A DNA stretch of 64,000 bases from NCBI GenBank assembly GCA_905178155.1, contig CAJINV010000002.1, forward strand, positions 3,663,838 through 3,727,837. Reading direction: 5' to 3'. Position 1 is the first letter of the stretch, and every line of letters starts with the position of its first letter. A model generated the notes under the pieces. The model was not told the DNA's origin, did no database searches, and was given only the letters and a program-made list of their open reading frames with translations. The position numbers were made by a program, and so were the translations under genes. This DNA is from Amoebophrya sp. A120 (lineage: Eukaryota > Protista > Dinoflagellata). This document shows, in pieces, positions 1 through 64,000 of the stretch.

Positions 1-91
1 GACCTGGGAGTCTTCCTTTTCCGGTGGGCACACCCCCGATAGCCGAGAACGGGAGGAGAACGCAATAGCGCACTACGAACGGCAGAAAAAT

Positions 92-3000
92 TTGTTTTTT
101 CTCTCTCCGCCGCCGGTTACGGAGGTTTCTCGTTCTCCACAGAAGGCAACACGGAAGAACATCTTTCAAGATTTTTTTGACGCGCCGCCGAAGGATCATC
201 AACTACATTTGAAGTACAACAAAAGCGCTGCTCGGTTAGCGTCTAACCAGGGTCACCAACAGCCGCCTTTCGCAGGTCGTACTTCTACGCGCGATCGGAA
301 GTTCAACGGCAACAACATGATGAAAAAGTACACGGAGGGCCAGCACGTCATGGCTAAGAAGGACGAAGAAAGCGACCACGGGAGTAGCAGTGACAGTGGG
401 TCGTGGGGGCTCGAAGGGCACGAATCGGAGTCGGAAAGCGGCAACGACGTCGTCCCAACCCCCGCGCTATGCATTGCAAATATGTCTGGGTCTGGAAGGT
501 TGCAACTTGTGATGCTGTGTCTGGATTCTAGAAAGAGTTGTATTGCATGACCAGCAAGAGGAGTCCAGTTTGTGCTACGCGGGGAGGGCATTTGTCGTGC
601 GGAATAGGCATCAGGAAGCCTTCTGGAAGTCTGTGATGCTAGGCTCTGCATTACAGGTGTCATGGACCATGCAAAACACGCATGACAAACGTTGCATTCT
701 TCCAGACCCAGACATATTTGCAATTGATACGCGTCGGAGGTGAAAGGAGATTTATCGGATGTTGACGATGCAGCAGCTCCGGCTTTGCCGAAGATGAACC
801 AACAAGGACAGCAGCAACTTGATGGCGGCGCGCCGGCAAGCTCGTCGTCCTCAGCTGCTGCTCCGGCTTTGACTGAGAACAGCGTCGCGAAACGACCACA
901 GGCGAACAAAGGAGAGGACAGCAGTGGCGGGAATGATGATGAAAACGATGAGAACAACAAACATGATACTACTAACAACGGCGCTAGCGCGGGAGAGGGA
1001 ACGGGCGAAAAGAACGGCGGGAAAGATCAAGACACTAGTGGGGGTTCAGGCATTGGAGGGGGTCAGGGAAGCAGTGGTGGCGGAAAAGATGGTAGTAATA
1101 CGAGGATAGTCGAAAATATTTTTTTGATTTTGACATCTTTCTGCAGCGGAACAGCCCCTGCCTCGTGCCACTGATTTTGTTTTTAGCATTAGGTTTTGCG
1201 CAGAATGAAGCCTCATGACATCAAAACATTCGCTTTACCTTACCAATTCTACAGGTGGTGACGACGAGGAGGACGGCGAAGATGATAAAAAGGGAGGTAA
1301 AAAGAACACCAGCACCCCGGAAGTGGAACCAGAGGACGATGAGGAGGACGAGTTACGAATTTGTGAAAAATTTTTAGAGCTGACACGACACGACGATTAA
1401 TTTTTCACACCCCGAGGACATGAAAAATCCTCGACCGAAGCTGTAGCTGCACAAAGTTCGTATGATCCTGCATGGTGCGCACAACCGCTAGCGGAGCATT
1501 TCATGTCTAGTATGAAGTACAAGTGGATTTTTAATTCTTTTTTTGCATCATGAAGAGGACGCACCTTCTGCTCGCTCCTCACATCGAAAAGACGGATTTG
1601 TGAAGGTGGAAACCGTTATGTTCTACAGCTCGACTCATTTTTCGCACTTCATATTGTGAAGAAGAGCAAAAGAAAACAAAGAAGCCTAAGCTAGACAGCA
1701 GTGACAGTGGGTCCAAGAAGATGATGAAAAAGGCTGTGACGCAAGACAACGACGCAGCCCCAATGGACGTGGACGATGATGTTGGGGGTACTATGATTGA
1801 GAACGATGGAGGTAACAAAGCCCAAGATGAAAACAGCCCGGAGAATGATGTTCTTGTCACCAACAAGATGGAAACTACGGATATTATTGACACGAACAAG
1901 TCGGCACCCCCTGCACCTGCTACGGCGATTAAATCTGGTGCTCTTTCTTCGAAAAAAACCACTCCGCCTGCGCCCGCTAGCGGACCGCCTTCTTCTGGGG
2001 ACAAGAACGTGAATAATAAGACGAGCAGTGGCGAGAAAAATATGATCAAAGACAAGAAGAACAAACCGGGGGCTCGTCCTGGTGCTGGAGCCAATAATAT
2101 GGTCAAAGCGATGAAGACCTCCGCCGCTGCAGCAGGTCCCGCTGCAAATAAAACCGGTAGTTCTGGTGGTCCTTCTTATGCTGCGCAAAAGTATCGTACT
2201 AGTAGAAATCGCATGACAAATTCTTTCAGCATGAGAAATGGAATTTGTAATGCGGATCTGCCATAACAAAGGAATCTGTAATGCATGATTGCGATTAGTA
2301 CGGTACTTTTGCAGAGGATACTTCTGCTGCGGAAACCAAGAAGAAAACCCCACCTTCGACCTCGACTGGGGGGTCGGGAAACGAAATATGCATTGGAAAT
2401 ATGTCTGGGTCTGGAAGACTCTGAGCTTGTCACGCACGTTTTGCATGAGCCATGATGTCTGTGATGCATGCCCTAGCGTCACAGATTTTTTGCGGGCTTC
2501 AGCTTCTTGATGCCTCTTCCGCATGACAAATGCTTTCTCTGCGTAGCAAAAATTGCATTCCCTTTGCTGCTCATGCAATACAGACTTTTTTGGAATCCAA
2601 ATGCAGCATCACAAGTTCCGTCCTCCCAGACCCAGACATATTTGCACTCCATACGAAAAGAAGGCGGGCAAGAACGCGGTCGGGATCAAAAAACAGCAAA
2701 CCAACGGCGCTGTGAAAAAAGTAAATGCTGGAGGTAAAAATGGGAACAAGACCACTGCTGCTGCTGCTGCTGCGACTTCTTCTGGACCACAGGTCGTGGA
2801 GCTGCCCGCGGCTACTGCAACTGGTGCGAAGAAGAAAATCAGTCCGACAGGTGGAGGTGAGAAAGACAAGAACGTCACTGGGTCGAAGACTGAGGGAGAA
2901 ATGAAAAATTCGGGTAAGAACAAAAATTACCCGAAAGAGCAAAGTGTTGCTGCTGCACCGCCTCCTGGTGGTGAAAATACACAGCAAAAGGTGAAAGAGA

Positions 3001-6000
3001 ACAAGCAAGGTGTAGCTCCAAAGAATAAGCAAGTCATGCCTGGCACAGCGATTGCTGCAGAAAAGAAGCAAGGATCAAAGAAGACGGTCGCGGGTACTGC
3101 GCTGAAGGAAAAGAATAACGACAACAAAAAACTTCTCGCTGCGGCAGGAGGTGCAGTTAAGAGTAATGCGAAGATTGGTGCGGTCGCTGGTACGTCGGCT
3201 GGTGCTCCGGCCGAGGCCAATATTAAAACCGCTGCTACCGTAAAAACCGGGCAGCCAAACAAGAAGCCTGCTAGTACGACCAACCCGGCCGTTGCTGCCG
3301 GAGGCACAACTGGTGAGAAGGAGAAAGCAAATAAGACCAATTCGAAAAAAACCACGACCGGCGAGCCGGGTACAACAGTTTCTACTGCTGATAAGAAAGG
3401 AGCCACGACTGCAGGTCCTGTGACCACTTCTAAGACCAGTTCGAAGACCACAGGTGCAACTACGACTGGAGCAACCACTTCTATTGCTGCACCAACCGGA
3501 ACAGCGAGTAAGAAGCCTGCTGCCGTCGTGCCACCTACCGGGGGTGCTAAAGAGGCTCCGGCAGCTTCTGTCACGACGACCAAAACTGATAAGTCTGCAA
3601 CTACGTCGACTAATGCAGCTGCCCCAGCGGGCACTTCTGCTGCTTCGTCTAAGCAGGTGGTACTAAAAACAGGCGGAACCGCTGCGGATGGGCCCTCGAA
3701 GAAAGGCAAGCCGGAAGAACTCCAGGAGTGGGTCCACGTTAAAAAGCACGTTCTAGACAAGGAAACGGGGCAGATGAAGATTGTAACGTTTAGAAGGCCG
3801 AAGGACCTCCACGAGAAAAAAGAAAAGGCAAAGCGTCTCGCTGCAGCTACTTCTAGTACGGCGAAAAAGGATGTTGGTGCGAAGGCAAACAATGTTGAAG
3901 AACAGCGAAATAAAAAAACTACTGCAACTACTTCTACTACGGAGATTAACAAGAACCTGAAACGACCGGCTACCGCTGTTGCCGGCGACGAGAAGAATCC
4001 GAAAATAGCAAAGAAGGAAGCCGCGGCGATGTTGAAACCAAGCAGCTCTGGAGGCAGTTGTGACAAGACCAAAATCTCATCTTCTTCCGGGGCTGCAGCT
4101 GGTAATAATTCTACGGCCGTAAAATCCAAGACAATATTGGACAAGAATGGGAACAAGATCGTGAAGAAGCAAACTGCTAATGCTATCCCGGGAACGGCGG
4201 CAAAACCTGGCAAATCTGCAGAACAGCAAAAGCAAAAGAACAAGGCTGCAAAAAGTAGTAGTGCCACCACTGCCATGAATGCCGCCGCAGCGGCGATTGC
4301 GAAGCCGGGAGCTTCGGGCACAACTAGTGCCATTCAAACCACTTCTTCTGCAGATGGGCCTCGCGTGGAAAAGACCAGCAGCTCGGGGGCGAGTAGTGGC
4401 ACTGCAAAAGAGGACCCCGCACCGGAACAAGAGGAACCGCCCGCAGATGATTTATCCACTGCGGAGATTCTTCTTCAAAAGACTTCCAGCACGACGTCAT
4501 CGCAGAAAAAGAAACACGACCAGGAGACCACGGCTGTGAACATCAAAGCGGAAAGAGAAAAGAATGCTGCGAACGATGAAAAAGAAAACACTGCCACTAC
4601 GCAGGTAGAAGTGGCTTCGAATAAAGTAAAGAAAAAGCAAGTCGGTTTCTCAGCGGAAGTAGAGGAACATGAGCAAAAGAAGGTGATCGTGAAAAAAATG
4701 ACCAAACCCACCGGTAAAGCAGACCCTCACAAGCGGGAGAAATCCATGGGAAGACTCAGGTTCGAGAAAGACGCCCTGAAAAGCAAGGCTAGTGCTGGAC
4801 AAACTGCTGCTGAATCCAGCACGACCACAACAGCGGCTACTGCCGGTACTGGTCTCACTGATGGGGAACAAACTACAGCCGCTGCGGCGGAGCTTCTACA
4901 GGTGGAATCTACTGCTATCGATGCTGCGTCGAGCAAGGTAAAAAGCGACGGCGAGGAGAAAAAGACTAAAGCCCTCGAAGACAACAACAAACCCAGCGCG
5001 GCCGAGATGACGGAGCCGAAAGCTGTAGCGACCCTGAATAGTAGTACCTCCTACACCCTCCCACCGGTCGGGGCCACGGTCAAATTAGACGCGATTTGGT
5101 ACAGTGACCCGGACCACAAGGACGGTGGGGAGTACTATAACAGTGAAGAAGATTGGGACTGGGTGGTCGTCTCCACTTTGCGCAACGGGTACATTTTGAT
5201 TGCGAAACTGATTTCGCACGAGACCGTCACCGGCTGCGAAACCTATTCGGGTACTGTGGAGGGCAGTGTGGAGGGGGAAACGAAGCAAATCACACTGTAC
5301 GAGGCCGGGCCGCTCGGTTTCGTCGACGAGGGCAGCAACGGGCACGATGAAACGGACATCACCAGTGGAACGCTTATACCGCAGGGGGTGGCGAGATTGG
5401 GACTGGTAGAATCAGAAATTTTTTGTCGTGGGTCATGAAAAATTTTCAGGAAGGCACGATGATGACCGATTGAATACAATAGTTTTGTTTTGGAGTTATT
5501 GAAAATCTTTAATGAAATAGTATGTTTTTACCGAACAGGAACAACCTACATTTTCCAATTTTCACATTCACCTTTCTCAACAACAGAAAATCATCCGGGC
5601 CAAGGACGTAGAGGTGTGTATGGAGAACCGCGCACCCAGTTTCGCGCTCGCGCGAGCCGTGCGAGACAAGTTTGGCTTCCTTGCCAACTTGAACCAGACC
5701 CTTTTAGCGAAGTACACGATGCTGGAAGCCTTAAAGCGCATTTGCGATTTGCGGATTCGCGAGTTGACGAAGAAGCATGAGAAATTCAGAAACAGCACGT
5801 ATGCATTGCAAATATGTCTGGGTCTGGAAAAAGTGGGATTTGTGATGCTAACTGTCGACGATAGAAAAATCTGTATTGCATGAGAAGCAAAAGGTGCTGG
5901 AATTTTTGCCACGACCCGGAGAGGGCATTTCTCATGCAGAATAAGCATTAGCAAGGTTTTGCGAGAATTGTGATGCTACCGCATGCATCACAGGCCTCGT

Positions 6001-9000
6001 GGATCATGTACAATTGTGCATAACAAACTCCCCGAATGCTCCAGACCCAAACATTTTTGCATTTGATAGCACGACAATGAAAACAATGACGTCGACGGAA
6101 TTATGTGAACGCCGGGACAACTGGCGCATGCTGAAAATCTGGACAATCAGGCTGAAGTTTCTGCAGCGGGAACTGAAACCCTTGGAGAATTTGTCGGAGG
6201 ATTTGCAGTATCAAATGCAAAAATGTCTGGGTCTGCAAGGACCAGGATGCAAGTTTGTCATGCTTGTCTCACATGACTCTTAAACCTGTAATGCGTGAGC
6301 AGGAAAAGGGCCTCCTACCTGTCATGCAAAAATGTAGTTTGTCATGCGGAAAGCGAAACACAAAGGAGCCCAGAAACTTGTCCTGCGTGGCTGCCTATAG
6401 CAGTGTCCACACAATTCATGAATTAGCATCACAAATTTCCAGACCCAGACATATTTGCAATGCATATGCAGGCAAAGAGAAACGTCGGCGAGTACATCCA
6501 CGAAGAGAAACAGCACCCCCGGACGCACTTGTCCACGAAAGACGAGTACATCGAGAGGTACAAGGACGAAAAAACCGGCAAAGACGAGGAGAAGGAAAGC
6601 CCGTTGCTGCCGCTCACGGAAGCGTTTATGGAGGCGTTTGACTACCGGTTTCGGGACGCGGATTGGCTGACGCATTTCGAAGGTAATAACTTTCAGCAAA
6701 CGGAGATTGACGAGATGGCGAAGTTATGCATTGCAAAAGTATGCTGATCGTACTAGCTACTAGTGGAAACATCACAAATTTCCTCAGCATGAAGAGCGGA
6801 ATTTGTGGTAATTATGCGGGTTGTTCATTACCTTAAGGAAGGGATTTGTAATGCGTGGGCCACAATTAGTACGACGAGCAGGAGTATTTTGCAATGCATA
6901 GAATTACGTCCTCTGCGAGGACAATAAGGAGGAGGCGAAGCGCCGCGACGAATACCCGCACAAGGAAATAGCAGACATAGACGCGATGCTGGACGAGAAG
7001 GCGCAGTTGCAAGAAAACGTGGATTACCACGTCCGCTACGACGCCAAAACCTACAACAAATTCTTCACCCATCACGGCGAAAACCGGGAGAAATTCGGGA
7101 AGTTTGAGGAGAACAGCAAGTTGAAAAACTTCTGCGTCGACGAAAATAAGTGGAAGGGGCAAGATTATGAAAAGTGGGTCGCGGATATCAAATGTAAAAA
7201 TGTCTGGGTCTGGAAGATTGCGAGATTTGTCATGCATATTTCGGATCACGCAAATGGCGTCTGATGCAGGCAAAAGCATCACAGGTTTTGAACACGCCTC
7301 ATGATGCCTGTCCCGCATCAGAAACTTCCTACTTGCGTGCCAAGAAGTGGACAGCTTTTGGCGCTCATGCAACACAAATTTTTGTGTGTTCCAGAGATTG
7401 CATCACAAGTTCCAACCCTTCCAGACCCAGACATTTTTACATTTGATAGCGGAGTACCTGCCGCAGTTCGAGGACTTCCGCAGTGAAATTTCGGTATGAC
7501 AGTGCACAGCTCCCCCTCCCTCTCATTTGTATTGCATGAACAGGAATACAAACGCCAGCGACCCTGGAGCTTGTGCATCACAAATTTATCAATGTAAGTA
7601 CCTACTGTAGTACTGTTTGGGCTTTTGAAGTTTGTCATGCAAACAGTGCCACACGGACGCGACTGAATTTGGGACTTTGCATGACAAAGGAGGGGGAGGG
7701 GGAGTTGTGCGCTGTCATATTCGGAGACGGACTACCAAGACCTGATTGACGACTACAACGACGAAGAGGAAATGCTTTTGCACGGCTGTTATCCTGTGCA
7801 AAAGTATCGTACATGTAGAAATTGCAATCATGCATCACAAATTTTTTTCTCAAGGTAAATCCGCATTACAAATTCAATTTGTAATGCTAAGCCAATTTGT
7901 AATGCAATTTATACTAGTACGATTCTTTTGCAGTCCATAGCTGCCCACTCGACACCCAGTTCACGAGTTTGACCGCGATCTTACCAAATGCAAATATGTC
8001 TGGCTCTGGAAGAGTGAAACTTGTGATGCTGGCTTTGGTTCCTACATAAAGTCTGTACTGCATCAACAGCAAGAGAGGTCCAGTTTTTGCTACGCGGAAA
8101 GGGCATTTCTCATGCGGTATGGGCATCACAAGGCCCTCATAAAATCTGTGATGCTAACGCATGCAAAATAGAGACCATGGGTCATGCAAAATGTGCATGA
8201 CAAACTTTGCACTCTTCCAGACCCAGACATGTTTGCAATTCATAGATCTTGCGGCTCCGCGACGCCGCGCTCGAGGGTGGGAAGAGCACAAGAATTAGCC
8301 GGGACAGCGGGGAGCCGCGGCTGCAGGACTTCACGACCCTGTGCAAGGAAAAAGAAGAGGAAAAGCAATTGCTACTCAACGCCTGCGAACCGACGGAAGA
8401 CGGACTGTTGGTTCACGTCCCCACCGGTGAGATAAAAGACCCGGAAGCGATGTTTTCGCCCGAAAAAGTTTTACACTCCCGCGCGGTCATCGTACCCCCG
8501 CGCATGGACCCGAAGCCCCACTCAAAGAAAGTCCCGGCGGCTTTTTATCCTGTGCAAAAGCATCGTATTCGTATTGCAATCATGCACTACAAATCTTTCT
8601 CTTAAGGTAAATCAGCATTACAAATTTTACTTCTCGTGCTGAGGAAATTTGTAATGCATTTATACCAGTGCGATACTTTTGCAATTCATAATTTTGAAAA
8701 CGGAACCATTTACGACTTCGCGCTCGCCTTCGATTTACCCGCCGACGAGGCGTTCTTGGAACCTTTATTACAGTGAAAAATGCCCCCACCCCAGAGTTGT
8801 CATGCAGAATCACAACCGCAGGAAAACTTGTAATGCGCATCCCCCATGAGAGGCATTTTGAATCGTGTTATGCAATTTGTGATGCTGTAACGAGGATACC
8901 AGGATGGCTTTGTGATGCGGTTGTCCTTGCTAACCCGCATTACAATACAGAGAAAAACTTGTCATGCGTGACTCCGAAAACTTCTGGATCTGTGTTGCAG

Positions 9001-12000
9001 AGGTCCCATCTTAACTCTGGGGAGGTGGGGGCGTTTTTACACAGGATAACCCTGGATGCGTCATTACAGCGAGCAGAATTTCGAAGCATTGATGGAGCCG
9101 TTGGTCGATGAGGGAGAGAGTGTGTTGGCGTACAAAAAGAAGATTGGCGATACCATCTTCAATTTCACCATGCACTGGCGGAAAGTCATCGAGCGAATGC
9201 GCTTGCTGGTACAGTTTTTTCAAAGTGTTTTAGTCTACCGAATAAATCTGTTGTTAGATTTTTTACGGTGTTGTAACAGCTTAGATCGACGCGTGGTCAA
9301 CATGAGGAACAAATTTATGAACATTCTTCATTTCACCGCAGGTCCGCAGCAACTTGATCTTTCAAGAGGTCTACAAGTACTAGTATCAAATGCAGAATCA
9401 CAACCAGACTTCTACTCTAGCGTAAGATACCACATGAGCGCCGACTTCCGATGCATATTAGGTCCGTGTTTTGCATAGCTGTCACCGCCCCAGGAGGCAT
9501 GGGGCCGACAAGTTCGCCTAAGACAGATGCTTGTTCATTTGCGGCCTTCTTTGCAATTACATGATGTTGCCGGACTTCTACATCTAATCCTAATGCGGTA
9601 GGAGCGGTTATTAATAAAACGGTATTACATCATGCTAGTAAATGAAGATTTTGTTCTGCTTGTCCCTCTTCATACCAACCCGCGCGGAATGGCGCAGGAG
9701 GAGGGGTATCCTGAGTAAAACTGTCCCCACACTAGAGCCAAGATGGGAAATCCGCTAGACAAATCAGCCACCTCTGGTTGTTTCGCATGACAAGTTTGTC
9801 CTCGTGGTGTAGTCGTGTTTAGCTAGTTCCGAAGCGTCGCAGATCTCGCGTATCGTGCTGATTCTAGCATCGCAAACTCCACAACAGAACTAGAAAATGG
9901 CTCTCATGGGGGTCCGCATGTGAAACTTTTTTGGCATGACAACTCTGGGGCGGGGACATTTTTACTCAGGATAAGGGTGACCCGGAAATCATACCAACCA
10001 CCGACGAGACCGGCAGGTTGATCGACGACCTTCACCAGCGCATCGACTACAGCATGCTGAAAAAGCGGATTCTGCTCCACGATATGAGCTGCAAAAGCAT
10101 CGTACTAGTAGTAATTGCATTACAAATTACCTCAGCATGACAACTGGAATTTGTCATGCTGTTTTACCTTGGGATGGAGATTTGCAATGCATAATTGCAA
10201 TTACTACGGTACGAGTGCGATACTTTTGCACTGGATACGCGACTTGACCATGCAGTTCGTGAAAAAGCACGGAGCGTTGACCCCCGAGCAAGCCCAGTTA
10301 CGGCGCGAAGCCGCCCAGGACGTGGACCTGTACCACCAGGGAGGGATTCCGAAGTATGTATTGCAAATGTGTCTGGGTCTGGAAACCTGTGATGCTAAAG
10401 TATGGATGAGTCTGGTGCTGTAAAGTGCAGCCAAGCATGACAAAGTTCTTTGACGCCGTCGCCGTCTGATGCGTAGCACGCATGACAAACTGCGTCTTTA
10501 CGTGACACAAAAAAGTAACGCCTTTGATCCTGGGTAATATGCAACACAGATTTGTCAGGAATGCTAGACATGCAACACAAGTTTCACTTTTTCAGACCCA
10601 GATGACATATTTGCGTTTGATACGAAGGAAATTCTGACGATTGAACAATTTGACGAACTGAAGGCGATATCCTGTGCAAAAGTATCATACTCGTATAAAT
10701 GCAAGTCTTGCATTGCAAATAAATCCGTCTTACAAATTTCATTTCTCATGCTGAGGGAATTTGTAATGCATTTATACGAGTGCGATACTTTTGCAATTCA
10801 TAGGCGAAAGAAAGAGCGGTCGAGGAAGCGGCAAGACTCGAGGAAGAGCGAATTGAAAAGGAGAAAGAGGAGCAGAAAAGATTGGAGGAACAAGAAAGGC
10901 TGGATGAAGAAAAAAGGCTGGAGGAAGAGAAGAGGCTACAGGAATTGGAGGCGTCCCGGCGCAATGAGGATCGTCGAAGCCGGGATAATTTTTACAAGAA
11001 CCGGAATAAAGACGACGACAGTGACGATGTGGTAATTCCGCGGATGACCAAAGACGAAATCTCGACGAACATCAGCCAAATTCTGTACCACAAGCCGGGA
11101 CCTCGCCGACCCGACCCGAACCACGACGTGGCCAGCGGTATGACCCTGATACAAAACACGACCAGTGGCGGAGGTAGTGGTCATCTTGGCGCGTTTGTTC
11201 CGCACCGTACTAATAGCGGCGGTTACAACGCAGACAGCCACAATACCAAGGGTGGTACTTCTACCCTGGACCTCCACGCCAAGGGTGGCGCCTTCCGGAA
11301 CCACCACAAGTACGGCTTCCAAGGAAACGAGCAGCCGAATTTGCTGATGTTTTACCCCCCGGGGTACCGACCGCTCTACCACGCTCAAAAACGGCATAAA
11401 GCGTCGCGGTCTGGAGGCGAGACTACGGCGTTCGATGATATTTGGGTTCCAGAGCAAAACAGCACCTACGTGAGCGTTTCGGAAATTCCAATATCAAATG
11501 TAAAAATGTCTGGGTCTGGAAGAATGCAAGATTTGTGATGCAGGTTTTCCATGACCCATGAGGTCTGGAATGCGAGACCCAGCATGACAGATTCTGCGAG
11601 ACCTTTCTAATGCCTATCCTGCATGAGAAACTACCTCCCGACTTGGTCAAAACTGGACGACTTTTGGTAATCATGCAACACAGATTTTTGCATGCTGCAG
11701 ATCTAGCATGACAAGTTGCAATCTTCCAGACCCAGACATTTTTACATTTGATATCCAACGATGTGCTACGACGATGCGTCCCGGGCGTACTACTTTCCGA
11801 GTGGTAACTATCACAGCAAAAAAGTGCTACAGTTACACACATAGTCTATGCAAGACCGGCAACACAGACAACCTTTCTCATGCAGGAAATGCTTGGGAGT
11901 CGCGTTTCCTTCCTGTTTTCCATTATGATCTCCGCATTACAAGTTTTCTGTGCCACACAGAGAAAATTTGTGATGCAGAAACTCCAACAAATGTGTAACT

Positions 12001-15000
12001 GTAACACTTTTTTCTCGTGATAGTAACCGCTTCAAGTGGCACGACCTCATCGGCGTCTCCATGCGGGGCCACGTCGTATGCAAGAAAAAAACTGTGTAAG
12101 TGTAAATTTGTGTTGCAGAAGATGCAACAGAGTTACACCTGTCATGCCAGACAGCCACGAAGTCCTCTTTTCATGTGTGTTTTCCCTTACAAGTAACGCA
12201 TGACAGGTTTTCTCTGTCATGTAGAGCAAATTTGTGATGCTGTTTTTCAATGAAAGTTACACTTACACACTTTTTTTCCTGGATACGTCGGGAAATTCGA
12301 CATGCACAAGTGCGACGTGATGTTTATCAACGTCGAGTTCACCAAACACGAGAAAGACGCGCATCTGTTTCCCCGGGAAGCGAGTGGGTGCTCCTTGTTC
12401 GTATGCGCTGCAAATATGTGTCTGGGTCTGGAAGAATGCGCGATTTGTCTGTCATGCTCGGCTAGCATGACTCTGAAACCTGTCATGCACATCACTCAAA
12501 AGCCTTACTTTTCTGTCATGCAAAAACGCAGTTTCTCATGCAGAATAGACAACACCTACACCTAGCACCTCAGGAACCTGTCATGCTAGAGCGCCAATCG
12601 TAGCGTTTCCTCAAGATTCGCCGACCAGCAACACAAGTTCTTTTCAGACCCAGACATATTTGCATTCGATAGTTCGGGCACATCACGGATTTACTGATCA
12701 AATCGGACAAACTGGACGAAAATGGGGAACCGAAATACTACGCGGACACGTACCGATATCGCAAGAAAAAACTGTTTCACTGTAAACTTGTAATGCAGAA
12801 CATGTATCTCAGAAGTGCTTGTCTTGCTACACATGCAAGACAGGCGATTTTTAGCTGTGTTTTCCCTGAGGAGCCTCGCATGGCAGGGTTTCCCTGTCGT
12901 GTAAAGCAAACTTGTGATGCAAAACTTGCAAAATCCTTCCAGTGAAACACTTTTTTCGTACGATAACCGAAGCAAGGACTCCTACATGAAAGAGGTCTTC
13001 ACCCGCCACACGGAAACGCAAGTTGAGTTCATCCTGGTTCGCGACGAGCTGAAGCCGCACCGCGTGAAAGCCAGCCGGATCAAAGTCCTTGACTATCCCA
13101 AAGACGGGCACCGGTATGCATTGCAAATATGTCTGGGTCTGAAAACCCCTGTCTGGGCGGGGTTGCGGCTTAAGGGAGAGTCTCGCCCCTTAACCAAAAG
13201 GGTGCGTCGTCTCTTCCGTGAGAACAAAAACTTATGGCGTAAAATGGGTCGGGTCCTGGATCGTTCTGTTTGTTGGGCTGTCGCGCTCGGCTAGCTGGCC
13301 GGGCTGTACTGATCAGGTGTGGTGGGTAGCTCCCGACTGGTCGGTACTTTTATTGGGGCGACTTGCCGTGGTAGCGCTCGGCTTTTGTATGATGAGGTCG
13401 CCGAAAGTGCTTCCTCGCCCACCCCCCGGGGAGGGGATCCTTGACCTGTGGCGCTGGGAGCGGGTGTCCACTACATGATGATGATGATGATGCAAGTCAG
13501 GGAACAATAAGTGAATTGTAATGCGCAGCCAAGCATGACAAGTTTTTTCATGCTTCTGTGCTGCGTATTCTGCATGAGAAACTGCGTTTTTGCATGACAG
13601 GCGAGAGAGGCTGTTCCTTCTTTGTGGTCACGCAATACAAAGTGCAGAGTCATGCCAGACTAGCATGACAACTCTTGCAATCTTCCAGACCCAGACATGT
13701 TTGCACTTGATAAACGGAGGTGGGCCACGAAATTGGACGAGAGGGAAGTCCCCTCGATGCGGCAGCAGGAGGAAGACGTGTGTCTCCAGAAGGAGAAAAT
13801 TTTAACGCAGTGGACCGCGCACGTGGAGCGCATGCACTACGTCGACTTTGTGAGCGGGAAAGGGGACCAGCAGTGCCCGGGGAATCCGCACTTGAAAACG
13901 ATGCCCAGCCCGATGCCGTTAAATCAAATCTACCGGGGAAGCATCCAGCGGATCATGCACAAAAGGTATCCTGTGTAAAAACGTTCTCACACCAGAATTG
14001 TCATGCAAATCTGCATGCTCAAAATGTAAATGTTTCTCATGCGGAGCCCCATGACAAGCGTTGTCTAGTCGTGTTTTGGAATTTGTAATGCTCGAGTCAG
14101 CATAATAGGCAAGATCTGTGATGCTGCTGAACAAGCTGAGCAGGAGTTTTACACTACGCGGCCAAACTTGTCATGCGCGTGAGCCTAACCTTGCTGATTT
14201 GTGTAACAGATTTCCTTTTTGACAATGGGAGGGGGACGTAGTTTTTCCTCAGGATATGAGGGACTGCTTCTTCATCGCCGAAAACTACCGGGAAGAGGAC
14301 CCGACCGGGGTCTGGACGCAAGACGTTTTCGGCCACATCAACGAGGTTTTTATTTGGTTTGCTTGGCGATGTTGATTTTCTTGCATTGGAAATTTATGAC
14401 CCAGTATCAATCAAAAATGGAATTCGACTTTGTGTCAAACTGCTGCGCCTATAATATTTACACCTCGGAATAGACTTGAAATGCAGTGTGCAAAAACTTG
14501 AAAACAAAATACCCAGTTCGACTCTCCCTTTGCCGTGCGTTTCCTGTCCGAGCGCACGATTGTGGAGTATGAACTTCGGCAGGATTGGAAGCGGCCGGAG
14601 CGCGTGATGGCCGCGCACATCAAGGTGATTGACAAACGGTTCACCGCGGAGCTCGCCACGCTGCACCGGGCCTTGGCGATCGAACGCGAGAAAGACGAGA
14701 AGGACCGGGGCATTCTATGACAGGGCATAACTCCCCCACCCCCTCATTTGTCGTGCAAAATCCCAATCCAGGCTGTGCCTCTTAGCACTGTGTGCATGAC
14801 AAGTTCTGGCAGCGGCAGCCCAAATCGCACTACAATCCTGTGCAAATTTGTCATGCAAAACCTGCATCCTCCCTGGCACTTGTATTGCCGTTCATGCTAT
14901 ACAAATGAGGGGCAGGGTGATTTGTGCACTCTCACACATTCGGTATAAGGACGACAAGGCCTACTATGACGAGCGAACTTATGGAAGCGTCAGGATTGAA

Positions 15001-18000
15001 ATCGACAGCGTTGAAATAATTTGCGATGCATAAAACGGATACCAGTTGGCGCCTAGTTTCTAAGTGACGCATGACAAATTCGGGTAGAGCCGAAATCCAG
15101 TTTCTAATGCTGTTTGGGTAAGGAAGACGCCTTTTGTTTCTACCCCGCAACAGGCTCACTGTCTGCCTGTCTTGCCTACTCTGCAAGACAGGCATTTTGT
15201 GGGTTGCATTTTATGCATGACAAACTATTTCATTTTCAACTTTGACGATTTCGATTCTGACGCTTCCATAGAACTCGGCGCGAAGAAAAGCGGCGCGAGG
15301 AGAAACGCCGGGAACAAGTAGAACAGGAGAAAGACAAGGAGAAGATATCCTGTGCAAAAGTCTCGTACTCGTATTGCAATCATGCATTACAAATTTTTTT
15401 CTCAAGGTAAATCCGCATTACAAATTTTATTTCTCATGCTGAGGAAATTTGTCATGTGCATTTATACGAGTGCGATACTTTTGCAGTGCATAGAAGAAGC
15501 GCGGAGGTGTCGATTTGTTGCCGCGCACGACGAGCAACCGGGACCAGGATCAAACCCGGAAGAAGTCCCGGTCTCGGTCGCGGAAGCGCACGGATCAACA
15601 CGGCTACCGCGACGACAAGCGTGAAAAGCGCGACGCGATCAACGACCGGCACAAGCGAGATGCGGAAAGAGCGAAGGAGAAGCTGCTCGAGGAGCAGGCC
15701 GCGGAGAAGAAAAAGTATGCATTGCAAAAGTATCGACGTACTAGTACAAAAATTGCAATACAAATTTCCTTAGCATGAGAAATGGAATTTGTCATGCGGA
15801 TTTGCCTGAATAAAAAGATTTGTAATGCAAGACTTGCATTCATACGAGAACGAGTACGATACTTTTGCAGAGGATAAAAAGATCGCTGCGTTGATCGAGA
15901 GTTTGAAACGGTGGGAGACGATATCCCGAGTAAAAACGTCCCCGCCCGCCCAGACTTGTCATGCAGATTTGCATCTACAGGAAAATTTGTAATGCGCATA
16001 ATCCACACGAGAACCATTTGTTGTAGTCGTGTTTTCTTGGCACCATAATTTGTAATGCGATACACCGGATAAGCAGGCGTCTTTGTGATGCGGCTCTCCT
16101 TGCTAAGCAGCACTACACTGCAGATGTTGTAAACTTGTGATGCATAACTCGCAAAGTTTGGAGATTTGTGTTGCAGAGGTCCCAACTTAATAACTCTCGG
16201 GTGGGGACGTTTTTACACAGGATAAACAAGCGAGCAGTCGCCGGAAGAGGCCAACGAGTTTCTGCGTTCCACGAAGACCTTATGAGAGTGCACAATTCAC
16301 CTTCCCCCTCATCTGTAATGCAAAATGCCAATTTCACACCTTGCTCATGAGCACCGCTAGCATGACAAATTTTGGAACTTCAAAGTCAAATAGTACTACA
16401 ATCTGTGCGCAGATTTGTCATGCGAAAGCCCCTCTCCTGCTGTTGCTTGTGTTGCTGTTCATGCTATACAAATGAGGGGGAAAGGGAGCTGTGCACTCTC
16501 ATAGACCTCGGACATTGTGAAGGTCGTGGGGGATACCAACACGGACAAAGTTCTCCGCGCCAAAGCGAGTACGGTCTTGACCCTAATGCTGACCACGGGG
16601 GTAAGCGGAGACAACTCCCCCAAGAAGGGGGAAGTAGGAGACAGTACTGCAGCGGCGGAGAAGAATATCGTACGAGAAAAGTGTTTCACTGTAAGGGTTT
16701 TGCAAGTTTTGCATCACAAGTGTGCTCTACATCACAGAGAAAATTTGCCATGCGAGATTCCTAAGGGACAACACAGCTACAAATCCATTGTCTTGCATGT
16801 GTAGCAAGACAAATACTTCTCAGATACACTTTCTGCATTACAAGTTTTCCAGTGAAGCAGCATTTTTTTCCTGTGATAAAGAAAGACGAGAAAAAAGACG
16901 ACGACGACCGCAAGGGAGAGATGAAACGGGACAACAAGAATCGGAAGACAAGTCGATCCCCAGTAGCACGCGATCGACGGGAGGACGTTCATAGGGAACG
17001 TCGTCGGTCCCGCGACCGTGATGCAGCTCGGGATAAGGAGAAGGACGCTAAAGTTCTTGCAGAACAAGCTCTGGTTGATGCTCCAGAATACCGGACGGTC
17101 CGCAGGCGGAAGCAACCGCACCCGCTCAGCGCCGGCGCCGTTTTTCGGGGCACGATCATTCAGTCATTTCCGAAATTCGGGTTCTGTCTGATCCAGATCC
17201 ACGGGAAAGAGCACTTAGCGATTTGGGCCCGCGTGGAAGATTTCCCCTGCATGGAGGTACAGTTTTTTCTCGGAACATAATTTGTCATGCAAACATAGGA
17301 AGAGAGGAAGAATTTGTGATGCAAAAGTACCCTTCACAAACAAACATAACAAAACAGGAGGACATGGTCTTACACAACCAATGCTTTTTCACCGTCTGCT
17401 ACACCGATCAAGGAATCTACACTGTATCCTGCTGTGTAAAAACGTCCCCAGCTCCGCAGAGTTGTCATGCAAATCTGCAAACCCAAAATATTACTTCTCA
17501 TGCGCAGCCCCATGAGCAGGTGCAGCTGCCGGACAACACGAAGTACAATGCTGTCCGGGACGAGTTTGTGATGCTGATATCCGGATGAGGTAGTCTATAT
17601 GTGATGCGGTTCAACTAAAGTGTAGCGAAATAGCCATCTTGACTCTGGAACGGTGGGAACAACGTTTTTGCACGCTTATACACTGCCAAGGGCATCCACG
17701 TGCTCCGGCACGAGGTACCCCCGGACCCGGACGAGCCCGAGCCCGAGTTGCTGTACGGCCTCCTCTCGGCGACTGAACCTTTGTACAAAGCCGGGGAATT
17801 GGGAAACAATGCAGCTGCGAACAACTTGAAGTTGTCAGACGACGAAAAAGAGGACGATGATCGTGACAAACACAAAAATGCCTTCGCCGGGTCGAGCAAA
17901 TTCACCTCAAAATCGTCCCTGCAAACCACAACCACCTCCGACCTAGTCGACAAAGACGTGGTACGGGGCGTGGGGACTACAGCGGCCAACGGGGCACCGT

Positions 18001-19756
18001 CTGCGCGTGGTGCGCACAGAAGCTCGATGGCGGGATCTGGTTTCCACAAGAGCCGGTCGGAGATTACGAGCAAGGACAGCGCTTCCTCCTCTTTGAACAA
18101 CCTCCCGCCGGCGATCGGGCGGGACAATACTGGAACAACTGGAAATAAGGATAATTACCGTGAGCGTGAACAGCATCAACATCGGGACCGAAACATGAAA
18201 CGGGATGTCCTCCCCCCACCGACTCCGGGGGGCGGTCGCGCCAATCACGGTGGATATATTAAAAGTAGTAGAGACCATGATCATCACTACAAGCGTGGCC
18301 ACCTCCGGGATGGCGACCGGAGTACGCGACATCGGGATCATTACAACAGCAAACGGGGGGATGACAATTACCACCACCGAGGGGAGCGGTCCACCCGAGT
18401 AGATGCGGATCATCACCTCCGCAGCGGGCAAACGACAAGTCGCAACCACGACCGATTTTTTAAGCGACGATCCCGGTCCCGGGATAAGGATCATCACAAG
18501 CGGGGCCGATCCCGCTCCGGGGGAAGAAGTCGTGCGGGAAGTGAGTGGTACAGTGGCCACGGCGCGGGCGCAGCATCGACTCGGCACAACGACTATAATC
18601 ACCGGTATGGAATGTGAGAATGCTTTTTCTTGCCTCCGAACTAGCACTGACATTTGTGTTGCATGACCTCCAGCTTGACACAACTAAATAGCGGAACATC
18701 GATTGCACATGCTGCAAAACCACCAGCAAGACAAATTTAGTCTATTGCAATTGCACTTGCAGAACGCAGTGGTACAGTTTCTTATCCTGTCAGACTGTCT
18801 CATGATGAACCTTTTTAACCTAGTACATGCATTCGCATGACAAACTGAGCGCAGCGGGGACGGACAAAACCAAAAGATATTTCTACTCCATACCAGCAGC
18901 CGCCGGCCTTCTACCGCGTTTTCTTCTCGCGGCGGCTCGAACTATCCACCCGGGCGCAACATGGTGTTGGACAACCGGGATAAACTGAAAACCGCCGCTG
19001 CTGCAACTTCTGGAGCTCTCGGCGGAGCTGTGGTGCGCGAGGGTGATCCAGATGTTCCGCCGCCCCCGCCGCCCCCTCCGGAGGAACCATTGCTGGACAG
19101 CATCACGGGCGAACCATAGGCAAGCGAAAATAAAGTGAATACAGTTTTTGCACATCGTAGTCTGTGTGCAGGACAAGCGACAGCACAGACGCCCTCTCTC
19201 ATGCCGGAAATGCTTGCGTTGTGCGTCGGTTCATACGCGTTTTCGACGCTTATGATCTTTGCATTGCAAATTTTTAGTTGCTACTTCGTCATGCCGAGTC
19301 TGTTTTATACCGAGCATGTTCAAACAAAGGTGTACTAACTGCAAAACTTTTTATTTGCTTGGATAACTCGCTGCTGCCAGCTGCACCGGAGACGAGCGGC
19401 CGCGGGCCGCTGTTGCAGCCGATCAACACGTATGAGATGCAAATATGTCTGGGTCTGGAAAGTTGTGATGCAGGTCACTGAATGATAGTACCCACACTGT
19501 AATGCGCCGCCAAGCATGACAAGTTTTTTCATGGCTCTGTTGGTTGCGTAATCCGCATGAGAAACTGCGTGACTGCATGACAGGCAAGAGGAGCTGTTGG
19601 TTGCCACGCAATACAGATCCCAGAGTCATGCCAGAATAGCATGACAAATTTCGCAATCTCCCAGACCCAGACCCAGACATATTTGCAAGCCATAACACGG
19701 CGGATATCGAGATTATCCGGAAAAGGATGGAAGTTGCGATGGCAAACCGGAGTTGA
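92..19756 (+). CDS. Giant multi-exon gene (5' end uncertain, may lie before the window): K/A/T/G-rich low-complexity N-terminus, three cold-shock/S1-like OB domains, R/D/H-rich C-terminus; putative RNA-binding protein
   Basis: Frame can be followed through 35 introners (remove element+5 nt) and GT-AG introns (1092-1254, 5406-5586, 9209-9279, 14346-14516, 17257-17357) to TGA 19754-19756; the junction at ~1360-1628 is unresolved. Spliced peptides: MRGHVGKFDMHKCDVMFI..LFGHITD..VEFILVRDELKPHRVKASRIKVL; YRGSIQRIMHKRDCFFI..DVFGHINEF..IVEYELRQDWKRPERVMAAHIKVI; FRGTIIQSFPKFGFCLI..IWARVEDF..CFFTVCYTDQGIYTAKGIHVL. These follow the CSD pattern G-x-V..GFI..DVFxH..VxF..AxxV. Could be two genes if 5406-5586 is not an intron. 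Confidence 0.75.
468..729. mobile_element. Introner family A
   Basis: TIR TATGCATTGCAAATATGTCTGGGTCTGGAA...TTCCAGACCCAGACATATTTGCAATTGATA; DR cgcgc/cgcgt. Confidence 0.92.
1092..1254 (+). other. Canonical GT-AG intron
   Basis: GTAGTA...CTACAG joins ORF 740 to the frame of ORF 1215. Confidence 0.65.
2177..2320. mobile_element. Introner family B
   Basis: TIR TAT..GCAAAAGTATCGTACT...AGTACGGTACTTTTGC..ATA; DR cttct/cttct. Confidence 0.9.
2387..2653. mobile_element. Introner family A (opposite orientation to 468)
   Basis: A-type TIRs; DR cgaaa/cgaaa. Confidence 0.92.
5406..5586 (+). other. Canonical GT-AG intron
   Basis: GTAGAA...CAACAG; AT-rich; phase-0 in-frame join. Confidence 0.65.
5800..6068. 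mobile_element. Introner family A
   Basis: A TIRs; DR gcacg/gcacg. Confidence 0.92.
6209..6466. mobile_element. Introner family A
   Basis: A TIRs; DR tgcag/tgcag. Confidence 0.92.
6725..6900. mobile_element. Introner family B
   Basis: TATGCATTGCAAAA...TTTTGCAATGCATA; DR gaagt/gaatt. Confidence 0.88.
7186..7448. mobile_element. Introner family A
   Basis: A TIRs; DR gcgga/gcgga. Confidence 0.92.
7495..7719. mobile_element. Introner family E
   Basis: TIR TATGACAGTGCACAGCTCCCCCTCCC...GGGAGGGGGAGTTGTGCGCTGTCATA; DR ttcgg/ttcgg. Confidence 0.9.
7790..7939. mobile_element. Introner family B
   Basis: B TIRs; DR gctgt/gctgc. Confidence 0.88.
7982..8244. mobile_element. Introner family A
   Basis: A TIRs (starts TAC); DR gatct/gatct. 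Confidence 0.9.
8546..8690. mobile_element. Introner family B
   Basis: B TIRs; DR ctttt/atttt. Confidence 0.88.
8766..9048. mobile_element. Introner family C
   Basis: TAT..GTGAAAAATGCCCCCACCCCAGAG...GTGGGGGCGTTTTTACACAGGATA; DR acctt/accct. Confidence 0.88.
9209..9279 (+). other. Canonical GT-AG intron
   Basis: GTACAG...TAACAG; AT-rich. Confidence 0.6.
9316..9674. mobile_element. Degenerate introner (unassigned family)
   Basis: TATGAA...TTCATA ends, weak IR; element+5 removal restores frame. Confidence 0.55.
9707..9973. mobile_element. Introner family C
   Basis: TATCCTGAGTAAAA...TTTTACTCAGGATA; DR agggg/agggt. Confidence 0.9.
10083..10237. mobile_element. Introner family B
   Basis: B TIRs; DR cacga/cgcga. 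Confidence 0.88.
10355..10622. mobile_element. Introner family A
   Basis: A TIRs; DR cgaag/cgaag. Confidence 0.9.
10668..10802. mobile_element. Introner family B
   Basis: B TIRs; DR ggcga/ggcga. Confidence 0.9.
11492..11753. mobile_element. Introner family A
   Basis: Perfect long TIR TATCAAATGTAAAAATGTCTGGGTCTGGAAGA; DR tccaa/tccaa. Confidence 0.93.
11809..12022. mobile_element. Introner family D
   Basis: TATCAC.G.AAAAAAGTG.TACAGTTACAC...GTGTAACTGTAACACTTTTTTCTCGTGATA; DR gtaac/gtaac. Confidence 0.9.
12077..12285. mobile_element. Introner family D
   Basis: D TIRs (AAAAAAACTGTGTAAGTGTAA); DR cgtcg/cgtcg. Confidence 0.9.
12402..12671. mobile_element. Introner family A
   Basis: A TIRs; DR gttcg/gttcg. 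Confidence 0.9.
12757..12965. mobile_element. Introner family D
   Basis: D TIRs (TGTTTCACTG/CAGTGAAACA); DR accga/accga. Confidence 0.9.
13115..13712. mobile_element. Introner family A carrying a nested insertion
   Basis: A TIRs, 598 bp versus the usual ~260; DR accgg/aacgg. Confidence 0.88.
13146..13489 (+). mobile_element. 5'-truncated non-LTR retroposon-like fragment nested in an introner
   Basis: Foreign ~345 bp: ORF tail (..RRLFRENKNLWRKMGRVLDRSVCWAVALG*, stop 13294), 3' UTR, (ATG)n microsatellite tail. Confidence 0.6.
13967..14256. mobile_element. Introner family C
   Basis: C TIRs; DR aaagg/tgagg. Confidence 0.87.
14346..14516 (+). other. Canonical GT-AG intron
   Basis: GTTTTT...CCCAG; removal completes CSD #2. 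Confidence 0.75.
14716..14936. mobile_element. Introner family E
   Basis: E TIRs (ends ACA); DR cattc/cattc. Confidence 0.87.
14980..15270. mobile_element. Introner family G
   Basis: TIR TATGGAAGCGTCAG.AT.GAAATCG...CGATTTCGATTCTGACGCTTCCATA; DR gaact/gaact. Confidence 0.9.
15346..15492. mobile_element. Introner family B
   Basis: B TIRs; DR gaaga/gaaga. Confidence 0.9.
15716..15876. mobile_element. Introner family B
   Basis: B TIRs; DR aaaag/aaaag. Confidence 0.9.
15922..16224. mobile_element. Introner family C
   Basis: C TIRs; DR gacga/aacaa. Confidence 0.87.
16281..16503. mobile_element. Introner family E
   Basis: TATGAGAGTGCACA...TGTGCACTCTCATA; DR gacct/gacct. Confidence 0.9.
16666..16878. 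mobile_element. Introner family D
   Basis: D TIRs; DR aagaa/aagaa. Confidence 0.9.
17257..17357 (+). other. Canonical GT-AG intron containing introner motifs
   Basis: GTACAG...AAACAG; removal completes CSD #3. Confidence 0.75.
17425..17680. mobile_element. Introner family C
   Basis: C TIRs; DR cactg/cactg. Confidence 0.87.
18606..18892. mobile_element. Degenerate introner
   Basis: TATGGA...TCCATA; DR decayed; element+5 removal restores frame. Confidence 0.65.
19117..19365. mobile_element. Degenerate introner
   Basis: IR TAGGCAAGCGAAAATAAAG / CTTTTTATTTGCTTGGATA; frame restored by element+5. Confidence 0.7.
19431..19694. mobile_element. Introner family A
   Basis: A TIRs; DR acacg/acacg. 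Confidence 0.9.
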
Positions 19757-21533
19757 GGGGAATTTGAAAACGACAATCAAGAATTGAGGTGAGGTATAGT
19801 TTAGTTCTTGGATGATGAACTGGATTTTCCTTTCTTATGGCGTATTCTAGTTGCATATATATAATTCTACCGTTGATCTTCCGTCCGGAAGATGAAGTCG
19901 CTGTCGCGCTGTACTTAAACGACACTGTAGAATTGAAAGTGTTTCAAAAGACAGTCGGCGGACGAAGATTGTATTGTATGTATTGACACGACGACCTTTC
20001 AGGTAGTACCTACTGTGTACAACTTTAGCCGGCGACGGGTACGAGGATGACGGTGGAAGTTGAAGCTTTATTCACAAATAAAGCTTTTCTGCACATCACG
20101 GAAGAAGAGACTACAACACGGAGACTTCGAAGGAGCAGAGCACTGCTCAACATGATCGGTTTTAGGGTTTTTACGGTTTCAGGTTTATCATGATATCAAA
20201 GTGTTATTCTTACAGTCAGTTTGTTTTTTCTACTTGGACGCTATGGCAGATTTTTCTCCGTCAGATACTACACGAGTTATTTGTCATAGCGTTCATGTAT
20301 TTTTTCCCTAACTACATTGCAAGAAGTTTTTGCCCGTCATATTACGTAGTGTCTTTTCCTTTTGCAAACGACCTTTATGAATTAAACTCCAGCTTTATCA
20401 AATTGAACTTCATCTTCGAGCACGATATTAAGTATTATCCACCGAGGGGTCATTTTCTTTCTGTACTGCTAAAACTCGGTGCTGACCAGTCGTGATCTTC
20501 ATCTTGTGTGGCACATTCACAACACAAATTTTGGAACTGTTTTAAAGAACTGCTTTACGGACAAAAAGGCTCATCTTTTCGCCTGCAGTTTCAAGCAGGA
20601 TCAACATTGCTGCATGCGGTGCCCGTCGTCGTATCTTCAATGCAACAACTGGTCCTCTCGCTTCGCCTAAAGGAAGCAGGTCCGTCAGCTGAAGGCTTGT
20701 TGCTGTTGTGTGATATTTTTGCCACAGCAGCAGCGCGCCCTGGGCTATATTAAAAAAATAAAAAACATTTTTTTTTCTGACTTGGGAGATATTATATTTC
20801 TACGTGCACTTGTTGTTGTTGTTTATCACGACGTATTTCTCCTCCGATATCTTTACCCAGAAGAGTGCAAGCCGAATTTCTGTTTGCGTCACCTGCTGTT
20901 GAATTTCTGCACAAAAAATTTTTTTAAGAACCAAAAAACTTGTAGCTTTTTGCTCAATCCTCTCAAGCTATGAATTCAGCAATGAGTTGATCATGTCTCT
21001 TGATGTTAGTACCAGAAACTTTTTGAAAGGGTGGTTAATTCATTCTATCGCTGCAAGTGCCCGTGATCGTCTGAGCATGTTGAGCAGATGTATTCACTAT
21101 GGCATGCTGCCCGCAGCCGCTTCCGATCCTCTCTGGTAAGTGCTTTGTTTTGTCAACTCTTCGCTTGATTCGATTTTTTCACCCGAGTTTTTCTCGACAT
21201 CGTGGTCACGAAATTTCGAGCATCTACCAAATCGCTTTTCGTTTCTCTTCGTACGTTGGTGGCAAACAATGATTTTTCCTTGTCGTTCTCGCATCACAAT
21301 CGCATCGCGCATTCGCATCCTACCGTCTTCATCGTGAAAATAGCCTGAATTTGTATTTATTTCGCAACTTCTTTTCCCCGCAGAGTGAATGTTTCAATAG
21401 TAATGAATGTATTATTCTAGTATGACCCATCTGCAGAGTGTTTTGTGGATCAAAAGGAACAAGCAAATTGGAAGACTAAAGTGCCGCGTGTGCAAGCCAG
21501 CGAACCTGCAGTGAGTTCCTTTCCTCGAACAAA

Positions 21534-22133
21534 ATGCCGTCCTCCGGTCTCTCGCACTTTCTGCAAACTTTGTCAACAACAGGACCTGAGTTTCCTGGCT
21601 ACATGACCAGTGGAGAAACCTCATCAAGCAATACACGCGCCAGCTTCTCCAACACTAGCTCAACCGCCACTTCGTTCTTCGACTCGGCTCTTTGGCCCCT
21701 TCAGACCAGTGGCACAAGTGCCAGACAATTGGCTCGAGGACGTAGTTTAGAACAAGGGGGTAGCACCACGAAGATGTTAGCGCCTCAAAATAGTTATCAC
21801 CACCCGCGCCATCCCAGTTGGACCCCGTCCTCTTTCCTCCCCAACGCATCCCAGCTGGACCAGATTATCAAGAAAACCAGGCAAGTTTTGGACAAGGCGG
21901 ACGAGGTAAACCTCCAACAGGCGCGGAACGTGGGGATCAAATCCGTGATGCAAACCGGGGCGGACTTGCTCGGCAACGTGGAGCAGGCGGCGCGGGCTTT
22001 CGAGGAGGATCTGCAGAACGCTTTGGTAGCGTACAAGGGGAACGTGCCGAACAGTGAGGCGGCCAGTGGGCTGGAAAAGTTGCAGAAGGCGCAAGTGACG
22101 ATGGACAAAATGATTCAAAAGTTGGATAAGTGA
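21534..22133 (+). CDS. Hypothetical protein with a helical/coiled-coil C-terminus (possibly the last exon of a gene starting upstream)
   Basis: 199-aa ORF with GC3-rich codons in its 3' half; possible upstream splice sites (GTAAGT ~21137, CCGCAG ~21383). Confidence 0.55.
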   Translation: MPSSGLSHFLQTLSTTGPEFPGYMTSGETSSSNTRASFSNTSSTATSFFDSALWPLQTSGTSARQLARGRSLEQGGSTTKMLAPQNSYHHPRHPSWTPSSFLPNASQLDQIIKKTRQVLDKADEVNLQQARNVGIKSVMQTGADLLGNVEQAARAFEEDLQNALVAYKGNVPNSEAASGLEKLQKAQVTMDKMIQKLDK

Positions 22134-23936
22134 AAGGATCAGGATGATAGATGAGGTTTCGCTGTTGGTTTTGAAACAAATACATGAGATGAACGATAGG
22201 TGTTTTTATCGAGGCTCGCTGGCGAATTTTTGTCACGGGCGAAGAACAAGAATGGAGTACTTTACAAATGAAAGTCAAAATGAAACACGACGAATTGCTG
22301 TGGTGACTGAGCAGTCCTTGCTCCGCGACGGTCTAGCGACGGTCTATGTTACATATGTCTGTTCAGTGTCATTTGAAGATACGCCTGTTTTTGTGTTAGA
22401 TGGTCGCCGAGCTTCTATCTATTTGTCACCCGCGTCGTTTGGTTGGTGGCGACAACCCCAGAAGAGGCGGCGAAGAATGGAGCCGATGCGCGCCTTTCGG
22501 GGGGGCCTTGTCGCGTTTTCGTCTTCGCGGCCTGCTGTTGCGTCGCGGCCGATGCAGCAACGCGCTGAGCCGGTTCGGAACGCTGACGCAGACCCGCGAC
22601 ATGATCACGCGGGAAGCGCTTAGGGCTTGCCCCAACTGTAGCGCCAACCTCGGGACCTCACCAGTTCCCTGCACTCTAGCCTGTACGACTATGGTGACCA
22701 AGCCCCCGCAGGCTATCTATGGCCCGGGGCGGTGTGTGTCGTGTCGGTGTTGTCTTTGCCTGCGAAGGGCCCGCGCGTCGCACTGGGAAGGGGCTGGGCC
22801 GGGCGCCCCTTCTCTGTCTGGGCGCCGAGGGTGGGGCTGGTACGGGCCGAGGTTGGGCGATCCTTTCGCCGCGGCGGTTTTGCCCCGCGAAAGGGCAAGC
22901 GCTGTTGGCCAAGACGAGGGAGATAAGTGGACGCAGCTATCCCATTGGGCAGCGCGCTGGGAAACAGAAAAAGCGGGAGCGCCTCCGCACCCGGGCCCCC
23001 CCCCCGCGCGCGTCGTCGGTTGGCCTACTCGGTGGCGGGCGGGCGGCGTGGCGATCGAGGCAGCGGACAGCCCAACAGAGTTGGCGCCGCCGGCCTGGCT
23101 CGGCGCAAGCGACTAAAAAACTGTCGTCCCTTGGTGCCGCGGCTGCCCCGCTCCGTCCGTCCCGCCCCGTCCATCGTTTTCGCCCCAAGCCCCGCCCTCC
23201 CCGCAGGGGGCGCCTGCCTGCGTGCTAGCCCCGTGGCTGGCAGGCCGGTGCATCGCACCGCGCGCCCGGGCCGGCGCGCGCTTCGGTCGCCCCACCCCTG
23301 CGCTCGTGGGGGTGCGCGCGACCGAGGGCGGGCCCAAGGAACGAGGCTAGCTCCGCCCGGCCCAGTCTACCAACCTAGCAGGCGCCCCCCCCCCCCCGCC
23401 CGTTTCCCGGGCGGCATCAACGGCGCCCGTGCCCAGCAGGGCCGGGCAGGTTTTCGTTGTTTGGTTGTGGAAAGTAAGGCTGTAAGCCTTTTGCCCGAAA
23501 CCGGACAAGGCTGGGAGGCGCCGAAGGCGAGCAAGGCGCGCAAGACTCGTCGGCCGCAGCCTCCGCAGCCGTTTCCGCCAAGCCGGTCGGGCCGCGTGTT
23601 GCCAACCATGGCATGAATCTGCCCGGCGGGCCATCTAATCATACCAGCGCAGCTGGCTTCAGCGATAGAAGCAGATAGTTCTCTCCGTCTCGCCTATGGG
23701 GGCCGTGATTCCGCTCTCATTGTGTTAGCCAATACGTGGGAGATTCGTGTTCCTATCTATCAAACTCGCGATCGTGCCAAGCGGCTTTCTGTCCTTCTCC
23801 GAACGGCGCCTGCCGCAAAGCGTTTTCGACGAAATATATTTGGTCAGGTGCTTGTCACAGATCCTGCTAAGTACCCCCTGTAACCGTAGCCCTGTAGTGA
23901 TTATCCATGAAGGGCATGTAGCACTGAAAAAAAAAA

Positions 23937-26900
23937 TGACGCTCCTTCATCGAAAAGTGCTAAGATCTGTTCACGAACAACAGAACTTACCTACCGGCGC
24001 AAAGCGCTTCCTCATCCTCGTCACAGGAGCAACCCTTCTCCTCCTCCAAGCCGCAGCACTAGTACAACCCGCCGCGGCAGAAATTCTTCAAACTACTTCT
24101 TCCGTGACCGAACCCAAAACATCTGCAGCCCCAACAACTCCCAATCAAACCAGCATCTCACCTCCCAAGCACTACATCACGGAGTACCTCGAAAAGCGGT
24201 CGACAATCGGTCTCCGCGGCCTCTGCATCGATGACACCAAGCCGGCCTACCAGTTTCACGAGGCCATGCGCAACAAGTGTTGCTACCATTCGGTCGAAGC
24301 CATGCAAAAGGCGTACTTGGAGGAACGGAACGAGAGGGCGGAGACGAGAGACAAGCATGTAATACAACTACCCCAAATAAACAAGCCCTCGAAAAAAGCT
24401 TCTATCACAGTCCCTGAGCGGCAAATGCTGACTGGGATTGGGACCGGAGGGAAGATCTTGTTTACGCAGAAGATATTCGAGGCGAGTGGACACGATTTGG
24501 ACGATGGTCCACCTGACAGAGCTGCGTCTAGAAGTAGACAACAAGGACCAGCACAAGTGCAAGATCGCGAGGTGTATAGTGTGTTTCACGATCAAGTCTG
24601 ATGGAAATGCGAGCTGGTGGTCTTTTTTGAGAACATGCTGCAAAAGAGGACTTACTGTACACCGTAGGTGTAAAGTAGGTCTACCTGATGTAGATGCTTC
24701 GTTTCAATACTTTTACTGGCTTATTCAAAACAGATCCTCCTCCTCCACCGCGGTATCCTACGCGGAGAAGATCGTCCAAAACGTGCAGGAAAATTTCTGT
24801 CGGCATGTCACAGACATTCCCTCGTTCGACCGTGAGCCACAGTTCACGTCGAAATGGGAAGAATGTAGGGCGGACATGTACAACAATATTAAAGACTTTT
24901 ACTCTGGCAGCGCAACATCTACTGAAGACGTTGAACAAGAACCTCTACGCCCCTCCCCCAGCTCCCTGCTCAATCCCTGCACGGCGCAGAAAAAATCCAA
25001 CGACTACCACCTCGCGCTCTACGAGGATTTCCACCTGTCCGATCGGGCGGTGGACATGGAATCCGATGAAGGGCAGTCGTTCTTCTGGCGCTTCGTCACG
25101 CGAAAGTTTCGCCCGCACCACGGGCCGGGAATTTTGTTTAACAGCACGCATTATCAAATGCAAAAATGTCTGGGTCTGGAAGAGTGGAACTTGTAATGCT
25201 GTCTGCGGATTCTGAAAATATCTGTGTTGCATGAGCAGTAAGAGGAGTCAGCTCTTGGCACACGGAGAGGGCATTTTTCATGCGTAATTAGCATCAAGGC
25301 GCTCTCAAAAAATCTGTGATGCTAGCACCAGCATCACAGACCTGATGTGTCATGCAAAATGTGCATGACAAGCCCCGACTCTTCCAGACCCAGACATAAT
25401 TGCAGTTCATACGCATTGGATCCAGCTGCAGAAACACAACCGCTGGTCGAAACCGCCAAACGAGCGGATTGGATGGTGGGGCTGCAAGCCGACGCTGCGA
25501 AACTTGACGATAGACGATGAAACAGGAGACCTCCTCGTCCCGGATGAAACATTAGAAGATGCTGGTCCTCGACAAGTTAGTGAAGATAAGTTTGCACCAA
25601 CAATCAAGAACGAACGAAGAGAAACTACAGATCAATCAGAAGAAGAATTGGAAGTAACGACCGAAGCTGGTGCACGAAGTCGCCAAACGCCCCCGCAAAC
25701 TTTCCTTCAGCAGAACAAACAGCATTCCAATTGCGTTGTCAACCTCATCCGCGAGTTCCCCTTCGCGTTTGGACACTTCCTGAGCGACCTGCTGCCCGCG
25801 ATTCTGTGGACCATGGAGTCTTTAGCCAGGATACTGGTAAAGGTAAACGTAAAGGAAGTGAGAAGTGATGAAGTTGTAGCAGACCACCCGAACATGTCAA
25901 CGACTCAAGAAAATTTGAAAATCGAGTTCCGGATACTAGACGAGGGCAAACCAAACAGCAGGATCTTCAGTAAAAAAGCTTCTCCCAACGGGGAGGACCA
26001 CAACCACTACTACGGTGGGACATTTGAAGAGGATTCGCAAGAGGCGTCCAGGGCAGAGCCGGACGTTAAAGTAGAGAATATCCTCGAGAACTTCTCTGGT
26101 CTGGAAAAGTTAGTCCGCGAAAATTTCCACCTGTTTCGACGGCAAAGAGCATTTTTAGACGACGAAAGAAGAAGAAAAAGAAGTGAGAACAACGGAAACA
26201 AGCGGAAGCAAGATGGAACATCAAAAGCCGAGGAAAAAACCTCCAACTTCGAGTTCCCGCTCTTGCAGATGTGTAACACTTTCGTGGTCCCGTGGAACCA
26301 CTTGGCCAGGACGGTGTACGAGTTGCTACGGCAAAACCTGAAAATGATGTGGTCTGTTGCGATAAAGGGTACTACATCGTCTTCTACTTCTTCACAGGAG
26401 CCTGCTTCTTCTTCCCCGACAGTAGTGGACTCGCCCATACACCGCCTGTTTCATGGTGTATACGACACGAACGAAGCAATCACCCATTCTCTCCTACTAT
26501 CCCACTCTGGCTCTTCCATTTCCTCTTCATCCCATAAAAATTCTGTCGAGAACAGCTTTCAAAAGATCCTGCAAAACATTCTCCACTCCAATATTAAGCT
26601 GATTCCCTGGGAGGGCCCCATGGTGGCTTTCTACGCGAAATACTGGATTATTGCGGCGCCGAGCTACTGCGAAAACATCGCTCCAACCTATAACGCGGAA
26701 GTCATGACCCCGCACGGATCGAAACTGATCTCGAAATATCTCAGCTACTTCACAAGCAGCAACCCTTTTGATACGGCTTCTATGCCGCATCAAAGTAGAA
26801 GAACTGCTACCACTTCAAGAAGCGCAGCACGACCAAAGATGTTGCCTGGAGAAGCAGAGGCACAAGCACGTCGACCCAACGAAATGCAAATACAAGCAAA

Positions 26901-28331
26901 TCACGGTGGGGGAGCACAACAACACGTCGACCAGCAACACAAACCTTCTCTCAACGTGGTTTTGATCCAAAGGGAAGGGTCGGTGGAAACGATGAAAAAG
27001 AAGGAGTACGCCTGGCACTTTCCGTACACGTTTTTGGTCCGTAGTTGGGTGGAGCATCGGATATTTGTGAGATTGGTCGAGCTGTATAACCGAGGGATTG
27101 CGAGGAGGTCGGATAGGTTGCAGGAATGCCAGTTGGAGGAGGAGGATATTTTTGACATTTACTCGGCAGGGGAGGAGGACGAGAGTGTACAGGAACAAAT
27201 GCAAGATGAAGAAACACAACTACATGTTGATCAAACTGTAGCAGCACGTGATGATGATGTCACAGAATCAACACTCTTGGCAAGCACATCCACATCCACT
27301 AGAGAAAAAATTATCAACACCCATTTCGAAGCCGCGTTTGAGCTCTGTCAGAAACTTCTAGCGACGCTGGTGAAGCTAAACACAGATGAGACAGCATCAA
27401 ATGAGGACAGTTCTGTCGGTACCAGAGCTACTCCGGTTTTTGGATCAACAACTCCACCGCGAAGCGACTCACAGGACGCGGAGGAGGCGGAATTCTTTCT
27501 TGAAAACAAAAACGACTCGGTAGAAGAACCATCGGAGAGCAGTAGTACCAGAGCGCAACTGACCACAGGAAGGGACTCAGATAGTGCAACTACGCAACCC
27601 GGCACACCTGTTGCAACTACTCTTTCCCCCGAAATAAATCAGGAGAAAAACGCGATGTACTTCAAACCCATCAACCTCGTGATTCAGAATTTCACCAATA
27701 TCGGCCTGCGCGAGTCTATCGACCGGTTTGCGCATGCGGAGGTCGTATCAACTGCAAATATGTCTGGGTCTGGAAGAGTGTACACGTGTCACGCAGGTTT
27801 TCCATGACCCATGAGGTCTGGAATGCGGGACCTAGCATGGCAGACTCTGTGAGGTCTTTGTCATGTCTATCCTGCATGAGAAACTCCCTGCTCCCAACTT
27901 GGTTGAGAGTGGACAGCTTTTGGCGCTCATGCAAGACAGAATTTTGCATGATTCGGATTTAGCATGACAAGTTCCAACCTCCCAGACCCAGACATATTTG
28001 CATTTGATAGGTCGCAATTTACCCCTTCGGCTCCGCTAGCAGCAACGCGGCGTTTATGCGCAGGTGGGGTGGAATAAGTAGACCACCGGAACGAGCGGGA
28101 ATTACTGCGAAAGCAAACAGCAATCTCCATCCCTCCACGCGCACGCTCCCCCTCTGCGTGGAATTTGTCGCCAGTGAGACGAGCATGCCGGCGCGGGGGA
28201 AAAACGAAATCGTGAATGCGTTGGGGTTTGAGTACCTCCCCCTGGCGTACAACGAGAGTTACACCCACAGGCCGATCTTCCTAGACCCTTTGCGGGTGTT
28301 TGCCGCGATCCGGAGTAGGTTGGTGTATTGA
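23937..28331 (+). CDS. Glycosyltransferase family 61 (DUF563)-like protein with N-terminal signal/anchor
   Basis: Hydrophobic N-terminus (FLILVTGATLLLLQAAALV); motif FPFAFGHFLSDLLP; after removing introner 27746-28009: LRESIDRFAHAEVAIYPFGSASSNAAFM..CVEF..IVNALGFEY, matching the GT61 C-terminal signature F..A.vv..pHGagl.N..F..viE..la..gl.Y. One intron at ~24570-24730 is unresolved. Confidence 0.7.
25152..25411. mobile_element. Introner family A
   Basis: A TIRs; DR cgcat/cgcat. Confidence 0.92.
27746..28009. mobile_element. Introner family A
   Basis: A TIRs; DR ggtcg/ggtcg. Confidence 0.92.
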
Positions 28332-29000
28332 AACCAGTGATTGAAGGACTTGGGGTGTAACATGGGAGGTCAGAAGCGGTCTTCGACGTGTAGACGAGTG
28401 TGATTGTGGTCATCATGCTACGTTGTTGACTGATAAAAGCGTCAGTGAATAGTCCACTTTTCATCCTCCTGGAAAAGACTTTTCGAAAGTGCACAAGATG
28501 TTGATCACTTGCCAGCATTTTCTTCTCATTTTCAAACCCCGAGCAGTAGGGACTACTTGAAGAAAAACACTACACGAGCCGGAGCTTCATTCATTGGCTA
28601 CTTTGTGGTCCTCTGTTCGCGCGTGCCTTTCGTCTTGATGAAGATGAAGATTTTATTCTTTTCGAGGTTTTTTTTTGTTCGCGGTCTTGGTCTTGCACAC
28701 TTTTGGACGACATGACACTGGCGCACTGTGCCTCAGATTGAGTCCTTTGTGCATCTGCATGCACATGAACAACTGACGAAATATCCAAAAACCCGTTTTT
28801 CGACCGACCGTAGTAGCAGATGATCTTAGGCTGTTATTTGATCCACCTATTTTATCACCCAGTCACGAACCAACGCCCGGCCACTTTTTTTTTCAAGTAG
28901 ATGAGCGCATAAGTAGCTGTAGCACCACAAGTGTGCATTAACCTACAAGCCCTAGTAGCCCTGTGCTGCTCTAGTACCCCCACCCAATTAGCGCCTCGCC

Positions 29001-32000
29001 ATGATGTCTTCCATCCGGTCAATACGTCTCATGCTGCGGCGTGTCCTGTTGGTCGTGACCACGCAGCGTGTTCTCTTGCACGACCTGCTCTACGGAGGTT
29101 ATTTGTTCGCAAGCGGCATCGTGGCTGCTTCTAGCCAGACCGCTTCAACACCCGGCAGCAGAAGCAGCCGTCGCACCGGTCGCTCCTCTCCAGAGGACAC
29201 AGCTCCATCTTCTCCAGGACCCTCCTACAAACGCAGCAAAAACGACCCGGCGAAATGCGGCGTGTGTTTGATTGGGAAGACGCAGAGTCCGCTGAACGTA
29301 ACGTCCTATATGGTCTCTAACCTGCTCGAGCCGCTGAATTACGCGGATTTGTTTCTCGTTTCCCCGGATGGGTACCGGGTCGTCGACGCCATCGTATGAG
29401 AGTGCACAACTCCCCCTCCCCCTCATTTGTATGGCATGAACAGCAATACAAACACCAGCACACGTGGAGCCTGCGCATCACAAATTCTTTATGCGCCTAG
29501 TGTAGTACTGTTTGCGCTTCCAAAATCTGTCATGCAGAGAGAGCCTAAAGGCAAGGCATGGATTTGGTATTTTGCATTACAAAAAAGGTGGAGGGGGAGT
29601 TGTGCACCCTCATATACCGTGAAAAACGGCCATGAGTGTGTGGAAGAGTTTTACCACGACAAAAATAGTAGGGCGGATGAAGATAAGAATCATCCTAGTA
29701 CAATTTTTCCAAATCCCGCAACCGCATCACAAACGCACACCGATAAGAACCGGGAGCAGCAGGAGAAGCTACCAAAAGTAGAGCAAGAACCTGCCTATTT
29801 TTCCGCAACCGCGCACACGACAAGTTTTTCGGAAAGGAGGAAAATGTGGCAAGAGAAAACGAGAAAATTTCGGTGCACAGCGGAAGTGGTGCGGAATAGG
29901 ACGGAGAGAATGGAGGATTTTCGTCTTCAAGACGGTAATAAAGTTTTTGATGCGAAAAACAACCACTTCTTCCGCATTTTCCTGCAAACTTCTATCACGG
30001 ACCCTTTTGAGCTGAACGACTTCTACACGAAACACGTCGGCGGGTCCGCCCGGAAGCTGCTCGAAGCTTCCTATCCTAAGGAAAAACGTCCTCACCCCAG
30101 AGTTGTCATGCAGATTTGCAATAGCAAGGACATTTGTGATGCGCATACCCATAGTAGACATTTCCAATCGTGTTTTGGAATTTATGATGCTGTGAACAGG
30201 ATGGGCAGATGGATCTGTGATGCGGCTGCACTTGCTAACCTGCATTACACTACGGAGTGCAACTTGTCACGCGTGACTCCCAAAACTCCTAGGCTTGTGT
30301 TGTAAAATCCCCATCTTGACTATGGGGTGGGGACGTTTTTACACAGGATACTTCCCTCGGCCGCATTATGTACGGCTGGAAGCCCGACCTATGGATTGCA
30401 AAGATGTCTGGGTCTGGAAAAATACAAACTTGCGATGCGCATTTCAGAACACAGAAAAATCTCTCATTCATAGGTAGCAAAAGCTGCCCACTTTCTGTCA
30501 CCAAAATGAGGATTTGTGATGCGGATTCGGCATTCCGGAAGCTTCTCGATGAAACCTGTGATGCTAGAGCTTCCATGCCAGACCTTCTGTGTCATGCAAA
30601 AACAGCATGACTCTTGCAGACCCAGACATTTTTGCATTTGATACGACCCATCCAAGGTCAAAATCTACCCGATCGGCGGGCCTCGCGGGCACATGTCCAT
30701 CCTCGGCGGATTACCGATCCCGAGCCTGCGGTTTGCGAACATCGTGCTGCGGCAGGTTTTGCGGAAGAAAACTTTTGGATTGGGCTCCAGTATATCAACT
30801 GCAAATATGTCTGGGTCTGGGAGATTGCCACGATATTAGCCATGCTAATCTGGTATGACTCTGCACTCTGTATTGCGTGGCCGCGAAGAGCTCCTCTTGC
30901 CTGTCATGCAAAAACGCAGTTTCTCATGCGGAGTACGCAACTCAGAACCACGGAAAAACTTGTCATGCTGGGAAGCGCATCACACAGTGCTCACTCTTCC
31001 CTGTCTTGCGTCACAAGTTTCCAGACCCAGGCAGACATATTTGCAATGCATACAGTACGCCCTACGGGGTAAATTGGGACGACGGGAGCGCGATTCTGCA
31101 ATTAAATCCGAAGTTGGGCAATGTGCTAGTGGAGGAGAAAAGCAGCCCCCTGGGACAGCAAGAGGAGGAAGAAAGCGAGGCTCTTGATGACGCGTCGGGA
31201 ATAAGTAGTAGCGATCAGGCTAGTTCCTCGCGTCTCTACAAGCCGGCTGATTACGACTGGTATTTCGACGACGTAGTTCTTGACAACAAGGATAGTAGCG
31301 ATAGTAGAACAAACACCGTCGTTGGTACAACTACTATTGGAACAAACGATAGAAGGAACACAAGGAAAACGATTTTAGAAAAGGTTGTGGAAAGGATCAA
31401 CTTGGAACAAATGGCCTCCACGACTGGAAGTGGCAGCACGGGGCCAGGAGTGCAAATTCCTGCCAGCGGAGAAGAAGATGTTCTTGACCGGAAACAAGAA
31501 CTCATGGTACAACTACAAGCCAGCGAAAAAAATCAACCTTCATCTACCGCTGCTAGTACAAAAATGATCCACGACATCACTTCTGTCGTCACTCACTACA
31601 CCAAGCAGCTTTTCCAGACGGAGATCGAGCGGGAGTTCCAGTCCCGCGTGAATGTTTACGGCCGAACCTCGGTAACCCCCGGGCAGTATTTCACGAAGAT
31701 TGCGGCGAAGTTGAGCGGAAAATTGGCGCAATTTCTGCTGCGGGATTTGCTCAAATTTGATACGACAATTGATGATGGTCATCCTGTTCATCTTCCTGGA
31801 AAAACAACTACGAGTGCAATCCGCCCTCCGCTAGAAAAATTTCTGTTGAGTCACTCTCCTGCAAGTGCAACCTCAAACGCGACCAAGACTCTGTCCAGCA
31901 CGATCCAGCGGCACTACCTGATGCGTGAATATAGCCTGCACGATATCCGAGAAAAAAACTGTGTAAAGTGTAACTTTGTGTTGCAGACGATGGAAGATGA

Positions 32001-35000
32001 CACTAACGCCTGTCATGCTGGACATTCATCAGAGGCTCTCTTCATAAGTGTTTCCACGTTCTAGCTACGCATGACAGGTTTTCTGTGTCATGCAGAGCAA
32101 ACTTGTCATGCTATTCCTTCAAGATAAAAAGTTACACAGTTTTTTTGTTGCATACACGAGGAGCTGCTGGCGTTTTTCAACGATCCGGAAAACATATGGA
32201 ATGCAAATAGGTCTGGGTTTGGAAGAGTGCACTTGTTTGTCATGCACGTTTTGCATGACCCATGATGTCTGTGATGCATGCCCTAGCATCACAGACTTTT
32301 TGAGGCCTTCCTGATGCCTATACTGCATGACAAATGCCCTTTCCGCTTATAGTACACAGTCTTTCTGCTCTTGCTGGTACTGCCGGAGACCCCAGCTATC
32401 CCTCTGCTCTGTGCTCTTGATATCGTCTTTGTCCGTTCTCGTGTTTTGCTTGGTTGGTTCTGACGGATACGTGCGGTTGCTCATGGAATAAAACGGAATC
32501 GACCAGGACATGCTGCCACTCTAACGGTTTCACAACTCGGGTCCGACCCCCGTTAGAGCTTGACCCTACCCCCCCCCCCGAGATCCTGCCCAGAGGCAGT
32601 GGTTGTAAAGGGGGTACTGTGGTTGAGGGGTAAAAAAGGTCATGCAATACGGATTTTTTCAGAACCCAAAGATAGCATCACAAATGGCAACCTTTCAGAT
32701 CCAGACATGTTTGCAATGCATAAAAGATCGTCCCCGTGCCGTGGAACGGCGCGTATCAACTCGCCGACGGGTTTTTGTGCGGGATGATGTTCGAGAATGC
32801 GGAAGAATTTCTGTACAAAAACCGGGGCAGCACCGCAAAAACGAAGCACTACGACTACCTAGCGCTGGGCCGGCTCGATCTTTTGTGGCTGACCCCACAC
32901 GTCAGGGTGGACGACTTCCGGGTGGTGGCCGAACTGGAGGATGAAGAGAGCAGAAGCGGCAGCCCGGAGACAGCGAATCGGAAAAGGAGAACCCCGAGTA
33001 ACTTCAAACTCCGCACCAGCCTGGGAAGAGACGACCAGGTGCCCGCCCTGCAGTATCGCGAGAAAAAACTGGTGTAGCTGTAGTTTCACTGGATTTATTA
33101 TAAACTTGTGACGCAGAGGATTCCGCACGAAAGGCGGCTGTGGTCTTGCTACAAATGCAAGATGGAAGTGGACATTTTGACCCTTGTAGTTAGCCCCTAC
33201 TAGGAACAACGACCTCGCGTTGCACAAAAATCCTAGAAATACAACAGTGCAACACTTTTTTCCCCCGATACGCAGGGCTACAGAAGCAGTACTCCACTCT
33301 TTAGCGCAAACACTCGTGCTCCTTTTACGACCGCCAGAGAGCAACAACCCTCCTCCACCTCCCCCGCAGAAAAAGACTTTTATCGCGGGCAAGCGCCGCT
33401 GGACGACGAAACACATCCAATTACCCGCATTCTGAAGCATTTAGAGAGCAGCAGAGAAGTGGTGGATGCAGATGAAAATAAAGAGGAGGACAATAAATCC
33501 GATGGTGCAGCAGGAGGACCACGAGAGGCGGCAGTGGTGCCCGCGCGAGGTACAAGTACTGACAGAAAAGAAAAATTCCTCGCCTTTCTCCTGAAGCAAC
33601 CGGCCGAACCAAAATGGCTGTACCGTGCGCGGAGCCTGGCCCGGCTGCTGTCGGATCTGATTCTTTACACCAGGAAGCTGCTACAACAGGGTGAAAATAA
33701 TTATCCTATGAAAACGCAAAAAGACCAGCTCCCTGATGCCGAAGCAGTACCTCCTGTAGCACCCGTGACGCTGGCAACCGTGGAGTCCGATCGCTATTTG
33801 CACGACGTCGTGCATATCCCACAGAAAAAATCTGGCAGGTGAGATCTGCAATGCAAAAATAAATACACAGAAAAATCTGTCATGGGCGAGGCCATAGCAT
33901 GCTGTTTAGGGCATGCAATACAGATTTTTTTGTCTATTTATTTTTCCATATACAAATATGCCCTGCCAGCTTTTTTCTCTGGGATAGTGCACGGCACGAA
34001 AGACCTCACGACTGGCAAGCAAATGGTAAAATTGCAGGTGATTTCGGAAGAACAAACTGGACACGGCGAGAATAATTTTGATTACCCCGGCGCGCAGGAA
34101 CGGGTAGATGTTTATCACGACGCTGACCGTCACCGGAAAAAGCGACTTCTCGTGCGGAAAATCAAGATTTACCTCGACCAGGCTTTGATTCTGAAACAGA
34201 TGCTGTTTCTGAAACAGGAAAAGAAGCCCTCGGGCTGCTGGGTCCCCTTTGACCAGGGGGATGCGATGGGATTGACAGATTGGTACCAAATCTGCTCGTA
34301 TCAACTGTCAAATTGTCTGGGTCTGGAAGATTCTGACACTTGTCATGCACGTTTTGCATGAGCCCTGATGTTTGCGATGCATGCCCTAGCATCACAGATT
34401 TTTGAGAGCTTCTTGATGCCTATTCCGCATGACAAATGCCCTCTCCACGTAGCAAAAGTGACATTCCCTTTGATGGTACCTATGCAATACAGATTTTTTT
34501 GGAATCCAGATGCAGCATCACAAGTTGCATTCTTCCAGACCCAGACACTTTTGCACTTGGTAGCTCGCGGGACTACGCCGACATCCTCACTTTCGACCGG
34601 CTGTACAGCTTCCAAGAGCCCCGCTTTCACTTGTTCCTGCAGCTGGCCATTTACGAAGTTTACAACCTGGAACTCCACCTCCTCAACACCCTGCTGTACT
34701 ATCGCGCACCGGTGTACCGCTTTGACTGGGCAACGACACGCGCGTGCGAATATCCGCTGCAAATATGTCTGGGTCTGGAAACCTGTGATGCTGATTTGCT
34801 GCTGATCGCAACGCTTGCCATGGCAGCCAACAAGCATGACAAGTTTTTGAAACGCTTTCTGATGTTTTTGCATGACAAAAGAAGCGGCTCTTCTGCTGCT
34901 CACGCAACACAGATTTTCCAGGAATGCAAGACACGCATGACAAGTTCCACTTTTCCAGACCCAGACATATTTGCATGCCATAGCGAAGCGGACCGGACCA

Positions 35001-38000
35001 AGGAAAAGCTGTTCGCGCGCATGCTCGACCCCTATCAAAAGGAAAGATCCCCCCTCCCCATACCACAAAGGGGCACTACTGAAAATTTGTGATGCTGATT
35101 TGTGACCACAAATCGCCCCTGTGTTGCAAGAGGGCAAAGCCAGAGAATCAGCCGCGTTTCGCAGGCACTTTGTAATGCTGTATCGCCTACAGAGGATATG
35201 CCTGCCCTGCTAGGTGCCTACGGCAAAACGCCCCTACTCAGGCACTGCATCTGCCTGCAGTCCTCTACTGCAAGACAGATCGGATTTGTGTACGCAAATC
35301 CCGCATCACAGATTTCCACTTTGATATGGGGGGGGGGGAGATTTTTCATTTTGATAACCCCCCGCTCAGCTTTCCGGACCAGCAGGGGATCGTGGGGGGT
35401 GGAGACGCTGCGGGAGGAGCGGAGGCGGACCAGGAAAATAATGAACAAGCAAATACTTCTTCTACTAAATTGAGAATTCTTGCAGAAACTTCCTCTACCG
35501 AGCAGGGTTCCTCGGCAGAGGCAGGAGGTCTACAACTTCTTTCCGAAGCTAGTAGAGGTGGTCCTCGTCAGCTCCCCGAGGACACTACGGCTGCAGGTGA
35601 GACGAGCACCGGCCAAAGCGAAGTAGACACGACGACGTCGAACGCTTCTACAGCATCAGCACGACGCGAACAACAAACAAGCGAGGAAAGTACACGGGTG
35701 GTCGCGAAGATGCAACACCCGCAGCAAGACCTGCAGGAGAACCCGTCGAAAAGCAAATGCATGTTCAATAGCGAGCTGAGCATATCCTGTGTAATAAAAT
35801 CGTCCCCATCTCAGGGTCCTCAAGATGCATGGGGTCCTTGCTACACAAATTCGCCTGACCTACCTTCCCTGCGTGAACAGCCATCTGCGGCTGTTTGCAC
35901 AGGGGGAGGCAAAGTGTGCTGTCGCGCTTCTGTTTAGCATGACAACTCTGGTGATGTGGGGACGTTTTTCACTGGGGTAGAGCATGTACCTCCGCAATTC
36001 GACAAGCGAACGCATGCCGGATTTTGATCGCGGCTTGTTTCGACGGTGGCGCACCCTGGAAGCGTTGAAATGGCGGAGGATGGAGGACGAAGCGCGCCGG
36101 GATGTTTTGTTTGCGCGAGGATCACAAGAAACCGGCACTTTCTCTAACACGCAACCCCTAGAGCAGCAGAAGTTGCGTGACACCATCCAACTTTCTCTCA
36201 CTGCAGCAATATTGAGAGGAAAAATCTTCCCTCCTAATATCGAAACTAAGTTTCTGATGGTGAATTTGCGTACACAAATCAGATTTGTCTTGCAGAAAGT
36301 GCGTGGCGGCATTTCCTGAGCCTGTTTGGGTATGCAGAAGGCTAGCAATTGCGCTTGGCAAACAGGTTTGCAGTAGCCGAAAGCGCATGACAGACTTGCT
36401 CTGAAATGCCTTAAATGGCTCGTATGACGCTATATGCAAGACAAAGATGATTTGTGACCACAAATCTGCATCACAAATCTCCGTTTTGATATGGGGAGGG
36501 GGGATTTTTCATTTTGATAAGCAACTCCATTGATTTCCGGCGCAAGGTACGCGGACGAAAAAGTCGAGGTGGTCATGGTCAACACGGACAGTCACGAGCT
36601 AATATCCTGTGCAAATAAAGCGTTCCCACCCCAGGGTCCTCAAGATGGGAGTTTTATTGCAACACGTAATTTATTTTTTGATCATGAAAATCTGCATGAC
36701 AAGCAACTCTGGGGTGGCGATATGAAGATTTTTACGCAGGATCACTGGATGAGCATGCCACCGAGGAGGGGGATGGCCCAGCCGGCCGGTCCCCGCGGTC
36801 GGCCGAAAGACCGTATACGCACCAGGAGACACGCGTGCTTCCGGACGATGTGGTGATGGGCGATGAAATTGAAACTCCAACTTCGACTCTATCGAATGAA
36901 ACTACAACCACAGGGCCTACAACTCCTCGTGCACCACCGCGAGGCGCTGGTGAACAAACAACTGCACAAGAAACAAAACAAGACCGGCTCGACGTGCGCG
37001 CGCACCAACAGCGAAATAACCTAGTATCAAATGCAAAAATGTCTGGGTCTGGAAGAATGCGCGATTTGTCATGCTGCTTTTCCATGACCCATGAGGTCTG
37101 GAATGCAGGACCTAGCATGACAGATTCTGCGCGAGGATCTCTCTCATGCCTATGCTGCATGAGAAACTCCCTCCCGACTGGGTGAAAACTGGACGACTTT
37201 TGTCAATCATGCAGCACAGATTTTTGCATGCTTCAGATTTAGCATGACAAGTTGCAATCTTCCAGACCCAGACACTTTTACATTTGATACCTAGCGCTGC
37301 GCTACAACAGAGCCTGGTTTTCATCATCGTCGGTAGCTGCAGCGGGAATAATTGCACCAAGAACTGCACCCCCTCCAAGCACCAGGCCTTCTTATCCTCA
37401 GAAAAAACTGTCTCAGTCTCAACTTGTAATGCGCAACTTCCTTGACACAGTTCTTTGTCATGCTCGACATGCAAGAGAGTCGTCTTCCAAAGGTCGTGTT
37501 TTCCGTTGTATATTTTGACGCATCACAGGTTTTCCGTGTAAATTGTAAACTGTAAGTGATGCTGAGCAAATTTGTATTGCTGAGTCTACTGCAAAGGTTT
37601 GAGACTGACACAGCTTTTTCTCGCGATACTGCCGATGCGAAAATACAGGACCACCCGAATCCTCCTCCGCAACGAACCCTGACGAACCACTTCACGCAGA
37701 GCAATTTTTACGTATCAACTGCGAATATGTCTGGGTCTGGAAAGATGCAACTTGTGATGCTGGCTTCGGATTCGAAAAAAATCTGTGTTGCATGAGCAGC
37801 AAGACGAGTCTAGGTTTTGGTACGCGAAGAGGGTGGAGCTTCTCATGCGGAATAGGCATCAAAAAGGACTCAGAAAATCTGTGATGCTAGGACAAACATC
37901 AGCGACATTATGCGCCATGTATTAAATGTGCATGGATGACAAACGCTGCATTTTTCCAGACCCAGACATTTTTGCATTTGATATTACGGGAATTCTTACA

Positions 38001-40113
38001 ACGACCTCTATCACCAGTGCGCCGTCGCGGATGTCAACGCGTGGCGGGTTACGCATTGCAAAAGTGTCGTACTTGTACCAATTGCGGATACGCATGACAA
38101 ATCTGCCTCCCAAGGTGAGTCAGCTTCAGCATGACAAACTTCATTTCTCATTTTGAGAGAATTTGTAATGCAATTTGTACTTAGCACGATGCTTTTGTAA
38201 AAATGCATACGAGTGCAAAGGCAACAGAACGAGCAGGACGTTCTGATCCACCCCACGTGCCGCGGACGGTACCGCGAACTTCTCCTCGCTCTGATATCCC
38301 AAGGAAAAGCGTCTCCACCCCAAAGTTGCCATGCAGATTTGCAATTACAGGACCATTTGTAATGCGCATCCATATGCTGAGGGGCATTTCCAATCGACCG
38401 TGTTCTAGCATTTGTAATTATGCTGTCATCAGGATCAGGAGAAGTAGATGTTTTTGTGATGCAGCTGTCCTTGAGAAACTGCCGTACAACACAGAGAGGA
38501 ACTTGTCATGCGTGACCCCCAAAACTTCTGAATTTGTGTAAACCAAATGATCCCCATCTTCACTGTGGGGTGGGAATGTTTTTCCACAGGATATCTGATC
38601 AGCCGCAGTTTGCAGTGCCGCGACGGGCTGCAGCGGTACTCCATCGCGACTTCTAGTGCGGACACTGCATCATTCCTCAAGAACCCTCGGGAAAGTGATA
38701 GTACGGGAAAAGACGACGGTGTCAAGCAAACCCCCGCGGTTGTGAATGAACAAGCAGAAGTGCCGGGGTCTGCCGCAGCGCCCGTTGTCTCTGCTCGCAC
38801 TGCGGAGAAAACCTTTTTCCCACACCAAAAACCCGACGTGACAAACACCTACGCTGCAGAAAAGTACACGCGTATCATGTAATTTTCAGCATTGATTTTC
38901 GGCATTAATGCCGTGCCGCCTGTGAAGTGATGTCGCATGACAAAAAAGCATCTGCCTAGATAGAAGTTGTCTCTTGTGCATCTTTAGGTTTGTAGTGCCG
39001 CGCTTTTTTTCTGGTATGGATGATGTACTTTTCCCTACCATAGGTTTTTCATGACTAAAAATTCCTTCGTCCGAGCATCCGCGAGCAACTACAACCTGAC
39101 GCCTTTATTCTAAGGAAAAACGTCCTCACCCCAGACTTGTCATGCAAATCTGCATGCCACAAAAGTTTCTCACGTGGAACCCCGTGAGAAGCATTTTCTA
39201 GGCGTGTTTTGGAATTTGTGATGCTAGAACCAGCCTGATATAAGAGATCTGTGATGCTTCTGAACTAGCCAAACAGGATGACACTGCGAGGGAAAACTTG
39301 TCATGCGAAACAAGCAAACACAAAGCTGGTTAATTAGTCTAGCAGATTCCCCATCTTGACTCCGGTGTGGGGACGTTTTTCTTCAGGATAGCCTTTGGAA
39401 GCGAACCTGTTCTACAACTACGCATTGCAAATCTAACCGATCAAAATCTAGAAATCTGTATTGCAAGAGCGCACAAGAAACTCCATTTTTGTCGTGTCAC
39501 ACTGTTGATCTGACGAGAAGATTGTGCCCAAGGAGCTTTAGCATCTTCGAGATCGAGGGCCAACTTGTGTTGCATGAGGATGAGCACTCACGCATCCAAG
39601 TGGACCAAGCTGCATGAAAAAATGATTGCTCTGTGAACGTGGTTCCACGCCACTTCCTAGAAGTAGATCTACTTCCATTTGCAATGGATGCCAACGCGTG
39701 CGATCTGATTCCATTGCCTGACCTGAACCTTTTCGCGGGCATATCAAATGCAAAAATGTCTGGGTCTGGAAGGTTGGAATTTGTGATGCTAGCTTTGGAC
39801 TCTCAAAAAATCTGTATTGCATGACCAGCAAGAGGCGTCTAGTTTGTGCTACGCGGGGAGGGCGTTTGTCATGCGGAGTAGGCATCAGGAAGGGTTCTAA
39901 AAGTCTGTTATGGTAGGGCATGCATCACACACAATCCTGAGTCATGCAAAACATGCATGACAAGGCTCAGAATCTTCCAGACCTAGACATTCTTGCATTT
40001 GATAGGGCAAGCGGTACGACAACGTGTGCTTCATTTTCAGCTTCACCAGGCTCAGCTGCGATGAGCATTTTTTTAGGCACTATAAAAGCAAGTCCTCGCG
40101 CTCGAGGAATTAA
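29001..40113 (+). CDS. Large type-II membrane glycosyltransferase-like protein split by 22 introners
   Basis: N-terminal anchor; motifs KCGVCLIGKT..LLEPLNYADLFLV, YDYLALGRLDLLWLTP, CWVPFDQGDAMGLTDWYQICSRDYAD resemble the uncharacterised GT-like YDxxxxxRxD/GxND proteins. Frame is continuous by the element+5 rule except at ~38870-39060; stop TAA 40111-40113. Confidence 0.6.
29395..29614. mobile_element. Introner family E
   Basis: E TIRs; DR catcg/taccg. Confidence 0.88.
30072..30350. mobile_element. Introner family C
   Basis: C TIRs; DR cttcc/cttcc. Confidence 0.9.
30390..30643. mobile_element. Introner family A
   Basis: A TIRs; DR cgacc/cgacc. Confidence 0.9.
30793..31052. mobile_element. 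Introner family A
   Basis: A TIRs; DR cagta/cagta. Confidence 0.9.
31944..32154. mobile_element. Introner family D
   Basis: D TIRs; DR cacga/cacga. Confidence 0.9.
32195..32722. mobile_element. Introner family A carrying a nested insertion
   Basis: A TIRs, 528 bp; DR aaaca/aaaga. Confidence 0.88.
32347..32637 (+). mobile_element. Nested foreign insertion (retroposon 3' end-like)
   Basis: ~290 bp replacing the middle of a family-A element; hairpin CTCTAACGG/CCGTTAGAG, AATAAA, short A-tail. Confidence 0.5.
33054..33270. mobile_element. Introner family D-like
   Basis: TATCG.G.GAAAAAA...TTTTTTCCCCCGATA; DR tgcag/cgcag. Confidence 0.85.
33815..33986. mobile_element. Introner family H
   Basis: TATCCCACAGAAAAAATCTGGCAGG...CCTGCCAGCTTTTTTCTCTGGGATA; DR gtgca/gtgca. 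Confidence 0.9.
34299..34562. mobile_element. Introner family A
   Basis: A TIRs (ends GTA); DR gctcg/gctcg. Confidence 0.9.
34751..34982. mobile_element. Introner family A
   Basis: A TIRs; DR gcgaa/gcgaa. Confidence 0.9.
35033..35356. mobile_element. Introner family F
   Basis: TATCAAAAGGAAAGATCCCCCCTCCCCATA...TATGGGGGGGGGGGAGATTTTTCATTTTGATA; DR acccc/acccc. Confidence 0.9.
35783..35979. mobile_element. Introner family C (short)
   Basis: C TIRs; DR gagca/gagca. Confidence 0.85.
36210..36519. mobile_element. Introner family F
   Basis: F TIRs; DR agcaa/agcaa. Confidence 0.87.
36603..36743. mobile_element. Introner family C (internally deleted)
   Basis: TATCCTGTG...CGCAGGATC; frame restored by element+5. 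Confidence 0.78.
37025..37289. mobile_element. Introner family A
   Basis: A TIRs; DR cctag/cctag; very similar to 11492. Confidence 0.92.
37393..37628. mobile_element. Introner family D
   Basis: CTGTCTCAGTCTCAA / TTGAGACTGACACAG IR; DR cttct/ctgcc. Confidence 0.85.
37713..37983. mobile_element. Introner family A
   Basis: A TIRs; DR ttacg/ttacg. Confidence 0.92.
38050..38209. mobile_element. Introner family B
   Basis: B TIRs; DR cgggt/cgagt. Confidence 0.85.
38295..38593. mobile_element. Introner family C
   Basis: C TIRs; DR tctga/tctga. Confidence 0.9.
39106..39390. mobile_element. Introner family C
   Basis: C TIRs; DR gcctt/gcctt. Confidence 0.9.
39419..39690. mobile_element. Degenerate introner (A-like)
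   Basis: TACGCATTGCAAAT...ATTTGCAATGGATG; DR acaac/ccaac. Confidence 0.75.
39742..40004. mobile_element. Introner family A
   Basis: A TIRs; DR gggca/gggca. Confidence 0.92.
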
Positions 40114-43100
40114 AAAGTGGAAGTGTGCAAGTCGCATATTTTAGACTTTTGCAAAGTGGAAATGACAGTCTGTAAACCTGACGCTTTCTAGCTGCACCAC
40201 GCAGTTTGCTCGTCGTCTTTTTTCCATGCAATGTTGCATGCAAATACAACCACCACCAGCGCTTTGCTTTTACCGTGCATAATTCTCCGGTCGGTCCCAA
40301 GTTATGAGGAAGAGCAGGAAGAAATAAATGAAAGGGAAAACGAGAAAATCAGCCAAAATGTTGACAAAGGCGAGATGGACAAAAATGAACAAATAACAAC
40401 GCATTCTGCAAACCGGTTGCTGCACGAGAAGAAAAAATATCAATCGCCAGCGGCTAAACGGAGCCGATACATCGCAGATTGTTTCTGTGACAATGGATTG
40501 ATCTGTTTGACGAGACAATATCCCACATTGAACATGCTTCTTGAATCCATGATCGAGAAAAATATCTTCCTTATGGTTAACTCCAAAGGGGCCGTGCGCT
40601 AATTCATATTCTCGAGCAATTCAAGTGAATTTCGAAAGTTTGAAGTTTTGAAATTTCAGGAGCAGTCTGGCACTGCTATATTCTGTTCCAAAACAACATT
40701 GCAAAAACGTAAATTAAATATACGAACTCCCCTGCTTCTTCCTTCCTTACCGTGGTGCCGCGAACATTTCTGCTCCGAAATTTTCTTCCCTACGATGCCG
40801 CTCGTCCGAGGGGGTGTGGGTACTTCGCGATGCAAGGCGTCACTTCAGCAAGTCGCTCATGCGCAGCCCGGCTCTGTCACTCGGTTCGCAGAAAAAAAGA
40901 AACCGAAAAGGCTGCTTTGCTCGCTCTAAGTCGGCGTCGAAAGATGGCGAGAACCGCGCACGCAGTAGGCTTCGTGGCAGCGCAACTGACCCAGAGCAGT
41001 TGTCACTTTGTTCAGGCCGTTCCAGATTTTTTTCGCCAAAACCAAACAAAGTTCGAAAACAGGAAAACTAGTTTCTAGGTTGTCGCAGTCTCTATCTTCT
41101 TGGTATTGTGATCGTGCGCCACATCTCGAAGCCCATAGTGGCTATCTGCTCGCGAGCCCTTGGCTGGCTCATGAAGTGCGAACTCTTCCAGCCGTTATCG
41201 ATTTGGCACTAGCCTTACGATGCCATAACATCACTCGAAGAGATTTGATATGAAGAGCGTAGTAGCCATTGAGCCGATGACGTCGCGTTACATCTAGAAG
41301 ACGAGGCAAAACAACCACGGGCCGAACCACATGGAGGATATCCAGCATGCGGGTGGGCCACTCGTTTAGGGTATAAACGAATATCTAGGCGGTGCTTCTC
41401 GATAAAACGAAACTTATAGCGGGCCACTGCTATTGGCAAAATATACCGGCTTGTCGTAAATGATTCCTTTCCTAACTCCCTCTCTTAGTGCCTGGAACGA
41501 TTCCTCTCGACGTGAAGTCGGAATCGGGCCACAATATTAAAGCGCTAGAGCTAAGTCCTGGGCCCCGCGACAGAAAATCTGGAGCGTGGACAGAGAAATC
41601 GAAACACGAAAACAAGGTAAATAAAACAGGCGAAAAAATGAATAAAAGTTCGAAGGCTTGGACACCCAAATCCCTTTGTGACAGGTAGCATTGGAGGCGC
41701 CGCCCGACACGAAGCAAAAACAGGGCCCAACTGGAAAATTGTTTTGGCGAGATTTTGTTTTGGTTTTATCCGGGGGGCTATAAATCGCTAAAATTGATCA
41801 AAACTGTACCTACGGCCCCAGCTATAGGTTGTAACTAACTTCACCATACCTGTAGTCGACCCACTTCGGAGGCTTCTCTTCGTGTGAATACAAGCAGACC
41901 GGCACTGTCTACTTGCAGGAGCTCCGACGAGCATTGCGTCATCAAATCAGTTCATAGCCTCTAAAAGTCCTCTTTTGTTTTGTCGAATGAGCTAGGTTGC
42001 TCTAAAGTGGGTGAATCCAGATGAAAGAAGGGCGGGTCATAGGGTAGAGAGGTATAAATATAAACTCTCGAAGTTCTAGTTCAAGTGCCAGGGTTGCCAC
42101 GTATCAACTTCGTCTCTTGCTGTTCAGAAATTTGACCGCAATCGGTCTGATCACATCAGCGAGGAAACAAATAGATACGGGCCCCCCCTGAAGAATAAGG
42201 AGTTCGTCGGGAAACAGTCCACAACAACACCCTGAGAAAGAGGCGCTGCGGACGAAAATATCTAGATCAAAACGCTCGAAACAGGGCAGCCTGGTAAAAG
42301 ACCACGGTGGGAATCTGTAATGACGACGATTTAGACATGGCTTGTAACTGTAAACGACAGCAGGGATAGCTGCTGGCACAGAGGGAGCAAAACTGGGAGT
42401 GCCGCTGCGTTTCGCATCTCAAATAAACAAAACAAGAGAAAGCTGGGCGAGCCTTTGGCCGCACCGCCGCACCATGACATACTATATGACTAACTTGCTG
42501 TCGGGTAAAGTTCTAGTCTTAGATAGAAGCTCCGGAAATTTTTGTCAAGCATCTATACACAAAACCAGCAGAGGAGACCGGGTCTGTGGTCGCTCGAATG
42601 AAAATAGACAGGAGCTGTAGAAGGGCAATGGTAGTCGTGCTGACGAAGAAAAGCCAGCAACGTCAGTTCCGGTCTGAATAGAGGAGATCTACCCTATGCT
42701 GTTTGATATTCATTGCAATTTTTGTCGCTTATATTGTCTGAAGCATAAATTATGTAAATACTTCTTTCTTAGTACTGGTTTAAGGTCTTGATCGGAAAGG
42801 AAGAAAACCGAACCACTTCTGCTTCCGCCCGGGCCAGCGCTCGAGGATGCTCGACCACGCCGGCGGAAAGAAGTTGCACAAAAGAGGGATAGTTGCTGAT
42901 TGCTGGGCCTGCTGAATGCAGACGCAACCACATCCATAAGCTTCGAGTTCTATCGGAGAAAGAGGTAAAGATTGCAAACAGAAGTTCTAGACGCACATTA
43001 TATTAAAAGTTTTGGCTACTGACGCAGAGCATCGAGCTGCTGCTGTCGCAGTTTGAGTCTTTCCATCGGTTGAAAGTGTTGCGTTCGTTGCTAGATATCA

Positions 43101-43217
43101 AGATTGTAAATTACTAGTGTTGCGTTTTTTGTATAATCTGATAGAAACAGGTCAACCCGATTCCATTTTGGCTCTCAGACCAAACAAAATTTTTAATCAC
43201 GATTTCAACCACCCCAC

Positions 43218-45772
43218 CTAGAAGGCCGCGCCCTTCTTCAATCCCTTCGGCTGGCCGAAGTTCGCACCAGCGTTGTTCTGCGCGGCCGGGTTCCGCAGGG
43301 TAGCCTGCTGATGGGCCGCGGTGTACAAGTCCGCGTTCTCGCGCTGGCAGTCGCGCATCCACACGCACTCCGGATTCAACTTCTGCACCTCCAGACCGTC
43401 GAGGATGAAGATCCGCTTCTTCAACTTCCACTCCTTGCGGAAGTTCTCGATCTGCGAGAGTATGCTATGCAAAAATTCTACACACTGCACCAAACTGCAG
43501 CGCGCATGACAAGTTAGCTACTTTCGAAATTCCCGTGTGGAGATGCGTTTTGCATTTTCTTTTGCTGTAGTTTGTGTGCTTGTGTGTAGGATCTTGCAAA
43601 ACATAGCGACCGTAGCATTGGCGCTGGTTTTCAAATTCGTGAGCTTCTGTTTGATCTGGTCCATCTCGGTGGAGAGGATCTTGATCTGGTACTTCTCGAC
43701 GCAGGACCCGAGATGCAGCATGGCGCCGTGGTGACCCTGCTCTAAAACCTTCTGCGCGTTCGTAGCCGCAGTACACAGGTCGTTCAACTGGGATTCATAT
43801 GCGTTGCAAATGCGTCGCACTTTACATAAAATGCATGACAAATGCCCCCCAAGAAAAAACGAAATGCAAATTTGTCATGCAGATTCAATCAAGGAGAAGC
43901 AGGCTGCTCATGCTTGGGCAACATTTACTAAGAGTAAGAGGGCGACAAATTTGCAATGCGTATCTCGGTCGGGTTGGTGACGCAGGTCAAGATCGTCTTC
44001 GTGTGGGCGCCGATGTAGCCCCGGGAAACAGCCTTCGCAGCCTTGACGAAACGCAAAGCCTGCTGATCCACCGGCCCGTTCACGTGACCCAGCAAAGTGC
44101 TGCACTTCGCGACGTAGGACTCCCACTCGATCTGCATCCCGTCGTTGATTTCCAGCGACAGCTGTTTTTCCAGACCAGCAGCTTTCAGGTTCGGAAAGAT
44201 GTTGTTGAACTCCAGGTTGAGGATGTGGCATTTCACATGCCCGCGGTCACCGTTGATCATCCGCATGACGGTAGCACACTCCGCATCGATTTGGTTCATC
44301 GCCTGGTACAACGGGTCCGACAGGTAGGGCCGCAACCGGGTGATCCGGGCCCGCCGGTCGGCCATGGAGCACAAGGTCAACGCCTTCTCATCCGTGGAAA
44401 CCGCCCGGACAATCTCGGACACCTTGTACGCAAACCGCTTCGACTCGGCCCGCTCCGCTGCGGAGGGCGCGGGCTGCTGGTTGTTCGCCACTTTGCGGAG
44501 CAGGTTGATGTGGGACGCTCGGTCCTCCACGGTTGCTTTCTTGACGGCAAAGGGACTCAACTTCATCAAGAGGCGGTAGACTACAGATTCTTTGTCCTTC
44601 GTCGGGTCGCCCAGGTACTGCAACACCTCGCGCTTCAAATCCGCGCCGGAGTAGGTTGTCATCTTTTCGTATACGGTGTCGAGCTTGTCCTGGAGGTTGG
44701 GGAAGTTCAACAACCTGTGTGTTGGTTTTGGGTTTGTTTTTCAATCACTGCGAAAGAGAAGGCAAGATATTCTATGTTGATCTGAAGCTGCATGACAAAT
44801 TCGAACATCGAAAAAACAACAGCGACAAAAATTCGCATCTATCACAAGTTCCCGAAATCGCAAGACCGCGTCGATTCATGCAAGACATTGTAAATATTAT
44901 ACCACGTCAAGATGTCATCCAAGGTCTCAAACTCGGGCTTCGGTTCGAAATTGATAACCACCGTCTTCGCGAGTTTCTTCACCTCCTCCTCGGCCATTTC
45001 TTTGTCGTAGTTGACGATCTCCTCCTCGCTCTTCACCGTGCCATCCGTGTTGTAGGAACGCTTGGACCGGCAAGCCTCTCTGTATGGACGCACAAATTGC
45101 CTCTCGACTGAAAAAAAAACGCCAATTTTATCGGCCAGATGCATTACAAGTTCTGCCATGTTCGTTCGCTTCCTTTTGGGACTTGCATAGCTGCCCACTC
45201 ATGCCACACTCACCTTTTTTTTTTGGTCGAGAGGAATTAATGCTTCTGTTTGTGCATAGGACGATGGACTTGAAGGTCAACATGTGCAGCGCAGACTTGT
45301 CGTCGTCGCTAAACGGGAAATCGGGCCACTCGTCCTCCAGCAACTTGCTCATCGCGCACAACGACGGCCAGGACAGCGACTTGTCGATCAGTTCGTCCCC
45401 ACGGCCCAACACCAGCTTCAAAGTGTTGGCATCCCACGACGCCACATGCTCCGGGCGGGTTTCCTTCAGCGCGGTGTGAAATTTTTTCAGGTTCTCCGCC
45501 TCGATCAGCTTGTTCGCTTTCCCCTGGGCGTTGGCGTCATGGACCTGACCGGAGGAGACTGCCGCGACCGCAGCGCGGAGCGGGGCAGAGTCGAGGGAGT
45601 TGTTCAGATAATCGCGACGGATGTTGCTGATGTTGTACAGCTTCTTACGCACGTAGGCCCGGGCCTCGCGCTTAACATCGGTGTCATCGATCGGGAGGCC
45701 GCAGTCGTCCTTGAACTTGTTCGTCGTGGGGGTAGTGTCCTGCTTCTGCAGCTTCTTTTTCGTGGGCCCCAT
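43218..45772 (-). CDS. Hypothetical helical protein, 5 exons
   Basis: ATG at 45772. Exons joined in frame across introners 45083-45258, 43798-43962, 43461-43605 and GT-AG intron 44715-44902. Confidence 0.75.
43461..43605. mobile_element. Introner (B-like, aged)
   Basis: TATGCTATGCAAAAATTCTACACAC / GTGTGTAGGATCTTGCAAAACATA; frame restored. Confidence 0.8.
43798..43962. mobile_element. Introner (B-like, aged)
   Basis: TATGCGTTGCAAAT / ATTTGCAATGCGTA; frame restored. Confidence 0.8.
44715..44902 (-). other. Canonical GT-AG intron
   Basis: GTATAA...CACAG; in-frame join. Confidence 0.7.
45083..45258. mobile_element. Introner (aged, unassigned)
   Basis: IR CCTCTCGAC..AAAAAAAA / TTTTTTTT..GTCGAGAGG; frame restored. 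Confidence 0.75.
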
Positions 45773-47420
45773 GATGTTTGGTAGCACACTGCAACACAAA
45801 CAAACTGTTCGTGCGGATCAGGTGGCTGCGGTGAAGTTGCTCGTCGCGAATGCGTTCCGTATTCACGTTTGGGCTATTGCGTGCAACAACCTGCGGTCTT
45901 GGTCTTCTCTTCAGTTGTGTACAACAGAGGAGCAGGGAGGTTGCTCACTCGTCGTGCTTGTGTTGAGGTGTTGGCTAGCGTACACCTACGTCCCGAAAAA
46001 AAAACTGCAGTGTTGTGTAGTTGGAATCTGTGCAGATGAAAGGATGGATGCCTTCCACTCGAGGTTTTTTCCCCCTTCAGTTTTGTCTAGCCGAGCGACA
46101 ACAAGGTGCTAACACAGGTCAAAATATTCTTTGGTCGAGGACTACAGTTCTCAGATAGAAGGGTGGGGGGCTGACGAGCGAGACTTTATCTGCTGCTTTG
46201 CTGTTTTGCATTTGCTGTCACCATTTCTTCTGAAGACAAACATCGATCATGATTACAGTGCCCCTCCCTCTCGAAATTCAGCTGGAACCTTCAAAAAAAC
46301 TGCGCTGCGTTTTCACATCTCACAAACAACTACACGACGCGACTGCGACTGCGCACTTCCGGGCAGGTCGTTGCGAAAGATGCTGTTCAAAATACTGTTA
46401 ACAAAATTCGAAAAAACACAGATAGGACGCGCTCCAAATGCAAATGAATCCAAAACGAGGCGGCTATCACTCACACACTACAAGTAGCTGTTGCCCACGT
46501 CTAGGGCGCAAAAAAAAAATCCGACAAGGGAACCACAATAGGGGGCGACACAGGGAAGCCCCCTATTCCCGTCTGGAGTATCCCTCTGGCCCGTGACCTC
46601 TACCGAGGGAAGGGAGGGCGCCTGAGAATATGCTGGCAAAAAAAATAAATGTAGGCAAAAAACGCTCTGTCTCCGCCCGCTAATGAAAAAACGAAACAAC
46701 TCTTACAAGATTGGAAATTGGGGCCGCTGCTGAGGACAAGCAACAAAATAAAATGGGCCACACGGTGGTAACACACAGACACACCGAAAAAGGGCCCGCT
46801 ACCCTCGCACAGCTACGACGGGTGAAGGCGATCACCCTCCTCACACCGCCATGAAGCTGCCCAACCGGGGCGGGCAAGCAGGGCAACAGGGCGGTCGGAA
46901 AAAATTCGCGCCACCAAGAGCGGACACAGCGGGGCCATGGACCAGTGCCCGACCCGAAAAGCCGACGCGTCCCGCCCCCCAACGGCCCTGCAGAACGGCC
47001 CGGCACACTGCCCACGAAAGAGGCAACACGCTCGAAGGGCAGTCGGGCCGGGTTCATCGTGTGTTCGGTCTCTCTTTGCAGGACCAGCGGGCAGCGGGGT
47101 TCCCGGCAAATGGTTAGGGGAAAGGAACAAAATCGCGCGCGCGCAGCGCGCGCGATTTTTTTTTTTTCCATAGCGGAAAGCGCGCGCCGCATGGCGCGAT
47201 TTTTTATTTTCAAACCAGAGGCGCGACCGCTCTGTCTGCCCCCGCCCTGTAAAGAGAAAGGCCGGCGGAGACAAGCCAACCTTGGCGGCCCAGGTAGGTA
47301 GCGCGCCCGCTTGCCCGGGCTGGGCAAAATCGCAGCGGCAAAAAAACATCGCGCGGGCCGCAGCGACGACCCGCGGATTCCCAGCCCAAATCATAGACTT
47401 CTGACGGCAATCGCGAATTT

Positions 47421-47586
47421 CTAGCGGCGATCAAGCAATTCTAGCGGCGATCAAGCAATTCTAGCGGCAATCAAGCAATTCTAGCGGCAATCAAGGATTT
47501 CTAGCGGCAATCAAGATATTCCAGCGGAAATCAAGACATCTGAAAGTCGGTCATAGGTCGGTCATAAATCGGTCAGAATTCGGTCT
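47421..47586. repeat. Tandem 20-bp repeat (CTAGCGGCRATCAAGCAATT x~6) followed by ~11-bp TCGGTCA repeats x4
   Basis: Directly visible, with divergence increasing rightwards. Confidence 0.9.
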
Positions 47587-48092
47587 CTATCTTAGTAATC
47601 AAAACATGACCGATTTTTTTGGGGTCTGTGATTTTTTTTGATTGAAGTCGGAAACCAGAATGGAAGGTTTTTTTTAGTCTTAGAAAATCATAAGGAGTCC
47701 TGGATAGAAGCTTCGCCCGATGGAGCCGACGTCCCATCGACGAAAAAAAATTTTCGTCGCCGCCGCTGGCGCGGCGGTGCCACTAATAGCCGCTGGGTCT
47801 GCAACTAGAGGCCCGCTCCTTAGGCGTATGCAAAGCAAACTACCACTACAGGCGGCGGAGCCGTGTCTGTCTTGCTTGCAGTCGTGAAACAGGTATGCAT
47901 TGACTTTCAAGCAGAGAAAGACATGAGTCCGGACTAAAAAAACTCAAAGACCGGTATACAGCCGGCCAGCAAAGAAAAACACACTACATCGCCAGCTATC
48001 AGGTGGGAGAGGACACCAAGACTTCTGTCCTCGGTGGGGACGTTCATTGCAAGATCGGCCGTTGCTGGCCCATAGTGGCGAATCAGGGATCG

Positions 48093-51000
48093 CTACCATA
48101 TCGAGACGCACAAATACCGGAACTCATCCTCCGGGACTTCACAGTGCCGCCGTAACTCGGTGGTCTTTTCGTCGTCCAGTTCGTGTCCACACATCTCCGC
48201 TGCAATCTGCAGAACCTTCGCCACCATTCTTTCATAGTCCGCCCGTATCTTATTCATCATGGCGTCGTCCGCTCGGTGCCGCCGGTAAAAGTGATATCGT
48301 TTCGAGTGCTTCAGCAGCCATGCCTGCATCCATGCCCACGCGGTGAGCAACATGGTGCACCAGTGCCGGTCAGCGGTGTCGCCCTCGCTGTAGGCCAGGC
48401 GGTGGACGCCGCTACTGACGGCCGAGAAGCTCCGAAAAATTTTGTGCTCCGCAATCACCTTGTACTCCTGTTTCGTTTTGCCGAGGGCGGAGCAGGTAAG
48501 TGATTGGCCCAAGTGCGCCCGCTTCGTGTGCAACGACGTCCCATCCTGGATCTTCCACGAGCCATCAGGCAGGTGTGCCTGCGACCAGTCGCTAACTTCC
48601 TCCGTCACCGCGCGTCGCATGCGGTTGAGGTGCTTGGCTTGTGCGTCAGAGAGAACAAGGTATGAGGATCCAGAAGATTTGGTCCCGGCTGAAACGGCGC
48701 CGTCCCCCCTGCTCTGGGCATGGCTGCCCCCGTTGCTCGCCGACGAAGCTGATTGCATGGCTGTGGTTTGAAAAACCTGCGTGTGCCGAGCGGCCGTTTT
48801 TTTCCCAGAAGCTATGCACTGCAAAACTGTCGCACTGGCACAGCCCGCATATAAAGTTTAAATTATTTTTTCCAGCACTGCAGACGGAACTTGCCATGCA
48901 GGTTGTTTGACATGATGAAAAAAACTGCAAATCTGTCATGCACAACAAGACCTCGCGGTTGCTCGAGTGCGATAATTCTTCACAGGATATCCGTTGCGCC
49001 TACACTTTTACCTGCTGTTTCCGAAGCGGCTGCCACTTTCCGCTTTTTCACCTCCTGTTCCAGCGGCCCCGCACCAAGCGCGCTGCTGCCCCGGAGGTTT
49101 GATGATGAAGAAGACGCTGCAGCTGACGACGCGGACGGATTTGGGGCGGACTTCACGTGGGCCGCAATACGCATACCGCTTACACCTAGTGGTAGATGCG
49201 CCTTCATTGCAGAATCTGTGCTGTTGTCGTCTTCGGCTTTGCGCGGGAGGGTGGGGTGGCCCGCCTTTCTGCTGACGGTCTCCAGAGTCAGGCGGTCCAG
49301 GGGATGCAGGGTCTCGTCCGGCCGTTCAATTGTTGTCTGCACAGGCTCTGGCAGCCCGGCCAGGTCTTCGTCTCGCGTCAGTGCGGTGGACGAAGCCAGC
49401 CACCGCGATTTCGTTCCATCCCGCTTTACGCCAAAAACCGAATACTGCGACCCGGTATAGTTCTCGCCAAAATCCAGCGCGGAGAAGAAGTAGCGGCCTG
49501 CCGGGCCCTCGCTAGCAGGAACGAGGCCGCCGGCCCCATCCTCTAATACCCGCATGGCCACGAACTTCTTCGGGCGGCACAAGACCCAGAACACGACCAT
49601 TCGCGCCACGTCCCCGTTTGCAAACTCAAATACCGCGAGCAGGTGCGTGCAGTCCTTCATCCGTGCCTTCGCTACCTCTACATCGAAGGCAGCCCCTAAA
49701 TGCTCCTCGACGCCAGCAAGAGCATCCGGCGCCAGGCTGCCGTCCTCCGCATCCGCCAAAGCCTCTTCAAGCCCGATCTCACCTAACTCGCCCCGCGCGG
49801 CAAAGCTTTCGTGTATCGTGGTGCCCCGTGCAAGCGTGCAGACCTCCCTGACAACTTCCTGCGGCTCGACCCGCCACATGTCGACCGTGCCCAGCGTGAA
49901 TTGCTGCTGCTGGGGAACGTGCAATCTCGCCCGCTCCGCTTTCTGCCTGTCCCGCCAGGTTTGGCTTCGTGCCCAGTTCGATGCTATCAAACCCCGAATC
50001 CCGTCGTAATATTCCATCTCCGCTAGCAACTCCTGTTTGCGTTGGTGGCGCTCGTCAGCGTGCTTGGTGTACTCCTCCTGAAGCCGGGCCTGCCGCTCCT
50101 CAAACTCAAGCTTTGCCGCCACGTTAAACTCCTCCGCTGCCTGGACATAGTTCTCCCATGCTTCTGACCCCAAGATGTCCTCCGTGGCGTTCTTATTTGC
50201 GTCGCCGATACTCATCCCGGGAGCACCTGCGAAGCCGGTCATGAGATCCGCCCGCGCAAACTCCTCCGGAATTTTGCGCCTGCAAGTTTCGTCCCGCCAA
50301 TTCTGTTCCTCGAAGGTGTCAATCTCGGCGAGGGCGTCGTGCCTCGCACTAACCTGTTTCGACAGAACACGGCTGACATTTTTCGCGTCGATTACTACTA
50401 TTCCGGAGGGAGCATTCTTGTTCTGGGATCTTTGCAGAGTTGCGTGCCGGCGTTCTATCAGGAGGGTGTTGCGCGGAATTTGTTTGGCAAGCGCACAAAC
50501 TTCGCGAGCGAAGTGCTCCGCGCCTGGGAAGGGGAGACCGTTGCTTGGTTGTTCTGCCTGCGGGCGGAAGTACTGCTTGCAGATTTTCTGTATCTGGAGA
50601 AGGGTGGCCGACGCCGGGTTTCCACTCTCCAAAAGAATCTCCTCCCGACAAAACCGCTCCAAGAAGTCCCGCTGCAGGCCTTCGTCGGTTTGCTCAAAGT
50701 CCCGCATCCAGTCGAGGTGCTTGTGATACGGGTTCGGCGTATGAACTCGCTAACTGATCAGCGACAGGTCCAATTTGTAATGCGTATCTGAGTCTTTGTT
50801 GTCTTTTTCCCTCATGCCAGAATTGCAGAAAAAAACAGTTCAAAAGTGCTCAGCAGGCCATGCTAGAAATGCCACAGTGCTCCTGTACACAGTGGCGAAC
50901 TTCTGCAAAATGAATCATGACACAGGTAGGCGCGGATACCAGAAATACCTGGCGTCATCAATGATTGAAGGGGGCACTGGGGCCTGTCTCCCTGTTCCTT

Positions 51001-52893
51001 TTGCACTGTCTGTGCCACTTGAACAAGGCATGAGGGGATCATAGCAAAACCAGAAGCATCAAATATACGCATGACAAATTGGACCGGAAGATGATGAGTG
51101 AGCGTCTTGCGCTTTTGATAACGCACTACCCGGCCGTAGAACGCTGCTGCGATAATTTCCAGCCCGTTTAGTGCTGTGGATGCGTGTTTTTTCACCACCT
51201 TCGCGTCCACCGGTCCAAGAAGCCCCAACATCCCCCGCAGGCTTTCCTCACGAAGAAGGGCCCGAACCTCCTCTACACCGTGGTAAAACTGTTCCTGTGC
51301 AGCTGAATCGCCGCCGGCTGTGTTCTCATGCTTCGCCACGTGCCCCTCGTACCGCTCGACGGGGCGCGTCAGGAGACTGATGATCAGCATGGTGCAGTCA
51401 ACGCGGATTTTGCTCCACTCGTTCCCGGCAAGATGAAGTCGCGTTTTTTTGTCGAGGAGACCAAGAATATCGGCCACTACTACTCGCGCCAAATCATCAC
51501 CGCACCGTATCCATCTGCTGAAGGAGATAGGGCGGATGCCCCGGGTCAATGACTGCAACATCCCCAATGCTGCTGACTTTGCTTTTTCTGCCGACCCGTA
51601 CTCCTCGATCTCCTGGTCGGTCAAGACGAAGGTAAGGCTGGTCTTGCCTTTTGATTTGGAGATGCTGAGCTTGTGCAGGAGGTTGGACGCGTCCTTGTCT
51701 TTCTGTGTTGCAGATTTCGCCGACCGAACTCGCTCAGCTCCATAGGGCGTCCCCGCTAAATAATCGCGAAAGGCTTTCGTTTGGGCGTTCATCTTCGGAC
51801 CTGCAGTGGCGGAATCCCTCAGGAGGGAATGACGGTCAGGGCCGGTGGGGACAAAAACTCTCTTTGGTAGATCCAACATCATCCCCGCCTGCAGTGACAT
51901 TTGCTGTTTTCCCACTACTTTGCAAACCCCGTAGCACTTCTTCTCCCACTTGGTCGGGTCGATGTCATTCTCCAAGAGGTAGGCGGTCGCACCCTCCTCC
52001 AGCGCAGTGCCGGCTTCGTGTTCTTCGCAGTGGCTGGAGATCGTTACCACATGTGTGCCGGGGCGGTTAAAGATCTCGTCTTTTTCTTCTGAAACTACTG
52101 CGCCGACCGCTTTGTGCGTGAGAATCATGTCCGGCCCGCGGTCGGAGCTCGTGTTGATGACCAACAACGCTGGCAGGGTGCTTGCGGCCCCAACTACCGC
52201 CTTGACGTCGCGCATCACGACGTCCGCGTTCTTCTGCGACGGAATGCGCTGGTCGCACAGAAGATGTTCAAAACCACTCTCAACAGCTGCTGCTTCGTTC
52301 ATCCGAAGGGCCGTTTTGCTTGGTTGTAGGATAGTTGAAGTCGGAGTTGTGACCTGGTGACTACTCTCGCCGGCGTTCCACGTCAGGGCCATATCCGTCA
52401 CCATCCACTTCGCCGCCCCGTCGGTTATCGTCTGGCGCCCACCACCAAAAACGTCCAGAGACAGCTTCGTTCCGCACGGGGTGGCGTCGCTCATGTGCGA
52501 GAGCAGTGCGGATCTTGTTCCCGGGTCCTCCAATATTTTTCCGGCCAGAAGCTCGCCAGCCTCCTTCGCTAGCAGTGCTGCCTTATCAAAATGCACGTCT
52601 TTTCGCGGTTCTCCATTCATGAACGGCTCCAACGTCCGGCCGAGAATTTCATCGCGAAGAACATCGGCTTTTTCCGTCCCATCACCGAGCACAAGACCGG
52701 ACGCTAAAAGGCGGTCCGCGTTGGTACCGCTGCCTTCCGTGGAAGCGCCCGCTCCTGCAGAGCCTGGAGCTCGGTCAACCCAACCCGTCAAAACGTTTCG
52801 CTCCTCTCCGTAGCCACTCGTCGCCGAATCTGCTGTGGCCAAGAGGAATGGCGCTGCGCCTCCCGCCGTGGTGGGTTCTGCCCGGCTTCGTGA
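48093..52893 (-). CDS. DDE transposase-like protein (RNase H fold, CxxH/hAT-like motifs), >=1400 aa; 5' exons probably extend to ~53600
   Basis: ORFs 50863-52905, 48980-50707 and 48093-48824 join in frame after removing introners 50740-51120 and 48813-48989. Ordered motifs: HMSDATP (D ~52487), INTSSDRGPDM (D ~52142), SHCEEH (CxxH ~52018-52029), ISFSRW (~51511), NTLLIERRHA (E ~50454). Confidence 0.65.
48813..48989. mobile_element. Introner family B inside transposase-like gene
   Basis: TATGCACTGCAAAACTGTCGCACT / AGTGCGATAATTCTTCACAGGATA; frame restored. Confidence 0.8.
50740..51120. mobile_element. Introner (aged) inside transposase-like gene
   Basis: IR core GGTCCAATTTGT(A/C)ATGCGTAT at both ends; frame restored. 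Confidence 0.75.
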
Positions 52894-53106
52894 TATGGAA
52901 TGCAAAACGACTTCACGTCGGAGCAGAGGGAATTTTCGACATGCCCAGCAGTATCGCTATTTTCCTACTTTCATCATAAATTCCTATGAGAAACCACAAA
53001 CAATGACGCGCGGTCCTTGCAACACCAGGCTCGGGAGCTCGCGATGAAGATTCAAAACTCCTCATCACGACGCGAGACCGAGGCCGACCTCGTCGGCTGC
53101 ATAATA
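52894..53106. mobile_element. Degenerate introner at 5' part of transposase-like gene
   Basis: TATGGAATGCA..CGAC..GTCGG / CCGAC..GTCG..TGCATAATA; upstream frame unresolved. Confidence 0.55.
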
Positions 53107-55440
53107 CAGACTTTTACCAAGCCGGCGGGCGTGGGCGACAACACGCCTCCCCCTCATTACTGTAGTTCAAACCGAGAGTGAAAATAGCCCAGGACATGTC
53201 GACGTCATGCCCCCCCTGCTCCGAGCGAAAAAACACACATACACATATCCCGCTTGCTATGCTCCGCTGCGAGGCTCCGATCTTTGTGCTCCGCGAAGTT
53301 CTGGCCCTCACGAGAATCCGTAATCTTCGCATCATGCAGGTCATCAAACGCGCAGTAGTTTCCACTCGCTTCCGCAAGGTAGGCGTCTAGTAAATCCATA
53401 ATGCAGGCGGAGGTCGGTGGCCGAGCCGCTTCTGCTTGTAGTTGCTGCAGAAGTCCGGGGGAGCAGTTGCTGGCTGCTCGGTAAGTGGATGTTGTTGCGG
53501 GTGTGGTGTTGTACTGTAGGCACTTCTTGCTTGCTTCGTCTGCTAGCTCCAGACAAAGGTCGGCGTCAGAAGCTACGGCATGAGCAGTTGTTGTATGCTG
53601 CCCCAACCCAAACCGGTCCCCCAAAAAAAAATTTCATCTACTCGCCAATCTCCTGCGACTACTTGGCGATCGGGAATGCGAAGCCTGAGTCTGTCCTTTT
53701 TTTTCGATTTGTCTTGCAGGTTTGTAAAGTAAAGAGGTCAACATCATTCGCTTGCTCTGTGCAATGCGACGCCTGATTTTTTTTTGATTATCATTATATT
53801 TGGTTAGAGATCAAGTTCAATTTTGCTGATCATATAGCGCACTCTGTGCTGCGAGGGACGATCAAATTTGCACTAGCATTATCGTCGTCGAGTCTGCGAG
53901 GCTCGTCATCACGTTTTGATGTAGCATTTCGAATCACTTTGTCGAGACCGATATCGAATGGAATTTCTCGCATTACTACGAAGTGGCAGATTTTTTCGCT
54001 CAAAAACTCTGAGGACGAGGAGGTGCGAGCGTGTGTCTTCGGAGATGAATCAACCACAGACTAGTCGCTGTCTCTCTAAGATCCGAAGAAAAACCGCGAC
54101 TCGCTGAACTACGGGCCAGCCCCTACAAGATTTTTGCTGATCCACACTACAAATCGCGCTGGAAGATACGGGGCTTCTCATCCGAAGATCAAGCCCCTCA
54201 TTACCCTATGCCCCACAAAAATACCTAGCTTCGGAGCTCGACGCGCGCATGGGAAGAAAAGCATGAGAGAGAGAATCGACTGCCTACAACACTGGATTCC
54301 GGGCCTACCGCCGGTAAAAGACGAAAAGATAGGATCTGAGAGCGCGCGCCTGATCTGGAAAGGACTGCCTAAAACGACGTCACATAGGCCCTAGCTAGTA
54401 TGGAAGAGTAGCATTCCACTCGGGAGAGCCATTTACCAAGACTTCGGCTCGATGACGCGCAACGAAAAGAAAAAATTGCTCGCGTCAAACTAAATTAAGC
54501 TCTTGCCTCCTCATCCGAAAAAAATGAAAATACTGAACTTTTGAATTTGGTTTGAATTGCTTTAGAATTCTATTTAGCGCCGGGTGCTTCTGCGTTAACT
54601 TATGGCTAATAATCTCATGAAATCGAAAGAATCTTCACCCAAAATCTTTCATCGATTTGAAGATTTGAATAAGAATATTTCAATCTGAGGATTCTCTCTC
54701 TTTCTTTTCCATGTCTGCAGTTGATCATGGACAACATGAGAATGCTAAAACCTAGGAAATTGAAGATAAAGATTTGGATCGAATGCAGGAATAAGTTCTT
54801 CTAAAAAAAAGGTATTTTCCTTAAAAGTTTGAATTGAGAAAAAAAAATTTGAATTGATTCTCTATCTTATTTTCATAATCCAATAAATTTCTATTATTTA
54901 ATTGAAATATGAAGTCATTCAATGATTGTTGATACATTCATGAAATTATACATTGAAATTCCCATGGATTCTTTTTTCTTATGTTGATGTTCTCATAAAA
55001 ATTGATTCAGATTCTAATTTTTTGTGAATTATCCTCGAGTCTGTTCTTCGATATTTCGATATTCTCGAAAAAAAAATATATGGGAATATGTCTGTGTGTG
55101 TCACATGTGTCATATTTCATGTGTCTTGAATATATCATGGATACATTTATTTGATGGAAAATAAATAAAATCAAATCGAGAAAGAAAAGAACAAGATTCA
55201 TTTTCAGGGTCTTGAAAATTTGATGATATACCTGAAAGGAAAAAAAGAATTCTTTTTTTTTCAATTAATATCTTGTTGCATGATTTGAATCCATACATGA
55301 AGATATAGAGAAAAATTTCATATCAATGGACCTGTATATCGATCTTTCTTATCTTGAAAAATAGAGATTCTCTCGTTGTAATATGTGATCCGAACCGAAT
55401 TTTCGATAGAAAACATTTCAAGAAAAATTTGTTATTTATT

Positions 55441-56285
55441 ATTTTCTTTCTTTCTTTCTCTCCATGTCCGGGCATGGCATCAACTACAAATTCCGTTGCA
55501 ATCCCTTTTTATTATTTTCTTCGATGACGATCAAACTCAATTTGATTTTCTATTCGAATTATCTTTCTTTCTTTCTTTCCTTCCATGCCCGGGCATGGTT
55601 TCAAATGTTCAAGGCCCTAAAAGTTCCGTTGCAATCCCATTTTTTTCGCTCTAGTGATCTTCCCTGTCAGAACCAACTCAAACTGAAAAGCTTAATAAAC
55701 AACTACTTATGAGAAATAACAACGAGAAGATCAAAATCTATTTATCTGCTCGTGGTCAACAAGTCGTCTTTCTTCAATTCGATAAATCAAATACAACAAC
55801 AACAGTTTCTGAGTAAAAAATAGATCCGTCGATCGTAGTTCTTCTTTCAAGATTACTTTTTATCCGACACACCATTTCATTATTTGAGTTTCATCTTTAT
55901 CTTTTCAAATGATGAAATTTAGGATGTGTGTGGGGGAACAATCTTTTGTGCTTCACAGCTTTCCCCCAGACTCTTCCCTGCGCCGCGCCAGGTTCCGTTT
56001 GGTAGTGGCCCGCTAGCGACGGAGGGTGCGGGCCGACGGTAGTAGCGTCGGATTCTTATCTTTGCAAATGAAAATCTCGGACCGGATCTATGACAAATTT
56101 ATTTGAATCTGATTCAAATCATATGCAACAAGAAAGATGTGAGAGGACCACATATACCTACCAACATGATGGACAAACAAATAGATTGAAAAAAAAAAGG
56201 AAGAAATCTTCATCCTCTTCCACTTTCTTTCTTTCTTTCCATGCCCGGGCATGGCCGGCGTCAAAAAATTCCAGGCCCTCCAAGA
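55441..56285. repeat. Dispersed repeat: (TTTC)n + palindrome CCATGCCCGGGCATGG (3 copies)
   Basis: Copies at 55462-55477 (1 mismatch), 55583-55598 and 56239-56254. Confidence 0.85.
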
Positions 56286-57109
56286 TCCATCCTCTTCCAC
56301 TTCCTCTCATGATTTGAACGAATCAAATAGGAATCATCATCTGACAATTTATTATGGAATTTCATGACCAGGAGGACAATTTCGGATCAGAAAATCAATC
56401 ATACCGTGCCGAGATTATCATAAAGAAAGAAAAAAAGGATTAGCTTGATTCGGTGCTGGAGGGATATGGTTGATTTTAGAAGATGTGGAAAAAAAAGAAA
56501 TGTGTCGGCATCGTGGTCTTCTTGAATAGCGATCAGTCGGGCCGTGAGCTATTCCTCGCCCGTTTGTTTTTCGTCGCTCGTTTGCGATTGGATGCAGTAT
56601 GTGAAAAGTTGCAAGGCCAGACTTCTTTTCTAATCATTTCCTTTGATGTCTTTTTCGATTTTTTTCCTCCGAGGAAGATAGTAAGTAGGTAAGTACTTTA
56701 CTTTTCTCAGGCGTTGTTGCCACAGTCATGCTTTCATTTTTTCATGTTGGTGTTCAAAAAAACCGCATGCTCCCCTGCCTCCCGTCCTTGTTTGGCAGTA
56801 TCATGCTCGTGCTCTTCCCGTCCTTGTTTCCTTGGGAAACGATCATCAGGACGATGAAAAGTACCGGAACAAAAGATCGCATTGTTCGTAGTGGATGTGG
56901 AACCGGTTTTGATAAGTCGACGCCCATCTCCTTCTCCGGGGCCGGGAAATCCCGTACCTATTGTTGTTTATTCTGGGTCGCGCAACATCGAAATTGCGTT
57001 CGAATTGACGCTACCGCGCTCGTTCCTGTAATTATTTGTTGGTCTTGGTTTGCTAGGCAAGACACGCAACATGGGCACGATTTGCTTGTTCCGCATCCGT
57101 TGTGAGCTT

Positions 57110-59150
57110 TTATTCTTGTTCCGCATCCGTGTTCGTGACGAGTTCTTTTTCTTGAGACCGATCATGATCATCATGAAGAGAAGAGGGTCCTCGGGTCATG
57201 TGGTGGAGATTCGCGGGGATGTGCAAGCCCCCTGCGCCGTGCCATCTCCGGGGGAGGTTTTGGAACCTCTCCTCCGCAGCTTCGAATTCCTGCACAGCTT
57301 TGGACTTGTGGTTGCCGTGTGCCGCTGCTGGGGCCGCATCTTTATTGTCCAGCTTCTTGCCCACCTCGCAGATGTAGTCGCTTAATCCTGTCGTCTGACG
57401 GGTCAATCCAGAGAATGTGCCCGCATGGATGTTTTGCTGTTTGTTTGCTGTGTGGCTCCCGTGCAGAGTGTTCAGCTTTGTTTTCAGCCCCTGGTTCGTT
57501 GGATCGCCGAGTGGTGGATCTTCGGTGTACGAAAGTGGACAACCCCTCCCTCCCGCATACGCACTGCATCTGTAGAAACGGGAGCAGCTTAAACTGAAAA
57601 AATGCTGCAGCTTTTGTATGACAAAGTCTTCAAACCGCAACTGCGTTTACAGTTACGGCCCCTGGAACTTGTCACGCGAACACTAGAAAATAGCAAAGAC
57701 TGACTTTGGCACTTTTATTTGCGAGAGGCATCAGAGGGAAGGGGGGCTTTCCACCATCATATGTTGAGGGCGTCATACTTGATGTGGAAGGCGTACTCGT
57801 CGTCATGGCAGTAGCAAATGAAGGCCTCCGCTTTGTTCGTCTTGGACTTTTTTTGTTTCCGTTTGACCCAGTTACTGTTGAAAGGATTTTTCTGCCCTGA
57901 TTCCAACTGCCGCTTGAAGCAGATGTGGTTCCACCTCCAGTCGAGTTTGCCCGTCTTCGCTCGTGTGCGGATGTTCTCTTCGATCGTCACGACTTTCAGT
58001 GGTTTTTGGGAGTGTTCATCAAATTCAAATTCTTTGCAGCAAATCAATAGGGCTGTTTCCATATGCTCCAAACGCTTCTTGTGTTTTTCCCTGGTGCCAT
58101 GAGCGCTGCATCACAGTAAAAAACGCACTACCTGTACCACAAAGACGCAAACCCGAACTCGTGGCCTGTGCATACACGTCAGGTGGCGGTCTGATAAAAG
58201 AAGCATGCCTGGCCCTCGTATATGTTACAATGTCAAATCCAAAAAATAGAAGTAGAAGTGATCAAAGAAGCATGCCTAGCACATCTACAAATACTACAAC
58301 TGGAACTTCGCAAAGCCATTTTATCGGTGGGGCATCAGAGAACAGGGACAGGCTGGCCGCACTTTGACGCCAGGTCACTGCGTACTCATTCAACATGCAT
58401 AACCTTCGTTCGCGGCGAACGAAGGTTATGCATCCGCTATGGTAAAAATAATGGCGTGCTGTGTTTGGATAGTGCTTCCACCTGCAAGAGAGCATGGGGC
58501 GACGGCGAAAACAGCTGGTCCACCGTCCCGCCCGTCAGAAAGTACTCCTCCAGGTCCTCCAGTTCTTCCGCTTCGAGGTGGTCCGCGAGTCCTTCCTTCG
58601 CCTCATTTCGGTGCTGGTGGGACACTTCCAGATCGCGCATCTTGTTCAGCATGGTGATGTTGAACGGCCGGAGCGCCATACTCCGCTGGATCTTTTTCTG
58701 CAGAAACATCGACGGCCGCATCGTGTCCTCCTGTCCAATGATGTCTCCAGAAAACGCCACTTCGTCCGACATCACCAGTTCTTCCTCGTGCTGCGAACCC
58801 GACTCCTTCTTGTTAGCCACCTTGGTACTACCCGCGGTGAGGTAGACGAACGTTGGGCCGGTGATCCAGGTTATCGCTGCCGAAACACGTCCATGGTTCT
58901 TGGGTAACCAAACATAGCCCGCAGCGAAGCCCGCGGGAGACGTGTTGGCGACCAGCGAGGGGAGCAGAAGTCGCCACATGGCCACGCTTCTTAGTCTCGA
59001 TGGTTCTGGCCGTGGGGTTTGAGGCAGTCGGTACTTCCCAGCGCTGTGCTGGACGCGGCGGATTGGTGCGGTGTCCACGTCTGGGCGGTGGAGACAGGGG
59101 GCCGAAGCCCCGACGGATGAGTCTTGATAGCGTGAGACGTGTCCCTTCAA
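57110..59150 (-). CDS. Hypothetical multi-exon gene (boundaries approximate)
   Basis: Coding-like ORF segments 58482-58850, 57772-58100 and 57110-57522; the last two join in frame across introner 57528-57771; possible GT donor at ~58481. Confidence 0.45.
57528..57771. mobile_element. Introner (F-like, aged)
   Basis: CCCCTCCCTC / GAGGGAAGGGGGG IR; frame restored. Confidence 0.65.
58395..58433. repeat. Perfect 39-bp palindrome
   Basis: ATGCATAACCTTCGTTCGC-G-GCGAACGAAGGTTATGCAT. Confidence 0.9.
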
Positions 59151-60911
59151 TTTGAAGTGTTTGATGTCGGTGTGCGGATTCTTGGAATCCTGTTCTTGAT
59201 CTTGAAAATAAACTTGGTGCTAGAGCAGCAAGGGACCACTCCGTCAGTTTCCTATAGCGTAGTAGATTGCGGAAAACTTTCGACTCGGAACGGTAAGCTT
59301 GGAGCGAATGAAAGCACAACTACACCAGGTAACTGTAATCAAAAGAGCTATACCTCTCTCCATATATCTGGGTGCTAAGAAGAACTACTCTGTAAGTGAC
59401 CACACGCTGCGCTCGCTCGTAAAAATAGGTACTAGAAGCTACACTCTTCGTTGGCTACCACGCTGCTTCATTCTCACTGAAGCTAAAAGCTTTGCCTCAT
59501 TCCGCTCCGGAAATAGTGACACTCATCTTTGACTCTACAATTCTGTTCCTTTGTCACTCTCACCAACCTACGCTCATACGCTAAAACAGGTGCACTTGAT
59601 GATCTACGTGCGTGAAGAGGACACAGCTGCAGCAATTCTTTGAGGATGTCAATGCTCAAACAAAACCACAGCACTTTACTCTGCAAGTGCAATGCATGGG
59701 AGTACAGCTCCTACTACTTACAACAAGAACCGAGTTTGGCAAGACGAGACTGACGGTGCTTTCTGTGGAGGACCGATGATGCCTTATCTGGACAGAGCGA
59801 GGCGCAGAGCCAAATCAAGCAGCAATAAACTGCTGCCATTTGTCGTGACAAGATACCTGAAGCAATCTGCAGTGCCTGGTATGGATGTCTCGCAAGAAAC
59901 AACTTCTTTCTGTGGTTATTCTTTTTTCAATCCAAAGTAGTTTTTGTCGTCCGAAACAGTCTTGTTGAAACGTTTGCTTTGATGATATACTCTGCCAGAT
60001 TTCGTGGTCTTCTTCTTCTTTTTTGTTCCACATCTAACGACCACGACGAGACACACCTCCTTTATTTCGAAGTGGTGCTATTAAATCTGACACGATAATG
60101 AAAATGGAAAAAATGGTTTGCTTATTTGAAAGTCTATTTGAATGATTGAAATTGTAGCTTGAAAAGTCTTGAAAGTCGTAAATTTACACGTTATTGTGGA
60201 TTGTGAAGTTTCGTATTTTTCCTCCGCCTCTTCCGTTCTCGAAATAGTAGTTTTATATCCGATGGCGCACTAGACCTCAAGCGGTTCCTCGAAAATTCTC
60301 ACCCGCCACAGATTCTTTGTTATAGCCGATTGTAGCAGCAGCAGTTTTAGAAAATACAAGGTGAAAGATATATCAGAATAAATCACAGTTGCAGTTAGAA
60401 ACAAAAATAGCAGATCCCAAGTGTAACATAATGAGCAGTAATGTAGAAAATAATAAGATGGAAAAGAAAAAGGCAGGTGAAACAAATTCTCGGGTCTCAC
60501 AACTTATCTAGCGGAGCAAATTAATGTTTCATCGGATTCTAAAATCGGATTCTAAAAACTCTTACAAAGAAGATTATTGTAATTCGAGGCGTGGTTGTCA
60601 ACACGCACGAGTCGTTTTGTCACCACTACCGCGCCTGCTTCTCTGACGCGGTTTGGAAAAGAAAAAATCTATCAGCAGTAACAAATTTCCCGCGCGCGAA
60701 CAACCGAAAGGTTGTTGTTGTTGCGCATGACAAAACTCGCCTCCTATCCTACTCAGCACCACAACAAGTGCGCTCCAAGTTGGCGAAACAATTATTTGTC
60801 ATGCATTTTGTACAACGCGATCTTGTTTTTGTGCGGGGAAAGGGAATTTGCTCTTTGCATAAAACCGTTGTAAGAAGTACACGGTTGGTGCACAGCAAGT
60901 CAAAGTTTCCC

Positions 60912-63605
60912 TCACTTCAGCTTGTACACCGAGTTCCTCCACCCGCCGCCGCACTTCTTGCCGGTCGCGCAATATGGAGAAGAGAAAGGGTTGAATTTGT
61001 CATGCGGGATTGCACAAGACAGGGAGAATGGTGATGCTGGACTACACAATTGATAAAGGCTTGATTTACCTTTTATGACTCGTCTATTTCGCATACGTTC
61101 CTCAAGGGTGTCGAGCATGCCAAAATATTTCTGTCAATCCAGTCCAGGCATGACAAAGTTTTTGTTCACTTTCTCGCGATACGCGGTCATTGGGGTCCAT
61201 TTCGCAGGGCTTGCTGCAGTCACCATCGGGCTTCTTGCCGTACCGCTCGTGCTGCTTGCCGTTGCCGCAGAAGCACTGGTGCCCGTACTGGATGGCCATA
61301 AACTCCTTGTTGCGGCGACCGCACTTGCGCGCGCACTTCTTGACGGAGAACCGTCCGCGGATCCCCATCATGGCACGGGCCGGCTTGTCCTCGAAGCACC
61401 CGACCAGGTTGGTCTCTGGGGTCCCCCTGGCCTGCTCGTACTTGGCCTTGGCCTGCCGGATGGCCCAGTCGAACTGGCGCTGCTGGTATGCATTGCAAAT
61501 AATATGTCTGGGTATCTGGAGCGCTGGAGCTTCTCATGCTAAATCCGAATCATACAAAAAAATCTGCGTTGCATGGCTGCCAAAAGCTGTCCACTTTTGA
61601 CCAGAAGGGAGTTTCTCATGCAGGATTCTTAGCCATGATAGACCTCTCGCAGATTCTGTCATGCTAGGTCATGCATTTGACAAGTCTTGTGATCATCCAG
61701 GCCCAAACATATGTGCATTTGATAACTGGGCGCGGCACTTGTGGAACGCGCGGATGGCCTTGTGCCAGTTCTGCACCTTGGGGCGGAACCGAATATGGAG
61801 TTCTCAAACGTTTTATCCATTGCTAGCTGGGACAAAGTGTGATGCACAAATAGAAAAGCGAAATACACATTGCTCCGGCATTAAAAACTTGGAACGGACC
61901 AGCATCTCAATGCTGTTTTGGCGTTTCGGGAATACCTACCTTGTCAAGCGAAGTAATTTTTGGTCGCGTCGCCACCGATGGCAGTAATTATGCATCACAA
62001 ATCATGGAACAGCAGAAGAGTCGAACGTTTGAAAATAACATTCCCATACTGCCGGGACGTCTGGTGCAGCTTCCGGCGGAATTCCCCGAGTTTGCGGGCG
62101 TACACAAACACGCGCTTGAACCTGATTTTTTCGATTGAATTGTAAGTGGTTCCCGCATTTCGATTTAGGACCTGCGACGCCGGAAAAAGTAGTCAACAGA
62201 TCATCATTATAATCATCATCGTCTTGCTACTAAGGCGTAAACCTAAAAAGCCACACTTCATTCAAAGTGGATAACCTAAACCCTGATTGAAGCCTAAACT
62301 TAAACCGCACTTCATTAAAAGAACTCATGTTACATACCAGGGTGCCCTCCTGACCTCGGAGCGAAAGTGGTGTGCGGCTGCCCTGCGCGTGTTGACGAAC
62401 CACTGGCGGTCCGATTGCCACTGCTTCTTGGCGCCCTCGAAGTCGGTGCGGCACTTGGCCAGCTCCTTCTGCTTAAACCCGTATGCATTGCAAATATGGT
62501 TGGGCGGAGAAACTTGTGATGCTGGTGGAGAACGACGAGACGCCTGCATTGACTAGCAAGCATGGCAAGTTTTGGAGGAACTGCAATGTTGTCTATGTAT
62601 TTTGCATGATAAAGCGAACTTCGGCATGAAAGGAAAATGAAGCTTTGGCTTTCGGGTAACGCGCATGACAGACATGAGCATTCTGCCAGCCAAGCATGAC
62701 AAACCACCCATCTTTCCTGACCCAGACATATTTTCATTTGATAACCCGTTCAGCTCGGCGATCTTGGCCTTGTGGTTCTCCTCCAGAGCCGGTGGTGAAA
62801 GTGAAAACCACTACTTAGGTTTGTCGCCTCATCTACAAGCAAACAGCACATAAAGTGCTGAGGGATCATTGTTGTATGCTGTCAGGGAAGACAGCCTGTA
62901 TCAACGAGTCCTAAAAAAAAAGAAGGACGCCTCACCTTCAAGAATAACATGTCTACAAGAACATAGGCTCGCTGGAAATGGCGTCGTCAAAAACAAAATC
63001 AGCTTACACGATGCATAACAAGCCCATTTTGAAGCATACAGTAGATTTTTTTCACTTTCGTATTTTCATGGCGCTTTTCTTCGTTTCCTCGGCTTTCTTC
63101 TTCGCGGCCTCCGCTGCCTTGACGGCCTCTTCCGCCTTCTTGGCTTCCTCTTCCGCCTTCTTCTTCTTTTCCTTGTCCAAAGCGTCCTTGTCGGCGGCGT
63201 TTTTATTTATCAAATGCAAACATGTCTCGGTCTGGAAGGTTGCAAGGCCTGTCATGCAGGTTTTGCATAACGCGTGAGGTCTGTCATGCATGACCTAGCA
63301 TGACAGATTCTGTGCGCCCACTGTCATGCCTCGTCTGCATGAGAGCCTGCCACTCAGCTTTGTCAAAAGCCGACAGCTTTTGGTAATTATGCAACACAGA
63401 TTTAGATTTACGCATACGCACTATCCAGAATTAGCATGACAAGTTCCAGCGTTCCAGACCCAGAAATATTTGCAATGCATATTACTAGCTTCCGCCTGGT
63501 ACTTGGCCTGCACGGAGAGGGAGTCCTCATTTGCGGCTTCCGCGTTCGCCTCCTCGGTCTCCTGGGTCTCGGCGTTCTCCGGGTTCTCATCCGTCTTTTT
63601 GTTCA
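60912..63605 (-). CDS. WSC carbohydrate-binding domain protein with coiled-coil region (5' end likely beyond window)
   Basis: Spliced: LVGCFEDKPARAM..SVKKCARKC..FMAIQYGHQCFCGN..CSKPCEMDPNDRATGKKCGGGWRNSVY, a complete WSC cysteine pattern. Five introners plus GT-AG intron 62122-62337. Confidence 0.8.
60973..61181. mobile_element. Introner (D-like) splitting the WSC domain
   Basis: TAT...ATA ends, TTGTCATG motifs; removal completes the WSC cysteine pattern. Confidence 0.8.
61487..61724. mobile_element. Introner family A
   Basis: A TIRs; DR gctgg/actgg. Confidence 0.88.
61794..62048. mobile_element. Introner (aged)
   Basis: TATGG..TCAAACGTT / AACGTTTGA..CCATA; frame restored. Confidence 0.7.
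62122..62337 (-). other. Canonical GT-AG intron
   Basis: GTATGT...ATCAG; in-frame join. Confidence 0.7.
62482..62743. mobile_element. Introner family A
   Basis: A TIRs; DR acccg/acccg. Confidence 0.9.
63208..63481. mobile_element. Introner family A
   Basis: A TIRs; DR ttatt/ttact. Confidence 0.9.
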
Positions 63606-64000
63606 GATATGGAAGACGAAACACAAGAATTCTTTTACCTCTGGAGGAACGTAGGAAACGACAACTTTCTTTTAGGTATGTTAGGGTTTTGACAACAGCA
63701 GTTGCAGAAGACGCCAAAGCTTAAATGTGAAAATAAATGTTACAAAAAATTATGAACTGTGAATCAACCTATGCACACTGCTCAGACAAATCTACTTTCT
63801 TTTGGAAGTAACAATGTTGCATCACAGCGGTAAAATCCCGACTTTTTGCGATTTCGTACCGGATTTTCCGGATGCGGCCACCAGTCCTTGATATGGCGTT
63901 CTCAACTGTTTACACTCTCAACTGCTACACGCATTTGTAATGCAAGAATAGCAAAAGCCAAAGGGAGGAGGTTGCACCTCTAGCATTACAAATTCCGCAC

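Follow-up and report, generated by a model that had tools for sequence, protein, structure and literature searches.

hAT elements are bounded by terminal inverted repeats (TIRs) and flanked by target-site duplications (TSDs), usually of 8 bp (5, 6 or 7 bp in sub-lineages), and TT...AA termini are unusual for them. Their transposases, including those of Hermes, Kat1, hAT5, hAT6 and fungal hAT7, have the order D..D..CxxH..W..E, with a long stretch before the E. A 7-bp TSD is described for hAT7, a lineage in which elements may hold a second gene (PMC12730594), and in Kat1 the two aspartates lie 67 residues apart and the CxxH histidine and tryptophan are H405 and W576 (PMC4763223). Dada, found in the alveolate Perkinsus, encodes a C/DxxH DDE enzyme of about 1,400 aa and makes 6-7-bp TSDs; the cited sections describe it as lacking TIRs and inserting in snRNA or tRNA genes (PMC3706591). 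MuDR/Muta1 elements combine CxxH, W and DDE with long TIRs, internal repeats and 8-10-bp TSDs, and the W-to-E distance of Muta1 is given as 18 (PMC5225508). Kolobok has a TTAA TSD with RR..YY termini (PMC9587614). The introners of Amoebophrya are TAT...ATA elements spliced out as element+5 (PMC7789003; PMC12130899).

In the window (the whole 64,000-nt stretch of Amoebophrya sp. A120 DNA analysed here), a gene split by such introners lies inside a 14,022-bp element, 40577-54598, with imperfect inverted ends of ~75 bp reading TTAAC...GTTAA. We consider it probable that the gene encodes a DDE/CxxH (hAT-like) transposase of this cut-and-paste element, expressed only after host introner splicing. 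The features are as follows.

40570..40576, plus strand: left target-site duplication CTTATGG (7 bp; a 5-bp reading would take the inner TTATG)
40577..40652, plus strand: left imperfect terminal inverted repeat, starting TTAAC
43218..45772, minus strand: second gene, about 630 aa; frames open after element+5 removal
45083-45258, 43798-43962 and 43461-43605: aged TAT...ATA-type inserts in the second gene
near 44866-44715: likely GT-AG intron in the second gene
47119..47169, unstranded: GC-rich palindrome near the element middle (distance to the left end 6,567 bp, to the right end 7,454)
47405..47585, unstranded: tandem arrays of a 20-nt unit (about 6.6 copies) and an 11-nt unit (3.8 copies)
48093..48808, minus strand: candidate transposase exon 4 including the stop; C-terminal domain conserved in AT5.2
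48813..48989, unstranded: aged introner 3 (177 nt, TAT...ATA); flanks match at 1 of 5
48991..50735, minus strand: candidate transposase exon 3; candidate catalytic E in IERRHA, codon at 50455
50740..51120, unstranded: aged introner 2 (381 nt) with two octamer boxes; flanks match at 2 of 5
51122..52889, minus strand: candidate transposase exon 2, with D (52488), D (52143), CxxH (52029, 52020) and RW (W at 51513)
52894..53247, unstranded: aged introner 1 (354 nt); flanks match at 0 of 5
53249..53399, minus strand: candidate transposase exon 1 from the Met, MDLLDAYLAEA, like the start of P0003
54524..54598, minus strand: right imperfect terminal inverted repeat, reading TTAAC inward
54599..54605, plus strand: right target-site duplication CTTATGG (7 bp)

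The locus shares with hAT elements the order of catalytic motifs with a long stretch before the E, the conserved W, TIRs (about 75 bp, imperfect) and a 7-bp (or 5-bp) flanking repeat seen in one copy only. Its H-to-W spacing of 169 resembles that of Kat1, whereas its D-to-D spacing is 115. It differs in having no detectable hAT profile, and in its protein of 1,459 aa, 14-kb length, TTAAC ends and gene split by non-canonical introners; Pfam gave no match to an N-terminal BED finger or a C-terminal dimerisation domain in P0003 or pieces of the window, and divergence may hide both. The candidate C/DxxH DDE enzyme, its size and the repeat length recall Dada, but this element has inverted ends, and its flanks lack a small-RNA gene: the window contains no tRNA genes, and Rfam gave no credible match at either element flank. 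CxxH, W and candidate DDE residues, long TIRs and internal repeats are in common with MuDR/Muta1, from which a 7-bp repeat and a W-to-E distance of 224 separate it. A Kolobok reading does not fit: with TTAA as the TSD, the element would end in CT and CG, and the outer 7-bp repeat would have to be put down to chance. The gene's three inserts are themselves Amoebophrya introners, whereas the element that hosts them ends differently and likely makes a TSD of another length.

Removal of the three introners, each at its listed length plus 5 nt, joins four minus-strand ORFs into one frame of 1,537 codons that is free of stops in all six cut registers. The Met at 53399 aligns with the start of P0003, a homolog from Amoebophrya AT5.2, which gives the 1,459-aa protein. 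The preliminary description had joined three ORFs into a protein of at least 1400 aa; the in-frame join and the length stand, with four ORFs and three inserts instead. At introner 2, whose inner arms (40 nt) are 83% complementary, the junction aligns without gaps to all three AT5.2 proteins (GRVVR-NP-YHKH against GRV[IV][RC]-SV-FRKH). The junctions of introners 1 and 3 sit in weakly conserved linkers and are placed by the frame and the TAT/ATA ends only; the ends of introner 3 are similar to the TATCCTGTG...TTTTGCAGTGCATA family. An end for introner 3 at 48798, which also keeps the frame, was rejected as it lacks the ATA. In the adjacent region, one RNA-type contig has eight skips, four of them on listed introners, and all four equal element+5. 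RNA-type cover of the transposase gene itself is a single 150-nt piece crossing no junction, and no RNA contig was found across any of its three junctions, so its splicing is something we infer; stretches of the gene outside this cover do not count as evidence. Three raw RNA runs matched at introner repeats only, at below 95% likeness, and are uninformative on expression. That the introners are aged, as first described, is borne out by their flanking 5-mers: these match at 0, 2 and 1 of 5 positions, against 5 of 5 for 35 of 48 window introners and none below 3, in a comparison list biased to young copies. A 4.4-kb frame stayed open in none of 300 simulations at 5% neutral change, so the transposase frame is young or selected.

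The five motifs named in the preliminary description (SDATP, SSDRGPD, HCEEH, FSRW and IERRHA) are all present in that order, and the ORF with the E is indeed not the one that carries the two Ds. Homolog searches returned three AT5.2 proteins and no others, all collinear with the spliced protein; the three are 65-79% alike in the core. The full-length homolog P0003 is 42% identical and keeps D, D, CxxH, RW and E; at the motif level, these include D263, D378, C416/H419 and E812 in the 1,537-codon numbering. All seven motif residues, picked before the homologs were known, are conserved in P0003, with a chance of about 1% judged from residue-wise conservation rates. SRW is invariant in all four proteins, and its tryptophan would be equivalent to W319 in the insertion domain of Hermes, going by the order of the motifs. 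The original proposal, a CxxH-type DDE transposase that shows up only once the introners are taken out, is supported at the level of sequence motifs by the conservation of all seven residues, and also by the position of the gene between TIRs and TSDs.

Pfam gave no relevant match at E up to 10, and PDB (by sequence), NCBIfam, PHROGs and plasmid searches returned nothing relevant. In two ESM Atlas searches, the family-assigned neighbours were hAT/DUF659/ZBED1, with 10 of 10 and 9 of 10 in the same family or clan, at hAT-cluster scores of 0.78-0.86, all below 0.9 and in a range that shuffled proteins often reach. AlphaFold models were of low confidence (pLDDT 37 for exon 2 alone, 43 for the P0003 core with a 5-row alignment), and Foldseek and VIA-align on them found generic helical matches only. 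The predicted secondary structure, also of low confidence, runs beta-beta-beta-alpha-beta-beta, followed by a long helical stretch ahead of the E. The sole locus from metagenome and viral scans (L001) was rejected, being a 34-residue match with a stop that rested on the search pattern itself.

The preliminary description had found no flanking TIRs, yet inverted ends exist at 40577 and 54598, 13 kb from the first codon on one side (7.5 kb past the stop) and 1.2 kb on the other; a TIR+TSD scan demanding 8 exact terminal bases missed them. The two ends are identical at 53 of 74 aligned bases (72%), and as an inverted pair they score best of 1,818 windows (38, against 26 for the next unrelated pair). 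The end pattern, which was drawn from these same two ends, occurs exactly twice and never in 100 shuffles. The repeat outside them is perfect and exactly symmetric, with a chance of 0.0002 for one register and about 0.002 for 14; 7 bp is the longest exact flanking repeat across the registers scanned, a length read from a single element copy. On another contig, the match to a related end breaks off at 54598, with other bases beyond and G, not C, after GTTAA, and we therefore placed the terminus before the C. TAT...ATA ends at 40563/54611 or 40572/54602 have no matching duplication and were dropped in favour of 40577/54598. The 5-bp reading, TTATG, is unlikely.

The element also holds the second gene, pieces of which matched nothing convincingly in Pfam, PHROGs, NCBIfam or PDB, and the palindrome, which ranks second in the window, in a region that folds at z -4.4. 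Other contigs of the DNA run match 47121-47166 of the palindrome, and a related contig matches 47486-47584 of the tandem arrays. A centring of the palindrome within 40 bp, obtained with only the transposase inserts subtracted, was discarded as post hoc; it fails once the second gene's inserts are subtracted.

Under the favoured reading, the enzyme would bind the TTAAC ends, cleave, as Hermes does, through D/D/E with CxxH and W assisting, and insert with a 7-nt stagger, and it would be made only once host introner splicing takes out the three inserts. We observe both ends, their flanking repeat, a frame that is open once spliced and the conserved residues; from these we infer how the enzyme would act. 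Since the six internal introners lack intact 5-bp duplications (0-3 of 5) and that of the element is perfect, they likely rode inside it through earlier jumps, and they would be tolerated because they are spliced out. The open frame would be maintained by selection on transposition, not on the host. Signs of a transposon family are the three AT5.2 proteins, sequences on other contigs that are related to the end and the middle, and a FSRW-region fragment of a diverged paralog in a run of the same strain (12 of 17 flanking residues identical, by hand translation).

The preliminary description had proposed this family as a candidate mobiliser of the introners. In that case, the true ends would be GTTAAC with a 5-bp duplication, TTATG, and a subterminal box would be read above the terminal bases. 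On the window sequence, a 5-bp repeat is an equally good reading and has the length of the introner TSD; hAT lineages with 5-bp TSDs exist (PMC12730594), and the Amoebophrya introner study, in its available sections, names no mobiliser (PMC7789003). Both ends carry GCAATTCAA, each arm's best match to the introner octamer profile, 52-54 nt from the outer TAT, but the scores (5.6 and 7.0), though in the upper tail for 82 background windows, are lower than those of most true instances. The G after GTTAA in the related end also speaks against GTTAAC. All 96 listed introner ends start TAT and strongly prefer G9 and A11-13, whereas the element ends start TTAAC. A Repbase rule asks for 11 terminal bases with at most one mismatch and the same TSD length (PMC4455052); in five candidate registers, the element ends match the 96 introner ends at no more than 7 of 11, and the repeat is 7 bp, not 5. 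AT5 holds three paralogs yet is reported, in the part cited, to have mostly canonical introns and splicing (PMC12005148). The mobiliser link is not supported, and TIRs and TSDs unlike those of introners are an outcome that the preliminary description had itself named as counting against it. With ends that differ from those of introners, the enzyme likely moves its own element. It is unlikely that an Amoebophrya-only family with 5-bp duplications and a subterminal GCA-T/A-x-ACA-like box is the engine of introner invasion. If it were, the box would be common to the element's ends and many unrelated introner families, and the transposase would need introner splicing for its expression, so that the transposon and the introns it gives rise to would form a feedback loop.

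A domesticated, immobile gene under host selection, its ends mere relics, had also been suggested, and we find this improbable. Among the contigs of the DNA run, searched at 80% likeness, the coding region has no close second copy, and there is thus no sign of recent amplification; read depth is flat at 42 over the gene, the TSDs of the internal introners have decayed, the element ends are just 72% alike, and AT5.2 conservation spans the whole protein, C-terminal domain included. However, had the insertion the age of the internal introners, its 7-bp duplication would be expected to show decay, whereas it is perfect, and several diverged paralogs per genome, together with other contigs that carry sequences related to the end and the middle, suit a transposon family. 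Inverted ends, the perfect symmetric repeat, a second gene and a near-central palindrome make an intact, low-copy transposon likely. That the protein is cargo of a non-autonomous element, its motif likeness due to chance, accords with profile and structure searches matching no transposase but is very improbable given five motifs conserved in order, two Atlas searches leading to hAT clusters (one source of evidence) and the predicted, low-confidence secondary structure with its helical stretch before the E.

Farhat and colleagues (2021), in the sections cited, found no transposase in strain A120 and on that ground ruled out a general spread of Amoebophrya introners by transposases (PMC7789003). 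The candidate gene described here undercuts the claim that this strain has none. It also illustrates how transposase genes evade searches, through extreme divergence and non-canonical introns that part the catalytic residues. The locus supplies a concrete candidate enzyme, defined ends and a target duplication, and with them a query for seeking, among its relatives, the enzyme that does mobilise introners. Old introners made by another transposon may, as the locus suggests, be carried by an autonomous DNA transposon that relies on their being spliced out.

The minus-strand DDE/CxxH transposase-like gene emerges when three introners are taken out with 5 nt each, at which point four minus-strand frames fuse. 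The spliced frame is stop-free in 6/6 cut registers, with a predicted protein of 1,459 aa counted from the Met at 53399, so the gene is indeed visible after introner removal, as the preliminary description held. It was also right that frames join, but not that there were three ORFs. The middle junction aligns without a gap to P0001, P0002 and P0003, the only three relatives found in protein searches (all EukProt gene models of Amoebophrya AT5.2); their origin makes Amoebophrya the likely genus of the window. The two outer junctions fall in linkers and are placed by the frame and insert ends only. Among the RNA pieces mapped to the window, none spans a junction of the gene; one 150-nt RNA-type piece lies on exon 2 and may be DNA.

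Features of the element and of its transposase-like gene
40577-54598, element, 14,022 bp, ends TTAAC...GTTAA, CTTATGG repeat
43218-45772, minus strand, second gene inside it, of about 630 aa and with three aged introners
53247-52894, insert removed from the minus-strand transposase-like gene, plus 5 nt
51120-50740, insert removed from the same gene, plus 5 nt
48989-48813, insert removed from the same gene, plus 5 nt

The preliminary description could not find flanking TIRs, yet inverted ends do bound 40577-54598. The flanks share one inverted match (40576-40640 with 54599-54536, 72% over 65 nt), which ranks first of 1,818 windows. An end-pair scan found CTTATGG, a perfect repeat of 7 bp, in exact symmetry on the two sides; random position pairs yield such a repeat with a chance of 0.0002 in a single register, or about 0.002 across 14. 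Because CTTATGG begins with C and finishes with G, ends of GTTAAC with a 5-bp repeat, TTATG, are an alternative. We favor the 7-bp reading, since a related end on another contig agrees to 54598 and then has G, and since a smaller coincidence is required. Lineages of hAT elements with 5-, 6- and 7-bp TSDs are described in PMC12730594. The bases beyond the end (54599-54605) are CTTATGGC in the window and GATTTGGC on the related contig, two sites that hint at a target preference for T.TGGC. AT-rich flanks (33-41% GC) lie on either side (40300-40570 and 54610-56400). On the right, some four copies of a ATGCCCGG(G)CATGGA palindrome are followed by GAAA repeats, perhaps an older repeat that received the element. 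Outside the element, at 58395-58433, the window's best palindrome (perfect, 39 nt, 19-bp arms, 1-nt spacer) sits in an insert breaking coding-like sequence.

Within the element are a GC-rich palindrome close to the middle and tandem arrays; the second gene has no family match. Other contigs of the DNA run carry matches to the palindrome and arrays, to a stretch whose end is at 47918 and to some of the right end, but none matches the coding region at 80% likeness. The family thus seems low in copy number and diverged. A 164-nt contig from this run also matches 51493-51543, where it shows 7 differences. Its loose ends, translated by hand, are identical at 12/17 residues and the changes are mostly silent, suggesting a diverged paralog. 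No paper listed by literature searches describes the element; Repbase and Roy et al. 2023 (Curr Biol) may be relevant here.

P0003, the full-length relative (1,508 aa), is 42% identical across 1,408 aligned residues and keeps all seven motif residues of the preliminary description (D263, D378, C416, H419, R587, W588 and E812), with a chance of about 1% as the product of core conservation rates per residue type. The D2/CxxH stretch is missing from P0001, and P0002 begins downstream of it; RW and E are present in both. In the P0001 model (AT5.2 g6092) the segment with the second D and CxxH is skipped, as is some of the C-terminal domain, through either mis-predicted introns or a deletion in that copy. 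Spacings in the protein are D-D 115, D-C 38, H-W 169 and W-E 224, compared with 67, 25, 171 and 319 in Kat1 as given in PMC4763223; in Muta1, W-E is 18. Sequence searches gave no relevant match to Pfam, NCBIfam, PHROGs or PDB, and three fold searches with low-pLDDT models (two predictions, 37 and 43) gave no informative one. ESM Atlas neighbors bearing a family were hAT, DUF659 and ZBED1 clusters, every score below 0.9 and the top rows unnamed. By the order of its motifs and by its setting, the protein would thus work in the manner of a hAT transposase, with hAT itself as a candidate family. For A120, PMC7789003 reports zero putative transposases, against two in A25, and for this reason excludes mobilization by transposases as a general mechanism. 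Among 60 of the 63 "hAT" places in the supplementary table of PMC12130899, and with 3/118 Amoebophrya rows covered, no Amoebophrya family is classed as hAT.

Short TAT...ATA elements, each between repeats of 5 bp, abound in the window, in agreement with the introners described in PMC7789003; PMC12130899 describes those of A120 as diverse TIR elements. Among 48 curated copies, a list biased toward young ones, flanking 5-mers match at 5/5 in 35, 4/5 in 9 and 3/5 in 4. One RNA-type contig (37.7-40.3 kb) has 8 skips; 4 coincide with listed introners, all 4 as the element plus 5 nt. For the introners at 37207-37289 and 39337-39390, related copies from other loci occur as unspliced reads in raw RNA runs, apparently from a different strain. 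The introner octamer is almost missing at 40000-60000, with 0-3 per 4 kb where the count elsewhere reaches 27.

That this transposase family moves the introners, as the preliminary description proposed, depends on the 5-bp reading and appears improbable. All 96 introner ends begin TAT and strongly favor G at position 9 and A at 11-13, and five candidate element-end registers match them at 7/11 bases at most, below the Repbase rule on terminal-base matching given in PMC4455052. An octamer-like GCAATTCAA is present in each element end, but its scores (5.6 and 7.0) are no higher than the top range of 82 background windows, and most true boxes score above them. Three paralogs also exist in AT5 despite the canonical splicing reported there in PMC12005148.

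Instead, the spliced transposase would bind the TTAAC ends, excise the element and reinsert it through target cuts staggered by 7 nt. The six introners inside the element agree with their own flanks at 0, 2, 1, 1, 2 and 3 of 5 positions, near chance, whereas the element's repeat is perfect; they likely predate this insertion and travelled inside the element. Against this reading stand the absence of a close second copy, ends alike at only 72%, and its dependence on a single full element. A neutral 4.4-kb frame at 5% substitution stayed open in 0/300 trials, so the frame was selected while the internal introner flanks decayed. Selection for transposition accounts for this open frame without the domestication earlier suggested.
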